A DNA stretch of 64,000 bases from the IMG/VR virus record IMGVR_UViG_3300045999_010033, positions 62,001-126,000 of that record; one strand, 5' to 3'. The translations under genes were made by a program, and so were the position numbers. The notes beneath the pieces are model-generated. The model worked only from the letters and a program-made list of their open reading frames with translations, did no database searches and had not been told where the DNA came from. Positions 1 through 64,000 of this stretch are shown here, piece after piece. Each line of letters begins with the position of its first letter. Within the stretch, counting starts at the first letter, position 1.

Positions 1-41
1 TAATAGTTCTTCCGGATGAATAATGATTTTCATACCAATAG

Positions 42-152
42 TTATTTTTTACTATCATTCTCGTTTTTAGTATGGATATAATCCATTCCACCATATTTCA
101 ACCACAATACCGATAGGGCCATTGCGGAGATTAGTATTACAATTCCTAACAT
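42..152 (-). CDS. small membrane protein (36 aa, not in ORF track)
   Basis: Hand translation MLGIVILISAMALSVLWLKYGGMDYIHTKNENDSKK*; hydrophobic N-terminus; fills the gap after clpP. Confidence 0.55.
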   Translation of the reverse strand: MLGIVILISAMALSVLWLKYGGMDYIHTKNENDSKK

Positions 153-169
153 AGTTATTAATATTTTAT

Positions 170-739
170 CTATTTTATAATTTCATCAATGATACCAAGT
201 TTCAAAGCTTCATCTGAACTAATAAACCAGTCCTTTTTATCTTTGTAGTTTTTATCCAACATTTCTCTTGTCATCTTTGTGTATTCCAATGTATGCTCCT
301 CAATCATTGATTGTAGCCTCTTTGCTTCCTCCACATCTTCTTCTATATCTTTCAACTTTCCCCATACGGCGCTGCTTACTTGATGATACATATGGGTTGC
401 TTTTTCATATGAATAACGTCTATGTCCAGTTATTGCTATCATAAATCCGCAACTCATAGCTGCACCGGTTACGACCGTATGTACTGGAACTTTTGATTTA
501 TCCATAACACTTAATAGTCCAAAGCACTGATATACTGCACCGCCATATGAATCTATATAAAGCATAATCGGTTTGGGTTTGTAAGTCATACCATATAATT
601 CTGCTAACTTAGCCAAGTCAGCATCTTCATCATTAATATCAATAATTGCCTTTGTGATTTCGTTAATCGAATCTTGGTCTACTTGTTTGGCCAAGTATAA
701 GTTTCTTTCTTTTGGGATTGGTAATTGTGGTAATGCCAT
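170..739 (-). CDS. clpP: ClpP-like ATP-dependent protease proteolytic subunit
   Basis: LYIDSYGG, AAMSCG (catalytic Ser), YHQ (His), KDWF (Asp) and EALKLGIIDEI match the ClpP family. Confidence 0.9.
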   Translation of the reverse strand: MALPQLPIPKERNLYLAKQVDQDSINEITKAIIDINDEDADLAKLAELYGMTYKPKPIMLYIDSYGGAVYQCFGLLSVMDKSKVPVHTVVTGAAMSCGFMIAITGHRRYSYEKATHMYHQVSSAVWGKLKDIEEDVEEAKRLQSMIEEHTLEYTKMTREMLDKNYKDKKDWFISSDEALKLGIIDEIIK

Positions 740-749
740 AACTTTTGTT

Positions 750-908
750 TTAATTTATTTCGTAAGCTTTTGGTGAAGGTAATCCGCTATATTCACAGAA
801 TAGTTCTTCTCTTTGTTTTTCCAGCTCAGTTTTGATGTGTTCAGGAAAATACACACCATCGCTTTCCATATCTGATAATGCTAGGTTGTTCGTATTTTGA
901 TTTTTCAT
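750..908 (-). CDS. hypothetical protein (52 aa, not in ORF track)
   Basis: Hand translation MKNQNTNNLALSDMESDGVYFPEHIKTELEKQREELFCEYSGLPSPKAYEIN*; tightly packed with neighbours. Confidence 0.6.
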   Translation of the reverse strand: MKNQNTNNLALSDMESDGVYFPEHIKTELEKQREELFCEYSGLPSPKAYEIN

Positions 909-909
909 T

Positions 910-1083
910 TTAGTTTTTATTTATTAGCGAATCCGTAAATACCCATCCGAAAAATAAAATTCCGATGGGCAGATTTACCGAATAACCTAATGCTACGGAT
1001 AATCCCAGCCCAATGACAAGTTTACAAGATTTTAATCCATCTTTAATAATTCGTTTGTACCAATACTCGTAATGGTTTTGCAT
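910..1083 (-). CDS. small membrane protein (57 aa, not in ORF track)
   Basis: Hand translation MQNHYEYWYKRIIKDGLKSCKLVIGLGLSVALGYSVNLPIGIFIFGWVFTDSLINKN*; two hydrophobic segments; same leader as clpP. Confidence 0.6.
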   Translation of the reverse strand: MQNHYEYWYKRIIKDGLKSCKLVIGLGLSVALGYSVNLPIGILFFGWVFTDSLINKN

Positions 1084-1095
1084 AACTTTTGTTTT

Positions 1096-2211
1096 TTAAT
1101 TTGAAAGGGGAAGTTTAATTGCCGGATGTGATTGGTAATTTAATATCTTAATATCGTTTGGTTTATAACACTCCCAATTATCTTTCTTGCAAAGGTAATC
1201 AGGTAATTTATCCAATTTAGGCAAATCATACGGCGTTCTTGTCAATTGCTCTTTCAATCCATCTATGTGATTGAGATAGATGTGACAATCTCCCAAATTA
1301 CCAATCACTTCTTCGGGAATCATATTGACTTCTTTGGCGATAATTTCTAATAGAAGTGCGTAGGATGCGATGTTGAATGGGAGCCCCAATCCCACGTCCA
1401 CTGACCTCTGTGACCAAATTAAAGAGATTGCTCTGGTTGGTATATTATGTTCTGATAATTGTTTTTCTGTGTAATAGAACCTGTAATCTTGAGGTAGCTT
1501 ATCTTTATCAATTACTCCTAAATGCTTATCCATCAACTTCACTCTCTCTGTCTCGTCTAACTCTCTCGTATAAAATTGAAACGAGTAGTGACACGGTGGC
1601 AAGACCATCTGGTCGAGTTCTCCAACATTCCAAGCACTCACAAGTATCCTCCTACTATCAGGGTCTGTCTTCAGTAGGTGAATCGCGTTTGCGATTTGGT
1701 CTGTATATTCGCCCGAACCATTATAATAATCTGCCCAGCTTCTCCATTGGTTACCGTAGATTGGTCCTAATTCTCCCCACATCTTTGCAAACTCATCATC
1801 GGTTTTGATTTTGTTGATGAATTGTTCTTTTGTAAAATGGACATAATTAGGATACCCACTATTAAACTCTAATCCATCAACTTTAAAGTGTTTCTCTCTA
1901 TCATAGAAGGTAATTGATGATATTTGAGTATTTTTATACCGTTTATAAGCATCCCCATCCCAAATATGGCATCCATTATCCACAAGATACTTAATGTTTG
2001 TGGAGCCGCGTAAGAACCACAGAAGTTCGGTCACCATTGTTTTCCATGCCATCTTCTTTGTAGTGAGAAGTGGAAATCCATCCTTCATAGAATGACGTAT
2101 GGTTCTACCAAATACTGATTTAGTTCCAGTACCGGTACGATCTCCTTTAGTGTATCCGTTTTGTAATATGTCTTTGACTAGATCTAAGTATTGTTGCTCT
2201 ATGTTACTCAT
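1096..2211 (-). CDS. thyA: thymidylate synthase with two large insertions
   Basis: DRTGTGT, ELLWFL, LPPCH, QRSVDVGLGLPFNIASY (Asn = dUMP-specific), DCHIY. Confidence 0.97.
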   Translation of the reverse strand: MSNIEQQYLDLVKDILQNGYTKGDRTGTGTKSVFGRTIRHSMKDGFPLLTTKKMAWKTMVTELLWFLRGSTNIKYLVDNGCHIWDGDAYKRYKNTQISSITFYDREKHFKVDGLEFNSGYPNYVHFTKEQFINKIKTDDEFAKMWGELGPIYGNQWRSWADYYNGSGEYTDQIANAIHLLKTDPDSRRILVSAWNVGELDQMVLPPCHYSFQFYTRELDETERVKLMDKHLGVIDKDKLPQDYRFYYTEKQLSEHNIPTRAISLIWSQRSVDVGLGLPFNIASYALLLEIIAKEVNMIPEEVIGNLGDCHIYLNHIDGLKEQLTRTPYDLPKLDKLPDYLCKKDNWECYKPNDIKILNYQSHPAIKLPLSN

Positions 2212-2224
2212 TTCATTTTGTTTA

Positions 2225-2452
2225 TTAATCTAATACTTCTATTTGTGTTTTACCGCATTTCAAACAGATCCTTTCTTGAACTTCTTCCACATAATCAATA
2301 CTTTGTCCTGTTTTAAAGTTAAATTGTCTGCGTTCTCTATCATATCTTTTCCATTTGGTCCATTTATGAAAAAGGAAACAAGAACTCTTTTTCTCATTGT
2401 TAAATGTTTGTGCGGTTGTAAACCCAGTCATCATATATTCTGTGTTAGACAT
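2225..2452 (-). CDS. hypothetical protein, possible Zn-binding
   Basis: CFLFHKW ... CLKCG metal-ligand pattern. Confidence 0.6.
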   Translation of the reverse strand: MSNTEYMMTGFTTAQTFNNEKKSSCFLFHKWTKWKRYDRERRQFNFKTGQSIDYVEEVQERICLKCGKTQIEVLD

Positions 2453-2651
2453 TTTCGTTTTGTTTTATTGACTTATAGTTGATATCAGCATCTTTGTCTA
2501 CATAGGTTGTCGCTACACCATCGTTTTCATAAAGGTTATTGTTTTGTTGAGCCTTTAATATATCTTTGTAGTTTGTAAGTTTAGTAAACGTACCATACGA
2601 ATCTTTTTCGTAAAATCCTTCTTCTAAGTAGTTACCAAATAGTAGTCCCAT
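2445..2651 (-). CDS. hypothetical protein
   Basis: ORF track; packed in operon. Confidence 0.6.
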   Translation of the reverse strand: MGLLFGNYLEEGFYEKDSYGTFTKLTNYKDILKAQQNNNLYENDGVATTYVDKDADINYKSIKQNENV

Positions 2652-2676
2652 ATGTTATTCATTTTCGTTTTGTTTT
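2450..2676. repeat. 17-bp direct repeat at gene junctions (2450-2466 and 2660-2676)
   Basis: cattttcgttttgtttt occurs twice (AAAACAAAACGAAAATG on coding strand); both upstream ORFs end KQNEN(V/E)*. Confidence 0.8.
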
Positions 2677-2807
2677 GACATTTGATTTACAACATCATCA
2701 ATACTTTTTATCCATGCACCAATGATATCACGGAAATTAAATATTGACATATGAGCATCCCATATTTCTTTTGGTATTTCTACTTTAATGATCCTTTTGT
2801 TATTCAT
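2655..2807 (-). CDS. hypothetical protein (50 aa, not in ORF track)
   Basis: Hand translation MNNKRIIKVEIPKEIWDAHMSIFNFRDIIGAWIKSIDDVVNQMSKQNENE*; overlaps the upstream stop. Confidence 0.55.
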   Translation of the reverse strand: MNNKRIIKVEIPKEIWDAHMSIFNFRDIIGAWIKSIDDVVNQMSKQNENE

Positions 2808-3246
2808 AAACCTTTATAGTTTCTCCGTTATAGATTACAGTGATTTCTTTTGTTGGTGTTGGTTGATAGTATGGGTTATCATAGTCTGGTAATTGTTCAG
2901 GATTGAAAAATCTTTCCATACCAGTTTCATAGTTATTGTTGAACCAAATGTTATATCTTCTTTCTTCAGTTAACATTTGTTCTTCAATCTTTAAACCCCA
3001 CTTTTCGGAGAACTCTTGGTCGGTTTTACATTTGTTGATGAACTCATCTTTTGTATAAGCTCTAAGATCATAAGCAAATGACGGATTAGTAGAAAAGTGT
3101 TCATAGAATCCATCAAATTCAACTAAGCATCCATCCATATAACCCGTAATTCTATCTAAGCCTGCTTGTACTCCTATAACTACATGACTCAAATATCCTC
3201 TATGATAAACCTCATCAATGATTTGGTTGTATCTTTCTTTACTCAT
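2800..3246 (-). CDS. hypothetical protein resembling the ThyA insertion loops
   Basis: TKDEFINKCKTDQEFSEKWG vs ThyA TKEQFINKIKTDDEFAKMWG; PTKEITVIY vs PTRAISLIW. Confidence 0.75.
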   Translation of the reverse strand: MSKERYNQIIDEVYHRGYLSHVVIGVQAGLDRITGYMDGCLVEFDGFYEHFSTNPSFAYDLRAYTKDEFINKCKTDQEFSEKWGLKIEEQMLTEERRYNIWFNNNYETGMERFFNPEQLPDYDNPYYQPTPTKEITVIYNGETIKVYE

Positions 3247-3249
3247 AAC

Positions 3250-3795
3250 TTAATATCTTTCATAGTAATCAAATACTTCCTCTAATTGAGAAGGATCTTT
3301 AACCCACATAATCCAATCATCTTTCTCTATTTCTTCCTCTATTACATCAACATAGAATGTTTTTGGAGTAAATGGAAATCCTTTAATCCTTACTCTTATT
3401 TGATTCGTACTATTGATTGCATCCTCTCTTGTTAGATATAGCGGGCCTGTCCAAGTTGTACCATTTGGGCATCTCTTTACTATTGCGGTATTATAGGTGC
3501 ACGTTCCATCCGCGTATTTGAATACCGCACTATATCTTTTATTTTGAAGTACATCATCAAATACGTTTGCCCATTCATCATCCGTTCCTTGTACAGGAGA
3601 TAGTGGTTCAAATTTAGCAAGTTTACTAAAAATATGAATAACTCCAGCTGCCGACATCCCGGAGTGCCCTTGTTTGGAAAATACTTCGATTAATTCCATA
3701 ACGGCGTTTCCCGTCATTCCTTCATAGAAATCTCCTTCCTTCGAGAATAGTCCTGCTAATTCTAATTCTGATTTTGCGTGTTCTATTAGTGACAT
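3250..3795 (-). CDS. phage hypothetical protein
   Basis: 181-aa ORF with FSKQGHSGMSA segment; no assignable function. Confidence 0.75.
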   Translation of the reverse strand: MSLIEHAKSELELAGLFSKEGDFYEGMTGNAVMELIEVFSKQGHSGMSAAGVIHIFSKLAKFEPLSPVQGTDDEWANVFDDVLQNKRYSAVFKYADGTCTYNTAIVKRCPNGTTWTGPLYLTREDAINSTNQIRVRIKGFPFTPKTFYVDVIEEEIEKDDWIMWVKDPSQLEEVFDYYERY

Positions 3796-3798
3796 ATA

Positions 3799-4284
3799 TT
3801 ATTTTATTTGTTTTGCTACGTTTTCAAGTGATGCCCAATGTCCAGAAGATTTTGATGATAGTACACCTGCCGCTATACCTTTTCCTCGTGATTGAGTAGT
3901 TCCAACATATATGTTTGTTTTGGGGATATCCGAACCTTCAATGGCTGCTGATAGTTTTGGATTTGGTGCGTATGGTTCTATTATCCATATACGATTTGGA
4001 TCTATTGATTTTCTTTTTAGTATTTGTACCGCGTGTCTACAACCTGCACTAAACAATACCACTTTGGCACTTTTGTTTTTAGTTATTGCGTTTATTATTT
4101 CATTTGAGTTATCATTGTATCTGAACGCCATAACGGATTTATCTTTGCCGAATCCACTTTTGAATATGGTAACTTGCTCATTTAAAGATTTATACCCTGC
4201 TCCATCTAATCCGCCAACGAATATGACATCTATTGGTTGAAAAATGGTTTTGAAAAATAACGTTATAATTAATAGTATTTTCAT
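3799..4284 (-). CDS. putative secreted small alpha/beta-hydrolase-like protein
   Basis: Signal-like N-terminus; FVGGL, LFSAG elbow-like Ser, late His (SGHW). Confidence 0.45.
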   Translation of the reverse strand: MKILLIITLFFKTIFQPIDVIFVGGLDGAGYKSLNEQVTIFKSGFGKDKSVMAFRYNDNSNEIINAITKNKSAKVVLFSAGCRHAVQILKRKSIDPNRIWIIEPYAPNPKLSAAIEGSDIPKTNIYVGTTQSRGKGIAAGVLSSKSSGHWASLENVAKQIK

Positions 4285-4297
4285 CTGCTTTTATTAA

Positions 4298-4492
4298 TCA
4301 TATGGGTTCATCACTTTTATTAAGCGAACTGCTGATTGTGTGATGTAGTGGCATATATAAAGCATAAATCCCAACCGCTTCGAAGAAGTTTAGGTCGGGA
4401 ATTATATCTATAATCTTTGTAAAATAAGAAATAGCGAGTCCGATAATGGATGTAACGAAGATTACTTGTAGTGCAATTGATATTCCTTTCAT
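4298..4492 (-). CDS. small two-helix membrane protein
   Basis: Two hydrophobic stretches; directly downstream of a promoter motif. Confidence 0.6.
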   Translation of the reverse strand: MKGISIALQVIFVTSIIGLAISYFTKIIDIIPDLNFFEAVGIYALYMPLHHTISSSLNKSDEPI

Positions 4493-4515
4493 TTTATATT
4501 GTTTTGTTATTGCAA

Positions 4516-4546
4516 CAATATACGAAAGATTTAGGAATATTCCAAA
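4516..4546 (-). promoter_or_regulatory. Bacteroidota sigma-type promoter
   Basis: TTTG-N20-TATATTG on minus strand. Confidence 0.7.
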
Positions 4547-4548
4547 TT

Positions 4549-5559
4549 TTATTTTGTAATTGGTTGCGGGCCTCCTGCTGCACCGGTATCTGCTGCTTTT
4601 GCACGGATACCCATATCCTCTGCGAATTTGTTTGAACGTTTAACCAATGGAACAATAGGTTCATCAATTACCCTAACGTTCATAGAAATAGGTTTATCTG
4701 GATGTGCCGCGTTATGTGCAACAACCGCTGCCCAACGATGGTGTCCATCCAATACATACCCATCATTCGATATGTAAATAGGTGCAGTTATCTTAGCGTA
4801 TGCAGGATGGTCTGGGTTGTCAAGTACTTTACTCATTCCTGCCACTTTCACTCCAACCAATTCAGATTGTGTTGCTTTCAATCTGTCAGGTGGAACCGCC
4901 ATAGGTTTAGATACTTTGATACCTTTTTTGTTCAACATTTCTTTGAAAAACTCTTCGGTATCTGCTTCACCCGATTCATCCTTTGGAAGTTTATCAGCGG
5001 GCGAACCTGCTACCGGTGTTCCTTTAAATTGGGGCATATCTGCTCTTGGAATACCTTTGTTATCATCACAATAAAGGTTTGTTCCGGGAATACTCACCTG
5101 ACATAGATTGAAGTTTGGTGCTTTTTCTCCTTTCTCTTTTGCTTGCTTACCTAGCTCTGCAAGTTTATCTATGATGGTAGATATCTGCTGCCTTTCTATA
5201 TTAGAAACATCATCCAATCCTTTTTTAGATGTGTCTATTCCTGGTATCAATGATTTCAATTTTGTATCATCAATACCAGTTGTAGAAGTTTTTTCCGCAG
5301 AGCTCTTGAAATCAATATTTGAAGATTTTCCTGCAGGCGTTTGTGGAGTCGCAGTAGTATTTACTTTTGTAGTTTTATCTTTTTTGGAAGGTAATTTGCC
5401 GCCGTTTTTTTCTTTGGCAGTTTCTACTTCATCCGGAGTAGGTTTGTCATGAATATCTGGATTGAACGTTTTAACTTTATAAACGTTTCCTGTTTTCTTA
5501 TTTTTTACAATATCATCCTCATTGATGATATTGTAAAGCTTTCTTTCAATTTTATTCAT
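4549..5559 (-). CDS. ParB/sulfiredoxin-like domain protein with low-complexity N-terminus
   Basis: LKATQSEL ... PIYISNDGYVLDGHHRWAA (ParB-N DGHHR motif). Confidence 0.8.
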   Translation of the reverse strand: MNKIERKLYNIINEDDIVKNKKTGNVYKVKTFNPDIHDKPTPDEVETAKEKNGGKLPSKKDKTTKVNTTATPQTPAGKSSNIDFKSSAEKTSTTGIDDTKLKSLIPGIDTSKKGLDDVSNIERQQISTIIDKLAELGKQAKEKGEKAPNFNLCQVSIPGTNLYCDDNKGIPRADMPQFKGTPVAGSPADKLPKDESGEADTEEFFKEMLNKKGIKVSKPMAVPPDRLKATQSELVGVKVAGMSKVLDNPDHPAYAKITAPIYISNDGYVLDGHHRWAAVVAHNAAHPDKPISMNVRVIDEPIVPLVKRSNKFAEDMGIRAKAADTGAAGGPQPITK

Positions 5560-5678
5560 TACCCTTGCCCTCTGTAGTTTTTTTCTTTACGATTGTGCTT
5601 ATTAAAACTCTTTTGAGATTTTCCACGTTTTCTTTTACCGAATGAAATTTTCCTACTATCAGATGAAACTTTTGCCAT
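5559..5678 (-). CDS. small basic peptide (39 aa, not in ORF track)
   Basis: MAKVSSDSRKISFGKRKRGKSQKSFNKHNRKEKNYRGQG*; TAATG overlaps at both ends. Confidence 0.7.
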   Translation of the reverse strand: MAKVSSDSRKISFGKRKRGKSQKSFNKHNRKEKNYRGQG

Positions 5679-5890
5679 TATTTTGTTACTTTTTTAGTTG
5701 AACGTTTTTTAGGCACTTCCGTTGTAACTGCATCCGTTATTTGTGTTTCTACTACTTCTTTTTTAGGAGCCTTTACAATCTTTAGTGGCGTTTCTTTAGC
5801 CGCTTCAAGCACTGCTTTATCAATAGTAATTGGTAACTCTTTGTGTTGCTGCTTTTTGAATAAATTTTTAATAAACGAAAATAGTCCCAT
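5678..5890 (-). CDS. Lys-rich hypothetical protein
   Basis: MGLFSFIKNLF amphipathic start; downstream of TATATTTATAT motif. Confidence 0.65.
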   Translation of the reverse strand: MGLFSFIKNLFKKQQHKELPITIDKAVLEAAKETPLKIVKAPKKEVVETQITDAVTTEVPKKRSTKKVTK

Positions 5891-5904
5891 TTTGTTTTAG
5901 TTTA

Positions 5905-5915
5905 ATATAAATATA
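5905..5915 (-). promoter_or_regulatory. putative phage late-promoter motif
   Basis: TATATTTATAT, recurring in several intergenic gaps. Confidence 0.5.
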
Positions 5916-5924
5916 TAAAAGTTG

Positions 5925-7127
5925 TTAAAATCCTTTATTTGGAAAGCGAGTCCATCCATTTATCCAAATAGGTTTTGAAAATATTTCCATTTCGGATTTT
6001 GTATAAACGACCTCTTTACTTCCTTGTGAAATTGATTTGGTCTTCATTTCAGATGCCGTAAATAAGGCCGAAGTTGACCTGAAATTCAATAGTGGATCGT
6101 ATGCTTGAACTTCATTGTTTTCAAATTTAGAAACACCATCCTTATAAGATTGTGCCGTTTCATTTGATTCAATACTAAAACCACCTTTTTGGTATCCCAA
6201 AATTTTTGAATTGGTTATAGTGAATCGAGTTGCTCTTCTCCATCTTAATCCTAAATTATGGTTTGGTAGGGCGGTTGCATCAAATGGACCGACTAATATC
6301 ATACCTATTAATTTAGGATGTGTAAATGGTTGTGCGGATGAACCCGTTCCATCGTTATCACATTCCACACCATTTCCGGCATCACCATTATCTACAAATT
6401 TTGGGTCTCTTTTTGCTACACCACTTTCAATTGTACCACAATATCCGAAATCAAAATCAAAATCATCATCGGCGGTTGCATATGCATATAGGTTTTTACA
6501 ATTAACAGTACCACCGAAAAATTCAAAAGCATCATCGTTTGCGTAAACCGTTTGCACATTTTCGATGATAGTCCCACTACCTACACCGCCGAGAGTCAAT
6601 CCATTTATTTCCGAATTGGGCATTGCTGCAATACCGGCGTATTCAATTCGGACATACTTTAGAATCCCACTATTGTCTGCATCATTCGTTCCACCATACG
6701 GTCTTCCGATTCCGCCTTCGATTGTAGGTTCAGTAGAGCGGTTTGTTGTTGCTTTACCTAAAATTACAACGCCACCCCAATCGCCGGGTGCTCTTTCTCC
6801 TACGGGTTTGCCCGAAGTGAATACAATCGGTTTTTGGGCCGTTCCTTCTGCTATGATTTGTGCGCCCCTTTCAACAATCAATGCACCTTTTTCTGCTATA
6901 TCGGATACTATGGTAGTACCTGGTTGAATAACCAGTTTTGCTCCATCGGTCACATACACATATCCTTTTAGAGTCCAAGTTTTGTCGGATGTCAATGTAA
7001 TCGTGGTATTGATATTTCCATTCAATGTGGTCGATGTAGGAACATTTGGGGGTGGGTCTCCTCCTCCCAATTCTTTTTTACATCCAAATAATACGATAAT
7101 ACAAATACCTAAAAGTAAATTTTTCAT
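5925..7127 (-). CDS. surface lipoprotein, probable beta-helix, partner of TonB-dependent receptor
   Basis: Lipobox LFGC at Cys16; GDWGG, YVRIEYAG, EINGLTLGGVG, DDAFEFFGG, DDDFDFDFGY acidic repeats. Confidence 0.75.
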   Translation of the reverse strand: MKNLLLGICIIVLFGCKKELGGGDPPPNVPTSTTLNGNINTTITLTSDKTWTLKGYVYVTDGAKLVIQPGTTIVSDIAEKGALIVERGAQIIAEGTAQKPIVFTSGKPVGERAPGDWGGVVILGKATTNRSTEPTIEGGIGRPYGGTNDADNSGILKYVRIEYAGIAAMPNSEINGLTLGGVGSGTIIENVQTVYANDDAFEFFGGTVNCKNLYAYATADDDFDFDFGYCGTIESGVAKRDPKFVDNGDAGNGVECDNDGTGSSAQPFTHPKLIGMILVGPFDATALPNHNLGLRWRRATRFTITNSKILGYQKGGFSIESNETAQSYKDGVSKFENNEVQAYDPLLNFRSTSALFTASEMKTKSISQGSKEVVYTKSEMEIFSKPIWINGWTRFPNKGF

Positions 7128-9376
7128 AATTTCAAATTTAATGTCAATGAAACGGTTTGTTCGTTGTTTGTTTTTATTAGATTCCTTTTTGTTTGTAACT
7201 TTTGATAATAAACCGATGGTTGTGCTAATATATCACCTATTGCCAATTTAATATCACCTCGTTTGATTTTGCGAAGAAACACTACATCAATAACATCCCT
7301 AGCGTTTTCAAAAATATCTGCGTATCCCTGAAATCCTACTGCTGATATTCTATCTCCAACTCGATTGTAAGATATGTTAAGTGTGTTTTGTTTTCTTTTA
7401 ATGTTTACGCCTGAGTTTATTACATAGTTTGATTGTCCCTGCAATTGTCTTTTTATTTTATTCACATTTACTTCCGAGTTCATAAGAGATGCATTTGTGT
7501 ACACATCTAACCAATCTTTTATTTTCTTCCGAACCTCAACCTCTACTCCAAAAAGTGTAGCCCGATTAGGGTTGGTGTATGTAAGTAAAAGATTAGAAGG
7601 AACTGAACCATCTGCTACAATTTGTTCAATTGGTTTTAGAAAATATTTACCAAATGCCGAAACGGATACACTTTGATTATCTGATATGTAATTCTCCCAT
7701 TTAAGGTCAATGTTATAGATGTCCGATTTTTCTAAATTTGAATTACCCAATATTTGTGCATTCCTTACAAAATCATAATAAGCAAAATTGGCTACCTCTC
7801 TAAATTCAGGCCTGGCTAATGTTTTACTTACCGAAAACCTATACTTTGTTTTCTCTAAATTGTAAGAAAGGTTTACCGATGGGAGTAGGTCTAAATAGTT
7901 TCTATCTACAGTTATCGGTGTACCACTAAAATCGGATGTATTTACTTTGAATGTATTATATTCGGTTCTTAGACCGGTATTGAGTTTCCATTTACCCCAA
8001 GTATTATCATACATCGCATATCCACTTGCTAAGTCAAAATCGGAATTGTATTTATCGGTATTGTTTGTAATTTCATCCAACATATCGGAAGCAGTATATC
8101 TAAATACTCTGGCTTTAAATTCTCTAAACTTTTTAGTATATCCTGCTCCTACTTTAACCCTACCAAAATCTTTATTAAGATTTCCATTAAACGCGTTTTC
8201 ATCCATTATAGACCAAAACCGATATGTATCTCTCCAAGCGATAGTGTATGGTGTATTTACTCCTAATGATTTAGTTATAGGATTTACTCTATAATCCGGT
8301 TGCTCTCTGAATGTAAAATTATACCCTAAATTAAAGTCCCAATCTTTTACCTTTCCATCTAATTGAGAATTGATGATGAATGAGTTAATATGATTTGAAG
8401 CATTACTCAATACATTTTGTACATTATCATAATTATTGCCCACACGCGTAAGATATGAATCATCTTTTTGATAATTCAAAAGGGTCTTCCAACTATAACG
8501 ATTTTTTCCCAAATAAGTTAAATTCAGCAATCCATTGGCTTGAAGCCTTTTTGTGTATAAGGTATCTTTATAATCATATGCCAACTCCGTTGATGATTGG
8601 TAATCCGTTCTTTCAATATAGTTTAACCCATAGGAGTTTCTAATCGTTGAACTCAATATACCATTCCACTTACCTCGCTTATATCCGGCCGAAAAAGAAC
8701 CATTTAAGTTAGAAGGTGAAGTGAATCCTTTTGCAACTGGTGATTCTATCAACTTTGTGAATGCCCTTCTATCTCCATTTGAGCTAGTTCTGAATGCATA
8801 CGTGGATGGAAACCTTTGTGGGAACTCCGTTTCTCTTACTAAAGAGAATGATTTGAATGATGAAACCATTCCCAATCCACTACCTAATGATAGGTTAATG
8901 CTATTATCAAATACATCCTTTGTTGTAATTTGCACCAATCCTCCGGTCCAATCTCCAGGCAAATTAGCCGCAGCCGATTTGGCTATGATAATATTATCAA
9001 CCAACGACGTTGGAATAATATCAAACGAAAACGCCCTTCTATCGGGTTCGGTAGATGGCAGTAATGTTTTATTTAACATTGCGGAATTATATCTGTCTGC
9101 CAATCCCCTTACTAAAACAAACTTATCATTTTGTACCGTTACACCTGAAATTCTTTTTAATGCATCACTAACCGTCCTATCGGGTGTTTTCTTAATAAAT
9201 TCAATTGATAATCCATCTGATACTACATTTGAATTACGAATTGTTTTTATAACGGATATTTCTGTCGTTTTTTGTCCGGTAGTTTTAACTGATATTTCGG
9301 ATAGTGTTTTGTTGAAAACGGTATCCTGACATATTACTCCAATTGGTAGTAGTAGAAATAAAATTATGGATTTCAT
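7124..9376 (-). CDS. TonB-dependent receptor (compact, 750 aa)
   Basis: Signal peptide; plug motif DALKRISGVTVQ...VRGLADRYN; KTLARPEFRE; GNSNL; amphipathic beta-strand C-terminus. Confidence 0.9.
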   Translation of the reverse strand: MKSIILFLLLPIGVICQDTVFNKTLSEISVKTTGQKTTEISVIKTIRNSNVVSDGLSIEFIKKTPDRTVSDALKRISGVTVQNDKFVLVRGLADRYNSAMLNKTLLPSTEPDRRAFSFDIIPTSLVDNIIIAKSAAANLPGDWTGGLVQITTKDVFDNSINLSLGSGLGMVSSFKSFSLVRETEFPQRFPSTYAFRTSSNGDRRAFTKLIESPVAKGFTSPSNLNGSFSAGYKRGKWNGILSSTIRNSYGLNYIERTDYQSSTELAYDYKDTLYTKRLQANGLLNLTYLGKNRYSWKTLLNYQKDDSYLTRVGNNYDNVQNVLSNASNHINSFIINSQLDGKVKDWDFNLGYNFTFREQPDYRVNPITKSLGVNTPYTIAWRDTYRFWSIMDENAFNGNLNKDFGRVKVGAGYTKKFREFKARVFRYTASDMLDEITNNTDKYNSDFDLASGYAMYDNTWGKWKLNTGLRTEYNTFKVNTSDFSGTPITVDRNYLDLLPSVNLSYNLEKTKYRFSVSKTLARPEFREVANFAYYDFVRNAQILGNSNLEKSDIYNIDLKWENYISDNQSVSVSAFGKYFLKPIEQIVADGSVPSNLLLTYTNPNRATLFGVEVEVRKKIKDWLDVYTNASLMNSEVNVNKIKRQLQGQSNYVINSGVNIKRKQNTLNISYNRVGDRISAVGFQGYADIFENARDVIDVVFLRKIKRGDIKLAIGDILAQPSVYYQKLQTKRNLIKTNNEQTVSLTLNLKL

Positions 9377-9389
9377 AAATTGTTTTTGA

Positions 9390-9641
9390 TTAATCCTCTC
9401 CGTATAGTGAAAATCTTTTTACCGGTTTTTCAACTTCTTGCTCCATTACAACTTCAACTGTTCCTTTACGAGCATCCATATAAAAACGTGTTTCACCAGT
9501 TTGTTGATAGTGTCCTTCCAATGCATCTGTTAATGTTGGATAAACGGAAGAAGATTGGGCAGCATTTACTGCTACCCAACGGTCACCCGGCGGAACTCTT
9601 TTAAGGACAACTCGTTTTTCTTCTTTGATTTCTTTTTCCAT
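9390..9641 (-). CDS. hypothetical protein
   Basis: ORF track; packed in operon. Confidence 0.65.
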   Translation of the reverse strand: MEKEIKEEKRVVLKRVPPGDRWVAVNAAQSSSVYPTLTDALEGHYQQTGETRFYMDARKGTVEVVMEQEVEKPVKRFSLYGED

Positions 9642-9642
9642 A

Positions 9643-9849
9643 TCAGATTACTTCAAGTATTTTAGTGTCCGTTACTTTGGTTACTTCAAACTCATTTCTC
9701 ACACCCTCATCTCTGAACTTCTTTACAAGCTTTGCTTCTGCTTCCGTACAAGACATTGCATCAACGAGGTAAAGTTCTTTTACTTTTTTAATCTTTCCTT
9801 TTGCATCTTCGGTTTCCATTGCTACCGTAACTTGATAAAATTTTGTCAT
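9643..9849 (-). CDS. DUF4494-like protein (short)
   Basis: KKVKELYLVDAMSCTEAEAK resembles the Bacteroidota DUF4494 signature. Confidence 0.7.
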   Translation of the reverse strand: MTKFYQVTVAMETEDAKGKIKKVKELYLVDAMSCTEAEAKLVKKFRDEGVRNEFEVTKVTDTKILEVI

Positions 9850-9869
9850 AACTTTTAATTTTGTTTACA

Positions 9870-9900
9870 CAATATACGAAATTTATTTAAGTAATCCAAT
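9870..9900 (-). promoter_or_regulatory. Bacteroidota sigma-type promoter
   Basis: ATTG-N20-TATATTG. Confidence 0.6.
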
Positions 9901-10425
9901 TATTTTTTTAATGGAATCCGCATCAACCTTTACTGTATGATATGGTATTGAGTTAGCCTGCAGCATTGTTAGTATCTCTTTATCAATACGCAAAGAATCT
10001 TCCATACTTTGAAACCTTCCATTTGGGTCATAAAATTCAGCATTACGTTCTAAGTATATGTTTATAGAATCATAATGCATATGAAGGTCTACAATAAATT
10101 CATCAAACTTGTTGGAGTAAAATATGGCAGGATATTCAGGCACCGCATCATATCTTCCTTTATAAATGAGTCCAAATAGTATTGGAGAGTCTACAATTAC
10201 ATAATCAACTTGTCCGTAAAGTCTTGCTATGTTTCGATGTTGATTTGCGGTAATATATAATTGGTCTTTGATTGCATGAGTATTGTGTTCCCATGCTACA
10301 AGCTTTGGATATTCGTATGGCATTTCAACGTTATATCCCAATCGTTTCATTTCATAAAAAAGACCAGCCGCTTGGGTTGATTTTCCTGCACCTGGTCCTG
10401 AAAATAGATTTATTATCTTTGTCAT
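9883..10425 (-). CDS. P-loop kinase/ATPase (AAA_28/NadR-like)
   Basis: INLFSGPGAGKST Walker A; VIVDSP Walker B; GRFQ lid. Confidence 0.75.
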   Translation of the reverse strand: MTKIINLFSGPGAGKSTQAAGLFYEMKRLGYNVEMPYEYPKLVAWEHNTHAIKDQLYITANQHRNIARLYGQVDYVIVDSPILFGLIYKGRYDAVPEYPAIFYSNKFDEFIVDLHMHYDSINIYLERNAEFYDPNGRFQSMEDSLRIDKEILTMLQANSIPYHTVKVDADSIKKIIGLLK

Positions 10426-10430
10426 AAAAT

Positions 10431-10462
10431 AAAAAAAGGGAGAGAGTGTTTAACTCCCTCCC
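10431..10462 (-). terminator. intrinsic terminator after the large TonB-dependent receptor
   Basis: GGGAGGGAGT-TAAAC-ACTCTCTCCC stem-loop followed by a T7 run. Confidence 0.85.
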
Positions 10463-10473
10463 ATTTTATTAGG

Positions 10474-13400
10474 TTATTTACCAAAAATGTATCGTACACC
10501 CAATTGTGCTGTCCACACATCAAATACGGATGAGTTTCTTTGATAAGTATCACGTGCGAGAATTGTTGAACCATCAGGGTTTCTTTGAGTAGAAAGCCTA
10601 TATGTTGGTTCTCCAGCTGCGTTATAACTTACAAAGTTCAATAGAGCCGGTGCGGTTGCTCTTTGAGAAACACCCCATTTATCATTCATTAGATTTCCTG
10701 CGTTAAGAATATCAAACCTAACTTGGAATGTATTCTTTTGGTCTTTTACTTTTACATAAAAGTCCTGCATCACAGAGAAATCGAACCTATGAAGGAATGG
10801 AAGTACAAATCCGTTTCTTTCAGCGTATTGTCCACGACGACCACTAAGATATGGGTCTTGCAAAATGAATGCATCAAATGCTGTCTGTTGTTCTACTTCG
10901 GTGTAAGTCTTACTACCAACGGTGAGTGGTGCGAACTTAACTTCTGCTGCTGCTTTTGGTACATATACCAATTCATTATCACGAACCCTGTCACCATTAA
11001 GGTCACCGGCTACAAAGTAAGAGAATGGATTAGATTTTGCACCTACATAACCCAATGTTACGGTCGTTGCTCCACCAAACTTTCCACCATACTCTTTACG
11101 ATATCCGATAAGACCTACGATTCTATGTGGAAGGTTATTATCTGAAAGAGATAGTCCGAGGTTGTTATTACCATTTACGGAACGAGCACTTTGCCAGCTA
11201 CCACTTGCGATAGAACCTGCACTCATGTAATCTCTTGCTTCAGAAAGAGTATATGCTACTGAACCCCAAAGACCTTTAGCGTAAGGCTTTTCCAACTTAA
11301 CAATCATTGCTTTATGGTAAGGGCCATCCTTTGATGTCAATACCGCTGCCATTGATACGTTATCGTTGATACGAGTACCAGGGTCATTGTTGGCAAACTT
11401 TGCTCTATTATCAGAGCCACTCAAAGTTCCAACGGGTGATTCCAAATTAGCGTTGTAGTAATGAACTGCGTTAAGTGATTTATTATAAAATACTTCTGCA
11501 GATGCTACGAGTCCGAACCAAGGCAATTTTTGATCAACTGCCAAGTTACTACGCCATACTTGCGGAAACTTATAGTTCGGGTCGGTGAATGCCAAGTCAA
11601 ATGTAGTAGGAAGCGTTGGTGTTATCGGAGTGAAATACTGCGCCGGGTTGGCGGTGAATCCATAACCTGCAGCTGCTGCTCCACTTACATCAATAAATCC
11701 AGTGAGTACACCATTGTTTCCAACCTGATTAGAGATGAATACATACGGAGGGCGACCGGTGAAGATACCAGTACCACCACGAACTTGTGTGGCTTTCTTT
11801 CCTTCAACATCCCAGTTGAAACCGAACCGAGGCTCCCATAGGATTTGAGTTTCAGGCATTACCCCGGTATTGAATTTTTCACCATTAGCGAATGCCATAG
11901 CAGATACTGCTTTGTTTTCAAGTGCCGTATTTCCGATACCGATAACTGCTGCACGAAGACCAAAAGTTAATTTAAGATCTTTGCGGATATCCCACGCATC
12001 TTGTCCATATACATCAAATCGTGTGGTTTCCAAAACTTGCATTGGTTCTGCTCCACCCGATAGAGCGGAATATCTCATTTGAAAACGAGCAGGTGCAAGT
12101 GTTGAAGGTTTGCCACCATTTGCCAACGATTGATTTGCTGCGTTGTAAAAATCTGCCAAGCTATTAAAGATGTAAACACCATTAGAAGCGGGATAGAATA
12201 GATTATTAGATTTATATGCTTCGAAATTTACACCACCAGTAAAGGTATGTTTGTCAGCATATTTCGTAAGGTTGTTCGTAATGTGGAATGTACCATAGTT
12301 CAATTTGTTACCCGGAGTGAATGGGTCGAATCCTACGGAAGTGTAGGTTGCTGAACCTTCACGAATATCGATTGTGGGGAACATTTGAGAAAGATATGCA
12401 CGGTCTTCAATTTGCCTATCATATCCTACGATGAAATTGTTATGGAGTGTATTTGTGAACTTTGAGTTAAGTTCAACCACTGCTGAACGAGTGTTATCCA
12501 TAATAATATAACCACTATTCTTAAACGACATTGCGTTGAATTGTGTGGTTCGGTTTCCTGCACCAGCTGATTGAGAGTTTGAAATGTTAATCTCTGCTGA
12601 TGAATTATGATGTACATAACGTGCAGTCAATTTGTGTTTTGGATTAATATTCCAGTCAACCCTTACAAGAAACTTATTAGATTCGTTTGTATTAGAGTAA
12701 CCTTCCCAGGCGCCGGTTTCGTAATTGAATTTAGATTTCATAAATTCCGAAAGGGTCTTCATATCGGAATACTTAACACGACTTACTTGCGAACCTGTGA
12801 GTGGTGATCCTTCGGAAATCCAAGTGGTGCCGGGTTCGGTTCTTTCAAGTGTTTCATAGTTACCAAAGATAAAAAGTTTGTTCTTAATGATTGGTGCTCC
12901 CATACGGAATCCCCAAACCTTTTCATCAAACTTTGCCGCCGTTACAGGTACTCCATATGCACTATTTCCAACAAATTTGGAAGAGTTGTCACGGGTGAAT
13001 CCATATACCGAACCTTCGATATTGTTAGTACCACTACGCGTTACTGCGTTAATACCTGCACCAGTGAATCCGCTTTGACGAACATCATAGGGTGCTACGT
13101 TTACTTGCAATTGCTCAATGGCATCCAATGAAATTGCAGATGCTCCAGTTCTACCACCCGCTTGTGCAGATGAACCCAAACCGAAGTTATTATTGAATTG
13201 TGAACCATCAATCGTAAAGTTATTCATACGAGAGTCTTGCGCTCCGAATGATGCTCCATTACCAAATGGTGTGTATTTTGTTACACCATCAATAGTCCTT
13301 GCACCCGTAATGGGTACGCTTTGCAATTCTCTCCTTCCAAATTGTTGGGAGGCACCGGTTCTATCTTTTGAAAAGATTGGATTTCTTGTTCCCGTCACAA

Positions 13401-13749
13401 CGATTTCATTGAGTGAAGATGCGACATCAATGAGAACAAAATCAACGTTTGTGGTAAGACCCAATTGTGTGTTTACATCCTTAATCTCACCTTTGTTAAA
13501 TCCAACAAATGAAGCATGAATTGTGTATGGTCCTCCGACTCTTGCAGCGGGAATTACATACACACCGGATTTGTTAGTGTTAGTAAAGTATTCAGTACCG
13601 GTAGGTGTGTGTGTTACATGGACACTTGCACCACTTAATACTTCACCTTTTGAGTTTTTTACAACACCGGAAATCGTTGATGTTGTAATTTGGCTAAAAC
13701 CCAACAAACTTGCTGCTACTAAAAGTAGCGTCATCATTGTTTTTTTCAT
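10474..13749 (-). CDS. Oar-like TonB-dependent receptor with N-terminal carboxypeptidase-regulatory-like domain
   Basis: Signal peptide; ISGVV...GGPYTI domain; NNFTIDG, GFTGAGINAVTRSGTN plug; PRFGFNWDV, RGGTGIFTGRPP, GDLNGD; ends QLGVRYIF. Confidence 0.92.
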   Translation of the reverse strand: MKKTMMTLLLVAASLLGFSQITTSTISGVVKNSKGEVLSGASVHVTHTPTGTEYFTNTNKSGVYVIPAARVGGPYTIHASFVGFNKGEIKDVNTQLGLTTNVDFVLIDVASSLNEIVVTGTRNPIFSKDRTGASQQFGRRELQSVPITGARTIDGVTKYTPFGNGASFGAQDSRMNNFTIDGSQFNNNFGLGSSAQAGGRTGASAISLDAIEQLQVNVAPYDVRQSGFTGAGINAVTRSGTNNIEGSVYGFTRDNSSKFVGNSAYGVPVTAAKFDEKVWGFRMGAPIIKNKLFIFGNYETLERTEPGTTWISEGSPLTGSQVSRVKYSDMKTLSEFMKSKFNYETGAWEGYSNTNESNKFLVRVDWNINPKHKLTARYVHHNSSAEINISNSQSAGAGNRTTQFNAMSFKNSGYIIMDNTRSAVVELNSKFTNTLHNNFIVGYDRQIEDRAYLSQMFPTIDIREGSATYTSVGFDPFTPGNKLNYGTFHITNNLTKYADKHTFTGGVNFEAYKSNNLFYPASNGVYIFNSLADFYNAANQSLANGGKPSTLAPARFQMRYSALSGGAEPMQVLETTRFDVYGQDAWDIRKDLKLTFGLRAAVIGIGNTALENKAVSAMAFANGEKFNTGVMPETQILWEPRFGFNWDVEGKKATQVRGGTGIFTGRPPYVFISNQVGNNGVLTGFIDVSGAAAAGYGFTANPAQYFTPITPTLPTTFDLAFTDPNYKFPQVWRSNLAVDQKLPWFGLVASAEVFYNKSLNAVHYYNANLESPVGTLSGSDNRAKFANNDPGTRINDNVSMAAVLTSKDGPYHKAMIVKLEKPYAKGLWGSVAYTLSEARDYMSAGSIASGSWQSARSVNGNNNLGLSLSDNNLPHRIVGLIGYRKEYGGKFGGATTVTLGYVGAKSNPFSYFVAGDLNGDRVRDNELVYVPKAAAEVKFAPLTVGSKTYTEVEQQTAFDAFILQDPYLSGRRGQYAERNGFVLPFLHRFDFSVMQDFYVKVKDQKNTFQVRFDILNAGNLMNDKWGVSQRATAPALLNFVSYNAAGEPTYRLSTQRNPDGSTILARDTYQRNSSVFDVWTAQLGVRYIFGK

Positions 13750-13798
13750 ACATTTTGTTTAGTTAAAAAATATGCATCTTTTTCTTTTTGATGCTATC

Positions 13799-13830
13799 TA
13801 AAGATAAGGAAAGTTTTTAACATTCCCAAT
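13799..13830 (-). promoter_or_regulatory. Bacteroidota sigma-type promoter for the Oar-like receptor
   Basis: ATTG-N20-TATCTTTA. Confidence 0.55.
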
Positions 13831-14370
13831 TTATAGTTCTTCATTGGATTTGGGCTCATAGTGCTTTTCGTTACGATTGCCTACTAATAGGAAAAAGCAA
13901 TTGAAGCATAGAGGTCTAATGTTGTCTAATATACGATTATTTAAATCACCATCCAAAAAATCTAATAACAATGGATATTTACCATCCGTTATTCGCGCTT
14001 CACTAAACCCGCAACAGCTGCAGACACGTGGTATGTATCCGCTATCAAACATTTTATTTTTGAATCGGTGTAGAGGATACTTTGGATGTTTTCCGTTAAT
14101 GAGGTCTTCAATGTGATATGAGCGATTCCGAATGTGTTTTTTTCTATCAATACCTATCCCTGCGGGGTTTTTTAGACGCTCCATGATTCCATACATTTTA
14201 GCATACTTTTTGTATGTATTGTATGATATTCCGAGTGTACGAGCTGCTTCTGCTGCCGATTTTGATTTTTCTTGGGCAGCGAGTATTTGTGATTCTAAAA
14301 TGGGCCTTGCGCCTAATCCCGGCTTTGTAATTCTAGTAATAACCGGCTTGTCTTGATTGGAATCCTCCAT
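13831..14370 (-). CDS. HTH + Zn-binding degenerate HNH-like protein
   Basis: SAAEAARTLGISYNTYKKY HTH; CSCCG ... LDFLDGDLNN...NIRPLCFNC with catalytic His replaced. Confidence 0.7.
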   Translation of the reverse strand: MEDSNQDKPVITRITKPGLGARPILESQILAAQEKSKSAAEAARTLGISYNTYKKYAKMYGIMERLKNPAGIGIDRKKHIRNRSYHIEDLINGKHPKYPLHRFKNKMFDSGYIPRVCSCCGFSEARITDGKYPLLLDFLDGDLNNRILDNIRPLCFNCFFLLVGNRNEKHYEPKSNEEL

Positions 14371-14377
14371 AGACGTG

Positions 14378-14794
14378 TTAAATAAGTAACCTTAATAATT
14401 TTTTAAATGTTGTATCCAAATCGGTAGTTGTATCTAAATCGGCGAAGTTTTCAATGGGGGGTTCGTATTCAGTATTAATCCCTCTACCCTGCCTTGCCTT
14501 TGTATGACAATAAACCTCAAGCATTTTACTTTCCGATTTAAATCGTTCACGCTCATCTCGTTTTGGAGATTGTATAGAAACAATTACATCATCACCTTTA
14601 TCGGATAAATATCTAGCTATGTAAAACGCTATATTTGCGTATGATTCTTCTGTAAACTTATCTTTTAAGTCCGATTCATCAATAACGTGAACCGACTTTC
14701 TCCAATTGCGTTTTTCCGCAGATAACCAAATTTTAAGTTTTTGAGCAATTGCAGTTTTGCCACTACCGCTCTGTCCAGTGAACCAGTATATCAT
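14378..14794 (-). CDS. adenylyl-sulfate kinase (CysC)-like protein, divergent
   Basis: IYWFTGQSGSGKT, EVYC, EYEPP; LDGD replaced by IDES. Confidence 0.65.
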   Translation of the reverse strand: MIYWFTGQSGSGKTAIAQKLKIWLSAEKRNWRKSVHVIDESDLKDKFTEESYANIAFYIARYLSDKGDDVIVSIQSPKRDERERFKSESKMLEVYCHTKARQGRGINTEYEPPIENFADLDTTTDLDTTFKKLLRLLI

Positions 14795-14810
14795 AACCTT
14801 TTAGTCTATT

Positions 14811-15047
14811 TTAAGAAAGTACATAAACAGAGCCCGCGGTAACGGATACACTAGTCATATAGCATGGAAAGGGTACACCTGGCGTAATATCTGCTATTTG
14901 AATAGTACCACCACCTTCTAAGTTTATGGAGCCAGATGCGACGGATGCTCGCATTACTCCCCACGCAGATATAGATCCGGATAAATTATAACTACCAGAT
15001 TGACCGGATGTGAGTGTTGTACTTTTATATGCTCTGTAATTTATCAT
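14811..15047 (-). CDS. small beta-rich hypothetical protein, possibly structural
   Basis: Gly/Ser/Thr-rich with alternating hydrophobic pattern. Confidence 0.55.
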   Translation of the reverse strand: MINYRAYKSTTLTSGQSGSYNLSGSISAWGVMRASVASGSINLEGGGTIQIADITPGVPFPCYMTSVSVTAGSVYVLS

Positions 15048-15075
15048 TTTACTATCTTTTATTATATATATAGTA

Positions 15076-15789
15076 TTATTTATTTTTTGGAATCAATGTT
15101 TTCAAAGATTTTATACTTTCGTTTCGATTAAATGTAGCGGGTGTTTTTGGAACTTCATGATTTACATGCTGAACTCTTAATTTGATATTTGGATATTTTT
15201 TCTTTAATGCATTTACTGCTTGTACATTTTTGTGAGAATCATCTATAAAAAATACATCGTTATATCCCGTCCGTATTTTATCTTCAATCCAGTCAGCTTT
15301 CTTTTGCGGATCACCGTCACCCAATGCTACGACATATATTCCTGGCAATCCAATTCCGGCTAAATAATCCTTTACGGGTTTATATGCACTTCTAGCGGTT
15401 AGGATAACTATCTTTCTTTCACCTTCAGATTTAGCAAAACGCCTTAGTAGTTTTGTTACACCTTTTATTTCTTGTGGTTCTATTACTTTACTAAATTCAG
15501 AGAAGTCAAATTTATCTCCCGGCTTTGGTTCGTATATTGCGTATTCCGCCGGAGTCAATGTTTTAATATCACCATCTTTGCTTTGCAAATATATCTTTGA
15601 ATTGGATTTGACAAGAGTATCGTCAAAGTCAAAGATCCTAAGCTTTTTACCAGATATATCTTCCCCTATTGGCGAGAATGCTCTATGAGAAAATCCGGTA
15701 TAAACTTTCCCAATTTCAATTTCCATACCATTCCACATTGCTTTGGTTGGTTTTGAAAATGATTCTTTAAGTAACGACCTTAAATTCAT
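15076..15789 (-). CDS. HAD-superfamily phosphatase
   Basis: IFDFDDTL (I), ILTAR (II), K (III), FIDDS (IV). Confidence 0.8.
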   Translation of the reverse strand: MNLRSLLKESFSKPTKAMWNGMEIEIGKVYTGFSHRAFSPIGEDISGKKLRIFDFDDTLVKSNSKIYLQSKDGDIKTLTPAEYAIYEPKPGDKFDFSEFSKVIEPQEIKGVTKLLRRFAKSEGERKIVILTARSAYKPVKDYLAGIGLPGIYVVALGDGDPQKKADWIEDKIRTGYNDVFFIDDSHKNVQAVNALKKKYPNIKLRVQHVNHEVPKTPATFNRNESIKSLKTLIPKNK

Positions 15790-15790
15790 T

Positions 15791-16090
15791 TTAACCGTTT
15801 AATTGTATTCTTTTTTCAAGTGTTTCACGCTCTTTAGTAAGAAATTCAACTTTAACCCTAAGTTCGGATACTTGTGCGGTAAGCTCTAATATGGTTTTTC
15901 TCATTTCATCTTTTTCGTGAGAACTCTCAAGCAGTAACTTTTCCAATTTGGCAATTCTGTCTCTGCAATCGTCTCTCATAAAATTTTCGTCATTACGTTT
16001 GGCTTCTAATTTTTTTTCATAAAATCTCCAAGCGCTCGCTGATCCTAATACGGTTACTGCTGTAATTAATACGGTATATACTGAATCCAT
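15791..16090 (-). CDS. single-TM coiled-coil protein (holin/anti-holin-like architecture)
   Basis: N-terminal hydrophobic helix followed by heptad-rich region. Confidence 0.55.
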   Translation of the reverse strand: MDSVYTVLITAVTVLGSASAWRFYEKKLEAKRNDENFMRDDCRDRIAKLEKLLLESSHEKDEMRKTILELTAQVSELRVKVEFLTKERETLEKRIQLNG

Positions 16091-16104
16091 CGTTTTTAAT
16101 AGGT

Positions 16105-16467
16105 TTAGTATTCGTGATAGTTAGTGTTGGCCTGTTCAATATTGTTTGATGCAACCGATATGTGATCTTGTATCCACGCCGGAACATTCTTTTCTGAATT
16201 TCCGAGCTTTTGTTTTAATTCTTGTGCGTTTTTTATAATATTATCGAGAGTGTTTTGGCCCATTGAAACTTCATGGTCTTCACCTTCGGCTTCATTTATT
16301 TTATATTTAAGAAGTTCGGTCATTTTATTAAATACCTGCTCTCCTTTGTTTTCTCCCAAACGATATGCGCCTCCAAGTTTTTCGTAAATTTTAATACGTT
16401 CTTGCATTCGCAATTTCCTTTCGGCAATTTTATTCCAAATTTTGGGATGGGTCAATTCAAACTTCAT
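16105..16467 (-). CDS. hypothetical protein
   Basis: ORF track; HEVSM ... PAWIQDHI segment; downstream of late-like motif. Confidence 0.65.
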   Translation of the reverse strand: MKFELTHPKIWNKIAERKLRMQERIKIYEKLGGAYRLGENKGEQVFNKMTELLKYKINEAEGEDHEVSMGQNTLDNIIKNAQELKQKLGNSEKNVPAWIQDHISVASNNIEQANTNYHEY

Positions 16468-16487
16468 AGATAAATATTTTTATACAA

Positions 16488-16498
16488 ATATAAATATC
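16488..16498 (-). promoter_or_regulatory. putative phage late-promoter motif
   Basis: GATATTTATAT; second copy AATATTTATCT at 16468-16478. Confidence 0.45.
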
Positions 16499-16526
16499 AA
16501 ACCCTATAAGATATTTCAATTTTTTG

Positions 16527-17399
16527 TTAAAATATTTCGTATTCAATTTCGGTATCTTTGAACCCCCAATTTTCATCGTTTTGAGATTCCGAAAACAATT
16601 CCACCCAATACCAAGCATCATTATACATAGGTGCTTTTGTTTCGGCTATTTCATGTAAATCTTCCACATTTCCTCCTTGTGGTAAGTGATTTTTATGAGA
16701 CATATGATACATTGGAATATCGTATATCGCTTTTAAGTTGTATCCATTAATAGCTACTTTTTTTTGAATATTCGTATCTACAAAGCAATTATATATCATA
16801 CCTTCTTCTGCTCCTTTGATACTTATCCATATTTTTTTAGAAGCTAATTGAAAATCTCCACAACAATTTATTATACTATAATTATCGTTTGGAGTTACTT
16901 TTGCAGAAAAATACCTTGCAGTTGTCACATTTCTTAAATATTCTCTATACTCTGATAAATTATCTATATTTTTAACCACCTCACTATATTCTATATCCCT
17001 TCTACTAAACGTATAAAATACATTTTCATCACTTCTTTTTATAAGTTCATCTAATTCCTTTTTTGTTGGAGGTATGTTATCAGTTGTTGTAACCGCAATC
17101 CAATCGGCATTCGTTCTTCTTAACGCTAAATTGATTGATAAGTTCGCAGATACATTAGGAACATTCGAATAATCATTGAATATAGTATTATGCACATTTG
17201 ATGATATAACAAAATGCTTTATTTTACCTTCGTGTGGTAACTCATCTATTACTTCATATAACAAACTGTGTGATGGTGAGTTCCAATCAATGTAATTAAC
17301 TTCATCAAATGTATCCAACAAAGCTTTCATATGAATTAAAAACCTTTCTTTTTCTTTATATCCATCGTTTCTACTAAATGTTATAACCGAAGTTTTCAT
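16527..17399 (-). CDS. GT-A fold glycosyltransferase-like protein
   Basis: SRND, IDWNS, INLALRR, TTTDN, GDFQL, YHMSH. Confidence 0.65.
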   Translation of the reverse strand: MKTSVITFSRNDGYKEKERFLIHMKALLDTFDEVNYIDWNSPSHSLLYEVIDELPHEGKIKHFVISSNVHNTIFNDYSNVPNVSANLSINLALRRTNADWIAVTTTDNIPPTKKELDELIKRSDENVFYTFSRRDIEYSEVVKNIDNLSEYREYLRNVTTARYFSAKVTPNDNYSIINCCGDFQLASKKIWISIKGAEEGMIYNCFVDTNIQKKVAINGYNLKAIYDIPMYHMSHKNHLPQGGNVEDLHEIAETKAPMYNDAWYWVELFSESQNDENWGFKDTEIEYEIF

Positions 17400-17411
17400 T
17401 TTAATTTTTTA

Positions 17412-18194
17412 TTATATTGTTGATACACCTGGCTTTTGAACCACTATTGTTGCACATTCTTGCGCGAATTTAATTGCACTTTCTATATTAGAAGATAAAA
17501 TATATTCACAAACTAATCCAGATACAAAGGTATCACCTGCACCCGAAACATCTTTTATCTGAACTTTTTCAACTGGGTATATTTTTCCTTTATGCTGACA
17601 CCCCTTACTTGATAGTGTTATGATTAATTTATCTTCAATATCTAATTCTTTCAAAGAATATTCGGTGTGCTCATACTCCACATGATTTATCTTAATGTAT
17701 GTAGCACTTTTACACCAAGATCCTAATATTTTTTTTGTGTCTATAAACACATTTATATTGTTTTCACATATGAACCTAATATCTTCTTCTTCTAAAAACC
17801 CTTTATCATAATCACTAATAATAATTGCATCTATTTTAGTATCATTATAGATGTTGTTATTTATTTTTTTTAATGTTGAAGAATTTATCGGTGTGGCTTT
17901 ATCGTTAAAATCTACTCTAAGTAATATTTGTCCCGACCTTTCATCAACATATCTTTTTTTAATTATTTTGTTATCATTTTTAATAAAGATAACACTTACA
18001 CCCAGCGCTTCTAAATTGGAAACAACATTTCCTGCCATTCCATCATTCGAAGTTGTGTTGGTTGGATTGAATACTGGAACCGGCGCTTCGGGTGCCAATC
18101 TGATTGCAGTTCCATATACAAATTCATCTACTCCATAATCTCCTATAACCAATATACTGAAATCTTTAAATTTTTCCTTTTTCAAATTTTTCAT
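17412..18194 (-). CDS. HldE/RfaE-type heptose-7-phosphate kinase (PfkB family)
   Basis: RLAPEAPVPV, SDYDKG, DVSGAGDTF. Confidence 0.88.
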   Translation of the reverse strand: MKNLKKEKFKDFSILVIGDYGVDEFVYGTAIRLAPEAPVPVFNPTNTTSNDGMAGNVVSNLEALGVSVIFIKNDNKIIKKRYVDERSGQILLRVDFNDKATPINSSTLKKINNNIYNDTKIDAIIISDYDKGFLEEEDIRFICENNINVFIDTKKILGSWCKSATYIKINHVEYEHTEYSLKELDIEDKLIITLSSKGCQHKGKIYPVEKVQIKDVSGAGDTFVSGLVCEYILSSNIESAIKFAQECATIVVQKPGVSTI

Positions 18195-18744
18195 TTATTA
18201 TTTCCTTTGTTTTTTTGAATCCTATTTCACAATTCGTTTTCCAATGAGAGTGGTCGCCACCATCTGAAACCCATTTATACGCACTAAATTTAACACCATA
18301 TCTTTTACATACTTTTGCAATTGCAAAACACTCCATATCAATTATGGAACACCGCTTTATCATTTCCAAATAATATGGTGAATATTTTATTTTCTGATTT
18401 TCATCGTAAAAATAATCGGTTGTAAAACAACTAATATTAGATTTTGAATCTAAAACTATTTGTTTAGATATTGATTCAAATGGAGTTTTACCATACTCAT
18501 CTAATGGGGTAGTATCTATATCTTGATAAACCAATCCAACTTTGACCACGTCTCCAATGGGCAAAGATAACGATCCACATGAACCGATGTTTATTATTTC
18601 ATCATACCCCAAACTAAATGCCATAGTCGCGGTCATAGCGGCGTTTATTTTACCAACACCACTAAACATTACCGGATATCCTAAAATATTTCCTTGAATA
18701 CCTACTTCATCGGGAACTGCTACTATAAAAACCTTTTTATTCAT
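18166..18744 (-). CDS. mtnN: MTA/SAH nucleosidase-like protein
   Basis: SGVGKINAA, INIGSCG, DMECFA, KWVSD. Confidence 0.75.
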   Translation of the reverse strand: MNKKVFIVAVPDEVGIQGNILGYPVMFSGVGKINAAMTATMAFSLGYDEIINIGSCGSLSLPIGDVVKVGLVYQDIDTTPLDEYGKTPFESISKQIVLDSKSNISCFTTDYFYDENQKIKYSPYYLEMIKRCSIIDMECFAIAKVCKRYGVKFSAYKWVSDGGDHSHWKTNCEIGFKKTKEIINEKFEKGKI

Positions 18745-19213
18745 ATTTAATTAAACTCTTAACATTTGTTGGTTTGTGTAAAAATGTTAAATCAATTAAC
18801 ACTAATTTATCTACCACTTCGTAACCCGCCTTTTTACATAGTATTTCAACCGCCTCCATAGTTCCACCTGTCGCATACACATCATCAACTATAACTACCT
18901 TCCCACTTCCTGGTTGCATTTCTAATATATCCTCACCATATTCCAAAGTGTATGTTTGTTGAATTACCGGTGGTGGTAGTTTTCCTTTTTTTCTACACAT
19001 AATCAAACCACCATTTTTAGTAGATAACGCCGAAGCGAATATAAATCCTCTAGCATCAATACCTACCCAATAATCGGGTTGATTAACTAAATTTCTCATT
19101 TCTTCAATTACCTTTGGAAATAAAGATGATTTTAAAAGTGGAGAAACATCTTTGAACGATATTCCAGTTTTTGGAAAATCGGGTACTTCATTTACAAGTT
19201 CTTTCCAATTCAT
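18737..19213 (-). CDS. apt: adenine phosphoribosyltransferase
   Basis: PDFPKTGISFKD, GIDARGF, RKKGKLP, LEYG, IVDDVYATGGT. Confidence 0.93.
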   Translation of the reverse strand: MNWKELVNEVPDFPKTGISFKDVSPLLKSSLFPKVIEEMRNLVNQPDYWVGIDARGFIFASALSTKNGGLIMCRKKGKLPPPVIQQTYTLEYGEDILEMQPGSGKVVIVDDVYATGGTMEAVEILCKKAGYEVVDKLVLIDLTFLHKPTNVKSLIKYE

Positions 19214-19218
19214 TTTTT

Positions 19219-19698
19219 TTAATTTTTATCTCTTTGTGAAAGTATAGGAGTTTCGGTTGGCCAATTTATATTAATTTTTGAATCTTTCCAATTTAAACTG
19301 AATTGGTTTTCAACATCAGGGTATTCCCCTTCGTATGCCCATTTATAAAAAAATACAGCGTTATCACTTAACACTAAATGTCCATTTCCAAATCCAGGTG
19401 GGATTAATATTTGTTTTTTGTTTGCACCACTTAAAATTATACTATCCCATTTTAAATAAGTTGGGGATGTGGGTCTATTATCTACAACTACAAAATATAT
19501 TTCACCATGTAGACAACTTATTAATTTAGTAGCTTTGAAATCTCCATGAATTCCTCTTAACACATTTTTCTTTGAAACCGCAACTTTATCGTGATTAAAA
19601 AATAATTCGTGTTCACTTTGATTAAATACGGTGTACAATTCGCCCCTATAATCTTCAAACGAATCGGGCTGAAATATTTTAATTTCAGAAAATATCAT
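19219..19698 (-). CDS. rmlC: dTDP-4-dehydrorhamnose 3,5-epimerase family protein
   Basis: FEDYRG, VLRGIH, IPPGFGNGH, WP...LSQRD. Confidence 0.85.
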   Translation of the reverse strand: MIFSEIKIFQPDSFEDYRGELYTVFNQSEHELFFNHDKVAVSKKNVLRGIHGDFKATKLISCLHGEIYFVVVDNRPTSPTYLKWDSIILSGANKKQILIPPGFGNGHLVLSDNAVFFYKWAYEGEYPDVENQFSLNWKDSKININWPTETPILSQRDKN

Positions 19699-20860
19699 TG
19701 TTAAGTATGTTTATTAATTTATCAATTTTTTCTTCCTCCAACGTGGGATAGTTCCCAATGTACCAACCAAAATGATGGACGTGGTCTACATTTTTAAATT
19801 CATCATAATTAAACTTTCCTTTGAAAAACGGTTGTCTAATTTGATTTCCTCCACCTGATAATCCTCTCCTAAATTCGATTTTGTTATCGCTAAGAACTTT
19901 TTCAAGTTTATTTCTAATTTCGTATGAAGGTTCTTTTAAAATTACTATAAAAGCATAATTACATTGTCCCTCTACTTCTAAATTAGTTATATATTTTGTA
20001 GAATCTAATCTTTCTATAAAGTGATTGAAATTTCTAATTCTATTTATATTATTGTTATCGAGTTTTTTAAGTTGAGATAATCCGATAACTGCATTTAATT
20101 CGGTACTTCTGAAATTATGAGAAGGTCTAATGAATATGAAATCTTTATTTAAATCGGGATTTTCATTAATTATTTTTTGTTTAAATTCTTCATTACTCAT
20201 TTCTCGCATCATACCATGAGAACGTAGTGCTCTACATATTTGATAAAAATGCTCATCGTTAGTACATATCATTCCACCTTCTATTGTACTCATATGGTGC
20301 GCAAAGTAAAAACTAAAATTAGAAGCAAATCCAATTGAACCTACCTTTTGTCCTTTGAAAGTTGTACCATGTGATTCACAAACATCTTCAATTAATAATA
20401 TATTTCTTTCTTTACACAATTCAATTATGTCATCTGTCAATGCGTTTATTCCAAGCACGTGTGTAAGAAATATTGCTTTTGTTTTGGGATTTATTGCTGC
20501 TTTTAATTTATCCAAATCAAATGATAGATTTTTTAAATTAATATCAACAAACACCGGTTGAAATCCTGCAAACATTACCGATGCTACATCCGAAATCCAA
20601 GTTAATGGTGGAACTATAATTTCACCTTCACCATGAATGTAATTTAAAGCTAACATAGTTAATTCATTTGCCGATGCCCCTGAATTAACCATTAGATTGT
20701 ATTTTGTCCCTAACCAATCTCCCCATTTATTTTCAAACTCAATAACTTTTGGACCATTGGTTAATTTAGGAATTGGAGTTTGATTTAAAAAAGAAATCAG
20801 AGATTCAATATCCTCTTTATCTATATTATCACTCATTAATGGTAAGTAAAACTGATTCAT
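19685..20860 (-). CDS. DegT/DnrJ-family PLP enzyme, ColD/RfbH-like 3-dehydratase type
   Basis: VNSGASAN, EDVCESHG, SFYFAHHMSTIEGG (His in place of Schiff-base Lys); start moved to MNQFYLPLM. Confidence 0.85.
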   Translation of the reverse strand: MNQFYLPLMSDNIDKEDIESLISFLNQTPIPKLTNGPKVIEFENKWGDWLGTKYNLMVNSGASANELTMLALNYIHGEGEIIVPPLTWISDVASVMFAGFQPVFVDINLKNLSFDLDKLKAAINPKTKAIFLTHVLGINALTDDIIELCKERNILLIEDVCESHGTTFKGQKVGSIGFASNFSFYFAHHMSTIEGGMICTNDEHFYQICRALRSHGMMREMSNEEFKQKIINENPDLNKDFIFIRPSHNFRSTELNAVIGLSQLKKLDNNNINRIRNFNHFIERLDSTKYITNLEVEGQCNYAFIVILKEPSYEIRNKLEKVLSDNKIEFRRGLSGGGNQIRQPFFKGKFNYDEFKNVDHVHHFGWYIGNYPTLEEEKIDKLINILNNDIF

Positions 20861-20867
20861 ATTTATT

Positions 20868-21404
20868 TTATTTTTCTCCATAATAATCACCCCATTCAAC
20901 TAAAATGGTAGGGCGGTTGTCCGTTCTTTCATACGCGTACTGAAATGATTCAAATATCTGATGTGGTTCATCTAATCGTATTATATCAACCCAATCACAC
21001 ATTGCCTTAAATCCACCAGTAAAATCTGCTATGTGCTGATGTTGTGGGTGCAATGGTCTCTGAGACCCAATAGAAGTTCTAATGATTATTTTTGGTGTGT
21101 ATCCACCATCGGACATTATTTTAATTTTATCTAAATGATTAACCAACTGATTTGCTGCTAATAATAAAAAATTCCAACGTGGATAAATTGAAATGGGTAC
21201 AGTGCCATTCAGAGCCATACCTATGCTCATACCCATTTGCATATCTTCGTTAACCGGCATTTCTAACATTTTGTGAGGAGAAACATCTTTAAGAGTGTTT
21301 GTCATAGCAGTACCCGCGTATGTTACTGCTTGTCCTATAAAATATGTGTTTGGTTTTTCATTTAACCAATCCATTGATCTCTTTAGTTCATCAAAGTATT
21401 TCAT
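20868..21404 (-). CDS. TPP enzyme beta-like subunit (pyrimidine-binding domain only)
   Basis: EMPVNE, GMSIGMAL, NQLVN, PQH; no C-terminal domain. Confidence 0.8.
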   Translation of the reverse strand: MKYFDELKRSMDWLNEKPNTYFIGQAVTYAGTAMTNTLKDVSPHKMLEMPVNEDMQMGMSIGMALNGTVPISIYPRWNFLLLAANQLVNHLDKIKIMSDGGYTPKIIIRTSIGSQRPLHPQHQHIADFTGGFKAMCDWVDIIRLDEPHQIFESFQYAYERTDNRPTILVEWGDYYGEK

Positions 21405-21406
21405 AA

Positions 21407-22012
21407 TTAAAATTGTATTCTTTTACCTGCACCGGCGTGTGGATATTTTGTTTCGTATTGATAATATATTATTTTTCTAGTTTCATTTTTGAAGTATAAT
21501 TCACTATTCCATACTTCTTTTGTAAGAGTACACACCGATTTGCCATTATCTTCTATAACATAAGTTATTGGTAAATCGTGATTAACCGCATACTTCCAAT
21601 TTTCAAAGAATGTGCCGGTTTCGGATGTCATATCTCCTACAAAGCACCAAACATGATTTGCTTGTCCTTTACGTTTGATATCCAACGCCATACCGGTTGC
21701 GATAGGAATGTTGCCGGTTACAATGGCGGAGGAATAAATATTGTATTGTGGATAGCAAAGCGTAATAGATTTACCTTCTAAAATATCTTTCTTTACTTGT
21801 TCTTTAGGTACACCTTTGAGTAAACATTGATAATGAGAACGCCAAGTACAAAATACCCAATCGTCTGATTTTACATTTTGAAATATATTAATCATTTGAT
21901 CTTCATTTCCATAATATAAATGAATGGGAGATTTAATCATAGCATTGTTGAAACAATCCGCTATATCATCTTCAAAGGAAATTAATTCATCTTTAGTTAA
22001 AAGATTTCTCAT
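21407..22012 (-). CDS. TPP enzyme alpha-like subunit (E1-alpha/transketolase N-terminal type)
   Basis: PIHL, WRSH, SSAIV, FVGD...VIEDN TPP-binding motif. Confidence 0.85.
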   Translation of the reverse strand: MRNLLTKDELISFEDDIADCFNNAMIKSPIHLYYGNEDQMINIFQNVKSDDWVFCTWRSHYQCLLKGVPKEQVKKDILEGKSITLCYPQYNIYSSAIVTGNIPIATGMALDIKRKGQANHVWCFVGDMTSETGTFFENWKYAVNHDLPITYVIEDNGKSVCTLTKEVWNSELYFKNETRKIIYYQYETKYPHAGAGKRIQF

Positions 22013-23538
22013 TTTTGTATTATTTTTCTTTTCAATTTAACTTCTAGCATTTTATTAATATTATCAACTGCTACTTGTCCAAATTTAGATTTTATTTTTT
22101 GCAAAAAAGGTGGATAGGAATGATATTCTTCAAACGCTTTATCTCTAAATTCCAATATCTCTGCGGCATCTAATGTTTCGGTTGGTAGTGGTAATGTATC
22201 ATATCCGTGAAACGAATATCCTTCGTATGTATTTGGTAGGGGGATTCCATTCATAATTGCGTTTTTATATAGTTGACTTCCCGGTAATGCCATAGCTGCG
22301 TATGCATTCCATCCAAATGTACACAATTCTTTTGAAAAATCCAAAGTTTTTTGCATTGATTCTTTTGTATCTCCCGGTAATCCGAATATGTAGTTTGCCA
22401 TTACTTCAATATCGGCATCATGTACTTGCTGAATAACTTGTGATATATCTACATCTTCAAATTTTCCTTTAGATACTTCCAAACGAACCGTCTTATCTGC
22501 ACTTTCAATGCCGAGTGCCAACCACTTGATACCTGCTTCTCTTACCAATTTCAATAAATCAGGTCTTCTGACAGTATCAACTCTTGAATACGCCCACATT
22601 CTTAAAAATTTACCATATCCACGTTCCTTTAATAGTTCACACAATGGAACATAATATTTTCTATTCAATAAGAACATTTCATCTGTTATTTTAATAGTAT
22701 GAACTCCCAATTGAACGAGTTTATCAAACTCTTTAATAATAAATTCGGGGGACCAATATCGCATATTGCTGTAGTTGCCTGCGACACCTATCTCATCTTC
22801 ATCGTTTCTATTTAAAATGTTTATCATACAAAATTCACACGCAAATTGACAACCTAAAGATGTTTGAATGGCAGCGTATGGTGAACGTTTAGTTTGGTCG
22901 TATTCGGCGTGCCACATTGGAGCCCTATACAAATCAAGTGGGGTTTCTTTGTATGGGAGTAAATCCCACGCATATCCGGGTAAATCAGTATCCATTTTTT
23001 CATTGGGAACTATTTTTTCAGGTGGGTTTATTTTAATACCATCTTTACTTCTCCAAACTATACCTTTAATGTTCTCTAAATTATCTAAATCAATTTTCTC
23101 TTGAGATAAAACATTCAACAAAGCATAAACGCCTTCATTTGTAAATCCGAAATCTATCGAAGGTTCATCTTTTAAAGTTTTAACTGGAACTGCTTGTATA
23201 TAAGACCCTATGTATGAAATTGGAATTTGTAATTTTTTCTCTTTAAGAAAATTTGAAATATAAACTGCTCCACTCATGTTTACTGTCCCTGCATTCACAT
23301 TTTGACCATATACTACAAAGCATATTAACCTTGGATTTATGATTTTAATTCTATCAAAAATTTGTTCTCTATTTAATTTTTCAGCGTTTGCATCAATTAG
23401 TGATACGGTATATCCTTTGGCTCGGCACGCTTCTGCCAAAAGTAACGCCCAAGTTGGTGGCTCAATTGCCGCATAATCATTTGCCAAATCTTGGTATATA
23501 CCGGTTGCATTTCCCGGTGATATCAATAATACATCCAT
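22009..23538 (-). CDS. cobalamin-binding radical SAM enzyme
   Basis: N-terminal B12-type Rossmann domain; TSLGCQFACEFC; DEMF; LGIES; YIFGLPGDT. Confidence 0.9.
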   Translation of the reverse strand: MDVLLISPGNATGIYQDLANDYAAIEPPTWALLLAEACRAKGYTVSLIDANAEKLNREQIFDRIKIINPRLICFVVYGQNVNAGTVNMSGAVYISNFLKEKKLQIPISYIGSYIQAVPVKTLKDEPSIDFGFTNEGVYALLNVLSQEKIDLDNLENIKGIVWRSKDGIKINPPEKIVPNEKMDTDLPGYAWDLLPYKETPLDLYRAPMWHAEYDQTKRSPYAAIQTSLGCQFACEFCMINILNRNDEDEIGVAGNYSNMRYWSPEFIIKEFDKLVQLGVHTIKITDEMFLLNRKYYVPLCELLKERGYGKFLRMWAYSRVDTVRRPDLLKLVREAGIKWLALGIESADKTVRLEVSKGKFEDVDISQVIQQVHDADIEVMANYIFGLPGDTKESMQKTLDFSKELCTFGWNAYAAMALPGSQLYKNAIMNGIPLPNTYEGYSFHGYDTLPLPTETLDAAEILEFRDKAFEEYHSYPPFLQKIKSKFGQVAVDNINKMLEVKLKRKIIQK

Positions 23539-23545
23539 AATTTTT

Positions 23546-24487
23546 TTATAAATTTGTAAAATCTTTATTTTTAAATTTATTAATTAACTGATAACCTTTT
23601 ATTAGTTCCTGAATGCCATCTTCAAGTGTAAATGCAGGTTGCCATCCAAATGATTCTAGCTTAGAATTTGATACCATATAATTTCTTTGATCAAAATCTT
23701 GTTTAAAATTATTTTCAACTATTACTAAATCGGGAATAAATTTTTGAATTTTTTTAGCTAAATCTAATTTAGTACAATTAGCAGATGTCAAACCAACATT
23801 AAACGCATTATTGTTACATTTTTCATAGTTTTCAATCATAAACAAAAATGTATTTGCAATATCTCTGATATGAATGTAGTTGCGGATAAAGTGTGATTCA
23901 AAAAGAACCAAATATCCGTCGGTTAGTGCTTTATAAACAAAATCATTAACAAGTAAATCCATTCTCATTCTATAAGACATTCCAAACACGGTTGCCAATC
24001 TTAACGCAATACCATTACCCGAATCTAATACCGCCTTTTCTGCGTCACATTTTGTTTCTGCGTATAATGAAAGTGGTTTAAATGGAGATTCTTCAGTAAT
24101 AATTTCAGTTGAAGATCCATATTGAGAGTTAGTGTTTGGTATCAATACCATTTGATCATTGGTAATCCATTTAGTTATATTTTTTACTTGCTCATAATTA
24201 ACTTTAACTGTCAATTCGGGTTGTGCTTTACACGCAGGCATGCCCACTATGGCCGCCAATGGTATGATTATATCGTGGGAATTAACTAATGGTTTTAAAG
24301 TTGATACATCGGTTACATCCCCTAAAATAAAATTAAAATTTTGATGATACGCGAAGGGTGCGACCGATGTTTGTTTATAAATTAAATTATCAACAATTGT
24401 TACCACATATCCTTTATTCAATAAAACTTCTGTTAAAACAGACCCCAAATACCCCGCTCCTCCTGTAATTAATACTTTTTTCATCAT
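23546..24487 (-). CDS. NAD-dependent epimerase/dehydratase
   Basis: TGGAGYLG, LAAIVG, YAETK, RLATVFG. Confidence 0.92.
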   Translation of the reverse strand: MMKKVLITGGAGYLGSVLTEVLLNKGYVVTIVDNLIYKQTSVAPFAYHQNFNFILGDVTDVSTLKPLVNSHDIIIPLAAIVGMPACKAQPELTVKVNYEQVKNITKWITNDQMVLIPNTNSQYGSSTEIITEESPFKPLSLYAETKCDAEKAVLDSGNGIALRLATVFGMSYRMRMDLLVNDFVYKALTDGYLVLFESHFIRNYIHIRDIANTFLFMIENYEKCNNNAFNVGLTSANCTKLDLAKKIQKFIPDLVIVENNFKQDFDQRNYMVSNSKLESFGWQPAFTLEDGIQELIKGYQLINKFKNKDFTNL

Positions 24488-24490
24488 ATA

Positions 24491-25225
24491 TTATTTATAT
24501 AAAACTAACATTCTAAGATTTCCATTTAATCCGGTATATTTGTAATCGTGTTTAGCATCAACAAAAATTATATTTGAATAATGTTTACGAAACGGCTCTA
24601 TTGCCTCTGCAAACTCTTCTTCTGAGTAATCCCCGAATCCTCTATTATCTTTATTTTTTACAATTGGGTACACATCCTCTATTATTAGAATTCCACCGGG
24701 ATTAATATATGGATGTATCGTTTCTATAACATTTATTTGAGTTTGTAAAATATGACAACTATCCTCAATTACAATATCGAACCCATCTCCTGATTCATCC
24801 AATGCATTGATAATTGAACTTTTATCGTATACATTTATATAATGATAATAAACGTTAGAAAGAGTTTCCGATTTAGCACTATCTATAAATGGACGAACCC
24901 AGTCAAACCCATGAATTTCTGCATTAGGAAACCAATCCCTCCATCCTCTGATTGAATGATTTTCATGAACTCCAATTTCACCAAATTTTATTTTTTTATT
25001 TTTAAAAGGAGATAATAAAAAACTATAAACTCCGGTGTATGCGTGTGCGTATGCTCTTGGTGCATAGTGGTAACCATCTAATTTACTCACCGACCCATCG
25101 TTGTTAATACTTCCAAGGAGAGGACTTACTAATGGGGATTTATCGGTTGAATGAAATGCCATCGTGTGACATAAATCGGTAGTACATTGTGTAGTGTCAA
25201 TAACTAATTTGTTAATTGGTGTCAT
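24491..25225 (-). CDS. class I SAM-dependent methyltransferase-like protein
   Basis: GEIGV, IHGFD, FDIVIEDSCH, PGGILIIEDV. Confidence 0.75.
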   Translation of the reverse strand: MTPINKLVIDTTQCTTDLCHTMAFHSTDKSPLVSPLLGSINNDGSVSKLDGYHYAPRAYAHAYTGVYSFLLSPFKNKKIKFGEIGVHENHSIRGWRDWFPNAEIHGFDWVRPFIDSAKSETLSNVYYHYINVYDKSSIINALDESGDGFDIVIEDSCHILQTQINVIETIHPYINPGGILIIEDVYPIVKNKDNRGFGDYSEEEFAEAIEPFRKHYSNIIFVDAKHDYKYTGLNGNLRMLVLYK

Positions 25226-25245
25226 AATAACTGATTTAAGTGTGT

Positions 25246-25256
25246 ATATAAATATA
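25246..25256 (-). promoter_or_regulatory. putative phage late-promoter motif inside the glycan island
   Basis: TATATTTATAT. Confidence 0.5.
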
Positions 25257-25258
25257 TA

Positions 25259-26152
25259 TTATAGTTTGTTAATTTTCGTTACTTCTTCTAAAAACGAATC
25301 CAATTTATTTTGAAAAGAATCTTGCATTGCGATTTCATAATTATAATCCACATATGGTTTCATATCATAGTATTTTTGTGGTGTTAAAGAGTTTAGTATT
25401 TCTAATAAGTTTTCAATAGAATCAAACGTAATTATTCCTCTTTCATCATAAAAATCGCCAATATTTGGACACCCCCAATATATAGGAATTGTTTTAGTAC
25501 AAAGCGCTTCTCCTATTTTTTCGGTATACCAATTATTATGTTTTACATTTTCTACACATACATGAAACATTGATTCATCATAACAAATTCTTTTTCCAAA
25601 AACTTGTGGATTAAGTTTTAAATGATCTGGAATGTGAGAAAGATTTTTTGTATAATTTCCATATCCTGGTCTAACTCCTGCGTGTGTATCAAAATCATCT
25701 AAAACGTGAAACCATTTTTTAGGAATAGTAATATCATCTTTAATTGAATAAATATTATTTCGTAAAATGTGTCCTTGTGTTATAGTTTTTATTCCACTTA
25801 AAAACGATACTTCAAATTTTTTATTTTTTTCTTTAAAAGAAGAATAATATTCCAAAGAATCTTGTTGATAGTTACAAGTAAATGGATACGCGTTATGGCA
25901 TGTATTTAAAATATCATCATTCCATGTCAATATCACATCAAATAAATCATGATTATTTTTAACCCAATTATGTATTCCAAAAAACTCATTTGGTTCGTGG
26001 ACCATTATAAAGTTATATGGATTTAATTGTAATTCTTGTATATTAGTGGGTACATAATCATAAAAAAAAGTGATGGGTTTATTTTGATATTTTCGCAGCA
26101 CATCAAAATACGCATCATTTTCTAATCTAAAATTAGTAAATATCTTTAACAT
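25259..26152 (-). CDS. GT10-like (fucosyltransferase family) glycosyltransferase
   Basis: FHVCVEN...WYTEKI...TIPIYWG GT10 motif. Confidence 0.8.
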   Translation of the reverse strand: MLKIFTNFRLENDAYFDVLRKYQNKPITFFYDYVPTNIQELQLNPYNFIMVHEPNEFFGIHNWVKNNHDLFDVILTWNDDILNTCHNAYPFTCNYQQDSLEYYSSFKEKNKKFEVSFLSGIKTITQGHILRNNIYSIKDDITIPKKWFHVLDDFDTHAGVRPGYGNYTKNLSHIPDHLKLNPQVFGKRICYDESMFHVCVENVKHNNWYTEKIGEALCTKTIPIYWGCPNIGDFYDERGIITFDSIENLLEILNSLTPQKYYDMKPYVDYNYEIAMQDSFQNKLDSFLEEVTKINKL

Positions 26153-27027
26153 TATATCTTTATTAAGAAATCATTGACAGATGTTACAAAATTACTTTTA
26201 GCTATGTGTATGAAGTCATCTTTCCTGTCTATATTGATTAGATAATTTTTATATGGATTATATCTAAATAAATTATTTTCTATAATGACTTCATTATTTA
26301 TTAGATATTGATTTGCGTTAAATCCTCTCATCTTTCCAAGTCTACAGCATTCCATTATAAAAGTATCGTCCATATAATATGCACCCATCTTATTTGGGAT
26401 ATCTACTTTTTTTACCAATTCAGTAGATAAAAGTGTAAACCAACCACTGGCAAATTTAAATTGGTCTATTTTTGTAATTGAAGGGTCTCCCACCAAACCG
26501 GTACTCATATATGGGTCTCTTGAAAAATAATTATTATGAGATGCATCTTCGATTAATGCGTTTTCATTTGTAATAACATCCCATGTCGTATCCCATAATC
26601 TAGTTGTTTCAGGTGTTATTATAAAGTACTTTTCTTTATCTTTTATTATTTTATGAGCTTCCACAATATTGTATAATAAAGTATCGCTGAAAATTATATC
26701 TACATCTAACCATATAAACGCATCAGGTGAATACATCCTTCCTGACCTTCTATGTAAATCGGTACATCCAAGAATTTCTTCATTTTGCGAAACCCAAAAG
26801 TTTGGAGTTGCCCAACTTTGAGTTAAGTGTTCGTAGTTTTTAAGTTTATTAATAAAAAATTGTTTATCAATTTTGCTGTTCTCCCAATCAGTTAAATTAC
26901 AATTTAATACAACTTCAACTGAAAATTGTTCATCGGAAATATATTTACTACTTTTTTTCAATTGAATCAACGTTTGCTCCAATTGATCAATTTCTTGTGG
27001 TAATATATGAATTAATATGTTTATCAT
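26152..27027 (-). CDS. putative GT-A glycosyltransferase
   Basis: FIWLDVD DxD motif; GWFTLLS; DDTF. Confidence 0.55.
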   Translation of the reverse strand: MINILIHILPQEIDQLEQTLIQLKKSSKYISDEQFSVEVVLNCNLTDWENSKIDKQFFINKLKNYEHLTQSWATPNFWVSQNEEILGCTDLHRRSGRMYSPDAFIWLDVDIIFSDTLLYNIVEAHKIIKDKEKYFIITPETTRLWDTTWDVITNENALIEDASHNNYFSRDPYMSTGLVGDPSITKIDQFKFASGWFTLLSTELVKKVDIPNKMGAYYMDDTFIMECCRLGKMRGFNANQYLINNEVIIENNLFRYNPYKNYLINIDRKDDFIHIAKSNFVTSVNDFLIKI

Positions 27028-27728
27028 AAAAAAAATTCAAATAGTTTAGATGCTAATAATGTAATTTTATGATTTTGTTTTAAGTTAAATTGATTATTCA
27101 AAAACATATCAATAGAATCTTTTAGAGCATCATTACATGGAGTAGATAGTTCTAGTAAAATGTCATCATCTATTTTAATTTTTTTACATTTTGGCCCAGA
27201 CCAGTTTCTATCATAGAAAACATGAACATCTACATTTCCATATTTAAAGATTAAAGATAATGAATTTTTTGTTTTATTCAAAATTTTTATATCACTAATA
27301 TCACAATCTCCCAACAAATGTATTAAGATGTATAAATCGTGATACAATAAATCATTAATTAAATTATCTTTAAATGGACCATTTTTTAACCAAATAAATT
27401 CAATAGTTTGTTTGGGTACTGAATTGATATTTTTAATTTCATTTCTTTCTAAGAAGATATTATCTATATATAACGCCACGTTTTGTTGATACGATAGCTG
27501 TATTAATTCTTTTGAAGAAGAATAATTTAATGTTAAAGGTTTTTCACAAAATACATTTGTTTTTTTTAATAAAGCAGATTTGACAATATGATAGTGTTGT
27601 GGTGGTGGTGTCGTCACAAATAAGAAATCAATATCATCGTATGAATTTGGATTTATTATAGGTTTAACGTTGAGTTTTGATTCAATTATTTTTCCCCAAT
27701 AGCCGTACCCTACTATACCGATTTTCAT
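27024..27728 (-). CDS. Gfo/Idh/MocA oxidoreductase (short)
   Basis: IGIVGYGYWG, H, VFCEKP, YHD. Confidence 0.85.
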   Translation of the reverse strand: MKIGIVGYGYWGKIIESKLNVKPIINPNSYDDIDFLFVTTPPPQHYHIVKSALLKKTNVFCEKPLTLNYSSSKELIQLSYQQNVALYIDNIFLERNEIKNINSVPKQTIEFIWLKNGPFKDNLINDLLYHDLYILIHLLGDCDISDIKILNKTKNSLSLIFKYGNVDVHVFYDRNWSGPKCKKIKIDDDILLELSTPCNDALKDSIDMFLNNQFNLKQNHKITLLASKLFEFFL

Positions 27729-28741
27729 GTGGAAATTAATTTTTCTTTTACTTCTCTTGCCACATCAACGCAAGTTGTAATTTTTCCAGAAAAAATAGTT
27801 ATGAGTTTCGGATATGATTTTGATATCATAACTTTTGATAATCGCTCATCGTTTGTAGTTATCGGCAACGCTCTTATAGTTTGCCAATAATCAACAAAAC
27901 TTACATTATTTAAAAACGGAAAATAATTAATAGAATCATTTATTAAATGCTGTAGATTATCTTTTACATCTTTAGCACAACTTAATTCATTTTCATAAGT
28001 TTCTTTTAAAATAGAATATTTGGCATGATACAATAAAAATGTATTAGATGTATTTCCTTTTGGCATTATACTACAAAATGGGCCATCCATCACTGTAATT
28101 CCTATTTTAGGAGAATTATATGTAAATATGGGAACAATAACATCTTGCAATTTAAATTCAATACATTCTGCTCCTAAAAATTTATTAATTACATTTATAT
28201 TTGCGTATGAACAATTTATAATATAATCATAATCAGTATGATTAACAGAAAAAAAAGATGTATTTAATTTTAATTTAATGTTTGTTTTACTTATTTTTTT
28301 CTCTATTAACTCTTTAAATATTTCCCAATCAAAAATTGGTTCATTTACTTTAAACGAAGTATCTATTAAATTATTGTTTAAATAAAGTGAATTAGGAAAT
28401 TCAGATTTATATTCTATATTTGCATTGTTACAAAATTGTATGTAATCATACGACGATACATGACTACCATGTTTAGCTATTGCATAATAATTTGGAAAAT
28501 TTTTAACAATACACTCGGAATAATTTTCTAAAAAAGAATTTAATCCATCTAAACTTTGTAGAGCAGTTTCTAAACTTCTGGGATAATGATATCCATAATG
28601 GATTCTATTATGATTGTTTTTGGATGCTCCCATCATTATTGATGAATTAGTTTCAATTAGCGTTACATCAAAATTACAATTAAATAGTTCCAAAGCAATA
28701 GAGCACCCAAACGCACCTGCACCAACAACTAAAACTTTCAT
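27725..28741 (-). CDS. FAD-dependent oxidoreductase
   Basis: VVGAGAFG, ASKNNHNRIHYGYHYPRS, MDGPF, SGKI. Confidence 0.85.
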   Translation of the reverse strand: MKVLVVGAGAFGCSIALELFNCNFDVTLIETNSSIMMGASKNNHNRIHYGYHYPRSLETALQSLDGLNSFLENYSECIVKNFPNYYAIAKHGSHVSSYDYIQFCNNANIEYKSEFPNSLYLNNNLIDTSFKVNEPIFDWEIFKELIEKKISKTNIKLKLNTSFFSVNHTDYDYIINCSYANINVINKFLGAECIEFKLQDVIVPIFTYNSPKIGITVMDGPFCSIMPKGNTSNTFLLYHAKYSILKETYENELSCAKDVKDNLQHLINDSINYFPFLNNVSFVDYWQTIRALPITTNDERLSKVMISKSYPKLITIFSGKITTCVDVAREVKEKLIST

Positions 28742-28804
28742 TATTTTTAACTTTACAATTAATTGTTTTTGATAGTTAACTCTTCTTGCAATCCTTTCGT
28801 AATT

Positions 28805-29218
28805 TTAAATTCCCGATAGATGTTTTGTTTTATCATAATTTAAAATTTGACTAGTTGATTTGTTTGGTACTCTGGAAAAATAAAATATATTAGGAATATA
28901 ATATCGCCCTATTATATTTTTATTTTTATAATCATCTCCTATAACCATTATATCCGGTGTGTATTCTTTTATTCTATCTATAAGTTCATTATCGGATGAA
29001 AATGTTACAATAGAATCTACATATTTAATTGAAGATAAGAATTTTATTCTATCTTTCAAAATATTATATGGACGATTTTCTCCTTTTTTTTCTTTAATTC
29101 TTTCATCGGTATCTAATCCAACTCTTACGTTTCCCAACGAATTAGCGTATTCAAGTAAGTTAATGTGTCCAATATGAAGAACATCAAACGAACCATTTAC
29201 CCAAACACGTTTTACCAT
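28805..29218 (-). CDS. HldE/RfaE domain II-type nucleotidyltransferase
   Basis: NGSFDVLHIGH, KGENRP, GDDY, STS. Confidence 0.85.
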   Translation of the reverse strand: MVKRVWVNGSFDVLHIGHINLLEYANSLGNVRVGLDTDERIKEKKGENRPYNILKDRIKFLSSIKYVDSIVTFSSDNELIDRIKEYTPDIMVIGDDYKNKNIIGRYYIPNIFYFSRVPNKSTSQILNYDKTKHLSGI

Positions 29219-29610
29219 GATATTTCCCAATCTTTAAAATCTGCAGCCAAACAATCAATCTTATAATCCTTTCTGCCTCCCATAACTTCTTGAATTTTGT
29301 TTTTAGCAGTATTACGAATGCCATTCAATCCATGTGTTAGTTCAAGATTATTACCATCTTTAATTCCTTTACGATAGTTGGATTCGTTGTGCCAAATATG
29401 AAGATTCATTTGTGATAAAACCACTATTGCTCGGATTGTTTCGGCTGTAATTGGTTCTTTTGTTTCATTCAAATATAATTGAATATCGTGCACAATATCT
29501 GCAATTTCTTTTGCATACTCATCTTTGTGTTCGGCAATAAACACTTCTTTCAATTGAATAATAGATAATCTATCTATTAGTTCACTTAATGTTGGTAAAT
29601 ACTTTCTCAT
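29212..29610 (-). CDS. helical protein of glycan clusters (DUF4254/DUF6165-like)
   Basis: ELIDRLSI..LK, NLHIWHNE, NGIRNTAKNKI. Confidence 0.55.
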   Translation of the reverse strand: MRKYLPTLSELIDRLSIIQLKEVFIAEHKDEYAKEIADIVHDIQLYLNETKEPITAETIRAIVVLSQMNLHIWHNESNYRKGIKDGNNLELTHGLNGIRNTAKNKIQEVMGGRKDYKIDCLAADFKDWEISW

Positions 29611-30233
29611 AATGTTTCGTAATAAGAGTTTTGTTTTTCTTGTCTTTTTATATCCTTATCGTGCTTTATGCAGAATAATGGTTCTGCGGGGAAGTTGCTG
29701 TATTTTTGATAACCGTATACCCTTTCATGTACTTTGTTTTTCCAAAGTATTTCATCCTTTCTTTTATATAATCGGGTTTGATAATCTGGAAAATTGACCC
29801 ACCCACGTTCGTTTACATTCCATCCCCATTTTTTTATATGGTAATCGGTAAGACCGGTTACCGTATTAATACGTGGAATAAAAAATAGGTCAACATCATC
29901 ATTATCATTTAGGATATCCTCTAAATTAACCATCAATTCGGCATCAATCATTTCATCTGCATCTATTTGATAAATCCAATCACCCTTACAATGTGAATTG
30001 AGAAAGTTTTTCCAAGATGAAAAATCTCCATTAAATTCAGAAATGATAAGAGTAAAATCGTCTTTACCATCTGCGCATATCATCAAAAATTCCTCTAACT
30101 CTTTTGGTGCTTTTGGTGAATCCAATAGAACAACTATTTCCGCGTTATCTCCCTTATAGTTTTTAAGGTGATTGATTAATCTAATCGTTTCATCAAATTC
30201 ATTTGAAACTGTGATAGCGTAACTTATTTTCAT
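29607..30233 (-). CDS. family 2 glycosyltransferase
   Basis: ISYAITVSNE, QIDADE, PDYQTRL, VHE. Confidence 0.85.
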   Translation of the reverse strand: MKISYAITVSNEFDETIRLINHLKNYKGDNAEIVVLLDSPKAPKELEEFLMICADGKDDFTLIISEFNGDFSSWKNFLNSHCKGDWIYQIDADEMIDAELMVNLEDILNDNDDVDLFFIPRINTVTGLTDYHIKKWGWNVNERGWVNFPDYQTRLYKRKDEILWKNKVHERVYGYQKYSNFPAEPLFCIKHDKDIKRQEKQNSYYETL

Positions 30234-30239
30234 TAAAAC

Positions 30240-30722
30240 TTATTTTTTACTTTTAGGTTCTACTTTTGGCTTTGGTTTTGCCTTTTGAATTAATTTTGAT
30301 TTAGGCACTATTTTTTCTACTTCCATTTTTAATTCTAAAATACGTGTAATTCCACTCAATTTATAAGTTCTATATGCATTATTATTAATTGATGGTACTT
30401 TTTTTACAGAATCATTATACGTGTTTCTCGCACTTCCTTTTATTTCTAATTTTTCAGTTTGTTCGTTATATAATTTGCCAAACATTCTTTTAACTATATT
30501 GGGACTAACATTGGATACTTTTACACAATGGACTATATCTTTTGTTTTTGATACAAACAATGTGTAAACAATTGGTGCTTCCATATCCCGATATTTTACT
30601 CTATCTCCATCGGTGTATTTATATTCTTTAATAAGATAAAATTTATTTCGTTCCATTTTTTGTGGAAGAATGATGTTTTTATCATTTATAAATGGTTTAT
30701 ATTTTAGATTATATTCCGACAT
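30240..30722 (-). CDS. hypothetical protein, weak resemblance to T4 gp2-like DNA end protector
   Basis: FYLIKEYKY ... PIVY ... AYRTY pattern; function uncertain. Confidence 0.4.
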   Translation of the reverse strand: MSEYNLKYKPFINDKNIILPQKMERNKFYLIKEYKYTDGDRVKYRDMEAPIVYTLFVSKTKDIVHCVKVSNVSPNIVKRMFGKLYNEQTEKLEIKGSARNTYNDSVKKVPSINNNAYRTYKLSGITRILELKMEVEKIVPKSKLIQKAKPKPKVEPKSKK

Positions 30723-30724
30723 TT

Positions 30725-32038
30725 TTAAGAATCAATTTTTGGCAATTCTAATTTTTTAAGTTTTGGTAGTTCTATTTTTTTGAGATTAGGTAGTTGTAGC
30801 TTTACAGCTTTCGGCTCTACACTCCTGTCATAAATAGAATATTTTTTGAATATTCCGTCCAATTCTTGTGTCATTTTTGAAAGGGTAAAATTTGCTCTAT
30901 TGTATTCTCCCAACTTTTCAGAATCCTTTTTATACTTTTCGTAATTCTTATATACATCTTTTAGTTTGATAGTCGCGTTAGAAACATTTACATTAAACCA
31001 GCTTGATTCTTTTAAAAGAAAATCATCTGCGGCAGATTCGTGCACGTTTTTCAATTCCCCTTCAAGTAAAACTGCTCCTTCTTTTAAGAAATCTAAATGC
31101 CCACTCCAATTTGATGCAATTACGGGTTTGCCAGTTAAAGAAAACTCTAAAAGTGGGCGACCAAATCCTTCACCTTTTGTGAAAGATACCATTGCTTTTA
31201 TTTTTTTATGATTATAAAGTCCGTTCATTTGTTTTGCCGAAAGGTCACCATGTAACAAATACACTGGAACTTTACCATAATCAGAACCTAACGCGTTTTT
31301 AATACTACGAACAATGTGCTCCCTATCCCGCACACTAAATGATGCGGTTGATGTTTTCAAAATTAACGCAGGTTTTACCTTTTCATTTTTAAATGCTAAA
31401 GAAAAAGTTTTAAGTAGTATTCCTACATTTTTACGATCTTCACCCACATTACCTTTCAACCAATGTCCTACGAATAAAAAAGCAAAATCTTCTTTTATTT
31501 CATCCAATTCAGAAACTTTTTGTATATCTTTTGTGGCAAAATCATTTTCATCGTAACCTTCAAAAAGAATTTCAACTGGCTTTTCTATTTGATGATTTCT
31601 TATAAATTGTTGTGTATCACGATTATGTTCGGAGTATATACTTTCGATTAGTGAACGCTTTGAATGTTCCGAAACTGTGATTATCAAATCCATTCGATTA
31701 CATCCTTGTATCCAACTTAGTGGGGATATAGTGGTTTCTATTGCCGCAGTTACACCAATATTATAATGACCTATTGGTTGAAATTCATTTGGAACTGTCA
31801 TTTGTATGAAGATATCCGGTTTTCTTTCTGGTGCAGGTACTACATTATCTATAATCCATTTGTGAAAGGCATTTTCATATGAAAGTGCATCCATTGGGGT
31901 TTGTCCCCACCTAGTAGAAATAATCTTTACTTCAAATTTATCCAATTTCCAAATGGAATGTAATAAATCTCGTGCATGGTCTCCATACCCGCTGCGTGTC
32001 GCTATTGGTGCTTGATATAACAATGTTGGTTTACTCAT
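30725..32038 (-). CDS. family 4 (GT-B) glycosyltransferase
   Basis: RSGYG, DRKN, GEGFGRPLLE, PVIASNWSG. Confidence 0.88.
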   Translation of the reverse strand: MSKPTLLYQAPIATRSGYGDHARDLLHSIWKLDKFEVKIISTRWGQTPMDALSYENAFHKWIIDNVVPAPERKPDIFIQMTVPNEFQPIGHYNIGVTAAIETTISPLSWIQGCNRMDLIITVSEHSKRSLIESIYSEHNRDTQQFIRNHQIEKPVEILFEGYDENDFATKDIQKVSELDEIKEDFAFLFVGHWLKGNVGEDRKNVGILLKTFSLAFKNEKVKPALILKTSTASFSVRDREHIVRSIKNALGSDYGKVPVYLLHGDLSAKQMNGLYNHKKIKAMVSFTKGEGFGRPLLEFSLTGKPVIASNWSGHLDFLKEGAVLLEGELKNVHESAADDFLLKESSWFNVNVSNATIKLKDVYKNYEKYKKDSEKLGEYNRANFTLSKMTQELDGIFKKYSIYDRSVEPKAVKLQLPNLKKIELPKLKKLELPKIDS

Positions 32039-33417
32039 ATACTATACAATTCAAATTTTTTCTTTGGTTTCCAATTTTCAAATGTAGATTCGATTCCATC
32101 AATAAGTGTTTGGCACATATTTTGTGTGCTCAATCCACCATCACCCATCATCCATTCTCTGCCATTCAATCCCCATGCTTTCCTTTGCCATTTGGGCATT
32201 AAATACCAATAACGAATAAGTGGTGCCACATCATCAAAATCTACTTTATCATCAAAAATATATGGTGTTGGTACGGATCCATTTACAGAACGAGTTGGCC
32301 ATACCGGTGTTACCCATTCTCCCCAAGTTACTGCTGATTCATAATTCTTTTTATCATGCAAAGACCCAATCTTTACATAGTCTTCTGCCGTTAGATACTT
32401 ATCGGTCCCTTTTAATTTAAAACCACATTGGTCTTGCAATCCACCAGTAACGTTTACAATGATAGGAGTTCCGGCCATTACCGATTCTGCGGTTGCTAAT
32501 CCAAATCCTTCATTAGATGCTAAATTGATTGTTACATCCGCAATATTGTATAGATAATTGAGCTCGGTTTCTGTCCATCTCCCATCATCAAAGATTACAT
32601 GGGCATCCGGCATACAATGTTGTACCATTGTTGGTAAATCAGTTCCATTTTCATCAACTGGCTGAGTGTGCATCAACATACATACTCTATCTCTTTTTTC
32701 TTCAGGTAATCCTAATCTGAATTGTTCGAATGCAAGTAACGCATCCATTGGTTGCTTTCTTCTAATGTTTCTATTATTCCAATACAATATAAAATCGTAT
32801 TCTTTATCTCCTAAAATCTTTTTTCTAAATTCTTCAGGAACATCAATCGGCTTGTATAAATCGGGATTAATACCATGCGGCACATAACTAACTTGCCAAT
32901 CTTTTGGTTGCTTCCATTGTGATTGTGCATCCCATCCCCACACACGACGTGTTATACCATATGTTTGCTTTGAAATACATCCAATCCAATCACAACTTTC
33001 ATAGTAATCACGATTATATTTTGGATCTGGCAAATCATCCCAAATATGATAAAACAACAATGGAACTGATTGGCGAATTTCATGTTCAATATCATACAAC
33101 CATATCCAATATCGTGGGTCAGTAAAGTGTAGAATGGCATCTGGCTTTTCTCGCATCAATAACGCACGAATTATATCCGCGTTACCGTAACCATCACACG
33201 GATACAACTTTACATTAGCATCCTGTACCCCAGTTACATCACGTACACTTTGGGTTAAATCCATTATTTGACCTTGCTCTGGGTGTTGTATCGCTGCTCC
33301 CAATTGAACCCAATCATATTTATCGACCGTACCTAAAACCAATTGTTTTGAAATGTTAGCAATGCCAGATGGCATTCTTAAATCATCGGAAAGTAACAAA
33401 ATTTTCTTTTTAGCCAT
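32035..33417 (-). CDS. family 4 (GT-B) glycosyltransferase
   Basis: VPHG, NRNIRRK, NEGFGLATAES, GTPII. Confidence 0.88.
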   Translation of the reverse strand: MAKKKILLLSDDLRMPSGIANISKQLVLGTVDKYDWVQLGAAIQHPEQGQIMDLTQSVRDVTGVQDANVKLYPCDGYGNADIIRALLMREKPDAILHFTDPRYWIWLYDIEHEIRQSVPLLFYHIWDDLPDPKYNRDYYESCDWIGCISKQTYGITRRVWGWDAQSQWKQPKDWQVSYVPHGINPDLYKPIDVPEEFRKKILGDKEYDFILYWNNRNIRRKQPMDALLAFEQFRLGLPEEKRDRVCMLMHTQPVDENGTDLPTMVQHCMPDAHVIFDDGRWTETELNYLYNIADVTINLASNEGFGLATAESVMAGTPIIVNVTGGLQDQCGFKLKGTDKYLTAEDYVKIGSLHDKKNYESAVTWGEWVTPVWPTRSVNGSVPTPYIFDDKVDFDDVAPLIRYWYLMPKWQRKAWGLNGREWMMGDGGLSTQNMCQTLIDGIESTFENWKPKKKFELYSI

Positions 33418-33421
33418 AATT

Positions 33422-33619
33422 TTACAATTGTGAACCGCTTATTTGTAATCCAGTGTAAGTGTTAATTTGTTTTCTAAAATCATCATTTTTTGTGTAAAGA
33501 TCCATTGACCTATTGACAAGTTTTTGAAAGTTTATGCCGTCACGAATGATGAACATTTTAAACTCTTTATCATATAAGTCTTCCAAAACCTTTACTGTTG
33601 TCAGTTTTAATTTTGCCAT
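33422..33619 (-). CDS. putative ribbon-helix-helix DNA-binding protein
   Basis: LTTVKV strand followed by two helices; start moved to MAKLKL. Confidence 0.55.
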   Translation of the reverse strand: MAKLKLTTVKVLEDLYDKEFKMFIIRDGINFQKLVNRSMDLYTKNDDFRKQINTYTGLQISGSQL

Positions 33620-33633
33620 ATACTTTTGTTTAT

Positions 33634-33644
33634 ATATAAGTATA
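33634..33644 (-). promoter_or_regulatory. putative phage late-promoter motif variant
   Basis: TATACTTATAT upstream of the glycosyltransferase run. Confidence 0.4.
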
Positions 33645-33652
33645 TACAAAAT

Positions 33653-34513
33653 TTATTTTCCATCACAATGCTTACCAAAAAATTCACACCATTCACATAA
33701 TTTAGATGGTTTCTTTGGATACGTAATATCGGTTCTTCTATTTCCATTTTCATCAAAGACGGTATTTACAAAATCCATAAACCCGGCCCAAGCTCTATTA
33801 ACACTTGGCTTACCATTGGCAGGAACATGCTTTGATACTCTTGGAATTGGATATTCAGTATCCGCCGGTATTTTTCTTTTTAAGATAATAAATTCAACAT
33901 CTATCATATCTTGCGATACGCTAAATAACTCCGAGTAGAATTTTTTGTAAATTAATATTTGTGAATTTTTAACTTCATCTTTTTTGTGGTAAGAAGACCA
34001 TCCTTTTGTAGATGTTTTGAAATCTATTATACGATACTTACCATTAAATGAATCCTTAATAACCAAATCAATAAACCCGATAAAATTTACATTATCTTTT
34101 ACCTTTGTATTTAGGGGTTGCTCTATGGCTATTACTTCATCATATTTTAAATCAAAAAATTTGTTGAAGTGTTTTGATTTTTGAAATTGTTCTAAAATAA
34201 GAATACCATCGTTTAGATGCTCAACCAATTCATCTTTTGTGCAAATATCTTCTTTACACTTTTCAGATTCTTTCTGATATCCATCTCGCATCTTTTCTGT
34301 AAGTAATTGTTTCAAATTCATAGAACGGTCTGCCTGCGATTTCGATAATCGCAAGCAGACGTCTATGTAAGATTGAAGCACTTCGTGCATTGCCGTTCCG
34401 AATATTAGGCTTACATTGGATTTAGATTCCGAAAGTTCATCTATGTAATTTAACTTATACTGATTCGGACAATTTTTCCAAGTTGAATATTGGGAAAACG
34501 AAACTCGTGCCAC
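33653..34513 (-). CDS. Cas4/AddB-like PD-(D/E)XK exonuclease
   Basis: WKNCP, FGTAMHE, GFIDLV, IIDFKT, QILIY, CEWC...C (four-Cys Fe-S pattern). Confidence 0.88.
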   Translation of the reverse strand: MARVSFSQYSTWKNCPNQYKLNYIDELSESKSNVSLIFGTAMHEVLQSYIDVCLRLSKSQADRSMNLKQLLTEKMRDGYQKESEKCKEDICTKDELVEHLNDGILILEQFQKSKHFNKFFDLKYDEVIAIEQPLNTKVKDNVNFIGFIDLVIKDSFNGKYRIIDFKTSTKGWSSYHKKDEVKNSQILIYKKFYSELFSVSQDMIDVEFIILKRKIPADTEYPIPRVSKHVPANGKPSVNRAWAGFMDFVNTVFDENGNRRTDITYPKKPSKLCEWCEFFGKHCDGK

Positions 34514-34962
34514 TATACTTTAAGTTTTAATTTAGTTATTAATTTTTTCTCTATACCATATCTCTCACAAATGTACTTGATGTTTTCACGTCCTTCTTTG
34601 GTAGAATATAAAATATCCAAATAGTCATTTGCTTGGTTTATTGAACATTGATATTCACGTACAATCAACTCAACTATAAAATCTTCGTAGCTTGATTCTT
34701 TTTTACCTTTAACATAATTCAAAAAGTATTTTCCTTTTGGAATTACATTAATATAAACTTTATACATATCCTGCGGACGAAGTGTTTGAGTTAAAGGTAA
34801 AAGCGTTGCTACCAATTCTACCCAATCGGGGTTCATTGAAAGGAACCTGTTAATCATAAAGTTCGACCAACTCTTTAAGTCCTCATCAGCCAGCTTATCA
34901 AAGTAATTTGGGTCTTGCTCTGAAGTTATGGCTTTGATATGTTCAAACAAAGATTTCGCCAT
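34513..34962 (-). CDS. gp62: clamp loader small subunit (T4 gp62-like)
   Basis: LFEHIKAI, FMINRFLS, YQCS...A.DY; next to gp44. Confidence 0.75.
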   Translation of the reverse strand: MAKSLFEHIKAITSEQDPNYFDKLADEDLKSWSNFMINRFLSMNPDWVELVATLLPLTQTLRPQDMYKVYINVIPKGKYFLNYVKGKKESSYEDFIVELIVREYQCSINQANDYLDILYSTKEGRENIKYICERYGIEKKLITKLKLKV

Positions 34963-35219
34963 TATTGTAATTGTATTTTAGGAGATTGCCCTTCTTCTTT
35001 TAGTTCAGCTGGGAGTAGTTCATTGAGAGGTTTTCCACACGCCGTGCATAGGAACAATTCAATCGGAAGGATAGAATCGTTTGGCTGTCCAGTCAATAAT
35101 CTACTAAATTTTTTAAATCTGAATCCTGGCATAAAGATTCGGTTTCCACATTCACATGGTACATCTCTACCATCATTTAGGGACATATTAGCCTGTACTG
35201 GTTGCGGTTGTTGCTGCAT
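34962..35219 (-). CDS. Zn-ribbon hypothetical protein
   Basis: CECG ... CTACG. Confidence 0.7.
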   Translation of the reverse strand: MQQQPQPVQANMSLNDGRDVPCECGNRIFMPGFRFKKFSRLLTGQPNDSILPIELFLCTACGKPLNELLPAELKEEGQSPKIQLQ

Positions 35220-35230
35220 TTTTATTTATT

Positions 35231-35455
35231 TTATAATGTTAAGTATTTGTATGATTTTATTTTTTCTATTTCTTTTGTCAATTCACTACATATTTCATAT
35301 TCTTCTATGTTAGAGAAATATGGAAGAATATGCTGTATCATCTCAATCTTTTGAATTGCTCTGTAACCTTCAAATGTAAAATTATCATTTTTCATTACAC
35401 TATACATATTCCACATAGATTTATGTAAAATTTCCGTTTTTAAGGTTTCTTGCAT
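35231..35455 (-). CDS. hypothetical protein with UVR-like EEYExC motif
   Basis: YFSNIEEYEICSEL. Confidence 0.6.
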   Translation of the reverse strand: MQETLKTEILHKSMWNMYSVMKNDNFTFEGYRAIQKIEMIQHILPYFSNIEEYEICSELTKEIEKIKSYKYLTL

Positions 35456-35459
35456 AATT

Positions 35460-36407
35460 TTATTTTATAATATTAAGTATTTGAATCATAGTAGATGCAA
35501 ATACAATTTCTTTGTCCACTACCAAAGCATCTTTCGACATCCCATCTGCTATGGTTAGAATAACATTAGCCGTATTGCCTGCAGCATATTCATCAACTTT
35601 ATCATAAAGCATAGTATAGATTTCCGAATAATCATTTAGTTTATTATCTGCAACTGCTTGTCTTATTGACATGAACATATTACGTTTGTCCAAATCTGAT
35701 TTAAGAATCTCTACTAATTTTGTCTGAAAGTTTGATTCCACCATTATTTGGTGGTCTACTTTCAATTCACCTCTTGCCGATTGAAGTTGGCATGTATTAG
35801 TTATCTTACGAATATCGGGATAGTATGAATTGATAATATCAACCAAATTCTTTGGGTCAAATTTAATACCTTCTGCATTTAGAATATTAGACATTTGTAC
35901 TGCCACATCCTTTTTAGTCGGAGGAGTTATTGCGAAAGATTGACACCGGCTTTGAATCGGGTCAATAATTTTCTCAATGTAATTACACGTCAAAATGAAT
36001 CGGCAATGCTTACTGAATGTTTCCATTAGGTTACGAAGGATTGCCTGCGCGTTTGGAGTCATATAATCAAACTCATCAAGTATAATCACTTTGAATCCTG
36101 CGAATCCAACGGACGATGCAAAATTCTTTACTTTTGTTCTTACCGTCTCCACATTGTTTTCATCCGAAGCGTTTATAATCATACTATCACATTTAATAGT
36201 ATTAACAATCAGCTTTGCCAATGTGGTCTTACCGGTGCCCGGTTTTCCATAGAAAAGCAGATGTGGAATATCATTGGCAGTAAGATAATGCTGTATTGTT
36301 TCTTTTACCATTTGATTACCTACGTACTCCGAAAGGTTTGTAGGACGGTATTTTTCACACCAAAGACTGTGTTCTCTTTTATTTATATCATTTGCGAAAA
36401 AACTCAT
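35460..36407 (-). CDS. gp44: clamp loader AAA+ subunit (T4 gp44/RFC-like)
   Basis: EKYRP, GKPGTGKTT, INASD, LDEFD, SRC. Confidence 0.95.
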   Translation of the reverse strand: MSFFANDINKREHSLWCEKYRPTNLSEYVGNQMVKETIQHYLTANDIPHLLFYGKPGTGKTTLAKLIVNTIKCDSMIINASDENNVETVRTKVKNFASSVGFAGFKVIILDEFDYMTPNAQAILRNLMETFSKHCRFILTCNYIEKIIDPIQSRCQSFAITPPTKKDVAVQMSNILNAEGIKFDPKNLVDIINSYYPDIRKITNTCQLQSARGELKVDHQIMVESNFQTKLVEILKSDLDKRNMFMSIRQAVADNKLNDYSEIYTMLYDKVDEYAAGNTANVILTIADGMSKDALVVDKEIVFASTMIQILNIIK

Positions 36408-36415
36408 ATATTTTT

Positions 36416-36841
36416 TTATTTTCCAGTTGAACCAAATCCACCTTCACCACGTTCTGTATCTGATAATTCTGTAACTTCTTTAACTATAAATTGTGGACAA
36501 GCTACTATCACAAGTTGCGCAATTTTATCACCAACATTGTATGATGATAACATTGGGTTATTTACTTTATTAAACACACACATAATCTGTCCACGATATC
36601 CACTATCTATAACTCCAACCGAATTCGCCAAACTCAAATTTGTTTTAGAAACCGATGAACGTGGAAACAATAGCCCCACATAACCTTCGGGTATTTCTAC
36701 TGCGATTCCAGTCCCATATTTTATTTGTTGCATGGATTCTTCCAATACTTCCGTCGCAACCAAATCCAAACCGGCGTCACCCGGTTTGGCGTATGATGGT
36801 ATAATTGCAGTATCGTTTAGCTTTTTAAACTTTAAAACCAT
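36416..36841 (-). CDS. dut: trimeric dUTPase
   Basis: AGLDL, PRSS, GVIDSGYRG, KIAQLV, RGEGGFGSTG. Confidence 0.96.
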   Translation of the reverse strand: MVLKFKKLNDTAIIPSYAKPGDAGLDLVATEVLEESMQQIKYGTGIAVEIPEGYVGLLFPRSSVSKTNLSLANSVGVIDSGYRGQIMCVFNKVNNPMLSSYNVGDKIAQLVIVACPQFIVKEVTELSDTERGEGGFGSTGK

Positions 36842-36851
36842 ATTGTTTATT

Positions 36852-37136
36852 TTAATTTTCAAGTCGTTTCTTCTCCCTTTCTAATCGAGTGGTTTCACTC
36901 ATTGGTCTAGCGAACAATTTAAATATCATACCTTTATCCGAAAATGATACGCTAGAATTGGATGTAGGTTCAATTCTTAAAATCAATTCGCCGGCATCTT
37001 CATCAGTATCAGACCATGCAAAAACCACCGGCTCGTTATCAAAAAATTGAAAACACCATTCTGCTTGCTGAAATTGTTCAGTTTGTTGTACTTGTTGTTC
37101 TTCTATTGGAAAAAGTTCTAATTGTGTAGATTCCAT
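36852..37136 (-). CDS. hypothetical protein with N-terminal QLELF motif
   Basis: MESTQLELFP; start moved to avoid overlap with the clamp gene. Confidence 0.6.
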   Translation of the reverse strand: MESTQLELFPIEEQQVQQTEQFQQAEWCFQFFDNEPVVFAWSDTDEDAGELILRIEPTSNSSVSFSDKGMIFKLFARPMSETTRLEREKKRLEN

Positions 37137-37147
37137 AATTTTATTTT

Positions 37148-37861
37148 TTAGTTTGAAATTTCGACAAGATAATAACGACAATCAAATTCATCAATTTTGA
37201 ATTGAATATGCGCGAGTCCATTGGCAGATACCATAAGTTTTGCTGCAGATGCTTCTTTATTTGCTGTCAAAATTTCTTTCAAATATTTTGCCGAAAATGA
37301 AATTGGTTGCACTTCGGTTGCATATGATTTTTCACATACAAAAGTAACGCGATTTGTAGAAATTGAACTATAACCAATCGCCATCTTTAAATCTCCATCT
37401 TCAGTAAATACTGTAAAGGTATCAACATCACTCAGAGCACCTTTTGCTTTGATAAATTTATCAATCATCATTGGTGTCATTTCAATTGTGATATCAAAAT
37501 CGGGAAGTGTTTTCAAATCAGGAACCGTAGGAATTACCCCCAAATCTGCAAGTTGATAGCTAGTTTCAGTATTATCTGAACTCAATTTGAGTGATACGGC
37601 TTTATCGTTTTGTGTATCAACTTTTAGTGCAACATCGTTATCCAAAATGCCTAAAAGGTTTTTTAGAAGTGATGTTGTGTAAATTCCAATGTTAAATTCG
37701 GGTTCAGTAAATTTACCCAAATCCACTTCACCTAACATTGTTTTATCATCCGAAATAAAACGTACTGAAAGTTTTTGTTCTTCTGATTTCCATGCAACCG
37801 ATTCAATCAATCCACCCAATGCATACTTTTGAATGAAACGTGTCAAATTTTGTTTGTTCAT
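37148..37861 (-). CDS. gp45: sliding clamp (gp45/PCNA-like)
   Basis: Size, FSAKYLKEI and final YYLV strand; between PolB and clamp loader. Confidence 0.8.
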   Translation of the reverse strand: MNKQNLTRFIQKYALGGLIESVAWKSEEQKLSVRFISDDKTMLGEVDLGKFTEPEFNIGIYTTSLLKNLLGILDNDVALKVDTQNDKAVSLKLSSDNTETSYQLADLGVIPTVPDLKTLPDFDITIEMTPMMIDKFIKAKGALSDVDTFTVFTEDGDLKMAIGYSSISTNRVTFVCEKSYATEVQPISFSAKYLKEILTANKEASAAKLMVSANGLAHIQFKIDEFDCRYYLVEISN

Positions 37862-37890
37862 AATTTTTTTTTTTAAGATTTATGTTTTTA

Positions 37891-37920
37891 CAATATAAGG
37901 AAAATTTATCAAAATTCAAA
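37891..37920 (-). promoter_or_regulatory. Bacteroidota sigma-type promoter
   Basis: TTTG-N19-TATATTG. Confidence 0.65.
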
Positions 37921-40461
37921 AAATTTCTTAGCCTTTTGCGTTTCAGGAGTTGGTTTCGTCCATTTTAGTGCGTTATAGAAATCATCAATTTTATTATCCA
38001 ATTCTGCTTTATAAATACCCTCTCTATCAATATAGTTGGTTATAAAATCCATTATCTCCTGCGGGTCATTATAATCTCTAAAAGCCACTGCTTCGAGCCC
38101 TAATGGGTTTGTTTTAAGGTACACCCACTTAACTTTATCACCATCACGTATTGGTTCGTGTTTGAATGGGCAGTTGAAAAATTTAAGAAGTCTATTGTAG
38201 GATATTCCTGCTTTTACGTGAGCAGGTGTTCCTTTTTCAAAGTTTGCTACCGTATCTCCTTTTTTCCATCCGGCATCATATTTACTCAATTCTTTAACTG
38301 CTCCACCTTTTGCTATTTTATTTACAGGAACATTGATTAGGTTTTTTTTAAACTCCATAAGTTCACCATCAATATGTTCTTTGGACTTACCCATTAGGAT
38401 TTCTTTTAACATCTTTGCCATAAAATCCTGAAACGCTTTCGGAAACGATGAACGAACCACATCCAATCCTTTAACATCAAGTTTATCACATTTGATTCCA
38501 TTTTTTAGAACCATCCATTGAGCGTAACGTTTCTTTGCTACCCAAAATCCAGCCTTACTAATATATTCCTTTTTAATTTCGAAGCGATGCTTTTCTTTTG
38601 GAATGAAAAAGAATTTCTCTGCAAATATATCGTAAAACTTATTTAGGAATGCCTGCGTTTCTTCTGCAACGGTATTGACTTCTTGTGCCATCCTTTGTTC
38701 ATCAAACTCTTTGTATTCTGGATATCTATGTTTAATCAATGGCTCTGCCATCATATAGATAGAGTCGGTATCAATATAAACATTGTAATCATCTTTTGTT
38801 CCGAGTTCTTTCCAATATTTGATGTTTGCCATTTCCGCCGTTTTCTTAATAACAGTTTGGCCCGTAACAGTAACTGCCTCCGCATTATCAATATCGTAAA
38901 ACCGAAAGGCAGGAAGACCAAGAACACCATACATAGAATTAAGAAGGATTTTCTGAACCAGCTGCCTTTTAGCATAAAATTCATATTTTTCCGTATCGCC
39001 CGCATCACCATACTGCTTTTCTAATTTTCTAAATTCAACACGTTTTTCAAACCAGTCATTTAGAATATCTGCAATAAGGCCCGGTGAATCTTGAGAGTAT
39101 AGAACTCCATTTGCAGCAACACCTAAATTACCATCTATAATTACTTCATTTAATTCTTTTCTATTGTATTCATATTGGCTACCATCTTTTCCAACTAATT
39201 TATAAATCTGGTCTTCACCTTTAATCCATTTCTCTGGATTCCAATTTTGAATTTTACCAACCTTTGTTTCGGGGCTGATATTTAGTGTCATAATGATTGA
39301 TGGGTACAGAGATGTCAAATCCAAGTCATAAATCCAGTCATACTTACCAACGATGGGTTCTTTAACATATGCTCCAATGAACTTTTCCTCATTATTATCT
39401 CGTAGTGCTTGCATCCTTTCTTTTCGGTCCTTTGGTTTGTTGGATGCAACCAGCCCTTTCTTTTTAAGATAAGCAAGACAAGCACCTTCCAACCACTTTG
39501 ATGAAAATATGTAATCTTCATATGGGACAAATCCTGCATGACATACTGCCCTACACAATTCAATGAACTGAAGTTTTTCATCCATTGCTACAATCAATTC
39601 TACATCCACAATGTTATACTCAATAAACTTTTCCAAATCCTTTTCAAAAAGCTCATCAAGATTGCCACCATATTCTACCTTACCTCTGCCAATTTCTTTT
39701 TTAGCTATATAATCCAAAGTGTAACTCGGTTCAAGTGTGTATGTGTAGGTTTTATATAGATTAAGATAATCTAATATATTCACCCCACCGAATGAATACT
39801 TTTGTCTATAAGGTGACCAAAAACATTGACCGATATGTGATAATCTATCTGCGTTTTGTTTACCACAAACGTTTTTAATTCGATTGTAAAGATATGGTAC
39901 ATCAAAAAAATCTATGTTCCAACCAGTTATGATCGTTGGACAAACTTCCTCGTAATAATTAAGGAAAGCAAGTAGGAGATTTTTCTCGTTATCAAAAACG
40001 TGGACGTTAGCCGCCTTATCATTTCTAACAAATTTTTTATTATCATTTTTTATAATTCGGTTTTTATCTAACACAAAAACATCATATTCACCTGCCATTG
40101 AATCGTGTGCGGCAATTGATGTTATTTCATTCATCGCTTGTTCGGTAGAAGGTAATCCCGTATTCATTTCAACTTCAATATCAAACGCCATTATCCGATG
40201 GCCGGTAGAAGGTAAATCCGAATCGTAAATATCTACAAGCACTCTAGTGGTTTCGGGAATATCCGCCTCAAAAAGTTCATCGGTATCATCTTTATCCCAA
40301 CTATGGATACGCGTTAATCTATCACCATACATTGAAAGGTGTTGCCCACGTGGGTCTTTTCTGTATGCATATTTTCTATATGGCATAGTAAAATACCCTT
40401 TTTGGTCATCCCAAATATGCATTGTATTTTTATGACGTTCGTAATATATATTTTGATACAT
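37909..40461 (-). CDS. gp43: family B DNA polymerase with 3'-5' exonuclease
   Basis: FDIE, GWNIDFFD, YNIVD; DLTSLYPS, KILLNSMYG, YIDTDS; C-terminal KKFFEF. Confidence 0.97.
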   Translation of the reverse strand: MYQNIYYERHKNTMHIWDDQKGYFTMPYRKYAYRKDPRGQHLSMYGDRLTRIHSWDKDDTDELFEADIPETTRVLVDIYDSDLPSTGHRIMAFDIEVEMNTGLPSTEQAMNEITSIAAHDSMAGEYDVFVLDKNRIIKNDNKKFVRNDKAANVHVFDNEKNLLLAFLNYYEEVCPTIITGWNIDFFDVPYLYNRIKNVCGKQNADRLSHIGQCFWSPYRQKYSFGGVNILDYLNLYKTYTYTLEPSYTLDYIAKKEIGRGKVEYGGNLDELFEKDLEKFIEYNIVDVELIVAMDEKLQFIELCRAVCHAGFVPYEDYIFSSKWLEGACLAYLKKKGLVASNKPKDRKERMQALRDNNEEKFIGAYVKEPIVGKYDWIYDLDLTSLYPSIIMTLNISPETKVGKIQNWNPEKWIKGEDQIYKLVGKDGSQYEYNRKELNEVIIDGNLGVAANGVLYSQDSPGLIADILNDWFEKRVEFRKLEKQYGDAGDTEKYEFYAKRQLVQKILLNSMYGVLGLPAFRFYDIDNAEAVTVTGQTVIKKTAEMANIKYWKELGTKDDYNVYIDTDSIYMMAEPLIKHRYPEYKEFDEQRMAQEVNTVAEETQAFLNKFYDIFAEKFFFIPKEKHRFEIKKEYISKAGFWVAKKRYAQWMVLKNGIKCDKLDVKGLDVVRSSFPKAFQDFMAKMLKEILMGKSKEHIDGELMEFKKNLINVPVNKIAKGGAVKELSKYDAGWKKGDTVANFEKGTPAHVKAGISYNRLLKFFNCPFKHEPIRDGDKVKWVYLKTNPLGLEAVAFRDYNDPQEIMDFITNYIDREGIYKAELDNKIDDFYNALKWTKPTPETQKAKKFFEF

Positions 40462-40465
40462 TTAA

Positions 40466-42106
40466 TTAAATTAAGTTTTGGTTTGTATAAACAATTGTTG
40501 CGTTCATCCAACCATTTGGTATAAACAAGTCTGCTTTGTGAATTACTTGTATTTTTTCAATTTCATTTAAATTCAATTTACCACTTTTTAAAATACTTTC
40601 CAATTTTTTTGCAAGATTATCACTATTTCCACCATGAACCCAAGTTATAGTTTTAAACTTATGTGGCATAATAATTCTTGCACACAATTCGGTAAGGTGT
40701 TCATCATCCATTTGATTGGATTGCCATTCTTGTAAATGTTTATCGGAAAATGTTAAATCCAATTTGAATAGATACGTGCTATCATCATTTTGAGTTATCT
40801 TATACGAATCAAGATTATTATCGTTTAATAGTTTGTGTGTGTTTAGTATAGTAACCGCGTGTGATACGTGTGATGTATCTTTTAGAATGTTTTTATAATT
40901 TTCAATTTCCGCATCTTCATTCTTTTTGAGTCTAACATTGGATGTATCGGCTAATAAATTATGAAATTTGGCAATCTTTTTAACCAAATCTCTTAACGCG
41001 ATTGGAAACGTCGTATTTCTAAATTTAACTTTTAATCTAGCAAAAGGTATCATCGATTCTGGAGTTAAAACAAATATCCATTTTCTGTTATTATATTCCG
41101 CCGGCCATTGACTAGAATTCGGCCACAAATAAATGGTTGCAATATAAGTACCATCGGGTGATACTACATCTACTGTTGGTTTATCTAACTCTGACAAGTG
41201 TAATGGATGAATGTTTTGTTGCCCATTTGACATTCTATATAGAGTTTGTAATTTGTCAGTTTGAGATTTTCTAATAGTTTCATATGTGAATAAGTTTCCC
41301 ATATATTTTTCACCATCTAAATCAATTATATGCAACATATCACCATCATCAGCCGAGACCTGCTTCATATCAATATAATGCCTTATCAAATTTCCACAAT
41401 TTGATGGAAAATAATAATGTGAAAGTTTATTACTTTGTACAATTTCATCATTTTCAATCAGTTCATATTTCAATTGTTTCCCTATTCTATATTGATATCT
41501 AACTCTAGAAAACTCAATTAGCCCATAATAATCTATTTTAAATGGTAATCCTTTAAATAATTTAGATTTACTATACCAACCATTATAACTTTTCCCTAAC
41601 CCATGCTTTTCAATAAATTCATCAAATTCAACTTCATAAACATCCACAATTATTTTAACCAACGATTTTGTAAATTGTGTGGGTGTTAATGCCTCAATTG
41701 GATCTGTTGTTTCATAATTATATTTAGCAATACGATACTTGTTATCCGGAGTGACGTAGCCTATTTCTTCAAAATAGGAAAAATTATGTGGTGCGATTGA
41801 ACCACCTAATTGCGCCTGACCTACTGATTCACTTGTATTTCTTTTAATTTTACCTAAAGTTTTACCTATAAACTTTGTTTTGAAATCCTCATCGCTGCAC
41901 CTACTACTATTATTTGCTCGTAGTATATAGTAATCACCATCTTTATTTTTTACAATTTGGTTAATAACCATATTACCACCATAGCCTATGGAATTATCAT
42001 CCCATTCACTTAAAAAATTTTGACCGTTTATACCATGCTCATTTGGTTGATTTGCGATAAGAAAAGTTAAATCTTTTGAAAAGGTTTCAGAATACAATTT
42101 TTGCAT
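40466..42106 (-). CDS. putative degenerate GHKL/MORC-like domain + NucS/DUF91-like PD-(D/E)XK nuclease
   Basis: FLSEWDDNSI and VGQAQLGG resemble Bergerat motifs; D...EWQ....DDEHL..L...ITWV resembles ExQ-type restriction-fold nucleases. Confidence 0.5.
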   Translation of the reverse strand: MQKLYSETFSKDLTFLIANQPNEHGINGQNFLSEWDDNSIGYGGNMVINQIVKNKDGDYYILRANNSSRCSDEDFKTKFIGKTLGKIKRNTSESVGQAQLGGSIAPHNFSYFEEIGYVTPDNKYRIAKYNYETTDPIEALTPTQFTKSLVKIIVDVYEVEFDEFIEKHGLGKSYNGWYSKSKLFKGLPFKIDYYGLIEFSRVRYQYRIGKQLKYELIENDEIVQSNKLSHYYFPSNCGNLIRHYIDMKQVSADDGDMLHIIDLDGEKYMGNLFTYETIRKSQTDKLQTLYRMSNGQQNIHPLHLSELDKPTVDVVSPDGTYIATIYLWPNSSQWPAEYNNRKWIFVLTPESMIPFARLKVKFRNTTFPIALRDLVKKIAKFHNLLADTSNVRLKKNEDAEIENYKNILKDTSHVSHAVTILNTHKLLNDNNLDSYKITQNDDSTYLFKLDLTFSDKHLQEWQSNQMDDEHLTELCARIIMPHKFKTITWVHGGNSDNLAKKLESILKSGKLNLNEIEKIQVIHKADLFIPNGWMNATIVYTNQNLI

Positions 42107-42132
42107 ATTTTATGTTTTAAACTTTGATAAGT

Positions 42133-42164
42133 CTAATATACACAAATTATTTCATATTTCCAAA
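42133..42164 (-). promoter_or_regulatory. Bacteroidota sigma-type promoter
   Basis: TTTG-N20-TATATTAG. Confidence 0.65.
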
Positions 42165-42169
42165 AGGCG

Positions 42170-43009
42170 TTAGAACTTGTAAAGTCCCCCAATATTCCAA
42201 AATAATATAGTACCCTCCAAAGTATCAATGTTTTCTTCTAACCATTTCCATTGCTTAATATCCCAAAATTGATTACATGGAAATGGTGCGGAGTACCCAT
42301 TTAGTCTATTTTCAAAAGGATATTCGGATTTTCGAACATTTATGGGTATGTGTATTCCACTTTTTTTAAGTGTTTTATTAATTGAATGAACCGATGATAC
42401 ACACGTTGACCAAACCTTCTTATTAGTTTTTGGAAAAAAATCTTTTAGTTCTTCTCTATAAAATCCCCTCACTAATCCCGATAGTGTTACGCCACTACCA
42501 CTTGAAACTACTAAATTATCAAAATGTGAAAATGGTAATATCCTATCTGCTAAATAATCCTTATAGTAATCGTGATCAAATGCGTATGGTAACATTTGCC
42601 ATTCGTTTTTATTGGCATCCCTTTTTAAGGAATTATACATTACCTGCATCATGTTTGGTTTAATAGGATTTAAGTGCGTTTTAGGATATGAATTTTTAAT
42701 AAAATCAATATACTCTTTTGATATTTTTTTAGAATCAGGATATGATGCATAAAATTCAATATCCAATTCCTCACATATTGCCGCCAATACCCACGCCGTC
42801 CAACTGCCATCTACTGAAAGATGTGTCAGTGGTCTATCTTTCTTTATATATTTTTTAACCAATTCATACACCGCGGCAGTTTTGCCCCAAGGTGGTAAAA
42901 TTGTACCATCTCCCATTAAATCATCTCTTTTTACCCAAACATCTCTTCCTTTTACTTTATACAATTCCAAAGGTGTGTTCTCATTAAGACCGTTTAATTT
43001 TATGTCCAT
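42170..43009 (-). CDS. fold-type II PLP-dependent enzyme (ACC deaminase/D-cysteine desulfhydrase-like)
   Basis: TPL, VWVKRDDL, PPWGK (PLP Lys), VSSGSGVT, YWD-like FWDIK, LFWNIG. Confidence 0.82.
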   Translation of the reverse strand: MDIKLNGLNENTPLELYKVKGRDVWVKRDDLMGDGTILPPWGKTAAVYELVKKYIKKDRPLTHLSVDGSWTAWVLAAICEELDIEFYASYPDSKKISKEYIDFIKNSYPKTHLNPIKPNMMQVMYNSLKRDANKNEWQMLPYAFDHDYYKDYLADRILPFSHFDNLVVSSGSGVTLSGLVRGFYREELKDFFPKTNKKVWSTCVSSVHSINKTLKKSGIHIPINVRKSEYPFENRLNGYSAPFPCNQFWDIKQWKWLEENIDTLEGTILFWNIGGLYKF

Positions 43010-44505
43010 TTGTAGATTCCTTTATCGTTATTAAATAATTCATCACGCATATGTTTGGGTGAGAATCCATATATTTTCTCAAAATTATCCGATATGACAT
43101 ATGTCAAGTTTTTACGATTTTTAAAATTAATTATAGGGTCGTTGATAATAATATCTTCAATATATGTTTTAAAGTTTGTACCTTTTTGAAAGGCCCGCTT
43201 TTCTTGATCTAATATTTCGTCAGGTAGTTTTCCTCTAAACGCGTTTGCCAGAGGTAATTTCCATTGATTTCCTACCGAAAGAAATTCATTTGGTAAGTTT
43301 GTAGTATAATTTAAAAAATCTACATCAAAAAATGGACAACGCAATTCAATTGTACCGTAATTCATAAAGATTGTATTTCCTCTCAATAAGTTACCGTAGT
43401 ATTGTTTTTCAAACAACTTTTTTCGAATATCACTCCAATCGGGTTTTTTGCTAAACATTCTGAACATACCATATGATCCGTACGCCTCATCTGAGCCTTC
43501 ACCACTAAACGCAACTTTGATGCCATCCTTTGCCATTTGTTCGGCAATAAATGATTGTAAAACTCCCACTTCCATCTGAACCGTTGATGGGTATTCAATA
43601 ACTTTTATAGATTCAAGAAACCTTTGCTTTATTATAGCATCATCTTTCGGTACAAAAACTTCAACAAGTTCTATCCCCAAATATTTGGCACAAACTCTTG
43701 CTTTTTGCAAATCTTTTGATGATTGGTCAAACGCAATCGTATATGCTTTAAGATTTGGTATCCGCTTAGATAATAGGTAAGTAATTACTGCAGAATCGAT
43801 TCCACCACTCAGAGAAGTTGCAATCGGGACATCCGATAATAATCTCTTATCTACTGCAGTTTCCAATAACTTAAATGTTGTTTCCGAAACGTCTTCGTGT
43901 GATGTTGCTTCGGTTGGTGTTTCTGAAAAAGAAAAATAGTAATCACTGCATACTTTTAATTTATTTGTATCAAGATTAATTTCTACAAGAGAATTTTTTG
44001 GTACAAATTTAATTTCAGAACTTCTATATTTTGTTGCGATTGCCTTTATTTCACTTGCAATTATATATTCGTTTTTGTTCAGGATATATAATGGTAGTTT
44101 CCCAACCCAATCTCTAGATAAAATCAATTTATTTTTATCGTAAATAACAAAAGAAAACATACCAGTTAACCTGCGTAGTTCGTTTTCTTTATATAAAAAC
44201 AATATTATTTCCGAATCTGAATTTGATTTAAACGTATATCCTCTCTTTTCATATTCTAATCTGAGTTCCGGATAATTCCATATTTCTCCATTTACTATTA
44301 ACCAAGTATTTTCATATTGCATTGGTTGGTTACCCGATTCGGATATATCATTTATAGACAATCGATTGTGTCCTAATATTATTTTTTTATCTTTGTATGT
44401 AAATTCTTGAATACCTCTATTATCTTTGCCACGATGCTCAATCTCGTTAAGCATTGTGTTTACATCATCTTTACTACAACCAATTGTTGCAACAATTCCA
44501 CACAT
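43000..44505 (-). CDS. asnB: asparagine synthetase B-like glutamine amidotransferase/ATP-dependent amide ligase
   Basis: MCGI, HRG, HNRLSI, GNQPM, NGEIWN, SDSE, SLSGGIDS, SGEGSDE, ELRCPF. Confidence 0.92.
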   Translation of the reverse strand: MCGIVATIGCSKDDVNTMLNEIEHRGKDNRGIQEFTYKDKKIILGHNRLSINDISESGNQPMQYENTWLIVNGEIWNYPELRLEYEKRGYTFKSNSDSEIILFLYKENELRRLTGMFSFVIYDKNKLILSRDWVGKLPLYILNKNEYIIASEIKAIATKYRSSEIKFVPKNSLVEINLDTNKLKVCSDYYFSFSETPTEATSHEDVSETTFKLLETAVDKRLLSDVPIATSLSGGIDSAVITYLLSKRIPNLKAYTIAFDQSSKDLQKARVCAKYLGIELVEVFVPKDDAIIKQRFLESIKVIEYPSTVQMEVGVLQSFIAEQMAKDGIKVAFSGEGSDEAYGSYGMFRMFSKKPDWSDIRKKLFEKQYYGNLLRGNTIFMNYGTIELRCPFFDVDFLNYTTNLPNEFLSVGNQWKLPLANAFRGKLPDEILDQEKRAFQKGTNFKTYIEDIIINDPIINFKNRKNLTYVISDNFEKIYGFSPKHMRDELFNNDKGIYKWT

Positions 44506-44506
44506 A

Positions 44507-45205
44507 TTATTTATTTAATATTTTTAGTAACTCTATGGTTTTTTTCTTTTCGTCGTTCATAGTTCCTATGTGGCAGGAACATGCCAATACTGATACTTTT
44601 TCTAAAGTCAATCCACTTTCTCTAGCTAAGAATTTTCCCATACTTACTAATGCAGAATAATCTGCGTATCCACTTTTAGATACTCGGTTTGAACGTAATA
44701 TTGATGTCAAATATAACTTTCCATTTCTTGGTTTAAGATCAATTGCAATCATACATGGTTGTGAATATTGATTTTTTGCATCACGAAGTGGTTCGTAAAT
44801 GATTAATTCACACCTTTTTACTGCCTTGCCAGTTTTTAATATTTTGATTACATTTTCTACTTGATTAAAAGCACCATTCCAAGATACCATTCTTCCCCAA
44901 TAGCTATCGTACCATTTATCTTTTATAAAAGAATATTCAAGTCCTTCTTCTTCACTGAAGAACTGATTATCGGATTTTTTCATTTGTGGTTCTACAAATG
45001 TTACTGATGAGGCAAAATCAATTCTATCATCTCCCATTATTTGCCTGAAGTGTGGGTCAAACCAATCATCGTTTTGAAATGTGGTTATCTCTGTCATAAC
45101 ATTTAGCTCTTCGGTCAAATCACCTACTTTAATTCCATTTTCTAAAAGATGCTTGGATACTTTTACCCATGCATCGCCAGGAGAAACTGCTTGAATAACT
45201 GTCAT
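44507..45205 (-). CDS. divergent thymidylate-synthase-fold enzyme, predicted cytosine-directed
   Basis: SYWGR, NQ, PC catalytic Cys, RSNRVSKSGYAD (Asp at TS Asn177 position), SCHIG. Confidence 0.8.
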   Translation of the reverse strand: MTVIQAVSPGDAWVKVSKHLLENGIKVGDLTEELNVMTEITTFQNDDWFDPHFRQIMGDDRIDFASSVTFVEPQMKKSDNQFFSEEEGLEYSFIKDKWYDSYWGRMVSWNGAFNQVENVIKILKTGKAVKRCELIIYEPLRDAKNQYSQPCMIAIDLKPRNGKLYLTSILRSNRVSKSGYADYSALVSMGKFLARESGLTLEKVSVLACSCHIGTMNDEKKKTIELLKILNK

Positions 45206-45210
45206 TTTGT

Positions 45211-46782
45211 TTATGGTTTATAAAATACAAAAATAGGTTCGTATTTGTATGATTGTCCTTCTATTTGCATACTATTTTTTGCTTTAGATAAATCCATACC
45301 TGTCATAGGACTCATTGTCATTTTTATTTTACCCCGATATTCACACCCCAATTCGGTAAGAATGTTAATACTATCTTGTTCAAGTGGATACCATTTATCG
45401 GGTCCTACTTTTATATCTGCAATGTTCCAACAAATATATCTATCATTTCTCAAATATTCAAAAGCGGTAGTTAACGTGGGTTTCAAAAATCCATCTCTCC
45501 AACTTTCATAGTTGTTAAATTTCTTAAATGATTGGGTATCATCATCGGAATATCTTTCTCTATCAAAATATGGTGGAGATGTAAAAACAAAATCCAATTT
45601 GCCTTTATATTTTTGAAATCTTACTTCATTGTGAATTATTTCAGACCCGGTTGTAAAAATATCATAGGTATTCGCGTGACCCCAAAATGAGTTAGCTGCT
45701 CCAGGTACTTTGTTATTAAAAAACTCCGCAAGGTATTCATATCTTGTTTTTCCTATTTCAGGAATCCAATTTTCGGTATTAGGGTCGTTTCCAATATAGT
45801 GGATATTTCTATCATCAATAGAAAGAGCACCCAATATTCTTCCACCCCATCCTGCCGACGGGTCGTAGATGTTAATAACTTTTTGATTTTTTATATGGGT
45901 TGTGAATCTTTGATATAAATATTTTGCAGTAAGTGGTGGAAAGTTTACCACCGCTTGTGTTCCCATTCCAATACGAAATGCGGCAGTGGCTTCAGGAAAT
46001 ATTCTTTGCCCTAATGGATAGATTTTTATTTGAATTGGTTGCTTTGGTAAATCAACCAAATTATCTATATTTTCACCCCAGTCGGCGGTTCTAAGTGATG
46101 AAATATTTTCATATTTTAAGATACCCTCCTTATAAAGTTCTTTTACCTCTTGCGCGGTGATTGGTGCAGATGGCACTTTACTATCTGCTTGTGAAAGGCA
46201 AAACCCATAACCTTCTTTTTTATCCCCATTCGCCCATTTTATTATCCATTCTTTGCCACTTTGAATATGAGAGTTATGGAATTCGGGATTATTAATATGT
46301 AGTGTTTTTGAAAACCTATACATACCATCTTGGCGGGTCAACCTTCTCATTTGTTTAATGAATTCTGGCAAGTAAGTATCATCTGAAAATACATCGTATA
46401 TCGATGGTTTTGGCTTTTCGTAAGTAGAACCACCAATTCCAGTTTTATACATTGCTGGAAAAAATTGATTTACCGGTGTAGCAAATTTATTAAAGTTAAA
46501 AATTACTTCATCGCCATTATCATCTTTTTCTTCAAACTCATTTACTTTGTAAGTTTGTAGTTTTGAAAATTGTTCAATCATTTCTGATTCATCTACCCCA
46601 ATCCGAGGAGGTGCACCGGTTTCATTCCATTTTCTTACTGCCAATTCTCTGAAAAATGCTACCCATTCTTCAAATTGTTTGAATGGCATTTTAAGAACAT
46701 CTTCATAAAGTAAGTTTACTTCAGGTTCGTACAACCAATCATTTTTTTCGTAAAAATATTTTTTTGAATAATTGAAGCCCAT
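45211..46782 (-). CDS. amino-group DNA methyltransferase-like protein (SPPY)
   Basis: NFPP, YDPSAGWGGR (motif I), FTSPPYF..E.YS (motif IV), WNIAD, EPIF. Confidence 0.85.
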   Translation of the reverse strand: MGFNYSKKYFYEKNDWLYEPEVNLLYEDVLKMPFKQFEEWVAFFRELAVRKWNETGAPPRIGVDESEMIEQFSKLQTYKVNEFEEKDDNGDEVIFNFNKFATPVNQFFPAMYKTGIGGSTYEKPKPSIYDVFSDDTYLPEFIKQMRRLTRQDGMYRFSKTLHINNPEFHNSHIQSGKEWIIKWANGDKKEGYGFCLSQADSKVPSAPITAQEVKELYKEGILKYENISSLRTADWGENIDNLVDLPKQPIQIKIYPLGQRIFPEATAAFRIGMGTQAVVNFPPLTAKYLYQRFTTHIKNQKVINIYDPSAGWGGRILGALSIDDRNIHYIGNDPNTENWIPEIGKTRYEYLAEFFNNKVPGAANSFWGHANTYDIFTTGSEIIHNEVRFQKYKGKLDFVFTSPPYFDRERYSDDDTQSFKKFNNYESWRDGFLKPTLTTAFEYLRNDRYICWNIADIKVGPDKWYPLEQDSINILTELGCEYRGKIKMTMSPMTGMDLSKAKNSMQIEGQSYKYEPIFVFYKP

Positions 46783-46798
46783 GTTGATTAATTATAAT

Positions 46799-46830
46799 TA
46801 AATATATGATTTATTATTGTATTTTACAAA
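46799..46830 (-). promoter_or_regulatory. Bacteroidota sigma-type promoter for the MTase-TS-AsnB-PLP operon
   Basis: TTTG-N20-TATATTTA. Confidence 0.65.
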
Positions 46831-48063
46831 TCATTTTTGCCAAATCCATATGGGTTCACCAAAGGCATGATTTTTTGTTTGTTCTGCTTTTTCTTTAAAT
46901 TCATCTGAAAAATAATCAGAAGCGGCTGTGCCTGCTCCACCACTATTTGGTCGTTTTGTCATTTCCATGCCTATACATCCCCTATAAGTAAGCCCTTTTG
47001 ATTCCAAAAAATCATTCATGGGGTTTACGATGGGAACATATCCTTTATCAGGAGATGAATATACATCGGATATGTTTATTGCCAAAATTCCATTTGTTTT
47101 TATTGTTGGTATGATTTTGTCAAGTGTTTTGTGTAAAAAATTTTTATTCCAATCATCAACTGATTTATATCTAACCCAGCTTTGGGTATCATCGTATGAA
47201 TATTTTTCAGTATTGAAATATGGTGGTGAAGTAAAAACTGTATCAAAAAAGTTTTCAAATCTAGAATAGTCTAAGTCTTCCGCAGGAGATTCTATCATTT
47301 CTGCAGTTTTTTCATTTTCAAAAAAAGTTTTATTCTTTTTATAAAATTCAATTTGTTTTTTATAACCTTCGGTGTTTGTCTTATTTGGATCTATTCCAAC
47401 ATAATTCTTTCCATATTCACTTGCAAAAAATCCACAAAGTCTATCTCCCCATCCTGCCGAAAAATCTAATATATTTTCAGATTTAAAGTAATCATAAAAC
47501 GCCTTTGCAATAGCCGGTTTAAATTGAGCAGGTACATACTTTCTCATCTGAATGGCTAATATGATATTTTTTTTATTTACCATATCTAAACTTTGTTCAA
47601 GTGTAAAGAACGCCCGAACAACAGTTCGTATACCTTTTGGTGTTTGCCATGTTTTCCACGGAGAGGGCATTCTAATCCAATCAACTTTGTGTCTGGTTTG
47701 AATATGAAATATATTAGATGCCTTATTACCGGTAATTGTTTTTTTAAAAAACATTGGTTTACCACCGAATGTTAAATCATATGCTGAATTATTTTCGTTT
47801 CTTGGAAACCATTCACCTTCTACAAGGATGTCTGGCCACCATGTCCCTTTTAATTTTCTAAAATCCTCCAATACTTCATCGGCGGTTAGTTCAGGAAATG
47901 GATATGGATATGTAAACAACACTTCTGAAATCTCTTCTACTATTTCTTCTTTTTCCCAAGTTTTTTTTATCCAATCCCATTCTTCCTTTTCAATGGTAAG
48001 ATATGGGTGCATCCCATAAAACTTTTTGAAATAATCTTTTATTGTAACTTTTTGAGAAGACAT
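46831..48063 (-). CDS. amino-group DNA methyltransferase-like protein (SPPY)
   Basis: QFKP, LDFSAGWGDR, FTSPPYF..E.YS, INISD, EPIW. Confidence 0.85.
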   Translation of the reverse strand: MSSQKVTIKDYFKKFYGMHPYLTIEKEEWDWIKKTWEKEEIVEEISEVLFTYPYPFPELTADEVLEDFRKLKGTWWPDILVEGEWFPRNENNSAYDLTFGGKPMFFKKTITGNKASNIFHIQTRHKVDWIRMPSPWKTWQTPKGIRTVVRAFFTLEQSLDMVNKKNIILAIQMRKYVPAQFKPAIAKAFYDYFKSENILDFSAGWGDRLCGFFASEYGKNYVGIDPNKTNTEGYKKQIEFYKKNKTFFENEKTAEMIESPAEDLDYSRFENFFDTVFTSPPYFNTEKYSYDDTQSWVRYKSVDDWNKNFLHKTLDKIIPTIKTNGILAINISDVYSSPDKGYVPIVNPMNDFLESKGLTYRGCIGMEMTKRPNSGGAGTAASDYFSDEFKEKAEQTKNHAFGEPIWIWQK

Positions 48064-48072
48064 ATGTAATTT

Positions 48073-48273
48073 TTATTTTTGAAAATCAGTAGGCCAAGAT
48101 AGAATATGAGTCCAAGTTTTGTTTGTAACTATTTTTTTAATGTTAGCAGGCGAAACCCTATGATTTCTAGCCAATACTTTTACATTTCTATGTCCAACTC
48201 TCCATAAAGCACGTATATTCTCTACCTCTTTTTCGGTAAGTTTGTGCATGGGATGTAATTCTCCTCTTAACAT
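48073..48273 (-). CDS. small HTH DNA-binding protein
   Basis: GELHPMHKLTE..V..IR ... LARNHRVS..NI..I....TW, like HNH-associated HTH domains; start moved to ATG 48273. Confidence 0.7.
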   Translation of the reverse strand: MLRGELHPMHKLTEKEVENIRALWRVGHRNVKVLARNHRVSPANIKKIVTNKTWTHILSWPTDFQK

Positions 48274-48276
48274 AAC

Positions 48277-48308
48277 CAAATATACAAATAATTTTTGAGA
48301 ATTACAAA
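48277..48308 (-). promoter_or_regulatory. Bacteroidota sigma-type promoter (consensus), probably leaderless transcript
   Basis: TTTG-N20-TATATTTG-GTT-ATG. Confidence 0.75.
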
Positions 48309-48575
48309 TTAACTTATCGCTTCGGTTATTGCGTTGGCGTATGCTAATTTACTTTGTACACCTGTAAATCTTTGCAATTCTACACCATCTTTAACAATAA
48401 TCACAGTAGGTACGGATGTTACTCCGTACTTTGTGGTTTCTGTTGGATTTGCATCTACATCAATATCTTCGAATTTAACTCCACTAAATTGTGGTTTTAC
48501 TTGCTCATTGAACATTGGCGCCAACATTCGGCACGGGCCACACCATGTTGCACTGAACTTCTTAACTGTTATCAT
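48309..48575 (-). CDS. trxA: thioredoxin
   Basis: FSATWCGPC, SVPT. Confidence 0.93.
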   Translation of the reverse strand: MITVKKFSATWCGPCRMLAPMFNEQVKPQFSGVKFEDIDVDANPTETTKYGVTSVPTVIIVKDGVELQRFTGVQSKLAYANAITEAIS

Positions 48576-48576
48576 A

Positions 48577-49459
<883 letters not shown>

Positions 49460-51322
49460 TTACATAGTTGTAACAACACACGCGCCACCTGCACATGCTG
49501 CTTCCCCATTTAAATCCGTATTATCATCTAATTCAATAATCTGACGTAAATCAATAGAGCTCAATGTTTGCAATAATCTTTCATATTCTTCTTTAGTACA
49601 ATCTTCAAAAGGAGCTTGAATATAGCTACCACCATCATATGGTAAAACTGATAAACCATTGTACGCATCTTTGTTTTCCCACATCCATTCTCCAACTGCT
49701 TTCCATTCATGCTCTCTGATTGATACCGTTGCAGATACATTGTGCGTGTTATTACCAGTTCGATGTCCTGGTTTAATCCATTCATTATGGACGCGTTTTA
49801 CTCTTTCCAATAGTTGAATTGGAGATTCGGTTCTAAATATTGCGGTTTCAGGTGCCTTTTGTGGAATTGAAATTACTGCAGTATCGTGTGGGCGGAAATA
49901 TTCATCTTCAATTAATTCGGGATGGTTCAATAGTAGGTATTGATAAATTGCTTCATTTTTACCCACTCTCACTCTACGAATATAATAATCATTGTGCCAA
50001 GCATGAATACCTGATGATGTTCCTAATGTCAATGATGTAGTTCCTGCAGGTTTAACTGTCGTGGTTCTTGCCGAGTGATTTATTCCTAACAAATCTGCTA
50101 TTCTAGCATTTTCATCTTTTACAACCTTTGCGGCCTCTTTCATATTAAATTTTAAAACAGCTCCGCTGCCAATTCCTGTCATAGATACACCAATAAGCGC
50201 ATCTTTTTCTGTCGTTCTTTGCCAAATTGGACGAAGGTAGTGGAAATCAGTGTAGCCGGCTTGTAGTGTTCCAATAAACGCGGCAGCCTTAACTCGTTCA
50301 TTTAACTCTTCTTGCGTTTGAACATCCGATACATTTACTTCACAAAGGTTACAAAATTGGAAAGGTCTAAGAGCGATTTCACAACAAGGGTTTGTCCCCC
50401 AATCCTTATCGTTACTTAAATAAATACCCGGCTCACCTGCTCCACTTGCTTCAATACGTTTCCACAAATCCATAAAGTATTCCTTTGTGATTTTGTGTCT
50501 CATTAAAACTGCTGAATTGTTTGCACGTCCACGTTGTGAATTTTGTTCCCACCATGCACCACTTTTACAACTAATCATTTCATCATCAGTCGCAGAAAAC
50601 AACGAAATCAATGCGGCTCTACGAATGCCACCTGCCAATACTGCATCTGCAATATGACAAACTATATCATGCACTTCTATGGGTCTGAGTTTATCTCCAT
50701 CATTTTTGGCATCGAGAATGCCTTCTAATTTAATTAAGCATTCTTTTAGTGGTTGAGGGCCGGGGGCTTTACCACCTGAAGTAATTAATCTTGCACCTTT
50801 TGGACGAATATCTCTAAAATCAAATAGAGGTTTACTACCACCGAAAAAGTATGCTTTAACTAATATAGATACTGCATCTGCCCATCCTTCAATGGAATCA
50901 CCGATAAGAAATCTTCTAGTCTTATCCGGATTTGGTTTTCTGATTTCTGGAAGTTGATCTACATGGTGTTTTTGAACTGAGTAACCTACTCCGGTCCCAC
51001 CTAATAGTAAGAACATGATTTCTGAAAATACTCGGTAATCATCAACCGGTGCATACGCACAATTATAAATGCGATTAGGACTTATTTCAATTGGCTTTCC
51101 TGCAAATTGCATAGAACGCATTGATGGTAAAACTTTTTTATCATACACAAATTTATAAGTAGAACGTATTTCAGATTCTAATTGTGGATATTTTTTAATG
51201 TGCATATCCATGTTGCGTGTAACCAATTCTTCCCAAGTTTCTCTGCGGGAAAATTCAGGAATGTATTTGGCGTATTTCATATACACCGTAATATCCGATA
51301 AAATTTGTGTTGAGATATCCAT
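49460..51322 (-). CDS. nrdJ: class II (adenosylcobalamin-dependent) ribonucleotide reductase, monomeric RTPR type
   Basis: YNC, AGGIRRAA, TNPCCEI, FCNL, VKPAGTTS, C-terminal ACAGGAC; no beta subunit nearby. Confidence 0.93.
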   Translation of the reverse strand: MDISTQILSDITVYMKYAKYIPEFSRRETWEELVTRNMDMHIKKYPQLESEIRSTYKFVYDKKVLPSMRSMQFAGKPIEISPNRIYNCAYAPVDDYRVFSEIMFLLLGGTGVGYSVQKHHVDQLPEIRKPNPDKTRRFLIGDSIEGWADAVSILVKAYFFGGSKPLFDFRDIRPKGARLITSGGKAPGPQPLKECLIKLEGILDAKNDGDKLRPIEVHDIVCHIADAVLAGGIRRAALISLFSATDDEMISCKSGAWWEQNSQRGRANNSAVLMRHKITKEYFMDLWKRIEASGAGEPGIYLSNDKDWGTNPCCEIALRPFQFCNLCEVNVSDVQTQEELNERVKAAAFIGTLQAGYTDFHYLRPIWQRTTEKDALIGVSMTGIGSGAVLKFNMKEAAKVVKDENARIADLLGINHSARTTTVKPAGTTSLTLGTSSGIHAWHNDYYIRRVRVGKNEAIYQYLLLNHPELIEDEYFRPHDTAVISIPQKAPETAIFRTESPIQLLERVKRVHNEWIKPGHRTGNNTHNVSATVSIREHEWKAVGEWMWENKDAYNGLSVLPYDGGSYIQAPFEDCTKEEYERLLQTLSSIDLRQIIELDDNTDLNGEAACAGGACVVTTM

Positions 51323-51475
51323 AATCTTTTTTTTTAGAATTGTTAATATAATAATTTTTTTTGAAAAAACCTCATTTTTTGATAAAAAAATAATGAAGTA
51401 TGAACATAGATATTAAATTTGAAGACTAAAAATAATGTTTTTCTAAAAAATTATTTTTTTGTTTTTTGATATTTA

Positions 51476-52534
51476 TTACACTTTCTTATCAAAAACAAAT
51501 ATGGGCTCCAATTTAATTCCATTACCCGAAACCGATGATAACACCAAATACAAAATATCAGTTTTAATAAATCCCACCGCTTCTGCCATGTTGATTGTTT
51601 CTGCTTCAATACCAACATATTTGGGTGTATTTGCAATATTTATCATCATTTTTCCGGTAGGTTTTAATCCTTTATGACAATTTATCATGGTTTGTTTTAA
51701 GAACCCATTCATCCAATCCCTTTGATTTGGAAATTTTTTATATGACTGTGTATCTTCATCCGAATACTTTTCAGTATCAAAATACGGTGGAGATGTGAAG
51801 CATAAATCTAAACTCTCGGTATCGGGTACAAATTCTTCAGATCCAATTTTATGCAGTAATATCTGCTTATTAAAGAGGTTTAATTCATCTCGTAGTGATA
51901 CTAACCCTTCGTATGTTTTAGTTGAAGGATCAGTTCCTATATAGGTTTTACATCTACTTGTAAGAAATCCTGTCAATCTGCCACCCCATCCACAACTCAT
52001 ATCCCAAACAATCTCACCACCATAGGTATTATATATCCATTTAGCCACCGATGGTCTGAAATTACTGACGGACTGGTTTCCTCCATATATCTTAAAATTT
52101 TGCCTCAATCGATTTAAGGTAAATTTTCCATTACCATGTTTCAATTGCCAAGTCCAAGTTTTTTTAATTATTTCTTTTAATTTATCATCATTGTTCCAAT
52201 ATTCAATCGGTTTCATTTTACTTGAACCACATATAACATCAACCCAATGTGGAAAATAAGACCAAGCAAGAGATAGACAGTGCATGGTTTGCTGTAATTG
52301 ATTCCCCTTACAAATAGTAGATTCATCAAACGAAATCAAAGATTTTAGTTGATTCAGTTTTTCATGCTTTGGTACATTGTAGTGTGGAAATCCTCTACGC
52401 CTATGATATCTAAATATCACATCTTCTGCGTAATCCCTATCGGTTATAGAAAATATATCCGATATGATTCGGTGATATTCCAATTCCAATTCATCAACAT
52501 CCACAAATTTTGAAAAAGCAGTGTAGTTTATCAT
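51476..52534 (-). CDS. amino-group DNA methyltransferase-like protein (SPPY)
   Basis: NFRP, WDMSCGWGGR, FTSPPYF..EKYS, INIAN, EPIF. Confidence 0.85.
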   Translation of the reverse strand: MINYTAFSKFVDVDELELEYHRIISDIFSITDRDYAEDVIFRYHRRRGFPHYNVPKHEKLNQLKSLISFDESTICKGNQLQQTMHCLSLAWSYFPHWVDVICGSSKMKPIEYWNNDDKLKEIIKKTWTWQLKHGNGKFTLNRLRQNFKIYGGNQSVSNFRPSVAKWIYNTYGGEIVWDMSCGWGGRLTGFLTSRCKTYIGTDPSTKTYEGLVSLRDELNLFNKQILLHKIGSEEFVPDTESLDLCFTSPPYFDTEKYSDEDTQSYKKFPNQRDWMNGFLKQTMINCHKGLKPTGKMMINIANTPKYVGIEAETINMAEAVGFIKTDILYLVLSSVSGNGIKLEPIFVFDKKV

Positions 52535-53892
52535 TAACCCATGTTTTCTACGTACTTCTTATGCAGTAGTTTTTTCTCTAACGCCTCTCCACTTTTACTT
52601 TCCTTTGTTGCGATGATACCATTTGGCGAGTTTTCGGCGTAAACTTCCATAAGACCGTGATATGTATCAATTTTCGCAGGGAATGTTATTCCATCTGGTC
52701 CAAATCGATTCTTAACAATATGGATACGACCTGTCTGCGATAGTTTATCTTTTGTCTTACGGCTTACACTCATAATGAAATCCGCAGTTTGCACTTTCTT
52801 ATATGAGTCACCTACACTATCCGCTTGAATTACTTCGTGGTCTATTGCCGACCTATTCGTTTGTGTAGCGGTCCAAATGGGACAACCTACCATGCCACTC
52901 AATCCACGAAGCTCCTCGTAAATACCTCCTAATTCGGCGTAGAGTCCATCCTTACTTCTATCTGCGGAATTAAGTAAATCAGCATAATCAATGATAATTA
53001 CATCGGGATTAAAACCGGTTGCTTTAACTTTATCAATATGAGCAGATAATGTTTTAGCGGAAGCAAATCGTGGTGGATAATATTTAATCCTAACCCGTCC
53101 TTTGACGGATTTAATCTTACGTATTATTTCTTCTCGCTTTTGTGAATGTTCAGATGTCTGAATTCCGGTAATAATTGTTGTATATCTTTGTCCTACATAA
53201 TTTTCGGATAATTCCAAGGTGTAATGTAATACATTTAATCCAATTTTAGCAGCTGAGCACGCTATCTTTGATAAAAACCAACTTTTACCGATACCGGATG
53301 GCGCCATTACCACCCCCAACTCGCCTGGTCCTAATCCACCATCCATAAGGTCATCGACAACTTCCCATCCAGTAGGAACTGAATTTCGTTTGACCTCCTC
53401 AATGATGGATTCAAATTCCTCAATGTAATCTATACCCAAATCATTTTCAATTCCAACTTTTGATGCAGCCGTCATTGTATCAATGATTTTTTCATATTGA
53501 CCGGTTTTAAGATAATCCACCGATTTTAAAAGTGCATCTTTTATTTTTTGGTTTTTAGCAAAAGTTATAAACTCTTTTTTAACATAGGGCAGGTCTTCTG
53601 CACCAATGTTTTGATAAATGTTTCGTAGTTGGTCTACAACTGTTTGTTTTAGGATGCGGTCTTCAATTGTATCCACTTTTATTTTGAATACTTCCAATGT
53701 GGGGCACGTTCTAAACTCATTAAAATAATTGAGTACTTCCGTTACAATCCACCGATTTGCATCCGATTCAAAAAAAGATGGGTTAGTTATTTCGGAAATC
53801 TGCTCTAAAAATTTACAATCAGTAACTAGCGAAGTAACCACTTTTGTTTGATACGATGTTCCGTATTTTACTAGCGTATCTACTGCTTCCAT
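52534..53892 (-). CDS. gp41: replicative helicase (DnaB/T4 gp41-like)
   Basis: APSGIGKS, YTLEL, IIDYADLL, TATQTNR, KNRFG. Confidence 0.95.
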   Translation of the reverse strand: MEAVDTLVKYGTSYQTKVVTSLVTDCKFLEQISEITNPSFFESDANRWIVTEVLNYFNEFRTCPTLEVFKIKVDTIEDRILKQTVVDQLRNIYQNIGAEDLPYVKKEFITFAKNQKIKDALLKSVDYLKTGQYEKIIDTMTAASKVGIENDLGIDYIEEFESIIEEVKRNSVPTGWEVVDDLMDGGLGPGELGVVMAPSGIGKSWFLSKIACSAAKIGLNVLHYTLELSENYVGQRYTTIITGIQTSEHSQKREEIIRKIKSVKGRVRIKYYPPRFASAKTLSAHIDKVKATGFNPDVIIIDYADLLNSADRSKDGLYAELGGIYEELRGLSGMVGCPIWTATQTNRSAIDHEVIQADSVGDSYKKVQTADFIMSVSRKTKDKLSQTGRIHIVKNRFGPDGITFPAKIDTYHGLMEVYAENSPNGIIATKESKSGEALEKKLLHKKYVENMG

Positions 53893-54098
53893 TACTTTTT
53901 GTTTTTCTTTCTACTAATCTGTTTTTCAGAGATTGTTTTTGGTTCTTCTACGATTACTTCTTCTTTTACTACCTTTCGTGTAGCAGATTTCCATTCTGCT
54001 TTTGATACATAGCTCCACGTTGAGCCAACCATTTGACGTGCTTGCACATCATCTACTCTAATAATGTTTCCTGTCTGAAAATTTTTAATACACTTCAT
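53892..54098 (-). CDS. hypothetical basic protein
   Basis: ORF track; TAATG-coupled to the helicase. Confidence 0.65.
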   Translation of the reverse strand: MKCIKNFQTGNIIRVDDVQARQMVGSTWSYVSKAEWKSATRKVVKEEVIVEEPKTISEKQISRKKNKK

Positions 54099-54115
54099 TG
54101 TGAACCTCCATGTTT

Positions 54116-55180
54116 TTAATTGTATCTGTTTAAATTACTAAATGTGCTGTTTAACCAATCGGTTACGTTACCGAAAGAATCAAGTATTTTGTATTTCATA
54201 CCGGTTTTCATAAACTCAAATCGGTCAAATCTTGGTGTTTCATCGTTCCATTGATCAACTATTTTAAGTTTTAGTTGTCCACTAAATTCCAATTCGGATA
54301 ATGACATCAATCTACGATTTCTTTCGCAAATATCCAAATTAGAAAGAAAGTTTGTATGTGCGGAAGTTTGTTTGGGCTGATTTTTTACCCAATCCGCCAA
54401 TTGTTCAATCGTAAAATGAATTTCTTCGGTAAGTGGTTTGAAGTTTTTAATGATGGTTTTTATACCTAATCCCTTAACGCCGGATATACTATCCGATGCA
54501 TCTCCATCCATTATTCTAAAATTGATAAAATTATGAGGGTGAATACCAAACTCATCAACTACTTCGGATATAGTGTAAATTTTTTTCTTCGTTGGTGAAT
54601 AAACCTGAATATTCTTTTTAACTAATTGAAGAAAATCTTTATCAGACGACATGATTTGTAGACTCATATCTTCTTTAATAATTTCAGTTGCTATATAACC
54701 AATAACATCATCTGCCTCAATACCATCGTACATCATTACGGTAACAGGTAAGGTTGTCAAGATATCTCCCAAAGCGGCGATTTGTCTACGTAAAGAAATT
54801 TGTTCATCTTCCCGATTCATCATATCAGTATACGCTCGGTTTAGACGTAGTTTATTTTTGGCTCTATCTTCTTTGTATGATGAATAAATTTTCTGTCGGT
54901 TTTTTGCACCACCTTTACCATCAAATACGACTATTACACGTGTTGGATTGAGAGTACGAATAGCATAGCCGATACTCTTTAGAGTACCGACTATACCACC
55001 AATATGGTCACCATCATCGTTTAAGTTAGGAGCAGTAGACCAAGAACGAATAAATGTGTTCAGCCCATCAATAATTAGAACCTTTGAGTTCCTATGATAG
55101 TTTCCTGATTCGGTATGTTCTCTATCTATTTCGTTGAGTATATCTAAATACTTTTTCTTAATCTGACTCATATGCTTCAT
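54116..55180 (-). CDS. rnh: 5'-3' exonuclease / RNase H (FEN family)
   Basis: IIDGLN, VFDG, YK..R, EADD, SSDKDFLQL, GDASD.I.GVKGLG.KT. Confidence 0.93.
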   Translation of the reverse strand: MKHMSQIKKKYLDILNEIDREHTESGNYHRNSKVLIIDGLNTFIRSWSTAPNLNDDGDHIGGIVGTLKSIGYAIRTLNPTRVIVVFDGKGGAKNRQKIYSSYKEDRAKNKLRLNRAYTDMMNREDEQISLRRQIAALGDILTTLPVTVMMYDGIEADDVIGYIATEIIKEDMSLQIMSSDKDFLQLVKKNIQVYSPTKKKIYTISEVVDEFGIHPHNFINFRIMDGDASDSISGVKGLGIKTIIKNFKPLTEEIHFTIEQLADWVKNQPKQTSAHTNFLSNLDICERNRRLMSLSELEFSGQLKLKIVDQWNDETPRFDRFEFMKTGMKYKILDSFGNVTDWLNSTFSNLNRYN

Positions 55181-56276
55181 CCGTTGTTATTTCAACTTCC
55201 TCTGATGCTGAACTTTTGTATTTTAAAATTGTTGCTTCGCAAATTCTGCGATATATTTGGTCTTTCAAATCTGAATTTCCATCTAATAATTCGGAAAAAT
55301 CTTTTGATTGAAACTTCATAACCTCACCACTATCGGTATCAATGTATTCGTACCACGCTCCACCCTGCTTTACTAATTTATTTTCTTTCATAGATTCTAA
55401 CCAACTACCATAGTTATCAATTCCTCTATCAAAATAGATAGTAAAGTCGGCGTGTCTAAGTGGTGGCCCTAATCGGTTTTTTATAACTTGTGCTCTTACT
55501 TTAATACCTACTATCTTTTCAGAACCTTTTGGCCCAGCTTTTACCTGCCCCATTGATTTTAATCTCAATCTAACAGATGAATGGAATGCAAGTGCCTTTC
55601 CACCCGAAGTGGTCCAAGGGTCTGAAAACGCCATTGCGTTCATCTTTTGACGTAATTGATTAGTGAATACTAAACAAATACTTTGTCTGCCAATCATATT
55701 AGTAATCTTTCTCATTGCTTTAGAGATAATGATTGCTTTGTCTGTAGCATATCCATCTTTGTCGTAATCTGCTTCAAGCTCTTTTTTGGTAGATGCCGCG
55801 GCAACTGAATCTACAACGATAGTTACTAATCTATTTTTATCCGATGTTCTAATTTTTTCAATGATTGTTTCACATGCTTCAAATATCGCTTCAACTGTAT
55901 CAACTGATACATAAAGTAATTTTGAAATATCAATACCAATCGCTTCTAAAAATTCCCTATTTACTGCCGTTTCCGTATCAATAAGAACAGCAACTCCACC
56001 TTTCTTTTGGGTCTCTGCTAGCAGATGGGCAGAGAGCAGAGATTTTCCACTCTGCTCTAAGCCAGTTAATTCTGCTATACGGCCGACAGGTAATCCACCA
56101 TACGGACGGTTTGAGATTGCAACATCTAACAGAGCATTTCCCGTAGATAACCAATCTTTAACATTTGTAGGAGCATCACCCCCATCATCTGTCAGAAAGT
56201 ATGCAATTCTACCGTCTTTATTGGATTTGTTGAGTGAATCGGCAAGTACGCTTGCCAAATCTTCTTGTCTAGCCAT
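55158..56276 (-). CDS. uvsX: RecA/UvsX recombinase
   Basis: GGLPVGR, GLEQSGKS, DTE, VDSVAA, FTNQLR, GGKALAFHSSVRL, GGAWY. Confidence 0.95.
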   Translation of the reverse strand: MARQEDLASVLADSLNKSNKDGRIAYFLTDDGGDAPTNVKDWLSTGNALLDVAISNRPYGGLPVGRIAELTGLEQSGKSLLSAHLLAETQKKGGVAVLIDTETAVNREFLEAIGIDISKLLYVSVDTVEAIFEACETIIEKIRTSDKNRLVTIVVDSVAAASTKKELEADYDKDGYATDKAIIISKAMRKITNMIGRQSICLVFTNQLRQKMNAMAFSDPWTTSGGKALAFHSSVRLRLKSMGQVKAGPKGSEKIVGIKVRAQVIKNRLGPPLRHADFTIYFDRGIDNYGSWLESMKENKLVKQGGAWYEYIDTDSGEVMKFQSKDFSELLDGNSDLKDQIYRRICEATILKYKSSASEEVEITTDEAYESD

Positions 56277-56291
56277 AAATGTAACCAATTA

Positions 56292-57122
56292 TTAATTAAA
56301 TAAATCATCAAATGCCGATGCTACTTCATCCTTTACGGATTGTGTCTTTTGTGCGGGCTTTTCCCAAGGGAGGTCACCTGGTCCTTCATCTTCTTCATCT
56401 GAAGTTTTCTGATTTCTTTTAGAAGATGGACTTGCCAATTCACCTACTACATTAGATGCCACTGCAGATTGCTTTTCGGAAGATGGATTCAACCAATTCT
56501 CAAGAACGGATTTAAGTTCCGTATAAGACATTTCCTCATAAAGTTCAGTAATATCTTTTTGTTCTTGTAGAGCCTTTTTTACAATATCGACATCTTCTGA
56601 AATTTTTGATTGCTTTGGTTTAATACGAATAGTAGTGGTTGGGTAAGTTTTACCTACTTCTTGCGAAACTTCAAGCACAATATCACGACCATTCAATGGG
56701 TCAGTAATATCACCATAATCGGGGTCAGCGATGTATGCCAAAATGTCCTGATAAACAGTCTTACCAAATCCCCAAAACTTTACTCCTTCGTGCTCTTTAC
56801 CACGAACGATAACCGGCGCAAATGTACGAAGCTTTGGCTCCATATTCTTACCTGCTTTCCAATCATCCTTGTCGCCAGTACGTTTAAGTTTATCTGCAAA
56901 CTCAACGATTGGGTCAGGTCTACCGAAAGATACTGGACTCAGATAACTCTTGTTGTTAATGTTGTAGTGGAAAAAGAGTTCAATAAAAGGATTGTCTTTG
57001 TTGAACTTGTAAGGAACGATACGAATGATTGATTGTCCTTTTTCGGGTTTCCAAATGAAATCTGATTTTTTTGTGTTGTTTTGAAGCGATTGAAAACGCT
57101 TGAGGGCCAATGAAATGTCCAT
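56292..57122 (-). CDS. gp32: single-stranded DNA-binding protein (T4 gp32-like)
   Basis: WKP..G...IRIVP, DITDP..GRD, acidic tail ending FDDLFN. Confidence 0.88.
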   Translation of the reverse strand: MDISLALKRFQSLQNNTKKSDFIWKPEKGQSIIRIVPYKFNKDNPFIELFFHYNINNKSYLSPVSFGRPDPIVEFADKLKRTGDKDDWKAGKNMEPKLRTFAPVIVRGKEHEGVKFWGFGKTVYQDILAYIADPDYGDITDPLNGRDIVLEVSQEVGKTYPTTTIRIKPKQSKISEDVDIVKKALQEQKDITELYEEMSYTELKSVLENWLNPSSEKQSAVASNVVGELASPSSKRNQKTSDEEDEGPGDLPWEKPAQKTQSVKDEVASAFDDLFN

Positions 57123-57180
57123 TTTGTTTTAATTTTTAAGGTTTAAAAAAGTGTTTAAAATTTAAGGTTTTATCGCGATA
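57123..57180 (-). promoter_or_regulatory. G-free TTAAA-repeat leader, candidate gp32 autoregulatory operator
   Basis: Five TTAAA units in ~50 G-free nt before the ATG, preceded by palindrome TATCGCGATA. Confidence 0.5.
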
Positions 57181-57220
57181 TCCTATATATCTAAATATAA
57201 CCTTTTTTCGTTTTGTATAT

Positions 57221-57252
57221 CAAATATAGGAAAAATTTCCGAATATTCCAAA
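57221..57252 (-). promoter_or_regulatory. Bacteroidota sigma-type promoter (consensus)
   Basis: TTTG-N20-TATATTTG. Confidence 0.75.
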
Positions 57253-57253
57253 T

Positions 57254-57481
57254 CTATTTTTGGAGATTTTCTATCTTTCTGTTGAGATAGAATTGGGCCT
57301 TTTTAAGGTCTTCCAATTCTTTTTGGGGGTCTTTTTTTCCTGCTCTTGCAACGTATTTTACCACATTAAAGAGGTATGCATCTTTATCTAATTCCCATGC
57401 CTCACATACTTTTATTACTTCGTAAGGATTATCTTTTCCTCCATAATGTTGAGGACCATTAACCATTTCTTTTAATTCCAT
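57254..57481 (-). CDS. DUF3310 family protein
   Basis: VNGPQHY, NVVKYVARAGKK, EDLKKAQFYL. Confidence 0.85.
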   Translation of the reverse strand: MELKEMVNGPQHYGGKDNPYEVIKVCEAWELDKDAYLFNVVKYVARAGKKDPQKELEDLKKAQFYLNRKIENLQK

Positions 57482-57783
57482 AACTTATTTAGTATATTTT
57501 TCCAAAATAACCACCATTTGTTTTTTTCAACTTTTACGTTTTTTGAAAACATATTATCTTTAATAGAAACCGTATCTAAATATTTTGCTGTAAAAAAGTT
57601 CAAAAAAACTTCGTGATATTCTTCGGGAATTTGTTCAAAATCTGCTTCAATTTTTACATCGAGATTAAAACTCTCTTTTTCAGTTTTTAATATCAATAAA
57701 TTTCTTGTAAAAACCAATTTTTTAGTTTTTACATAAGTTGTAGACCCTGCCCCGAACGATATTTCAGTTTTTTCATCTTTCAT
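57472..57783 (-). CDS. hypothetical protein
   Basis: ORF track; C-terminal KWWLFWK amphipathic motif. Confidence 0.6.
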   Translation of the reverse strand: MKDEKTEISFGAGSTTYVKTKKLVFTRNLLILKTEKESFNLDVKIEADFEQIPEEYHEVFLNFFTAKYLDTVSIKDNMFSKNVKVEKNKWWLFWKNILNKLWN

Positions 57784-58100
57784 GTTGTAGATATTTCTAC
57801 TTGTTCACCTACGAGTTCTTTTTTTAGTTTAACTCCAAGCGCACAAGTTTCATACTCTTCAAATTCTATTAAATTTTCAATATTTTGATCTAAAACATCT
57901 ACGTATTCTTTATGATTTACAGATAAAGATACACACACAATTCCATTAATAAAAACTTTAGCAAAAAGAACTTGCTTTTTTTTATTTTTTACACCATAAT
58001 CTACTGCTTCAATTATTTTTTTGGATATTTCCTTTTTATATTCATCAAAAACGTTTTGTGGATTTGATGTTTCTAATTCTATTGGTTTAAATCTTTTCAT
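57780..58100 (-). CDS. hypothetical protein with UVR-like EEYExC motif
   Basis: LIEFEEYETCA; start moved to ATG 58100. Confidence 0.65.
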   Translation of the reverse strand: MKRFKPIELETSNPQNVFDEYKKEISKKIIEAVDYGVKNKKKQVLFAKVFINGIVCVSLSVNHKEYVDVLDQNIENLIEFEEYETCALGVKLKKELVGEQVEISTT

Positions 58101-58104
58101 AACA

Positions 58105-58135
58105 CAATTATACAAAAAATATTTTACAATTCAAA
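58105..58135 (-). promoter_or_regulatory. Bacteroidota sigma-type promoter, probably leaderless transcript
   Basis: TTTG-N19-TATAATTG-TGTT-ATG. Confidence 0.6.
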
Positions 58136-58531
58136 ATTATCAATCCTAATATTTTTAAATACCTTTGTTGGTATCTTTTTGTATCCACTTTGTGATGTTG
58201 TAAGTATACAGTTTTTAAACTCATCCCAATCTATTATGAATGTGGTATCCAATTGCCCTCCAGTTTTGGATTTAACTACCTCGTTGAGTGCATTTATAGT
58301 GTATATAGTATTAGATTGCTTCTTTCTATGCACCAATATAGTTTTCCATTCTGAATCAATTGCACCTGATCCACGTTCTACATTAAATGTAATAAATAAA
58401 TCTGAAGGTTTTATACGACTTTCTAATATAAAAATATTTGGGTTTGTTAGTTTATAGTTTCCTATAATGAAATTATAAGAACTTTCTAATACCTCCTTTG
58501 TCGTAAATAGGCAAAGTAATTGTGTGTTCAT
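58124..58531 (-). CDS. phage hypothetical protein
   Basis: 135-aa ORF; LLCLFT, VHRKKQSNTIYTINALN. Confidence 0.7.
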   Translation of the reverse strand: MNTQLLCLFTTKEVLESSYNFIIGNYKLTNPNIFILESRIKPSDLFITFNVERGSGAIDSEWKTILVHRKKQSNTIYTINALNEVVKSKTGGQLDTTFIIDWDEFKNCILTTSQSGYKKIPTKVFKNIRIDNFEL

Positions 58532-61044
58532 GTATTATTTTTTGAATCAAAACATTCTTGCATTTCTTCTGACCACGCTAATGTATTTGCAGTTTTTGCT
58601 TGTGGTCCTTGTTTGGGTCTGAATACTTTTGGTGATATTTCTCTACGTTTACCTTCTTTATCAACTAAATAGATAGCAATCGTTTTACCTGTTATAAAAC
58701 CTTGTTCGTTTTTAATAAATTTATCAGTACTAAAATCAACAACGAAGTTTTTTTCTAAATCTTTAAGATTTGTTACACCTAAACATTCTCGTATTGTTTT
58801 TGGAGATACACGTATACCTTCCATTGTAAGATTTGTACTTCTCTTTAAAATTTGATGAAAATCTCCATCATCTTTTGGTAACTCTATTTTATCCAAATGT
58901 AAAGCAGATACTACATCTCTAAATCCTAATGCAGCGGCGGCGGTTGTTGTATCACCTGACATAGTTCTAGCAGGTATTTTACTTAATTTTTCAAAAATAC
59001 CTCTTTGGGCATCAAACGCTTGCTTTCTCATACTTTCTAAAGCGGCTTGAGTATCCAACGTTTTAGGCATTTTTTGTCCAGATGATTTTAATCTTTCTCT
59101 CTCCGATACCGCTACTCTATCTATAATTTTTCGTTCATTATCACTAACAACACTTGGCATTTTTATTTGAACATTGTTTAATATTCTAAATGAACTTAGA
59201 GATTTAATAGATGCTTTATTTTTTTTATCTACTAACCATTCATTATTAAACCATTTCATGTATTCATCTCTACCTTTTTTTCCGGCATCTATTGCTTTTA
59301 ATATTTGTTTTTTTGTGTTACCATCTAAATCCGGATTTTTTAATAAAGTTGCTACATCATCTTCTTCGTATTTGTCAAGTACATCTTCTATAAATTGATC
59401 AGCAGCTAACTCATCTTTTGATTTTTTTCTTTTTACACCACATATTTCTTCAGCTATGGTAACATTTTTTGCAGTTGATTTTCCTTGTCCTGCCGCAACT
59501 GCATCTACATTTTCTTTCCATTTTTTATAGTGTTTTTTGGTATCGGAATTATTAGCCGCAGTTTCCTCTAATTTTTTGAAATCGTTTTCCGGTAGACTTA
59601 AATGATATTTGGAATGATTACTTGATATCGTACTATATCCTTTCTCAATTAATTTAATTTCATTTGCTCCATCATCTATAATTTGTCTTGATTTTGTTGC
59701 ATCTGCATCTTTGATTTGCCCACCTTTTATCATTTCATCTACTCTTAACCCGGATTGTACCATATCATTATATAATGTTCCGTTTGCTTGTAAATCTGCT
59801 AACGTTTTTTTATCACTCCATCCATCATATAATAAATTACCATTTATATCTTTTGTAAGAACGACGGTATCTGCGGCGTTTTCTCCACCACCTGAACTTT
59901 TTATCCAAGTTGTTAAATAATCTTTAGGTACTTTGTATACCTTACCAGTTTCATCATCGTAAATATAACAATTGTTTGCGCTATTTACTTCTGATATCAT
60001 ATTATCTCTATCGGTTTCAACTTCTTTCGGTGTACTTTCTTTTTTAGAAGTTCCACCATATCCGGTCACACTACTAACTTCTCCAAATCCAACTTGTTGT
60101 TTACAAGCAGCCGCACCTGTAGCTGCCCTATCGTATTTTGCTTTTCCACTTCTGGCAGCGATAACACAATTTTTATATAAGATTTGATCTTCTTTTGAAA
60201 AATCTGGTGGTACTTGTATTTTATTTTTAGATTTTATTACAGGATTAGCTTGTTGACTTGCCAATACGGTTCCTTTTGTTTTATTAAAAATGACTCTTGC
60301 CAAAGTTTCTTCATCTAAATTTGGATTAACTTTAAGAATAGAAGTTGCTTCATTAGACATATTTTCGTTAAAATTAGAACCAGCATTGCCGGGCGCTACC
60401 CACCATTCACCTTCAGTATATCCATTTTGTAATGCAGCATCTGATGTTGTTGAATTTTGCAAAAGACGACCTTTGTTATTTTTTCCATATAATTTTTCAG
60501 ATTCTACTCTTGCATCAGATTCTACTTTTGTCCAATTTATTTCTTTTTTTGATTTTTGATTTTTTTCTTTCTTTTTTTCCGGTTCAGAAAATACCGACGC
60601 TCCTTTTCCGGTTTTTCCAAAGACATTCGTAGTCTTAGGTTTAGGTTTTTCTTCATCCTCCGGCTCGGCATCTACAATTTCAATATCTTTTGAGGAAAAA
60701 TTCTTTGACGTTAATCTAGCCATAGCCGGCTTATATGCAGGGTGTGTTTTTCCATATCCTAACGCAGTGGAAATTTGTATATCTTCACCTGTTTTTGGAT
60801 TTTTAATTTTTTGTTTCAATAAATTTTCAAGTTCTTTTTGCCTTTTTGCATCATATTCTTGCTTTTCTTGCAATTGTAAGAAGTACACTGCTACTTTTTC
60901 TGATATTTCTTTTGAATTACTTACTCCACTACGTTTGAGTAATTCTTGTAATTTATCAACTTGATCCTTTTTAGTTAAATCAACAATTCCATTTTTTGAA
61001 TGGTATTCCAATTCGGAAAGTATTTTATCAATATTTTTAACCAT
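58528..61044 (-). CDS. large hypothetical protein, possibly head-packaged
   Basis: 838 aa; KIKNPKTG motif; possible nuclease-like E...ADTV...SDKK pattern; downstream of late-like motif. Confidence 0.7.
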   Translation of the reverse strand: MVKNIDKILSELEYHSKNGIVDLTKKDQVDKLQELLKRSGVSNSKEISEKVAVYFLQLQEKQEYDAKRQKELENLLKQKIKNPKTGEDIQISTALGYGKTHPAYKPAMARLTSKNFSSKDIEIVDAEPEDEEKPKPKTTNVFGKTGKGASVFSEPEKKKEKNQKSKKEINWTKVESDARVESEKLYGKNNKGRLLQNSTTSDAALQNGYTEGEWWVAPGNAGSNFNENMSNEATSILKVNPNLDEETLARVIFNKTKGTVLASQQANPVIKSKNKIQVPPDFSKEDQILYKNCVIAARSGKAKYDRAATGAAACKQQVGFGEVSSVTGYGGTSKKESTPKEVETDRDNMISEVNSANNCYIYDDETGKVYKVPKDYLTTWIKSSGGGENAADTVVLTKDINGNLLYDGWSDKKTLADLQANGTLYNDMVQSGLRVDEMIKGGQIKDADATKSRQIIDDGANEIKLIEKGYSTISSNHSKYHLSLPENDFKKLEETAANNSDTKKHYKKWKENVDAVAAGQGKSTAKNVTIAEEICGVKRKKSKDELAADQFIEDVLDKYEEDDVATLLKNPDLDGNTKKQILKAIDAGKKGRDEYMKWFNNEWLVDKKNKASIKSLSSFRILNNVQIKMPSVVSDNERKIIDRVAVSERERLKSSGQKMPKTLDTQAALESMRKQAFDAQRGIFEKLSKIPARTMSGDTTTAAAALGFRDVVSALHLDKIELPKDDGDFHQILKRSTNLTMEGIRVSPKTIRECLGVTNLKDLEKNFVVDFSTDKFIKNEQGFITGKTIAIYLVDKEGKRREISPKVFRPKQGPQAKTANTLAWSEEMQECFDSKNNT

Positions 61045-61071
61045 TTTTTTATCTTTGAGTTTATAATATAG

Positions 61072-61082
61072 ATATAAATATA
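61072..61082 (-). promoter_or_regulatory. putative phage late-promoter motif
   Basis: TATATTTATAT. Confidence 0.5.
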
Positions 61083-61086
61083 ATTA

Positions 61087-62328
61087 TTATCCGATTAAAT
61101 CCATTTTATCATAATTAATACCCTCATATATTCTGACAGGGAATCCACCACGATTGAGAGTGCTTGAAATCGTATTAATCAATTTACGTTCATCGAAATG
61201 CAAATCTATTAGAACTGCATCATAAGTATATAATATCAGTTTAGATTTTTTTGTAGAAAGAATATCCATAACATCCTTCAACTTCTTATAGTTCACTTCG
61301 GTTTCCAACGCCTGAAGTAAATAATTGAATACTTTTTGTTGCGATGGTTCTTCTATACGTTTGAAACCGATTCGGCGTTTGAATATTGGTGTTTCAATAT
61401 ATCCTCGTATAACAAAGTCATTCCACATTTTTTCCATCCATTCATTTACTTTCCTAAAGAATGGTATTTCCAACGCTACCGCATCCATACCACCATATAG
61501 GTAACGAAATGTAATACGTTTTGCTTCTTCGTACTCCACATCATAAAGTTCAGCAAAGTATTGGTGTGCGGTTTTATCGGTAGGCAATTCGTAACCTATA
61601 AGTTTTGCAATAAGTCGTATGTGATATGATTCAAAATCCATACTGATTAGTGTACCTCCTTCCCATCTAGAAACGATTCCCGAACGTGTCCCATCCGATT
61701 TGTTCAACGCACCCCAATTAGTTCCTGCGTGTCGATTTGATGGACGACCAGTAATTGTGTATGGATTATACTTTGAATACACTATCCCATTTTCATGTTT
61801 AGTATTAAACTTAATAGGGTCAATATGGATACCGGACATTTCAATTGCACCGAGTGTATTTATGGCTTTTGAATATGGTAAATACCATTCTTGCATTCTA
61901 ACTGGCACCGGTAATGTAGATAATTTTTCCATCCATTTTGTGAGTGGAATACAATCATTTATGTGCGAGTACCCTCTATTTTGATTGTGATATAGAGATT
62001 CACTAAAATCGTTAAACCTGAAGGGAAGTCCCCATTCTTCAAAATATGCCCATTCGTAATCTATTCCACACGTTTGTAAGTAACGATTTCCATATACGAA
62101 TGTATCTAACTTTACCCAATCTGAAATTTCAATCGAAAGACACGTATTGGCATCTATATGATTTTGGTTAATAATATATTCGTTACATTCAGTTCTAACG
62201 TAGTAAAATGATATAGTTGTATTAAGTTCATGTTCAGTAGATGAAGACCATACTGGTACTATTAACTTTATTTTTTCTTTACTATCTGCTAACTGCTGCA
62301 GCTGTGTATTTGATTCAATTAAAAACAT
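61087..62328 (-). CDS. divergent, compact family A DNA polymerase
   Basis: TITGRPS, MDFESYHIR (A), AKRITFRYLYG (B), FNYLLQ, LYTYDAVL (C); start moved to ATG 62328. Confidence 0.85.
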   Translation of the reverse strand: MFLIESNTQLQQLADSKEKIKLIVPVWSSSTEHELNTTISFYYVRTECNEYIINQNHIDANTCLSIEISDWVKLDTFVYGNRYLQTCGIDYEWAYFEEWGLPFRFNDFSESLYHNQNRGYSHINDCIPLTKWMEKLSTLPVPVRMQEWYLPYSKAINTLGAIEMSGIHIDPIKFNTKHENGIVYSKYNPYTITGRPSNRHAGTNWGALNKSDGTRSGIVSRWEGGTLISMDFESYHIRLIAKLIGYELPTDKTAHQYFAELYDVEYEEAKRITFRYLYGGMDAVALEIPFFRKVNEWMEKMWNDFVIRGYIETPIFKRRIGFKRIEEPSQQKVFNYLLQALETEVNYKKLKDVMDILSTKKSKLILYTYDAVLIDLHFDERKLINTISSTLNRGGFPVRIYEGINYDKMDLIG

Positions 62329-62331
62329 AAC

Positions 62332-62363
62332 CAATTCTACAAAAAATTTTCGAATTTTCCAAA
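62332..62363 (-). promoter_or_regulatory. Bacteroidota sigma-type promoter, probably leaderless transcript
   Basis: TTTG-N20-TAGAATTG-GTT-ATG. Confidence 0.6.
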
Positions 62364-62738
62364 TTACCCTTTGTGAAACTGTAAAAGGTTTGGCAAATAT
62401 AAGGAAATATTTTTTAATTGAGAACTCGCTATCGATATTGATGATTTGTTTGATGCAATCACACCTCTATCCGATAATTCCCCATCTTTGTATATGGATT
62501 CAGTTGGTCCGGATATTCTCCATTGTATTTGCAATACTTTCCAAAATGGATTTGTTTCATAAATTGTAAATTCATTTTCTGAAACTTCGAATATAAATGA
62601 GTTTTCATCGTTTGCTTTTTGAATGAAAAAACGATTTATAAACCCAATAGAGTAATCATCATCGGTTGGATTTGGTACAATGGTTTTTGGTACTTTTAAA
62701 GTAAAATTTTCAATATTTTTTGCTATATTTTTGTACAT
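62364..62738 (-). CDS. phage hypothetical protein
   Basis: PTDDDY..G...RFF, W.ISGP segments. Confidence 0.7.
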   Translation of the reverse strand: MYKNIAKNIENFTLKVPKTIVPNPTDDDYSIGFINRFFIQKANDENSFIFEVSENEFTIYETNPFWKVLQIQWRISGPTESIYKDGELSDRGVIASNKSSISIASSQLKNISLYLPNLLQFHKG

Positions 62739-62739
62739 A

Positions 62740-63999
62740 TTAATTTGTAATTAACCATTGTGCAGTTAGTTCTGTCGACCATCCATCCGATGATATATTG
62801 TGCTTTATATTCGTTATTTGAAATACCCCATCTCTATTATATGTTTCGGGGACACCATCTATTTTAAAATACTCACCCGCCGTAAATCCACTAATTCCAT
62901 CAATCGTAACCGTTACTTCTATCGGTGTTAAAAAACTTTTAGTACCGGTAATTTCGGTTTTTTGACTAATTAATCCTTCAATTTTAGATTTGTATAAATA
63001 AATTAATGATGCTAAATTTTTATCGGAAGGTTTTAATTTAAAATTAATTTGTTTTGATTTTATCAATTTTACAAATGGTGTTTGTTCTTCTTCTGATGAT
63101 TCTGTATTTTTGTTTTTGTTCGCTTCATTTCTCGCAATGCCTTCATTATAATCGCGAATTAGTTTTTCTTTATTTGCTTTTAATTTTTCAACATCTATAT
63201 GGTTTATAGAATACCATCCATCCGCAGTTGTGTATTGAGAAAAATCAACAGACAAGTATGTATTTTTTTCTAATTGATTAAACCACTCATTTGCTGTGGG
63301 TTGTTGTGGTTGATTGTTTGCGGTTGCTTTTGATGATTTACTATTTTTAGAATTAGTGGAAATAATGGCGTTTTTTATTAAAACATAATTATTAAATACG
63401 GATTGTCCCGCAACCAAATCATCAAGTTCTTGAGTAAACTTAAACTCCTTTACAATCGAAGCAACGCTAAATGGTTTGAATCTATAATCTTTTGCATTAC
63501 AATTTTCTTGTAATCTTTTTTCTTCTTTACTTCTAATTTTAAAATCTAATAATCCAATTGGCTTTCCTTCTTTTGAAGATGCATTATGCAATTCAAACAA
63601 ACCCAATGAATTATCGTTCAATAATGATTTAATTTGATTTATAAAATCCAATCTTGAAAATGTTCTATTCCAAATTTTTACAACTTCTTCATATAGAATA
63701 AATATATTTAATGCATTCCCTAATTTATAACCTTTATCTGTATCTTTTAATATAATTTCTACTTTTTCATTTTTCTCATTATATCTGTATACTTGTTTTG
63801 AATCATAAAAACTATATCCATTTATTGGATAATTTTCTATTTTTTTAAATATAATTTCATTCTTATCTTTATCAGAAACATCAAATGTAGGAACACTTCC
63901 GGGAAATATAACGGATTTGCTAGTAGAAATTAAATATTCGTGAGAACGTACCGGTATATATTCGATATCTTTACCATCAACATTGTATTTATCAACATT
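62740..63999 (-). CDS. C-terminal part of a probable baseplate hub/tail protein (truncated by window edge)
   Basis: Frame is open to the window end; TIDGISG...FQITNIKH.I...GWSTEL is a hub-like C-terminal barrel pattern. Confidence 0.6.
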   Translation of the reverse strand, partial: NVDKYNVDGKDIEYIPVRSHEYLISTSKSVIFPGSVPTFDVSDKDKNEIIFKKIENYPINGYSFYDSKQVYRYNEKNEKVEIILKDTDKGYKLGNALNIFILYEEVVKIWNRTFSRLDFINQIKSLLNDNSLGLFELHNASSKEGKPIGLLDFKIRSKEEKRLQENCNAKDYRFKPFSVASIVKEFKFTQELDDLVAGQSVFNNYVLIKNAIISTNSKNSKSSKATANNQPQQPTANEWFNQLEKNTYLSVDFSQYTTADGWYSINHIDVEKLKANKEKLIRDYNEGIARNEANKNKNTESSEEEQTPFVKLIKSKQINFKLKPSDKNLASLIYLYKSKIEGLISQKTEITGTKSFLTPIEVTVTIDGISGFTAGEYFKIDGVPETYNRDGVFQITNIKHNISSDGWSTELTAQWLITN

Positions 64000-64000
64000 A

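What the first reader, a model, noticed from the sequence alone, without database searches (positions are those of the whole stretch)
44507..45205. TS-fold enzyme with cytosine specificity residue but an apparently lost folate site
Aligning RSNRVSKSGYAD with TS RSxDxxLGLPFN and T4 gp42 RSNDVVFGFRND puts Asp at the Asn177 position, the known dCMP-over-dUMP determinant. The catalytic PC is kept. The folate-contacting Asp of RSxD is Arg, the ExxW helix is missing, and the Tyr of HxY (which binds the sugar 3'-OH) is Gly. Inference: it activates cytosine via a Cys adduct but uses a non-folate, possibly carboxylate, co-substrate. It may accept a 3'-substituted or in-DNA nucleotide.
Basis: partly seen in the sequence, partly recalled or inferred. 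Interest (0 to 1): 0.8.

Follow-up and report, generated by a model that had tools for sequence, protein, structure and literature searches.

The report
Cytosine-type TS-fold enzyme, folate residues lost
A lake-water phage carries, besides a normal thymidylate synthase, a second enzyme of the same fold that looks built to attack cytosine but lacks the residue all folate-using relatives keep. It sits in a conserved four-gene set that probably makes an undescribed modified cytosine in phage DNA.

Summary
ORF 44507-45205 (-) encodes a 232-aa thymidylate-synthase-fold protein (model pLDDT 94.5). Its nearest solved folds are MilA CMP hydroxymethylase and the flavin-dependent dCMP hydroxylase AfhB.

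Three independent alignments agree on the register:
- P150-C151 = catalytic Pro-Cys
- R171-S172 = Arg166-Ser167
- D182 = Asn177
- R174 = Asp169
- G214 = Tyr209

The signature at positions 177/143/169 is D/(S,G)/(R,A). It matches none of the three characterised classes. One Arg sits either at 174 or at 214, never both, and it moved at least twice in the family tree.

The family is under purifying selection, is essentially virus-only, and is separate from the phage's ordinary ThyA (1096-2211). It always lies in an operon with three partners: TSPPY methyltransferase-like genes, an Asn-synthetase-like amidotransferase, and a full-length homologue of phage M6 gp52. M6 gp52 is the PLP decarboxylase of amino-acid:nucleobase conjugates in DNA. 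Some lineages fuse a B12-type radical SAM domain to the TS-like or the MTase-like protein.

Best reading: a Cys-dependent cytosine-C5 enzyme that starts a new cytosine hypermodification pathway, probably without folate and with a side chain that carries a carboxylate or amino acid. The co-substrate, and whether the substrate is a free nucleotide or DNA, remain inferred.

The parts
44507..45205 (-). Divergent thymidylate-synthase-fold protein, 232 aa. Key codons: C151 44753-44755, R174 44684-44686, K177 44675-44677, D182 44660-44662, H212 44570-44572, G214 44564-44566.
43000..44505 (-). Asn-synthetase-like glutamine amidotransferase, 501 aa. It has an Ntn Cys2 GATase domain and a PP-loop synthetase domain. 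It starts 1 nt after the TS-like stop codon.
   Evidence: Pfam Asn_synthase 3e-42 and GATase_7 2.5e-32; TIGR01536 295 bits; present in 44/45 well-flanked loci
42170..43009 (-). PLP fold-type-II enzyme, 279 aa, a full-length homologue of phage M6 gp52 (PLP-dependent decarboxylase of amino-acid:nucleobase conjugates in DNA). Invariant K43 and an SGSGVT loop. Overlaps the preceding gene by 10 nt.
   Evidence: phrog_7093 3.6e-23; tblastn to M6 gp52; hhalign Prob 99.8, E 1.9e-29; phmmer 2.8e-21; alignment A4; 43/45 loci
45211..46782 (-). Class I SAM-methyltransferase-like protein, 523 aa, with motif I DPSAGWGGR and motif IV FTSPPYF. Immediately upstream of the TS-like gene.
   Evidence: Pfam N6_N4_Mtase 1e-4; phrog_498/12517; motifs; nearest annotated phage hits are N4-cytosine or adenine DNA methylases; 45/45 loci
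46831..48063 (-). Paralogous TSPPY methyltransferase-like protein, 410 aa.
   Evidence: AF2 model pLDDT 92.5; Foldseek gives only the generic class I MTase domain (CmoB-like, Trm11)
51476..52534 (-). Third paralogue of the TSPPY methyltransferase-like family, 352 aa.
   Evidence: BLAST and HMM clustering
1096..2211 (-). The phage's canonical ThyA, 371 aa. It keeps QRSVDVGLGLPFNIASY, so Asp169 and Asn177 are present. Not part of the module; it shows the TS-like gene is not the phage's dTMP source.
   Evidence: PF00303 314 bits; PDB TS hits at 1e-75

Best explanation
The ORF encodes a catalytically competent, cytosine-directed member of the thymidylate-synthase fold. It is the signature enzyme of a virus-only four-gene operon: TSPPY methyltransferase-like, TS-like, Asn-synthetase-like amidotransferase, and an M6-gp52-type PLP decarboxylase. 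Some lineages add a B12-type radical SAM enzyme.

Proposed mechanism:
1. Cys151 adds to C6 of a cytosine nucleotide. The nucleotide is held by R171/S172/K130 at the phosphate and by D182 at N3/N4.
2. The activated C5 attacks an electrophile that is not the methylene-tetrahydrofolate iminium, because the pterin-binding Asp169 is replaced by Arg or Ala.
3. The new pocket (invariant K177, Y180, R105, W103, plus one Arg at position 174 or 214) holds an anionic co-substrate.
4. The installed side chain carries a carboxylate or alpha-amino-acid function.
5. The neighbours then amidate it (Asn-synthetase-like), decarboxylate it (gp52-like, on DNA) and N-methylate it (TSPPY enzymes). The result is a hypermodified cytosine in virion DNA.

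Shown here: the fold, the residue register, conservation, the operon, and homology of the PLP enzyme to a characterised DNA-hypermodification decarboxylase.

Inferred: cytosine as the substrate (from Asp182), independence from folate, the nature of the side chain, the order of steps, and a mononucleotide rather than DNA as the TS-like substrate. I favour a mononucleotide, at about 60:40.
For: Fold and register.

Invariant residues C151, R171, S172, D182, H212, K177 and Y180.

The signature at positions 177/143/169 is D/(S,G)/(R,A). Compare TS N/L/D, dCMP or CMP hydroxymethylases D/(D,E)/D, and 5-hydroxy-dCMP synthases D/E/N (PMC13326640).

The wider short-TS clade keeps RSxD, Asn or Asp at 177, and SAHIY. 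The losses are therefore specific to this family.

Arg swap: 130 sequences with R174 never have R214, and all sequences with A174 have R214. The tree shows the switch happened at least twice.

Purifying selection.

A separate canonical ThyA is present.

Operon conservation in 45 well-flanked loci: MTase-like 45, AsnS-like 44, PLP 43. The same holds in lineages only 36-50% identical.

Fusions: TS-like + radical SAM and radical SAM + MTase-like.

The PLP enzyme is homologous to M6 gp52. Its published activity is decarboxylation of amino-acid:thymine conjugates in DNA (PMC8989533).

One locus adds a true PdxH.

The family is virus-only: one hit, on a MAG contig, in 185,579 species genomes.
Against: No biochemical data exist for any member.

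Every characterised TS-fold enzyme uses either folate or a flavin and acts on mononucleotides. A third co-substrate class has no precedent.

The Asn177-to-Asp rule was established in classical TS and T4-type enzymes, not in this clade.

The TS-like enzyme could supply only a simple handle, with the carboxylate coming from another step.

The amidotransferase and the decarboxylase would compete for one carboxylate unless the side chain has two, or the pathway branches.

No dCTPase, MazG or dCMP deaminase was found to exclude ordinary dC.

Complex prediction of the TS-like dimer with the MTase-like protein gave no answer.
Confidence: 0.5

Rival explanations
1. It is still a folate- (or other pterin-) dependent dCMP hydroxymethylase or methylase. 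It supplies 5-hydroxymethyl- or 5-methyl-dC as a handle. The neighbours then elaborate the handle on DNA, as in the 5-hmdU-based thymidine pathways.
For: This is the established paradigm: T4 gp42, and the dUMP hydroxymethylases upstream of the M6 and ViI pathways (PMC8989533). MilA is the closest solved structure. Short methanogen-type TS proteins also lack Trp80/Trp83 and are still taken to be pterin-dependent.
Against: Asp169 is Arg or Ala and is not conserved. All characterised folate-dependent members, and the rest of the short-TS clade, keep Asp there. The Leu143 position is Ser/Gly, not the Asp/Glu of hydroxymethylases. No 5-hmU/5-hmC DNA kinase or amino-acid:DNA transferase homologue is in the genome or in 84 loci.
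Confidence: 0.22
2. It is a flavin-dependent dCMP C5-hydroxylase like AfhB and RB69 gp48. It makes 5-hydroxy-dCMP, whose hydroxyl group is then alkylated.
For: AfhB (9iqc/9iqu) is the best profile hit in the PDB (E 1.5e-8) and the second-best fold match. That class shows that changing Asp169 goes with a change of cofactor. CmoB-like folds are among the MTase-like protein's weak structural hits.
Against: The diagnostic Asn at position 169 and Glu at position 143 are both absent. Position 174 is not even conserved in chemistry, being Arg or Ala. There are no glycosyltransferase or NDP-sugar genes in the module. The neighbours need a carboxylate or amino acid, which hydroxylation does not provide.
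Confidence: 0.1
3. It acts after replication on cytosine within DNA. It would be the C6-thiolate engine that stands in for the missing amino-acid:DNA transferase, with the co-varying Arg binding the 3'-phosphodiester.
For: Tyr209, the 3'-OH ligand, is lost. The Arg21 segment is deleted and Arg127 is not conserved. One Arg alternates between positions 174 and 214. The partner PLP enzyme's homologue works on DNA. There are domain fusions linking the TS-like protein, radical SAM and the DNA-methylase-like protein. No dCTPase was found.
Against: No TS-fold enzyme is known to flip a base out of DNA. R171/S172/K130 still form a phosphate site typical of mononucleotide binding. Isoelectric points vary from 6 to 10 with no consistent basic surface. 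The MTase-like model resembles small-molecule and tRNA methyltransferases as much as DNA methylases.
Confidence: 0.18

Closest known systems
MilA, CMP 5-hydroxymethylase of mildiomycin biosynthesis (PDB 5b6d, 5jnh)
   Same: TS fold. Best Foldseek match (E 8e-12, TMq 0.69). Catalytic Cys, Arg-Ser phosphate pair and Asp at the Asn177 position are shared. It is cytosine-specific.
   Different: MilA keeps Asp169 (RAND), Asp at the Leu143 position and His-x-Tyr, and it uses methylene-tetrahydrofolate. It is 325 aa with extra elements. Sequence identity is about 17%.
AfhB / RB69 gp48 / DLP3 gp80, flavin-dependent 5-hydroxy-dCMP synthases (PDB 9iqc, 9iqu)
   Same: Short phage TS-fold enzymes of about 235 aa, with Asp at position 177 and a non-Asp residue at position 169. 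They set the precedent that this fold can abandon folate. Best profile hit in the PDB (E 1.5e-8).
   Different: Their signature is Asn169 plus Glu143, and they work with glycosyltransferases. Here the residues are Arg/Ala and Ser/Gly, with K177 and Y180 invariant, and the partners are an amidotransferase, a PLP decarboxylase and methyltransferase-like proteins.
Methanogen-type (short) thymidylate synthase, TIGR03283
   Same: Best whole-length family match (E 2.6e-19 over residues 3-214). Same compact architecture without the Trp80/Trp83 region.
   Different: The score of 69.6 bits is far below the 174.55-bit cut-off. Those proteins keep RSxD, Asn177 and SAHIY, and are often fused to MtrA-like and pterin-binding domains.
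Thymidine hypermodification clusters of phages M6, ViI and PaMx11
   Same: A TS-family enzyme upstream. Shares a homologous PLP decarboxylase (M6 gp52). Uses C6-thiolate chemistry to work at C5. Radical SAM enzymes are optional. Metagenomic variants with amidoligase or glutaminotransferase domains have been noted (PMC8989533).
   Different: The target base is inferred to be cytosine, not thymine. No 5-hmdU DNA kinase, no aGPT-Pplase-type amino-acid:DNA transferase and no SPL-like radical SAM enzyme. It has instead an Asn-synthetase-like enzyme and TSPPY methyltransferase-like proteins.
Diphthamide biosynthesis (Dph2, Dph5, Dph6). Analogy only, recalled from general knowledge.
   Same: The same set of enzyme types: radical SAM-type alkyl transfer, N-methylation, and ATP-dependent PP-loop amidation of a carboxylate on an appended amino-acid side chain.
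   Different: The proteins are unrelated and the target is different (a His residue in a protein). No homology was tested. It is a lead, not a result.

Membership tests
Thymidylate synthase ThyA (PF00303, EC 2.1.1.45) | Score at or above the Pfam gathering threshold | tested here: not met
   23.7 bits against a 24.3-bit cut-off, and only residues 98-213 match
Thymidylate synthase ThyA (PF00303, EC 2.1.1.45) | TS fold with catalytic Cys in a Pro-Cys motif and the Arg166-Ser167 phosphate pair | tested here: met
   Model and Foldseek; P150-C151 and R171-S172 invariant
Thymidylate synthase ThyA (PF00303, EC 2.1.1.45) | Asn177 (dUMP specificity) and Asp169 (pterin contact) | tested here: not met
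   D182 and R174 at these positions. The phage's real ThyA has both residues.
dCMP/CMP hydroxymethylase (T4 gp42, MilA) | Asp at position 177 | tested here: met
   D182 is invariant
dCMP/CMP hydroxymethylase (T4 gp42, MilA) | Acidic residue at the Leu143 position, and Asp169 retained | tested here: not met
   S148 (Gly/Ser in the family) and R174 (Arg/Ala in the family). Criteria from PMC13326640.
dCMP/CMP hydroxymethylase (T4 gp42, MilA) | Methylene-tetrahydrofolate-dependent hydroxymethyl transfer | not testable with these tools
   Needs an enzyme assay
5-hydroxy-dCMP synthase (AfhB, RB69 gp48) | Diagnostic Asn at position 169, with Glu at position 143 | tested here: not met
   Arg/Ala and Ser/Gly. 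Criterion from PMC13326640.
Methanogen-type thymidylate synthase TIGR03283 | Score at or above the curated cut-off | tested here: not met
   69.6 bits against 174.55 bits
M6 gp52-type PLP decarboxylase (the neighbour at 42170-43009) | Full-length homology, with the Schiff-base Lys and the PFPCN...FWN(I/L)G signature | tested here: met
   hhalign Prob 99.8, E 1.9e-29, 260 columns. K43 is invariant.
5-hmdU-type thymidine hypermodification cluster | 5-hmU DNA kinase plus an aGPT-Pplase-type amino-acid:DNA transferase | tested here: not met
   No match to M6 gp54 or gp51 in the genome or in 84 related loci. These were single-sequence searches only, so distant homologues could be missed.

The most novel reading that the evidence does not exclude
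This would be the first TS-fold enzyme to form a C-C bond at cytosine C5 with neither folate nor flavin. The Cys151-activated C5 would attack an amino-acid-type electrophile. Two candidates are an iminium formed between the invariant Lys177 and glyoxylate or another 2-oxo/aldehyde acid (Lys taking the role of folate N5), or the aminocarboxypropyl carbon of SAM. The amino-acid side chain would then be amidated, decarboxylated and N-methylated into a cationic, diphthamide-like cytosine in the DNA of abundant lake and marine phages.
Probability: 0.25. Interest if true: 0.9.

Novelty: new variant of a known kind. Interest (0 to 1): 0.72.

Why it matters
TS-fold enzymes are textbook folate enzymes. 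The recent flavin-dependent 5-hydroxy-dCMP synthases showed that the fold can change cofactor, and that a single active-site residue (position 169) reports the change. This family shows a third state of that residue and a rebuilt pocket.

It also anchors a conserved operon with no described product, in phages found in lake metagenomes from at least 15 studies. If confirmed, three things follow:
- a new chemistry for C5 functionalisation of cytosine
- a new hypermodified DNA base relevant to restriction and CRISPR evasion
- a cytosine counterpart to the amino-acid-derived thymidine hypermodifications

It also gives a simple sequence rule (177/143/169 plus the SKSGYAD motif) for sorting TS homologues in viromes that are now all annotated as 'thymidylate synthase'.

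Tried and rejected
1. DNA-level search of the module against cultured phages found no match. Protein-level hits of the TS-like protein in cultured phages are only distant short TS homologues.

2. I first thought the PLP enzyme and the radical SAM enzyme were mutually exclusive and tracked the R174 versus A174 types. With 78 more loci this failed and I dropped it.

3. The radical SAM gene elsewhere in the window (22009-23538) is not the orthologue of the module-linked radical SAM enzyme. The module-linked one is not related to M6 gp53.

4. Complex prediction of the TS-like dimer with the adjacent MTase-like protein returned 'no answer'. It is not evidence either way.

5. The fold search of the MTase-like model gave only the generic class I methyltransferase domain, so it does not settle DNA versus small-molecule substrate.

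6. Isoelectric points do not indicate a DNA-binding surface.

7. The single 710-aa TS-like + amidotransferase ORF in L058 may be an indel artefact. An Ntn glutaminase needs a free N-terminal Cys, and the two genes are in different frames in the window. I did not use it as evidence.

8. The 484-aa 'fusion' in L065 is a GIY-YIG/NUMOD3 homing endonuclease lying upstream in frame. It is not a functional clue.

9. Literature searches found no paper on this family or operon. The 2013 Iyer et al. paper could not be fetched.

10. No RNA run was listed for the genes. The VIA structural aligner was unavailable.

11. Model coordinates are not exposed, so the distance between positions 174 and 214 and the pocket geometry could not be measured.
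Full report
**What is at the coordinates**

The window is bases 62001-126000 of a 221,095-bp IMG/VR virus record. The record has 35% G+C and 253 of 276 called ORFs are on the minus strand. It is T4-like in its replication genes:
- family-B polymerase, 37909-40461
- sliding clamp, 37148-37861
- PhoH, 48577-49335
- a B12-type ribonucleotide reductase, 49460-51322

The closest cultured polymerase is that of Microcystis phage Mel-JY01, at 48.6% identity. Near-identical DNA is present in at least 20 lake-water or freshwater metagenome runs from at least 15 studies.

The finding's coordinates are exactly an ATG-started ORF of 232 aa on the minus strand.

**Checking the observation**

The protein scores just under the Pfam threshold for thymidylate synthase: 23.7 against 24.3 bits, C-terminal half only. 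It matches the methanogen-type short TS model TIGR03283 over its whole length, at E 2.6e-19. That is far below the model's cut-off, 69.6 against 174.55 bits.

An AlphaFold2 model built on a 68-sequence alignment is confident (pLDDT 94.5, pTM 0.91). Foldseek against the PDB finds three groups of matches:
- MilA CMP hydroxymethylase (E 8e-12, TMq 0.69)
- the phage HY126 flavin-dependent dCMP hydroxylase AfhB (E 2e-11)
- classical TS enzymes

Three independent alignments give one register: phmmer to MilA, a family profile to AfhB and MilA, and hhalign to the phage's own canonical ThyA.

| This protein | E. coli TS |
|---|---|
| Y102 | Tyr94 |
| K130-R131 | Arg126-Arg127 |
| S148 | Leu143 |
| P150-C151 | Pro145-Cys146 |
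| M152 | His147 |
| R171-S172 | Arg166-Ser167 |
| R174 | Asp169 |
| K177 | Leu172 |
| D182 | Asn177 |
| H212 | His207 |
| G214 | Tyr209 |

**Is it a working gene, and is the pattern a family trait?**

There are 208 homologues in the 5.8-billion-protein collection, most of them 68-88% identical and full length. An exhaustive HMMER scan finds only about 13 clusters at the 50% identity level that belong to the family proper (E < 1e-30). Beyond these lies a long tail of other short TS-like proteins.

Across 14 members of 33-76% identity, these residues are invariant: G24, F53, G58, F70, P73, R105, N114, Q115, K130, P150, C151, P159, R171, S172, K177, G179, Y180, D182, H212 and E219.

Against orthologues, synonymous sites are saturated while dN is 0.15-0.21, giving dN/dS of about 0.05-0.16.

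A scan of one genome for each of 185,579 prokaryotic species found a single hit, on a MAG contig. The family is in effect virus-only.

**What is specific to the family and what is not**

In the broader short-TS clade, the methanogen-type proteins read RSxD...N and SAHIY. They keep Asp169, Asn177 and Tyr209, and carry an Arg-containing insertion (D-ERG) where Arg21 lies. Several small sister groups have Asp at 177 but still keep Asp169 and Tyr209. None of these proteins has the Trp80/Trp83 region. Some are fused to MtrA-like and pterin-binding domains.

Four changes are specific to this family:
- loss of Asp169 (Arg or Ala)
- loss of Tyr209
- deletion of the Arg21 segment
- the invariant SK(S/A)GY(A/G)D motif

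A 2026 paper gives a practical signature (PMC13326640):

| Class | Position 177 | Position 143 | Position 169 |
|---|---|---|---|
| TS | N | L | D |
| dCMP/CMP hydroxymethylases | D | D/E | D |
| Flavin-dependent 5-hydroxy-dCMP synthases | D | E | N |
| This family | D | S/G | R/A |

This is a fourth state. The Asn177-to-Asp determinant for cytosine is documented in that paper and in PMC8670742.

**A co-varying arginine**

Among 135 family sequences, every one with Arg at 174 lacks Arg at 214. Every one with Ala at 174 has Arg at 214. The rule held in all 78 further viral loci.

A maximum-likelihood tree has these features:
- It is rooted with Asp169-bearing short TS proteins.
- The family is monophyletic (support 100/99).
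- The Ala174/Arg214 forms appear as a basal grade plus one nested clade.
- The Arg therefore moved between the two sites at least twice.

Positions 169 and 209 both border the nucleotide in classical TS. From established TS structures, as I recall them, Asp169 contacts the pterin and its backbone contacts O2, and Tyr209 contacts the 3'-OH. The family therefore needs one cationic group in that region. It could bind either an anionic co-substrate or a 3'-phosphate. I could not measure the geometry because model coordinates are not exposed.

**The phage has an ordinary ThyA as well**

ORF 1096-2211 (-) is a canonical ThyA, with 314 bits to PF00303 and PDB TS hits at 1e-75. It has QRSVDVGLGLPFNIASY, so both Asp169 and Asn177 are present. 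There is also a dUTPase at 36416-36862. No ThyX, MazG or dCMP deaminase was found. The TS-like gene is therefore not the phage's dTMP source.

**The neighbourhood**

In transcription order the window reads:
1. TSPPY methyltransferase-like, 410 aa (46831-48063)
2. TSPPY methyltransferase-like, 523 aa (45211-46782)
3. TS-like (44507-45205)
4. Asn-synthetase-like glutamine amidotransferase, 501 aa (43000-44505)
5. PLP fold-II enzyme, 279 aa (42170-43009)
6. an unassigned 546-aa ORF
7. the polymerase

A third methyltransferase paralogue lies at 51476-52534.

I collected 84 loci and classified their ORFs with family HMMs. Of these, 45 have at least 5 kb on both sides:

| Partner | Loci out of 45 |
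|---|---|
| Methyltransferase-like | 45 |
| Asn-synthetase-like | 44 (32 with the glutaminase domain) |
| PLP enzyme | 43 |

The genes are on the same strand, usually with overlapping stop and start codons. Many loci are close relatives of each other. The same set recurs, however, in lineages whose TS-like protein is only 36-50% identical to the query (L011, L067-type, L084-type, L089, L090).

Eight loci add a B12-binding-type radical SAM enzyme. In one locus it is fused to the TS-like domain (P0127, 676 aa). In another it is fused to the methyltransferase-like domain (L062, 801 aa). One locus adds a genuine PdxH (PLP synthase, 238 bits) and another adds an ATP-grasp-like protein.

**What the partners are**

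All methyltransferase-like proteins keep DxSxGWGxR and F(T/S)SPPYF. T-S-P-P-Y is, from my recollection of the PROSITE N4-methylase pattern, typical of N4-cytosine methylases. Their nearest annotated phage relatives are called N4-cytosine or adenine DNA methylases. A confident model (pLDDT 92.5) matches only generic class I methyltransferase domains, such as CmoB-like and Trm11, at low TM.

The PLP protein is the key link. It is a full-length homologue of Pseudomonas phage M6 gp52:
- tblastn to M6, and the M6 annotation
- hhalign Prob 99.8, E 1.9e-29, 260 columns
- phmmer 2.8e-21
- an invariant Lys43 aligned to gp52 Lys36, and a conserved glycine loop

M6 gp52 and ViI gp226 were shown experimentally to decarboxylate amino-acid:thymine conjugates in DNA (PMC8989533).

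The other M6 enzymes have no detectable homologue in this genome or in the 84 loci. Those are the 5-hmdU DNA kinase, the amino-acid:DNA transferase and the SPL-like radical SAM isomerase.

**How it most likely works**

The evidence fits a cytosine counterpart of the amino-acid-derived thymidine hypermodifications, built from different parts.

In the M6 and ViI pathways, a kinase activates the 5-substituent. A thiolate enzyme then attacks C6 to do chemistry at C5. Here the ATP-using enzyme is a PP-loop adenylating amidotransferase, which needs a carboxylate. The C6-thiolate enzyme is the TS-like protein.

I therefore propose the following:
1. Cys151 adds to C6 of a cytosine nucleotide.
2. C5 attacks a non-folate electrophile held by the rebuilt, cationic pocket (K177, Y180, R105, W103, and Arg174 or Arg214).
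3. The installed group carries a carboxylate or alpha-amino-acid function.
4. The neighbours then process that group: amidation, PLP-dependent decarboxylation on DNA, and N-methylation.

Which electrophile is used is not known. Candidates are a Lys177-bound iminium of glyoxylate or a similar acid, SAM (methyl or aminocarboxypropyl), and CO2. All of this last step is inference.

Whether the TS-like protein works on the free nucleotide or on DNA is also open. I favour the nucleotide, because every known member of the fold does so and a phosphate site is retained.

**Rivals**

1. A still folate-dependent hydroxymethylase that supplies a handle. This is the paradigm, but the Asp169 and Leu143-position evidence and the missing kinase and transferase argue against it.
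2. An AfhB-like flavin hydroxylase. The fold is similar, but the diagnostic Asn169 and Glu143 are absent and the partners do not fit.
3. Action on DNA. This is compatible with the lost 3'-OH ligand, the Arg swap and the domain fusions, but it has no precedent.

**Novelty**

No paper describing this family or operon was found. PMC8989533 mentions only that metagenomic thymidine-type clusters sometimes carry amidoligase or glutaminotransferase domains.

I class this as a new variant of a known kind: TS-superfamily pyrimidine-C5 enzymes that feed phage DNA hypermodification. There is a real chance that the chemistry is new.

Noticed in passing
window 1096-2211 (-): The canonical ThyA is 371 aa. 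It has an insertion of about 45 residues (roughly residues 217-262) between the catalytic Cys strand and the RSxD motif, which PDB thymidylate synthases lack.
   Followed up: partly
window 45211-46782, 46831-48063, 51476-52534 (-): There are three paralogous TSPPY methyltransferase-like genes with different N-terminal domains. Related phages carry one to five copies; L086 has five. This could mean several sequence specificities or successive methylations.
   Followed up: partly
window 22009-23538 (-): A 509-aa radical SAM protein lies 21 kb from the module. It is only remotely similar to the module-linked B12-type radical SAM enzymes of other phages. Its role is unknown.
   Followed up: partly
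window 40466-42106 (-): A 546-aa ORF between the PLP enzyme and the DNA polymerase has no hit in Pfam, PHROGs or NCBIfam. It is conserved in only 6 of the 84 loci.
   Followed up: partly
L062:4486-6888 and L003:7088-9118: Natural domain fusions exist: radical SAM + TSPPY methyltransferase-like (801 aa), and TS-like + radical SAM (676 aa). They tie the three activities together.
   Followed up: partly
L058:10001-12130: A single 710-aa ORF joins the TS-like protein to the glutamine amidotransferase. It may be an assembly indel, since the glutaminase needs a free N-terminal Cys.
   Followed up: no
L008:6766-7944 and 8825-9361; L065:9233-10000; L063:12190-12813: Mobile elements interrupt or abut the module in some phages: a TnpB/IS605-type gene and an HNH-like gene in L008, and GIY-YIG/NUMOD3 homing endonucleases in L065 and L063.
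   Followed up: no
L006:1-4259 and L007:856-2787: A run of three or four paralogous ADP-ribosyltransferase-like genes (Pfam ADPrib_exo_Tox) lies a few kb upstream of the module. They are probably Alt/Mod-type phage enzymes.
   Followed up: no
L011:10402-11013: A genuine pyridoxamine-5'-phosphate oxidase (PdxH, 238 bits) lies directly after the PLP enzyme. This suggests the phage tops up the cofactor.
   Followed up: partly
window 42170-48063: This stretch is held nearly identically (sampled-word share 0.4-1.0) in at least 20 lake or freshwater DNA runs from at least 15 studies. The phage is widespread, and its DNA is sequenced by ordinary library methods.
   Followed up: partly
L092 (MAG contig CAIOZA010000025.1): This is the only hit among 185,579 species genomes. 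It is a 44-kb contig binned with an uncultured Ignavibacteria MAG. It may be a phage contig or a hint about the host.
   Followed up: no

What the first reader, a model, noticed from the sequence alone, without database searches (positions are those of the whole stretch)
61087..62328. Second, miniature family A polymerase with altered catalytic motifs
Only about 413 aa, with no clear exonuclease motifs and a much shortened thumb region. Motif A is DFESYHIR (vs DYSQIELR) and motif C is YDA (vs HDE); both catalytic Asp remain. It coexists with a complete PolB replisome. It could serve in priming, gap filling, repair or handling modified nucleotides.
Basis: partly seen in the sequence, partly recalled or inferred. 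Interest (0 to 1): 0.6.

Follow-up and report, generated by a model that had tools for sequence, protein, structure and literature searches.

The report
Thumbless mini-PolA (divPolA1) of a phage
A 413-residue, stripped-down relative of DNA polymerase I, with no thumb and no recognisable proofreading site, heads the replication-recombination genes of a 221-kb phage that also has a full T4-type replicase; the class was described from sequence in 2024 (divPolA1), and what it does has never been tested.

Summary
Window 61087..62328 (-) encodes a 413-aa protein whose AlphaFold model (pLDDT 90) matches the Bst, Taq and Klenow large fragments over its whole length (Z 26.6). About 94 thumb residues, 55 residues of the N-terminal part (mostly the exonuclease domain) and 43 palm/fingers residues are missing. 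Both catalytic Asp (D231, D370) and K270, F274, Y278, R195 and Q339 are invariant in 176 relatives. So are three departures from Pol I. The steric-gate Glu is His236. Motif C reads YDA instead of HDE. The O-helix Arg (Klenow R754) has no counterpart.

It is not new as a kind. It belongs to, or is sister to, "divPolA1" (Yutin et al. 2024), first seen in Flavobacterium phage immuto. It shares that family's truncated thumb and its gene order (gp32 SSB, RecA, flap endonuclease, DnaB), and it is likewise encoded beside a regular polymerase, here PolB.

The genome also has clamp-loader subunits and a DnaG-type primase. The most likely role is therefore an accessory, distributive, non-proofreading DNA polymerase that does Pol I-like gap filling or recombination synthesis. 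Priming and ribonucleotide use are less likely, and none of these roles has been tested. A conserved 135-aa neighbour gene is a new lead. Interest is moderate.

The parts
61087..62328 (-). divPolA1-type mini family A DNA polymerase, 413 aa (P0001), stop codon included
   Evidence: ORF. AF2 model pLDDT 90.4, pTM 0.87. VIA Z 26.6 to Bst Pol I large fragment over model residues 1-410. Foldseek E 1.5e-17 to Klenow. 32% identity, E 4e-46, to immuto divPolA1.
61954..62328 (-). N-terminal domain (about residues 1-125): shrunken 3'-5' exonuclease-like domain without recognisable Exo motifs
   Evidence: It is structurally aligned with Bst residues 301 onward. It gives no sequence match to an exonuclease family. 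The end of strand 1 reads W-S-S where Pol I has D-x-E (my placement, not a residue-level superposition). H33, H57 and D90 are invariant in 176 relatives.
61789..61818 (-). Thumb stump: residues 171-180 replace about 102 residues of Pol I (549-652)
   Evidence: Local alignment and hhalign to E. coli Pol I. The model has no helices between residues 165 and 197.
61744..61752 (-). T-G-R motif (T193-G194-R195; R195 = Klenow R668)
   Evidence: Alignments. R195 is kept in 176 of 176 sequences.
61615..61638 (-). Motif A, DFESYHIR: D231 = Klenow D705 (metal ligand); H236 stands where the steric-gate E710 stands; R238 = R712
   Evidence: Ungapped alignments to Taq and Klenow. D231 is kept in 176 of 176 and H236 in 175 of 176 sequences.
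61489..61533 (-). O-helix / motif B (residues 266-280): K270, F274, Y278, G279 = Klenow K758, F762, Y766, G767. Position 266, or an adjacent gap, stands for R754 and is never a conserved Arg
   Evidence: K, F, Y and G are kept in 176 of 176 sequences. Position 266 is Y, T, A, V or I, with R once.
61216..61224 (-). Motif C, Y369-D370-A371, in place of H881-D882-E883
   Evidence: YDA is found in all 175 sequences that reach this column.
58124..58531 (-). Conserved 135-aa protein of unknown function that travels with divPolA1. It lies immediately downstream of divPolA1 in immuto and Mel-JY01 and is separated from it by a variable large ORF here
   Evidence: blastp: 70% identity to L008, 42% to immuto, 30% to Mel-JY01. 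Present in every IMG/VR locus with at least about 2.9 kb held downstream of the polymerase gene. 856 relatives. No family hit. Its fold matches nothing informative.
58528..61044 (-). 838-aa ORF of unknown function inserted between divPolA1 and the 135-aa gene; poorly conserved (25-50% identity) and absent from some relatives
56292..57122 (-). gp32-like single-strand DNA binding protein
   Evidence: Pfam gp32 E 2.4e-17; phrog_1192.
55158..56288 (-). RecA/UvsX-like recombinase
   Evidence: Pfam RecA E 1e-55; phrog_97.
54116..55180 (-). 5'-3' exonuclease / flap endonuclease; its best curated match is the N-terminal domain of bacterial DNA polymerase I
   Evidence: Pfam 5_3_exonuc_N E 5.5e-33. NCBIfam PRK05755 positions 2-253, E 4e-44.
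52534..53892 (-). DnaB-like replicative helicase
   Evidence: phrog_19 E 1e-73.
37909..40461 (-). T4-type family B DNA polymerase, the 'regular' replicase
   Evidence: phrog_262 E 1.7e-179. 48.6% identity to the PolB of Microcystis phage Mel-JY01.
34513..36407 (-). Clamp-loader subunits: large 35460..36407, small 34513..34962
   Evidence: phrog_168 E 3.9e-81 and phrog_225 E 1.4e-18. Pfam AAA and DNA_pol3_delta2.

Best explanation
The gene encodes a member, or close sister clade, of the divPolA1 family. This is a family A DNA polymerase reduced to a compact Klenow-like core: a shrunken N-terminal exonuclease-like domain that appears dead, palm and shortened fingers, and essentially no thumb. 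It most likely still catalyses template-directed DNA synthesis, but distributively and without proofreading. I infer that it is the accessory polymerase of the conserved gp32 SSB - RecA - flap endonuclease - DnaB module. In that reading it fills short gaps after primer removal by the separately encoded Pol I-like flap endonuclease, and/or extends 3' ends in recombination intermediates. Bulk replication would be done by the PolB with its clamp loader, and primers would be made by the DnaG-type primase. Shown here: the fold, the deletions, residue conservation, synteny and the coexistence with a regular polymerase. Inferred: catalytic activity, low processivity and the Pol I-like role.
For: Fold: Z 26.6, 385 of 413 residues aligned to the Bst large fragment; Foldseek E 1.5e-17 to Klenow. 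Active site: D231, D370, K270, F274, Y278, G279 and R195 are invariant, and Q339, N335 and H255 nearly so, in 176 distinct relatives including immuto and Mel-JY01. Thumb: about 94 residues are deleted. Deleting only the thumb tip of Klenow lowers processivity and fidelity (Minnick 1996, as cited in PMC10061031). Family: 32% identity, E 4e-46, to the founding divPolA1 of phage immuto; the published description gives a truncated thumb, all three exonuclease Asp replaced, conserved downstream replication genes and a regular DNAP of family A, B or C alongside (PMC11348598). Synteny: the order divPolA1 ... 135-aa gene - SSB - RecA - FEN - DnaB is found in immuto, Mel-JY01, ENA/JGI contigs and 80 IMG/VR loci. 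The FEN matches the Pol I N-terminal domain best. So both halves of a Pol I are present as separate genes, and this holds whatever the replicase is: PolB here and in three complete relatives of 202-238 kb, a regular PolA in immuto. A dedicated primase and clamp-loader subunits exist. divPolA1 is the least conserved enzyme of the module (about 51% identity, against RecA about 84%, DnaB about 77% and FEN about 62%), which fits an accessory rather than a core role.
Against: There are no biochemical data for any member. Three residues important in Pol I are changed in the whole family: E710 to His, E883 to Ala, and R754 without a counterpart. Activity could therefore be low or of a different kind. 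T4-type replisomes do not need a second polymerase for Okazaki maturation. The FEN gene and the polymerase gene are separated by several genes, and no physical or regulatory link between them was shown. Yutin et al. leave open that divPolA1 is itself central to replication. Invariant H33, H57 and D90 in the supposedly dead N-terminal domain are unexplained.
Confidence: 0.5

Rival explanations
1. It is a de novo initiating polymerase (a DNA primase), like the SCCmec CCPol-MP pair. In that pair a trimmed PolA with a shortened thumb gains dNTP-priming activity from a small DNA-binding partner. Here the partner would be the conserved 135-aa protein or the gp32-like SSB.
For: CCPol is a trimmed PolA with a partial exonuclease domain and a short thumb, and it primes with MP (PMC7581432, PMC10061031). 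A shorter last thumb helix is proposed there to make room for the initiating triphosphate. Here the thumb is absent. A small, highly conserved protein co-occurs with divPolA1 in every locus with enough downstream sequence held, and lies directly adjacent in immuto and Mel-JY01.
Against: The genome has its own DnaG-type primase (phrog_47 E 4e-40). The 135-aa protein is not predicted to be an OB fold. Its N-terminal half is a generic ferredoxin-like unit with best Z 6.5, and the model is only medium confidence.
Confidence: 0.12
2. It is the principal replicative polymerase of the conserved SSB-RecA-FEN-DnaB module, and the swappable 'regular' PolA, PolB or PolC has another job.
For: Yutin et al. 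note that divPolA1 has the conserved replication context, while the regular DNAPs sit in semi-conserved, functionally mixed neighbourhoods and are exchanged between families. The swap is confirmed here: PolB in this clade, a regular PolA in immuto.
Against: It has no proofreading domain motifs and no thumb, which is a poor fit for copying 160-240 kb accurately (inference from Pol I enzymology). In this genome PolB lies next to clamp-loader subunits and dNTP-metabolism genes. divPolA1 evolves faster than the other replication enzymes of the module. In the pair with Mel-JY01, PolB is 48.6% identical and divPolA1 34.8%.
Confidence: 0.1
3. It is a polymerase with altered sugar or base selectivity. 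Because the steric-gate Glu is replaced, it would incorporate ribonucleotides or copy or insert hypermodified nucleotides made by the phage.
For: His236 replaces the steric-gate E710 in 175 of 176 relatives. The Glu of motif C and the Arg of the O-helix are also gone. The window carries a probable DNA-modification cluster: a thymidylate-synthase-like gene, an amidotransferase, methyltransferase-like paralogs and glycosyltransferases.
Against: His is not small, so it may still exclude a 2'-OH. F274 (F762) and Y278 (Y766), which also act in sugar selection, are kept. The top 50 structural matches in PDB and BFVD are all DNA polymerases, none an RNA polymerase. The family signature is the same in immuto and Mel-JY01, where no shared modification system was established.
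Confidence: 0.1
4. It is a catalytically dead polymerase fold kept as a DNA-binding or scaffolding subunit.
For: Pol I residues that matter for rate (E883, R754) are missing. Pfam DNA_pol_A scores below its curated threshold.
Against: Both metal-binding Asp and the nucleotide- and template-contacting K, F, Y, H, N, Q and R residues are invariant or nearly so across more than 170 diverged sequences. That pattern is not expected for a pseudo-enzyme.
Confidence: 0.05

Closest known systems
divPolA1 (Yutin et al. 2024, Virol J 21:200; PMC11348598), founding members in Flavobacterium phage vB_FspM_immuto and uncultured freshwater/marine Caudoviricetes
   Same: About 410-440 aa. The PolA palm has its catalytic residues, the thumb is truncated, and there are no exonuclease motifs. 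It is encoded besides a regular DNAP. The downstream order SSB - RecA - 5'-3' exonuclease - DnaB - RNR is the same. It shares the signatures D-x-x-x-Y-H-x-R, K-x3-F-x3-Y-G and Y-D-A.
   Different: It is only 32% identical to immuto over residues 113-399, and the N-terminal domain does not align by BLAST. The host genome is larger (221 kb against the 155-190 kb reported). An 838-aa ORF is inserted after the polymerase gene. No Cpn10 match reached the curated cut-off in this genome, whereas the paper reports chaperonins near the regular DNAP. The paper lists 14 phages; I find more than 2,000 clusters and 365 IMG/VR contigs.
Bacterial DNA polymerase I large fragments (Klenow, Bst BF, Klentaq)
   Same: The whole protein superposes (Z 25-26.6, rmsd 3.5-3.8 A, about 385 residues). 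The TGR motif and motifs A, B and C are recognisable.
   Different: It is 413 aa against about 580-605 aa. About 94 thumb residues are absent, the part preceding the thumb (mostly the exonuclease domain) is about 55 residues shorter, and palm/fingers about 43 shorter. E710 is His, H881-D882-E883 is Y-D-A, and R754 has no counterpart. There is no fused 5'-nuclease; a Pol I-like FEN is a separate gene 6 kb away. Pfam DNA_pol_A scores 17.9 bits, under the 34.3-bit cut-off.
CCPol-MP / PolA-SSB primases of SCCmec and other Bacillota mobile elements (PMC7581432, PMC10061031)
   Same: It is a trimmed PolA with a partial N-terminal exonuclease relic and a shortened thumb. It is encoded near a small conserved protein and a replicative helicase.
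   Different: The small neighbour here is not predicted to be an OB fold. The helicase is DnaB-type and several genes away. The genome has its own DnaG-type primase. According to its authors CCPol keeps the two ribonucleotide-discriminating residues, whereas here the steric-gate Glu is His.
divPolA2 of barbaviruses (same paper)
   Same: It is a second, diverged PolA without a normal thumb or exonuclease, next to a regular PolB.
   Different: divPolA2 has an unrelated N-terminal globular domain, a variable gene context and structural matches to single-subunit RNA polymerases. Here the N-terminal domain aligns with the Pol I exonuclease region, the context is fixed, and only DNA polymerases appear among the top 50 matches.
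Split T7-like PolA of phage S-SBP1 (Czernecki et al. 2023, PMC10201439)
   Same: A PolA function is distributed over separate genes.
   Different: In S-SBP1 an active 3'-5' exonuclease gene lies next to the pol gene after a frameshift split. Here the exonuclease relic stays fused, appears dead, and no separate proofreading gene was found beside it.

Membership tests
divPolA1 (Yutin et al. 2024) | Sequence homology to the founding member (immuto divPolA1) | tested here: met
   BLASTP 32% identity over 316 columns, E 4e-46; tblastn E 5e-38. The motif signatures are shared. The N-terminal 112 residues do not align by BLAST; only H33, H57 and D90 are shared there in the MAFFT alignment.
divPolA1 (Yutin et al. 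2024) | Palm domain with the main catalytic residues conserved | tested here: met
   D231 and D370 align with Klenow D705 and D882. D231 is kept in 176 of 176 sequences and D370 in all 175 that reach that column.
divPolA1 (Yutin et al. 2024) | Truncated thumb | tested here: met
   Eight residues span what is 102 residues in E. coli Pol I (549-652). The model has no helices there.
divPolA1 (Yutin et al. 2024) | 3'-5' exonuclease domain inactivated (catalytic Asp replaced) | tested here: inconclusive
   No exonuclease family match, and no D-x-E at the end of strand 1, where the sequence reads W-S-S. I had no residue-level superposition, and invariant D59, D90, E92, H33 and H57 exist in the domain. 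Loss of activity is therefore likely but not shown.
divPolA1 (Yutin et al. 2024) | Encoded in addition to a regular DNA polymerase | tested here: met
   PolB at 37909..40461. No other PolA in the 221-kb genome. Three complete relatives also have PolB, and immuto has a regular PolA.
divPolA1 (Yutin et al. 2024) | Conserved array of replication genes downstream | tested here: met
   SSB, RecA, FEN and DnaB follow in the same order and on the same strand here and in immuto, Mel-JY01, L008 and 80 IMG/VR loci.
Family A DNA polymerase (Pfam PF00476) | Score above the curated gathering threshold | tested here: not met
   17.9 bits against a cut-off of 34.3, E 0.0016. Some relatives do carry a precomputed PF00476 hit.
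Family A DNA polymerase (Klenow fold) | Klenow-like fold with the TGR motif and motifs A, B and C in order | tested here: met
   Z 26.6 over residues 1-410. hhalign probability 93.5% to Klenow over residues 180-408. HMMER profile E 1.3e-6 to Klentaq.
CCPol-MP type PolA primase | Adjacent small OB-fold ssDNA-binding partner that binds the polymerase | tested here: not met
   The conserved 135-aa neighbour is modelled (pLDDT 67) as a ferredoxin-like unit plus a disordered conserved loop. The best PDB match has Z 6.5, and there is no OB-fold match. Binding itself was not resolved.
CCPol-MP type PolA primase | De novo (primer-independent) synthesis | not testable with these tools
   This needs a biochemical assay.
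T7-like single-subunit RNA polymerase | Structural similarity to ssRNAPs, with an N-terminal promoter-binding domain | tested here: not met
   The top 50 PDB and BFVD matches are all DNA polymerases. The protein is 413 aa, and its N-terminal domain aligns with the Pol I exonuclease region.

The most novel reading that the evidence does not exclude
The family-wide replacement of the steric-gate Glu by His, the loss of the motif C Glu and of the O-helix Arg, and the absence of a thumb together mark a changed chemistry. The enzyme would be a PolA-derived polymerase that starts chains de novo or uses ribonucleotides or hypermodified nucleotides. It might work with the strictly co-occurring 135-aa protein, whose most conserved segment is disordered on its own, acting as a thumb or DNA clamp supplied in trans.
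Probability: 0.15. Interest if true: 0.75.

Novelty: new member of a known kind. Interest (0 to 1): 0.4.

Why it matters
divPolA1 is one of the smallest natural Klenow-fold polymerases that still keeps a complete active site. It is abundant: I found thousands of sequence clusters in aquatic metagenomes, in phages of 160-250 kb. It stays fixed in its gene module while the main replicase is exchanged between polymerase families. Learning what a thumbless, proofreading-free PolA contributes to a replisome that already has a polymerase, a primase and a flap endonuclease would clarify how large phages divide replication, maturation and recombination tasks. It could also yield a compact polymerase with unusual substrate tolerance. 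The residue-level departures and the conserved 135-aa companion gene reported here give concrete mutants and partners to test.

Tried and rejected
1. Complex prediction of divPolA1 with the 135-aa protein gave no verdict: scores 0.01 and 0.00 against a mark of 0.32. This is no evidence for or against binding.
2. Folding and searching the 135-aa protein gave no answer. The model has pLDDT 67, Foldseek PDB found nothing at E <= 0.001, VIA-wide gave a best Z of 6.5 to generic ferredoxin/ACT/RRM-like units, and the Atlas feature search scored below 0.8. So the protein has no assignable fold or function, and an OB fold is not supported.
3. The promoter and terminator scan of 57-63 kb found 30 promoter-like sites against 31.2 expected. 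It found no minus-strand terminator flanking the gene; the only one lies inside the 838-aa ORF. It is therefore uninformative about transcription units.
4. A sliding clamp was not identified. Pfam DNA_PPF gave no hit in the genome. The 237-aa ORF next to PolB matched nothing in the PDB by sequence and only a PHROG of unknown function.
5. Cpn10 scored only 14 bits, inside a 1437-aa frame, which is not a chaperonin. Cpn60 was not searched.
6. An AEP Prim-Pol was not found.
7. PHROGs and NCBIfam gave nothing useful for P0001.
8. A literature search for Mel-JY01 found no paper.
9. The large representative-protein search was deliberately not run. The word search already gave more than 2,000 relatives, and no claim here rests on an absence of relatives.
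11. A residue-level mapping of the exonuclease motifs could not be made, because model coordinates are not exposed to scripts.
Full report
**What is there.** The minus strand of the window carries an open frame from an ATG at 62328 (or a TTG at 62334) to a stop at 61087-61089. Relatives start at the position of the ATG, so the product is 413 aa (P0001). All ORFs of 150 aa or more in the window lie on the same strand, and GC is about 0.33. The window is bases 62001-126000 of a 221,095-bp IMG/VR virus record that CheckV rates complete.

**Family and fold.** Sequence scans alone are weak:
- Pfam DNA_pol_A scores 17.9 bits, below its 34.3-bit cut-off.
- PHROGs and NCBIfam give nothing useful.
- phmmer against the PDB finds only Klentaq, at about 1e-5.

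A profile of 30 relatives aligns residues 180-408 to Taq and to E. coli Klenow (HMMER E 1.3e-6; hhalign probability 93.5%). An AlphaFold2 model built on that alignment is confident (pLDDT 90.4, pTM 0.87). It matches family A polymerases over its whole length. Foldseek gives E 1.5e-17 to Klenow. VIA-align gives Z 26.6, rmsd 3.6-3.8 A, with about 385 of 413 residues aligned to Bst large-fragment residues 301-876. The top 50 matches in the PDB and in the viral model library are all DNA polymerases, and all the viral ones are much longer, except three labelled fragments or partial sequences of 313-433 aa.

**Anatomy relative to E. coli Pol I** (sequence taken from NC_000913.3).
- P0001 156-171 aligns with Pol I 534-549, and P0001 180 onward aligns with Pol I 652 onward. 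Eight residues therefore replace 102, so the thumb helices are essentially deleted.
- The part before residue 156 is about 55 residues shorter than Pol I 324-533.
- The palm/fingers part after residue 180 is about 43 residues shorter.
- Together these account for 413 aa against 605 aa.

Residue mapping (ungapped in both alignments around motifs A and C):

| P0001 | Klenow | Note |
|---|---|---|
| R195 | R668 | TGR motif |
| D231 | D705 | catalytic Asp |
| H236 | E710 | steric-gate position |
| R238 | R712 | |
| H255 | H734 | |
| K270, F274, Y278 | K758, F762, Y766 | O-helix |
| N335, Q339 | N845, Q849 | |
| Y369-D370-A371 | H881-D882-E883 | motif C |

Klenow R754 falls in a gap, or on position 266, which is Tyr here. 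The functional roles of these Klenow residues are established knowledge (for example Astatke et al. 1998 for E710, cited in PMC10201439). They were not tested here.

**Conservation.** The word search found 2,016 proteins at E <= 0.001 among 90%-identity clusters. The 120 best listed are 413-428 aa long apart from one 296-aa entry, and they lie on contigs of up to 240 kb. An IMG/VR scan found 365 contigs. I aligned 176 distinct sequences, including Flavobacterium phage immuto and Microcystis phage Mel-JY01.
- D231, K270, F274, Y278, G279 and R195 are invariant.
- D370 and the whole Y-D-A motif are present in all 175 sequences that reach the column.
- H236 is present in 175 of 176.
- Position 266 is Y, T, A, V or I, and R only once.

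The odd motifs are signatures of the family, not decay. In the N-terminal domain H33, H57 and D90 are invariant even in the distant members, which I cannot explain.

**This kind is already published.** Yutin et al. 2024 (PMC11348598, section "Two novel phage PolAs") describe divPolA1 in immuto and 13 related phages of 155-190 kb. In their description it:
- is encoded in addition to a regular DNAP of family A, B or C;
- has a palm with its catalytic residues;
- has a truncated thumb;
- has all three exonuclease Asp replaced;
- is followed by a conserved array of replication genes.

P0001 is 32% identical to the immuto protein (E 4e-46) and shares its motif signatures. The earlier PolA reclassification by Czernecki et al. 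2023 does not mention the immuto phages. No experimental work on divPolA1 turned up in the library searched.

**Context.** Downstream on the same strand lie, in order:
- an 838-aa ORF with no family hit;
- a 135-aa ORF;
- two small ORFs;
- a gp32-like SSB;
- RecA/UvsX;
- a 5'-3' exonuclease (FEN);
- a DnaB-like helicase;
- a methyltransferase-like ORF;
- ribonucleotide reductase.

The same order is annotated in immuto (PolA, two hypotheticals, SSB, RecA, 5'-3' exonuclease, DnaB, RNR) and in Mel-JY01. It recurs in ENA and JGI contigs and in all 80 IMG/VR loci as far as their sequence reaches. Upstream are tail and baseplate genes.

The FEN matches the N-terminal 5'-nuclease domain of bacterial Pol I better than it matches stand-alone exonucleases (PRK05755 E 4e-44).

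The regular polymerase is a T4-type PolB at 37909..40461, with clamp-loader subunits beside it. A DnaG-type primase lies at genome position 195095-196036, next to SbcCD-like genes. There is no AEP primase and no second PolA. A sliding clamp was not identified.

Three complete relatives of 202-238 kb also pair a PolB of about 853 aa with divPolA1. Immuto instead has a regular PolA in a 778-aa frame and no PolB. This reproduces the published swap of the regular polymerase.

**A new lead.** The 135-aa ORF (58124..58531) has homologs directly downstream of divPolA1 in immuto (42% identity) and in Mel-JY01 (30%). It is present in every locus with at least about 2.9 kb held downstream of the polymerase gene. 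It has 856 relatives, and the 120 best listed are 72-94% identical, so it is better conserved than the polymerase itself. It has no family match. Its model is of medium confidence, with a ferredoxin-like N-terminal half and a disordered yet highly conserved stretch at residues 83-117. Whether it binds the polymerase is unresolved.

**Mechanism.**
- Shown: a compact Klenow fold with an intact two-Asp active site, no thumb, no recognisable proofreading motifs, a fixed place at the head of an SSB-RecA-FEN-DnaB module, and coexistence with an exchangeable regular replicase and a separate primase.
- Inferred: it is an active, distributive, non-proofreading DNA polymerase. With the separately encoded Pol I-like FEN it would do the work of a Pol I, namely primer-gap filling and/or extension of recombination intermediates.

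Across the same loci, identity to the window is about 51% for divPolA1, against about 84% for RecA, 77% for DnaB, 69% for SSB and 62% for FEN. That fits an accessory enzyme. I put identity as divPolA1-type PolA at about 0.9, polymerase activity at about 0.8 and the Pol I-like role at about 0.4-0.5.

Rivals, with my confidence in each:
- a CCPol-MP-like primase, weakened by the DnaG-type primase and by the partner not being an OB fold: 0.12;
- the main replicase, weakened by the lack of proofreading and of a thumb: 0.10;
- a polymerase with changed sugar or base selectivity, suggested by His at the steric gate and by a probable DNA-modification cluster in the window: 0.10;
- a dead scaffold, contradicted by active-site invariance: 0.05.

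**Verdict.** The object is a new, diverged member of a class published in 2024 that has not been characterised biochemically. What this analysis adds:
- the size of the family;
- the exact extent of the thumb deletion;
- the family-wide His-for-Glu steric gate, Y-D-A motif C and missing O-helix Arg;
- the Pol I-like nature of the companion FEN;
- the strictly co-occurring 135-aa gene.

Noticed in passing
window 30725-33417, 43000-48063, 51476-52534 (all minus strand): A probable DNA-modification gene set lies around the PolB. It comprises a thymidylate-synthase-like ORF (44507-45205; 23.7 bits, just under the Pfam cut-off), an asparagine-synthase/glutamine-amidotransferase-like ORF (43000-44505), three paralogous methyltransferase-like ORFs (phrog_12517: 45211-46782, 46831-48063, 51476-52534) and two GT4 glycosyltransferases (30725-32038, 32035-33417). 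Together they suggest hypermodified bases.
   Followed up: partly
window 58124-58531 (-): This 135-aa protein co-occurs with divPolA1 across distant phages and is better conserved than the polymerase. Its most conserved stretch (residues 83-117) is predicted disordered. It has no family or fold assignment.
   Followed up: yes
window 58528-61044 (-): This 838-aa Lys/Glu-rich ORF has no Pfam, PHROG or NCBIfam hit. It is inserted between divPolA1 and the 135-aa gene in this clade only, is 25-50% identical among relatives, and is absent from some.
   Followed up: partly
window 61954-62328 (-), residues H33, H57, D90 of P0001: Two His and one Asp are invariant in all 176 relatives, inside the supposedly dead exonuclease-like domain. 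They could form a structural or metal site, or a partner interface.
   Followed up: no
window 7124-13749 (-): Two very large ORFs (750 aa at 7124-9376 and 1091 aa at 10474-13749) have no PHROG match. The larger one lies in the GC-richest stretch of the window (0.39-0.40 against about 0.32).
   Followed up: no
window 62364-63999 (-): The two genes upstream of divPolA1 (124 aa, and more than 419 aa running off the window) are conserved in the same position in nearly all related loci. In relatives they follow tail-sheath, tail-tube and T4-baseplate genes. The polymerase therefore sits exactly at the junction between the structural and the replication modules.
   Followed up: partly
L013 (IMGVR_UViG_3300044949_001918, 9231 bp): A separate IMG/VR contig is 100% identical in all ten encoded proteins compared (from the upstream 419-aa ORF through the FEN). 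The same phage was therefore assembled at least twice.
   Followed up: no
genome G000:C1:193713-196036 (outside the window): The DnaG-type primase (313 aa) lies directly beside an SbcD/SbcC-like (gp46/47-type) nuclease gene, about 70 kb from the helicase and the polymerases.
   Followed up: partly
window 33653-34513, 36416-36862, 48577-49335 (-): A PD-(D/E)XK nuclease, a dUTPase and a PhoH-like ATPase are interspersed with the PolB, clamp-loader and RNR genes.
   Followed up: no
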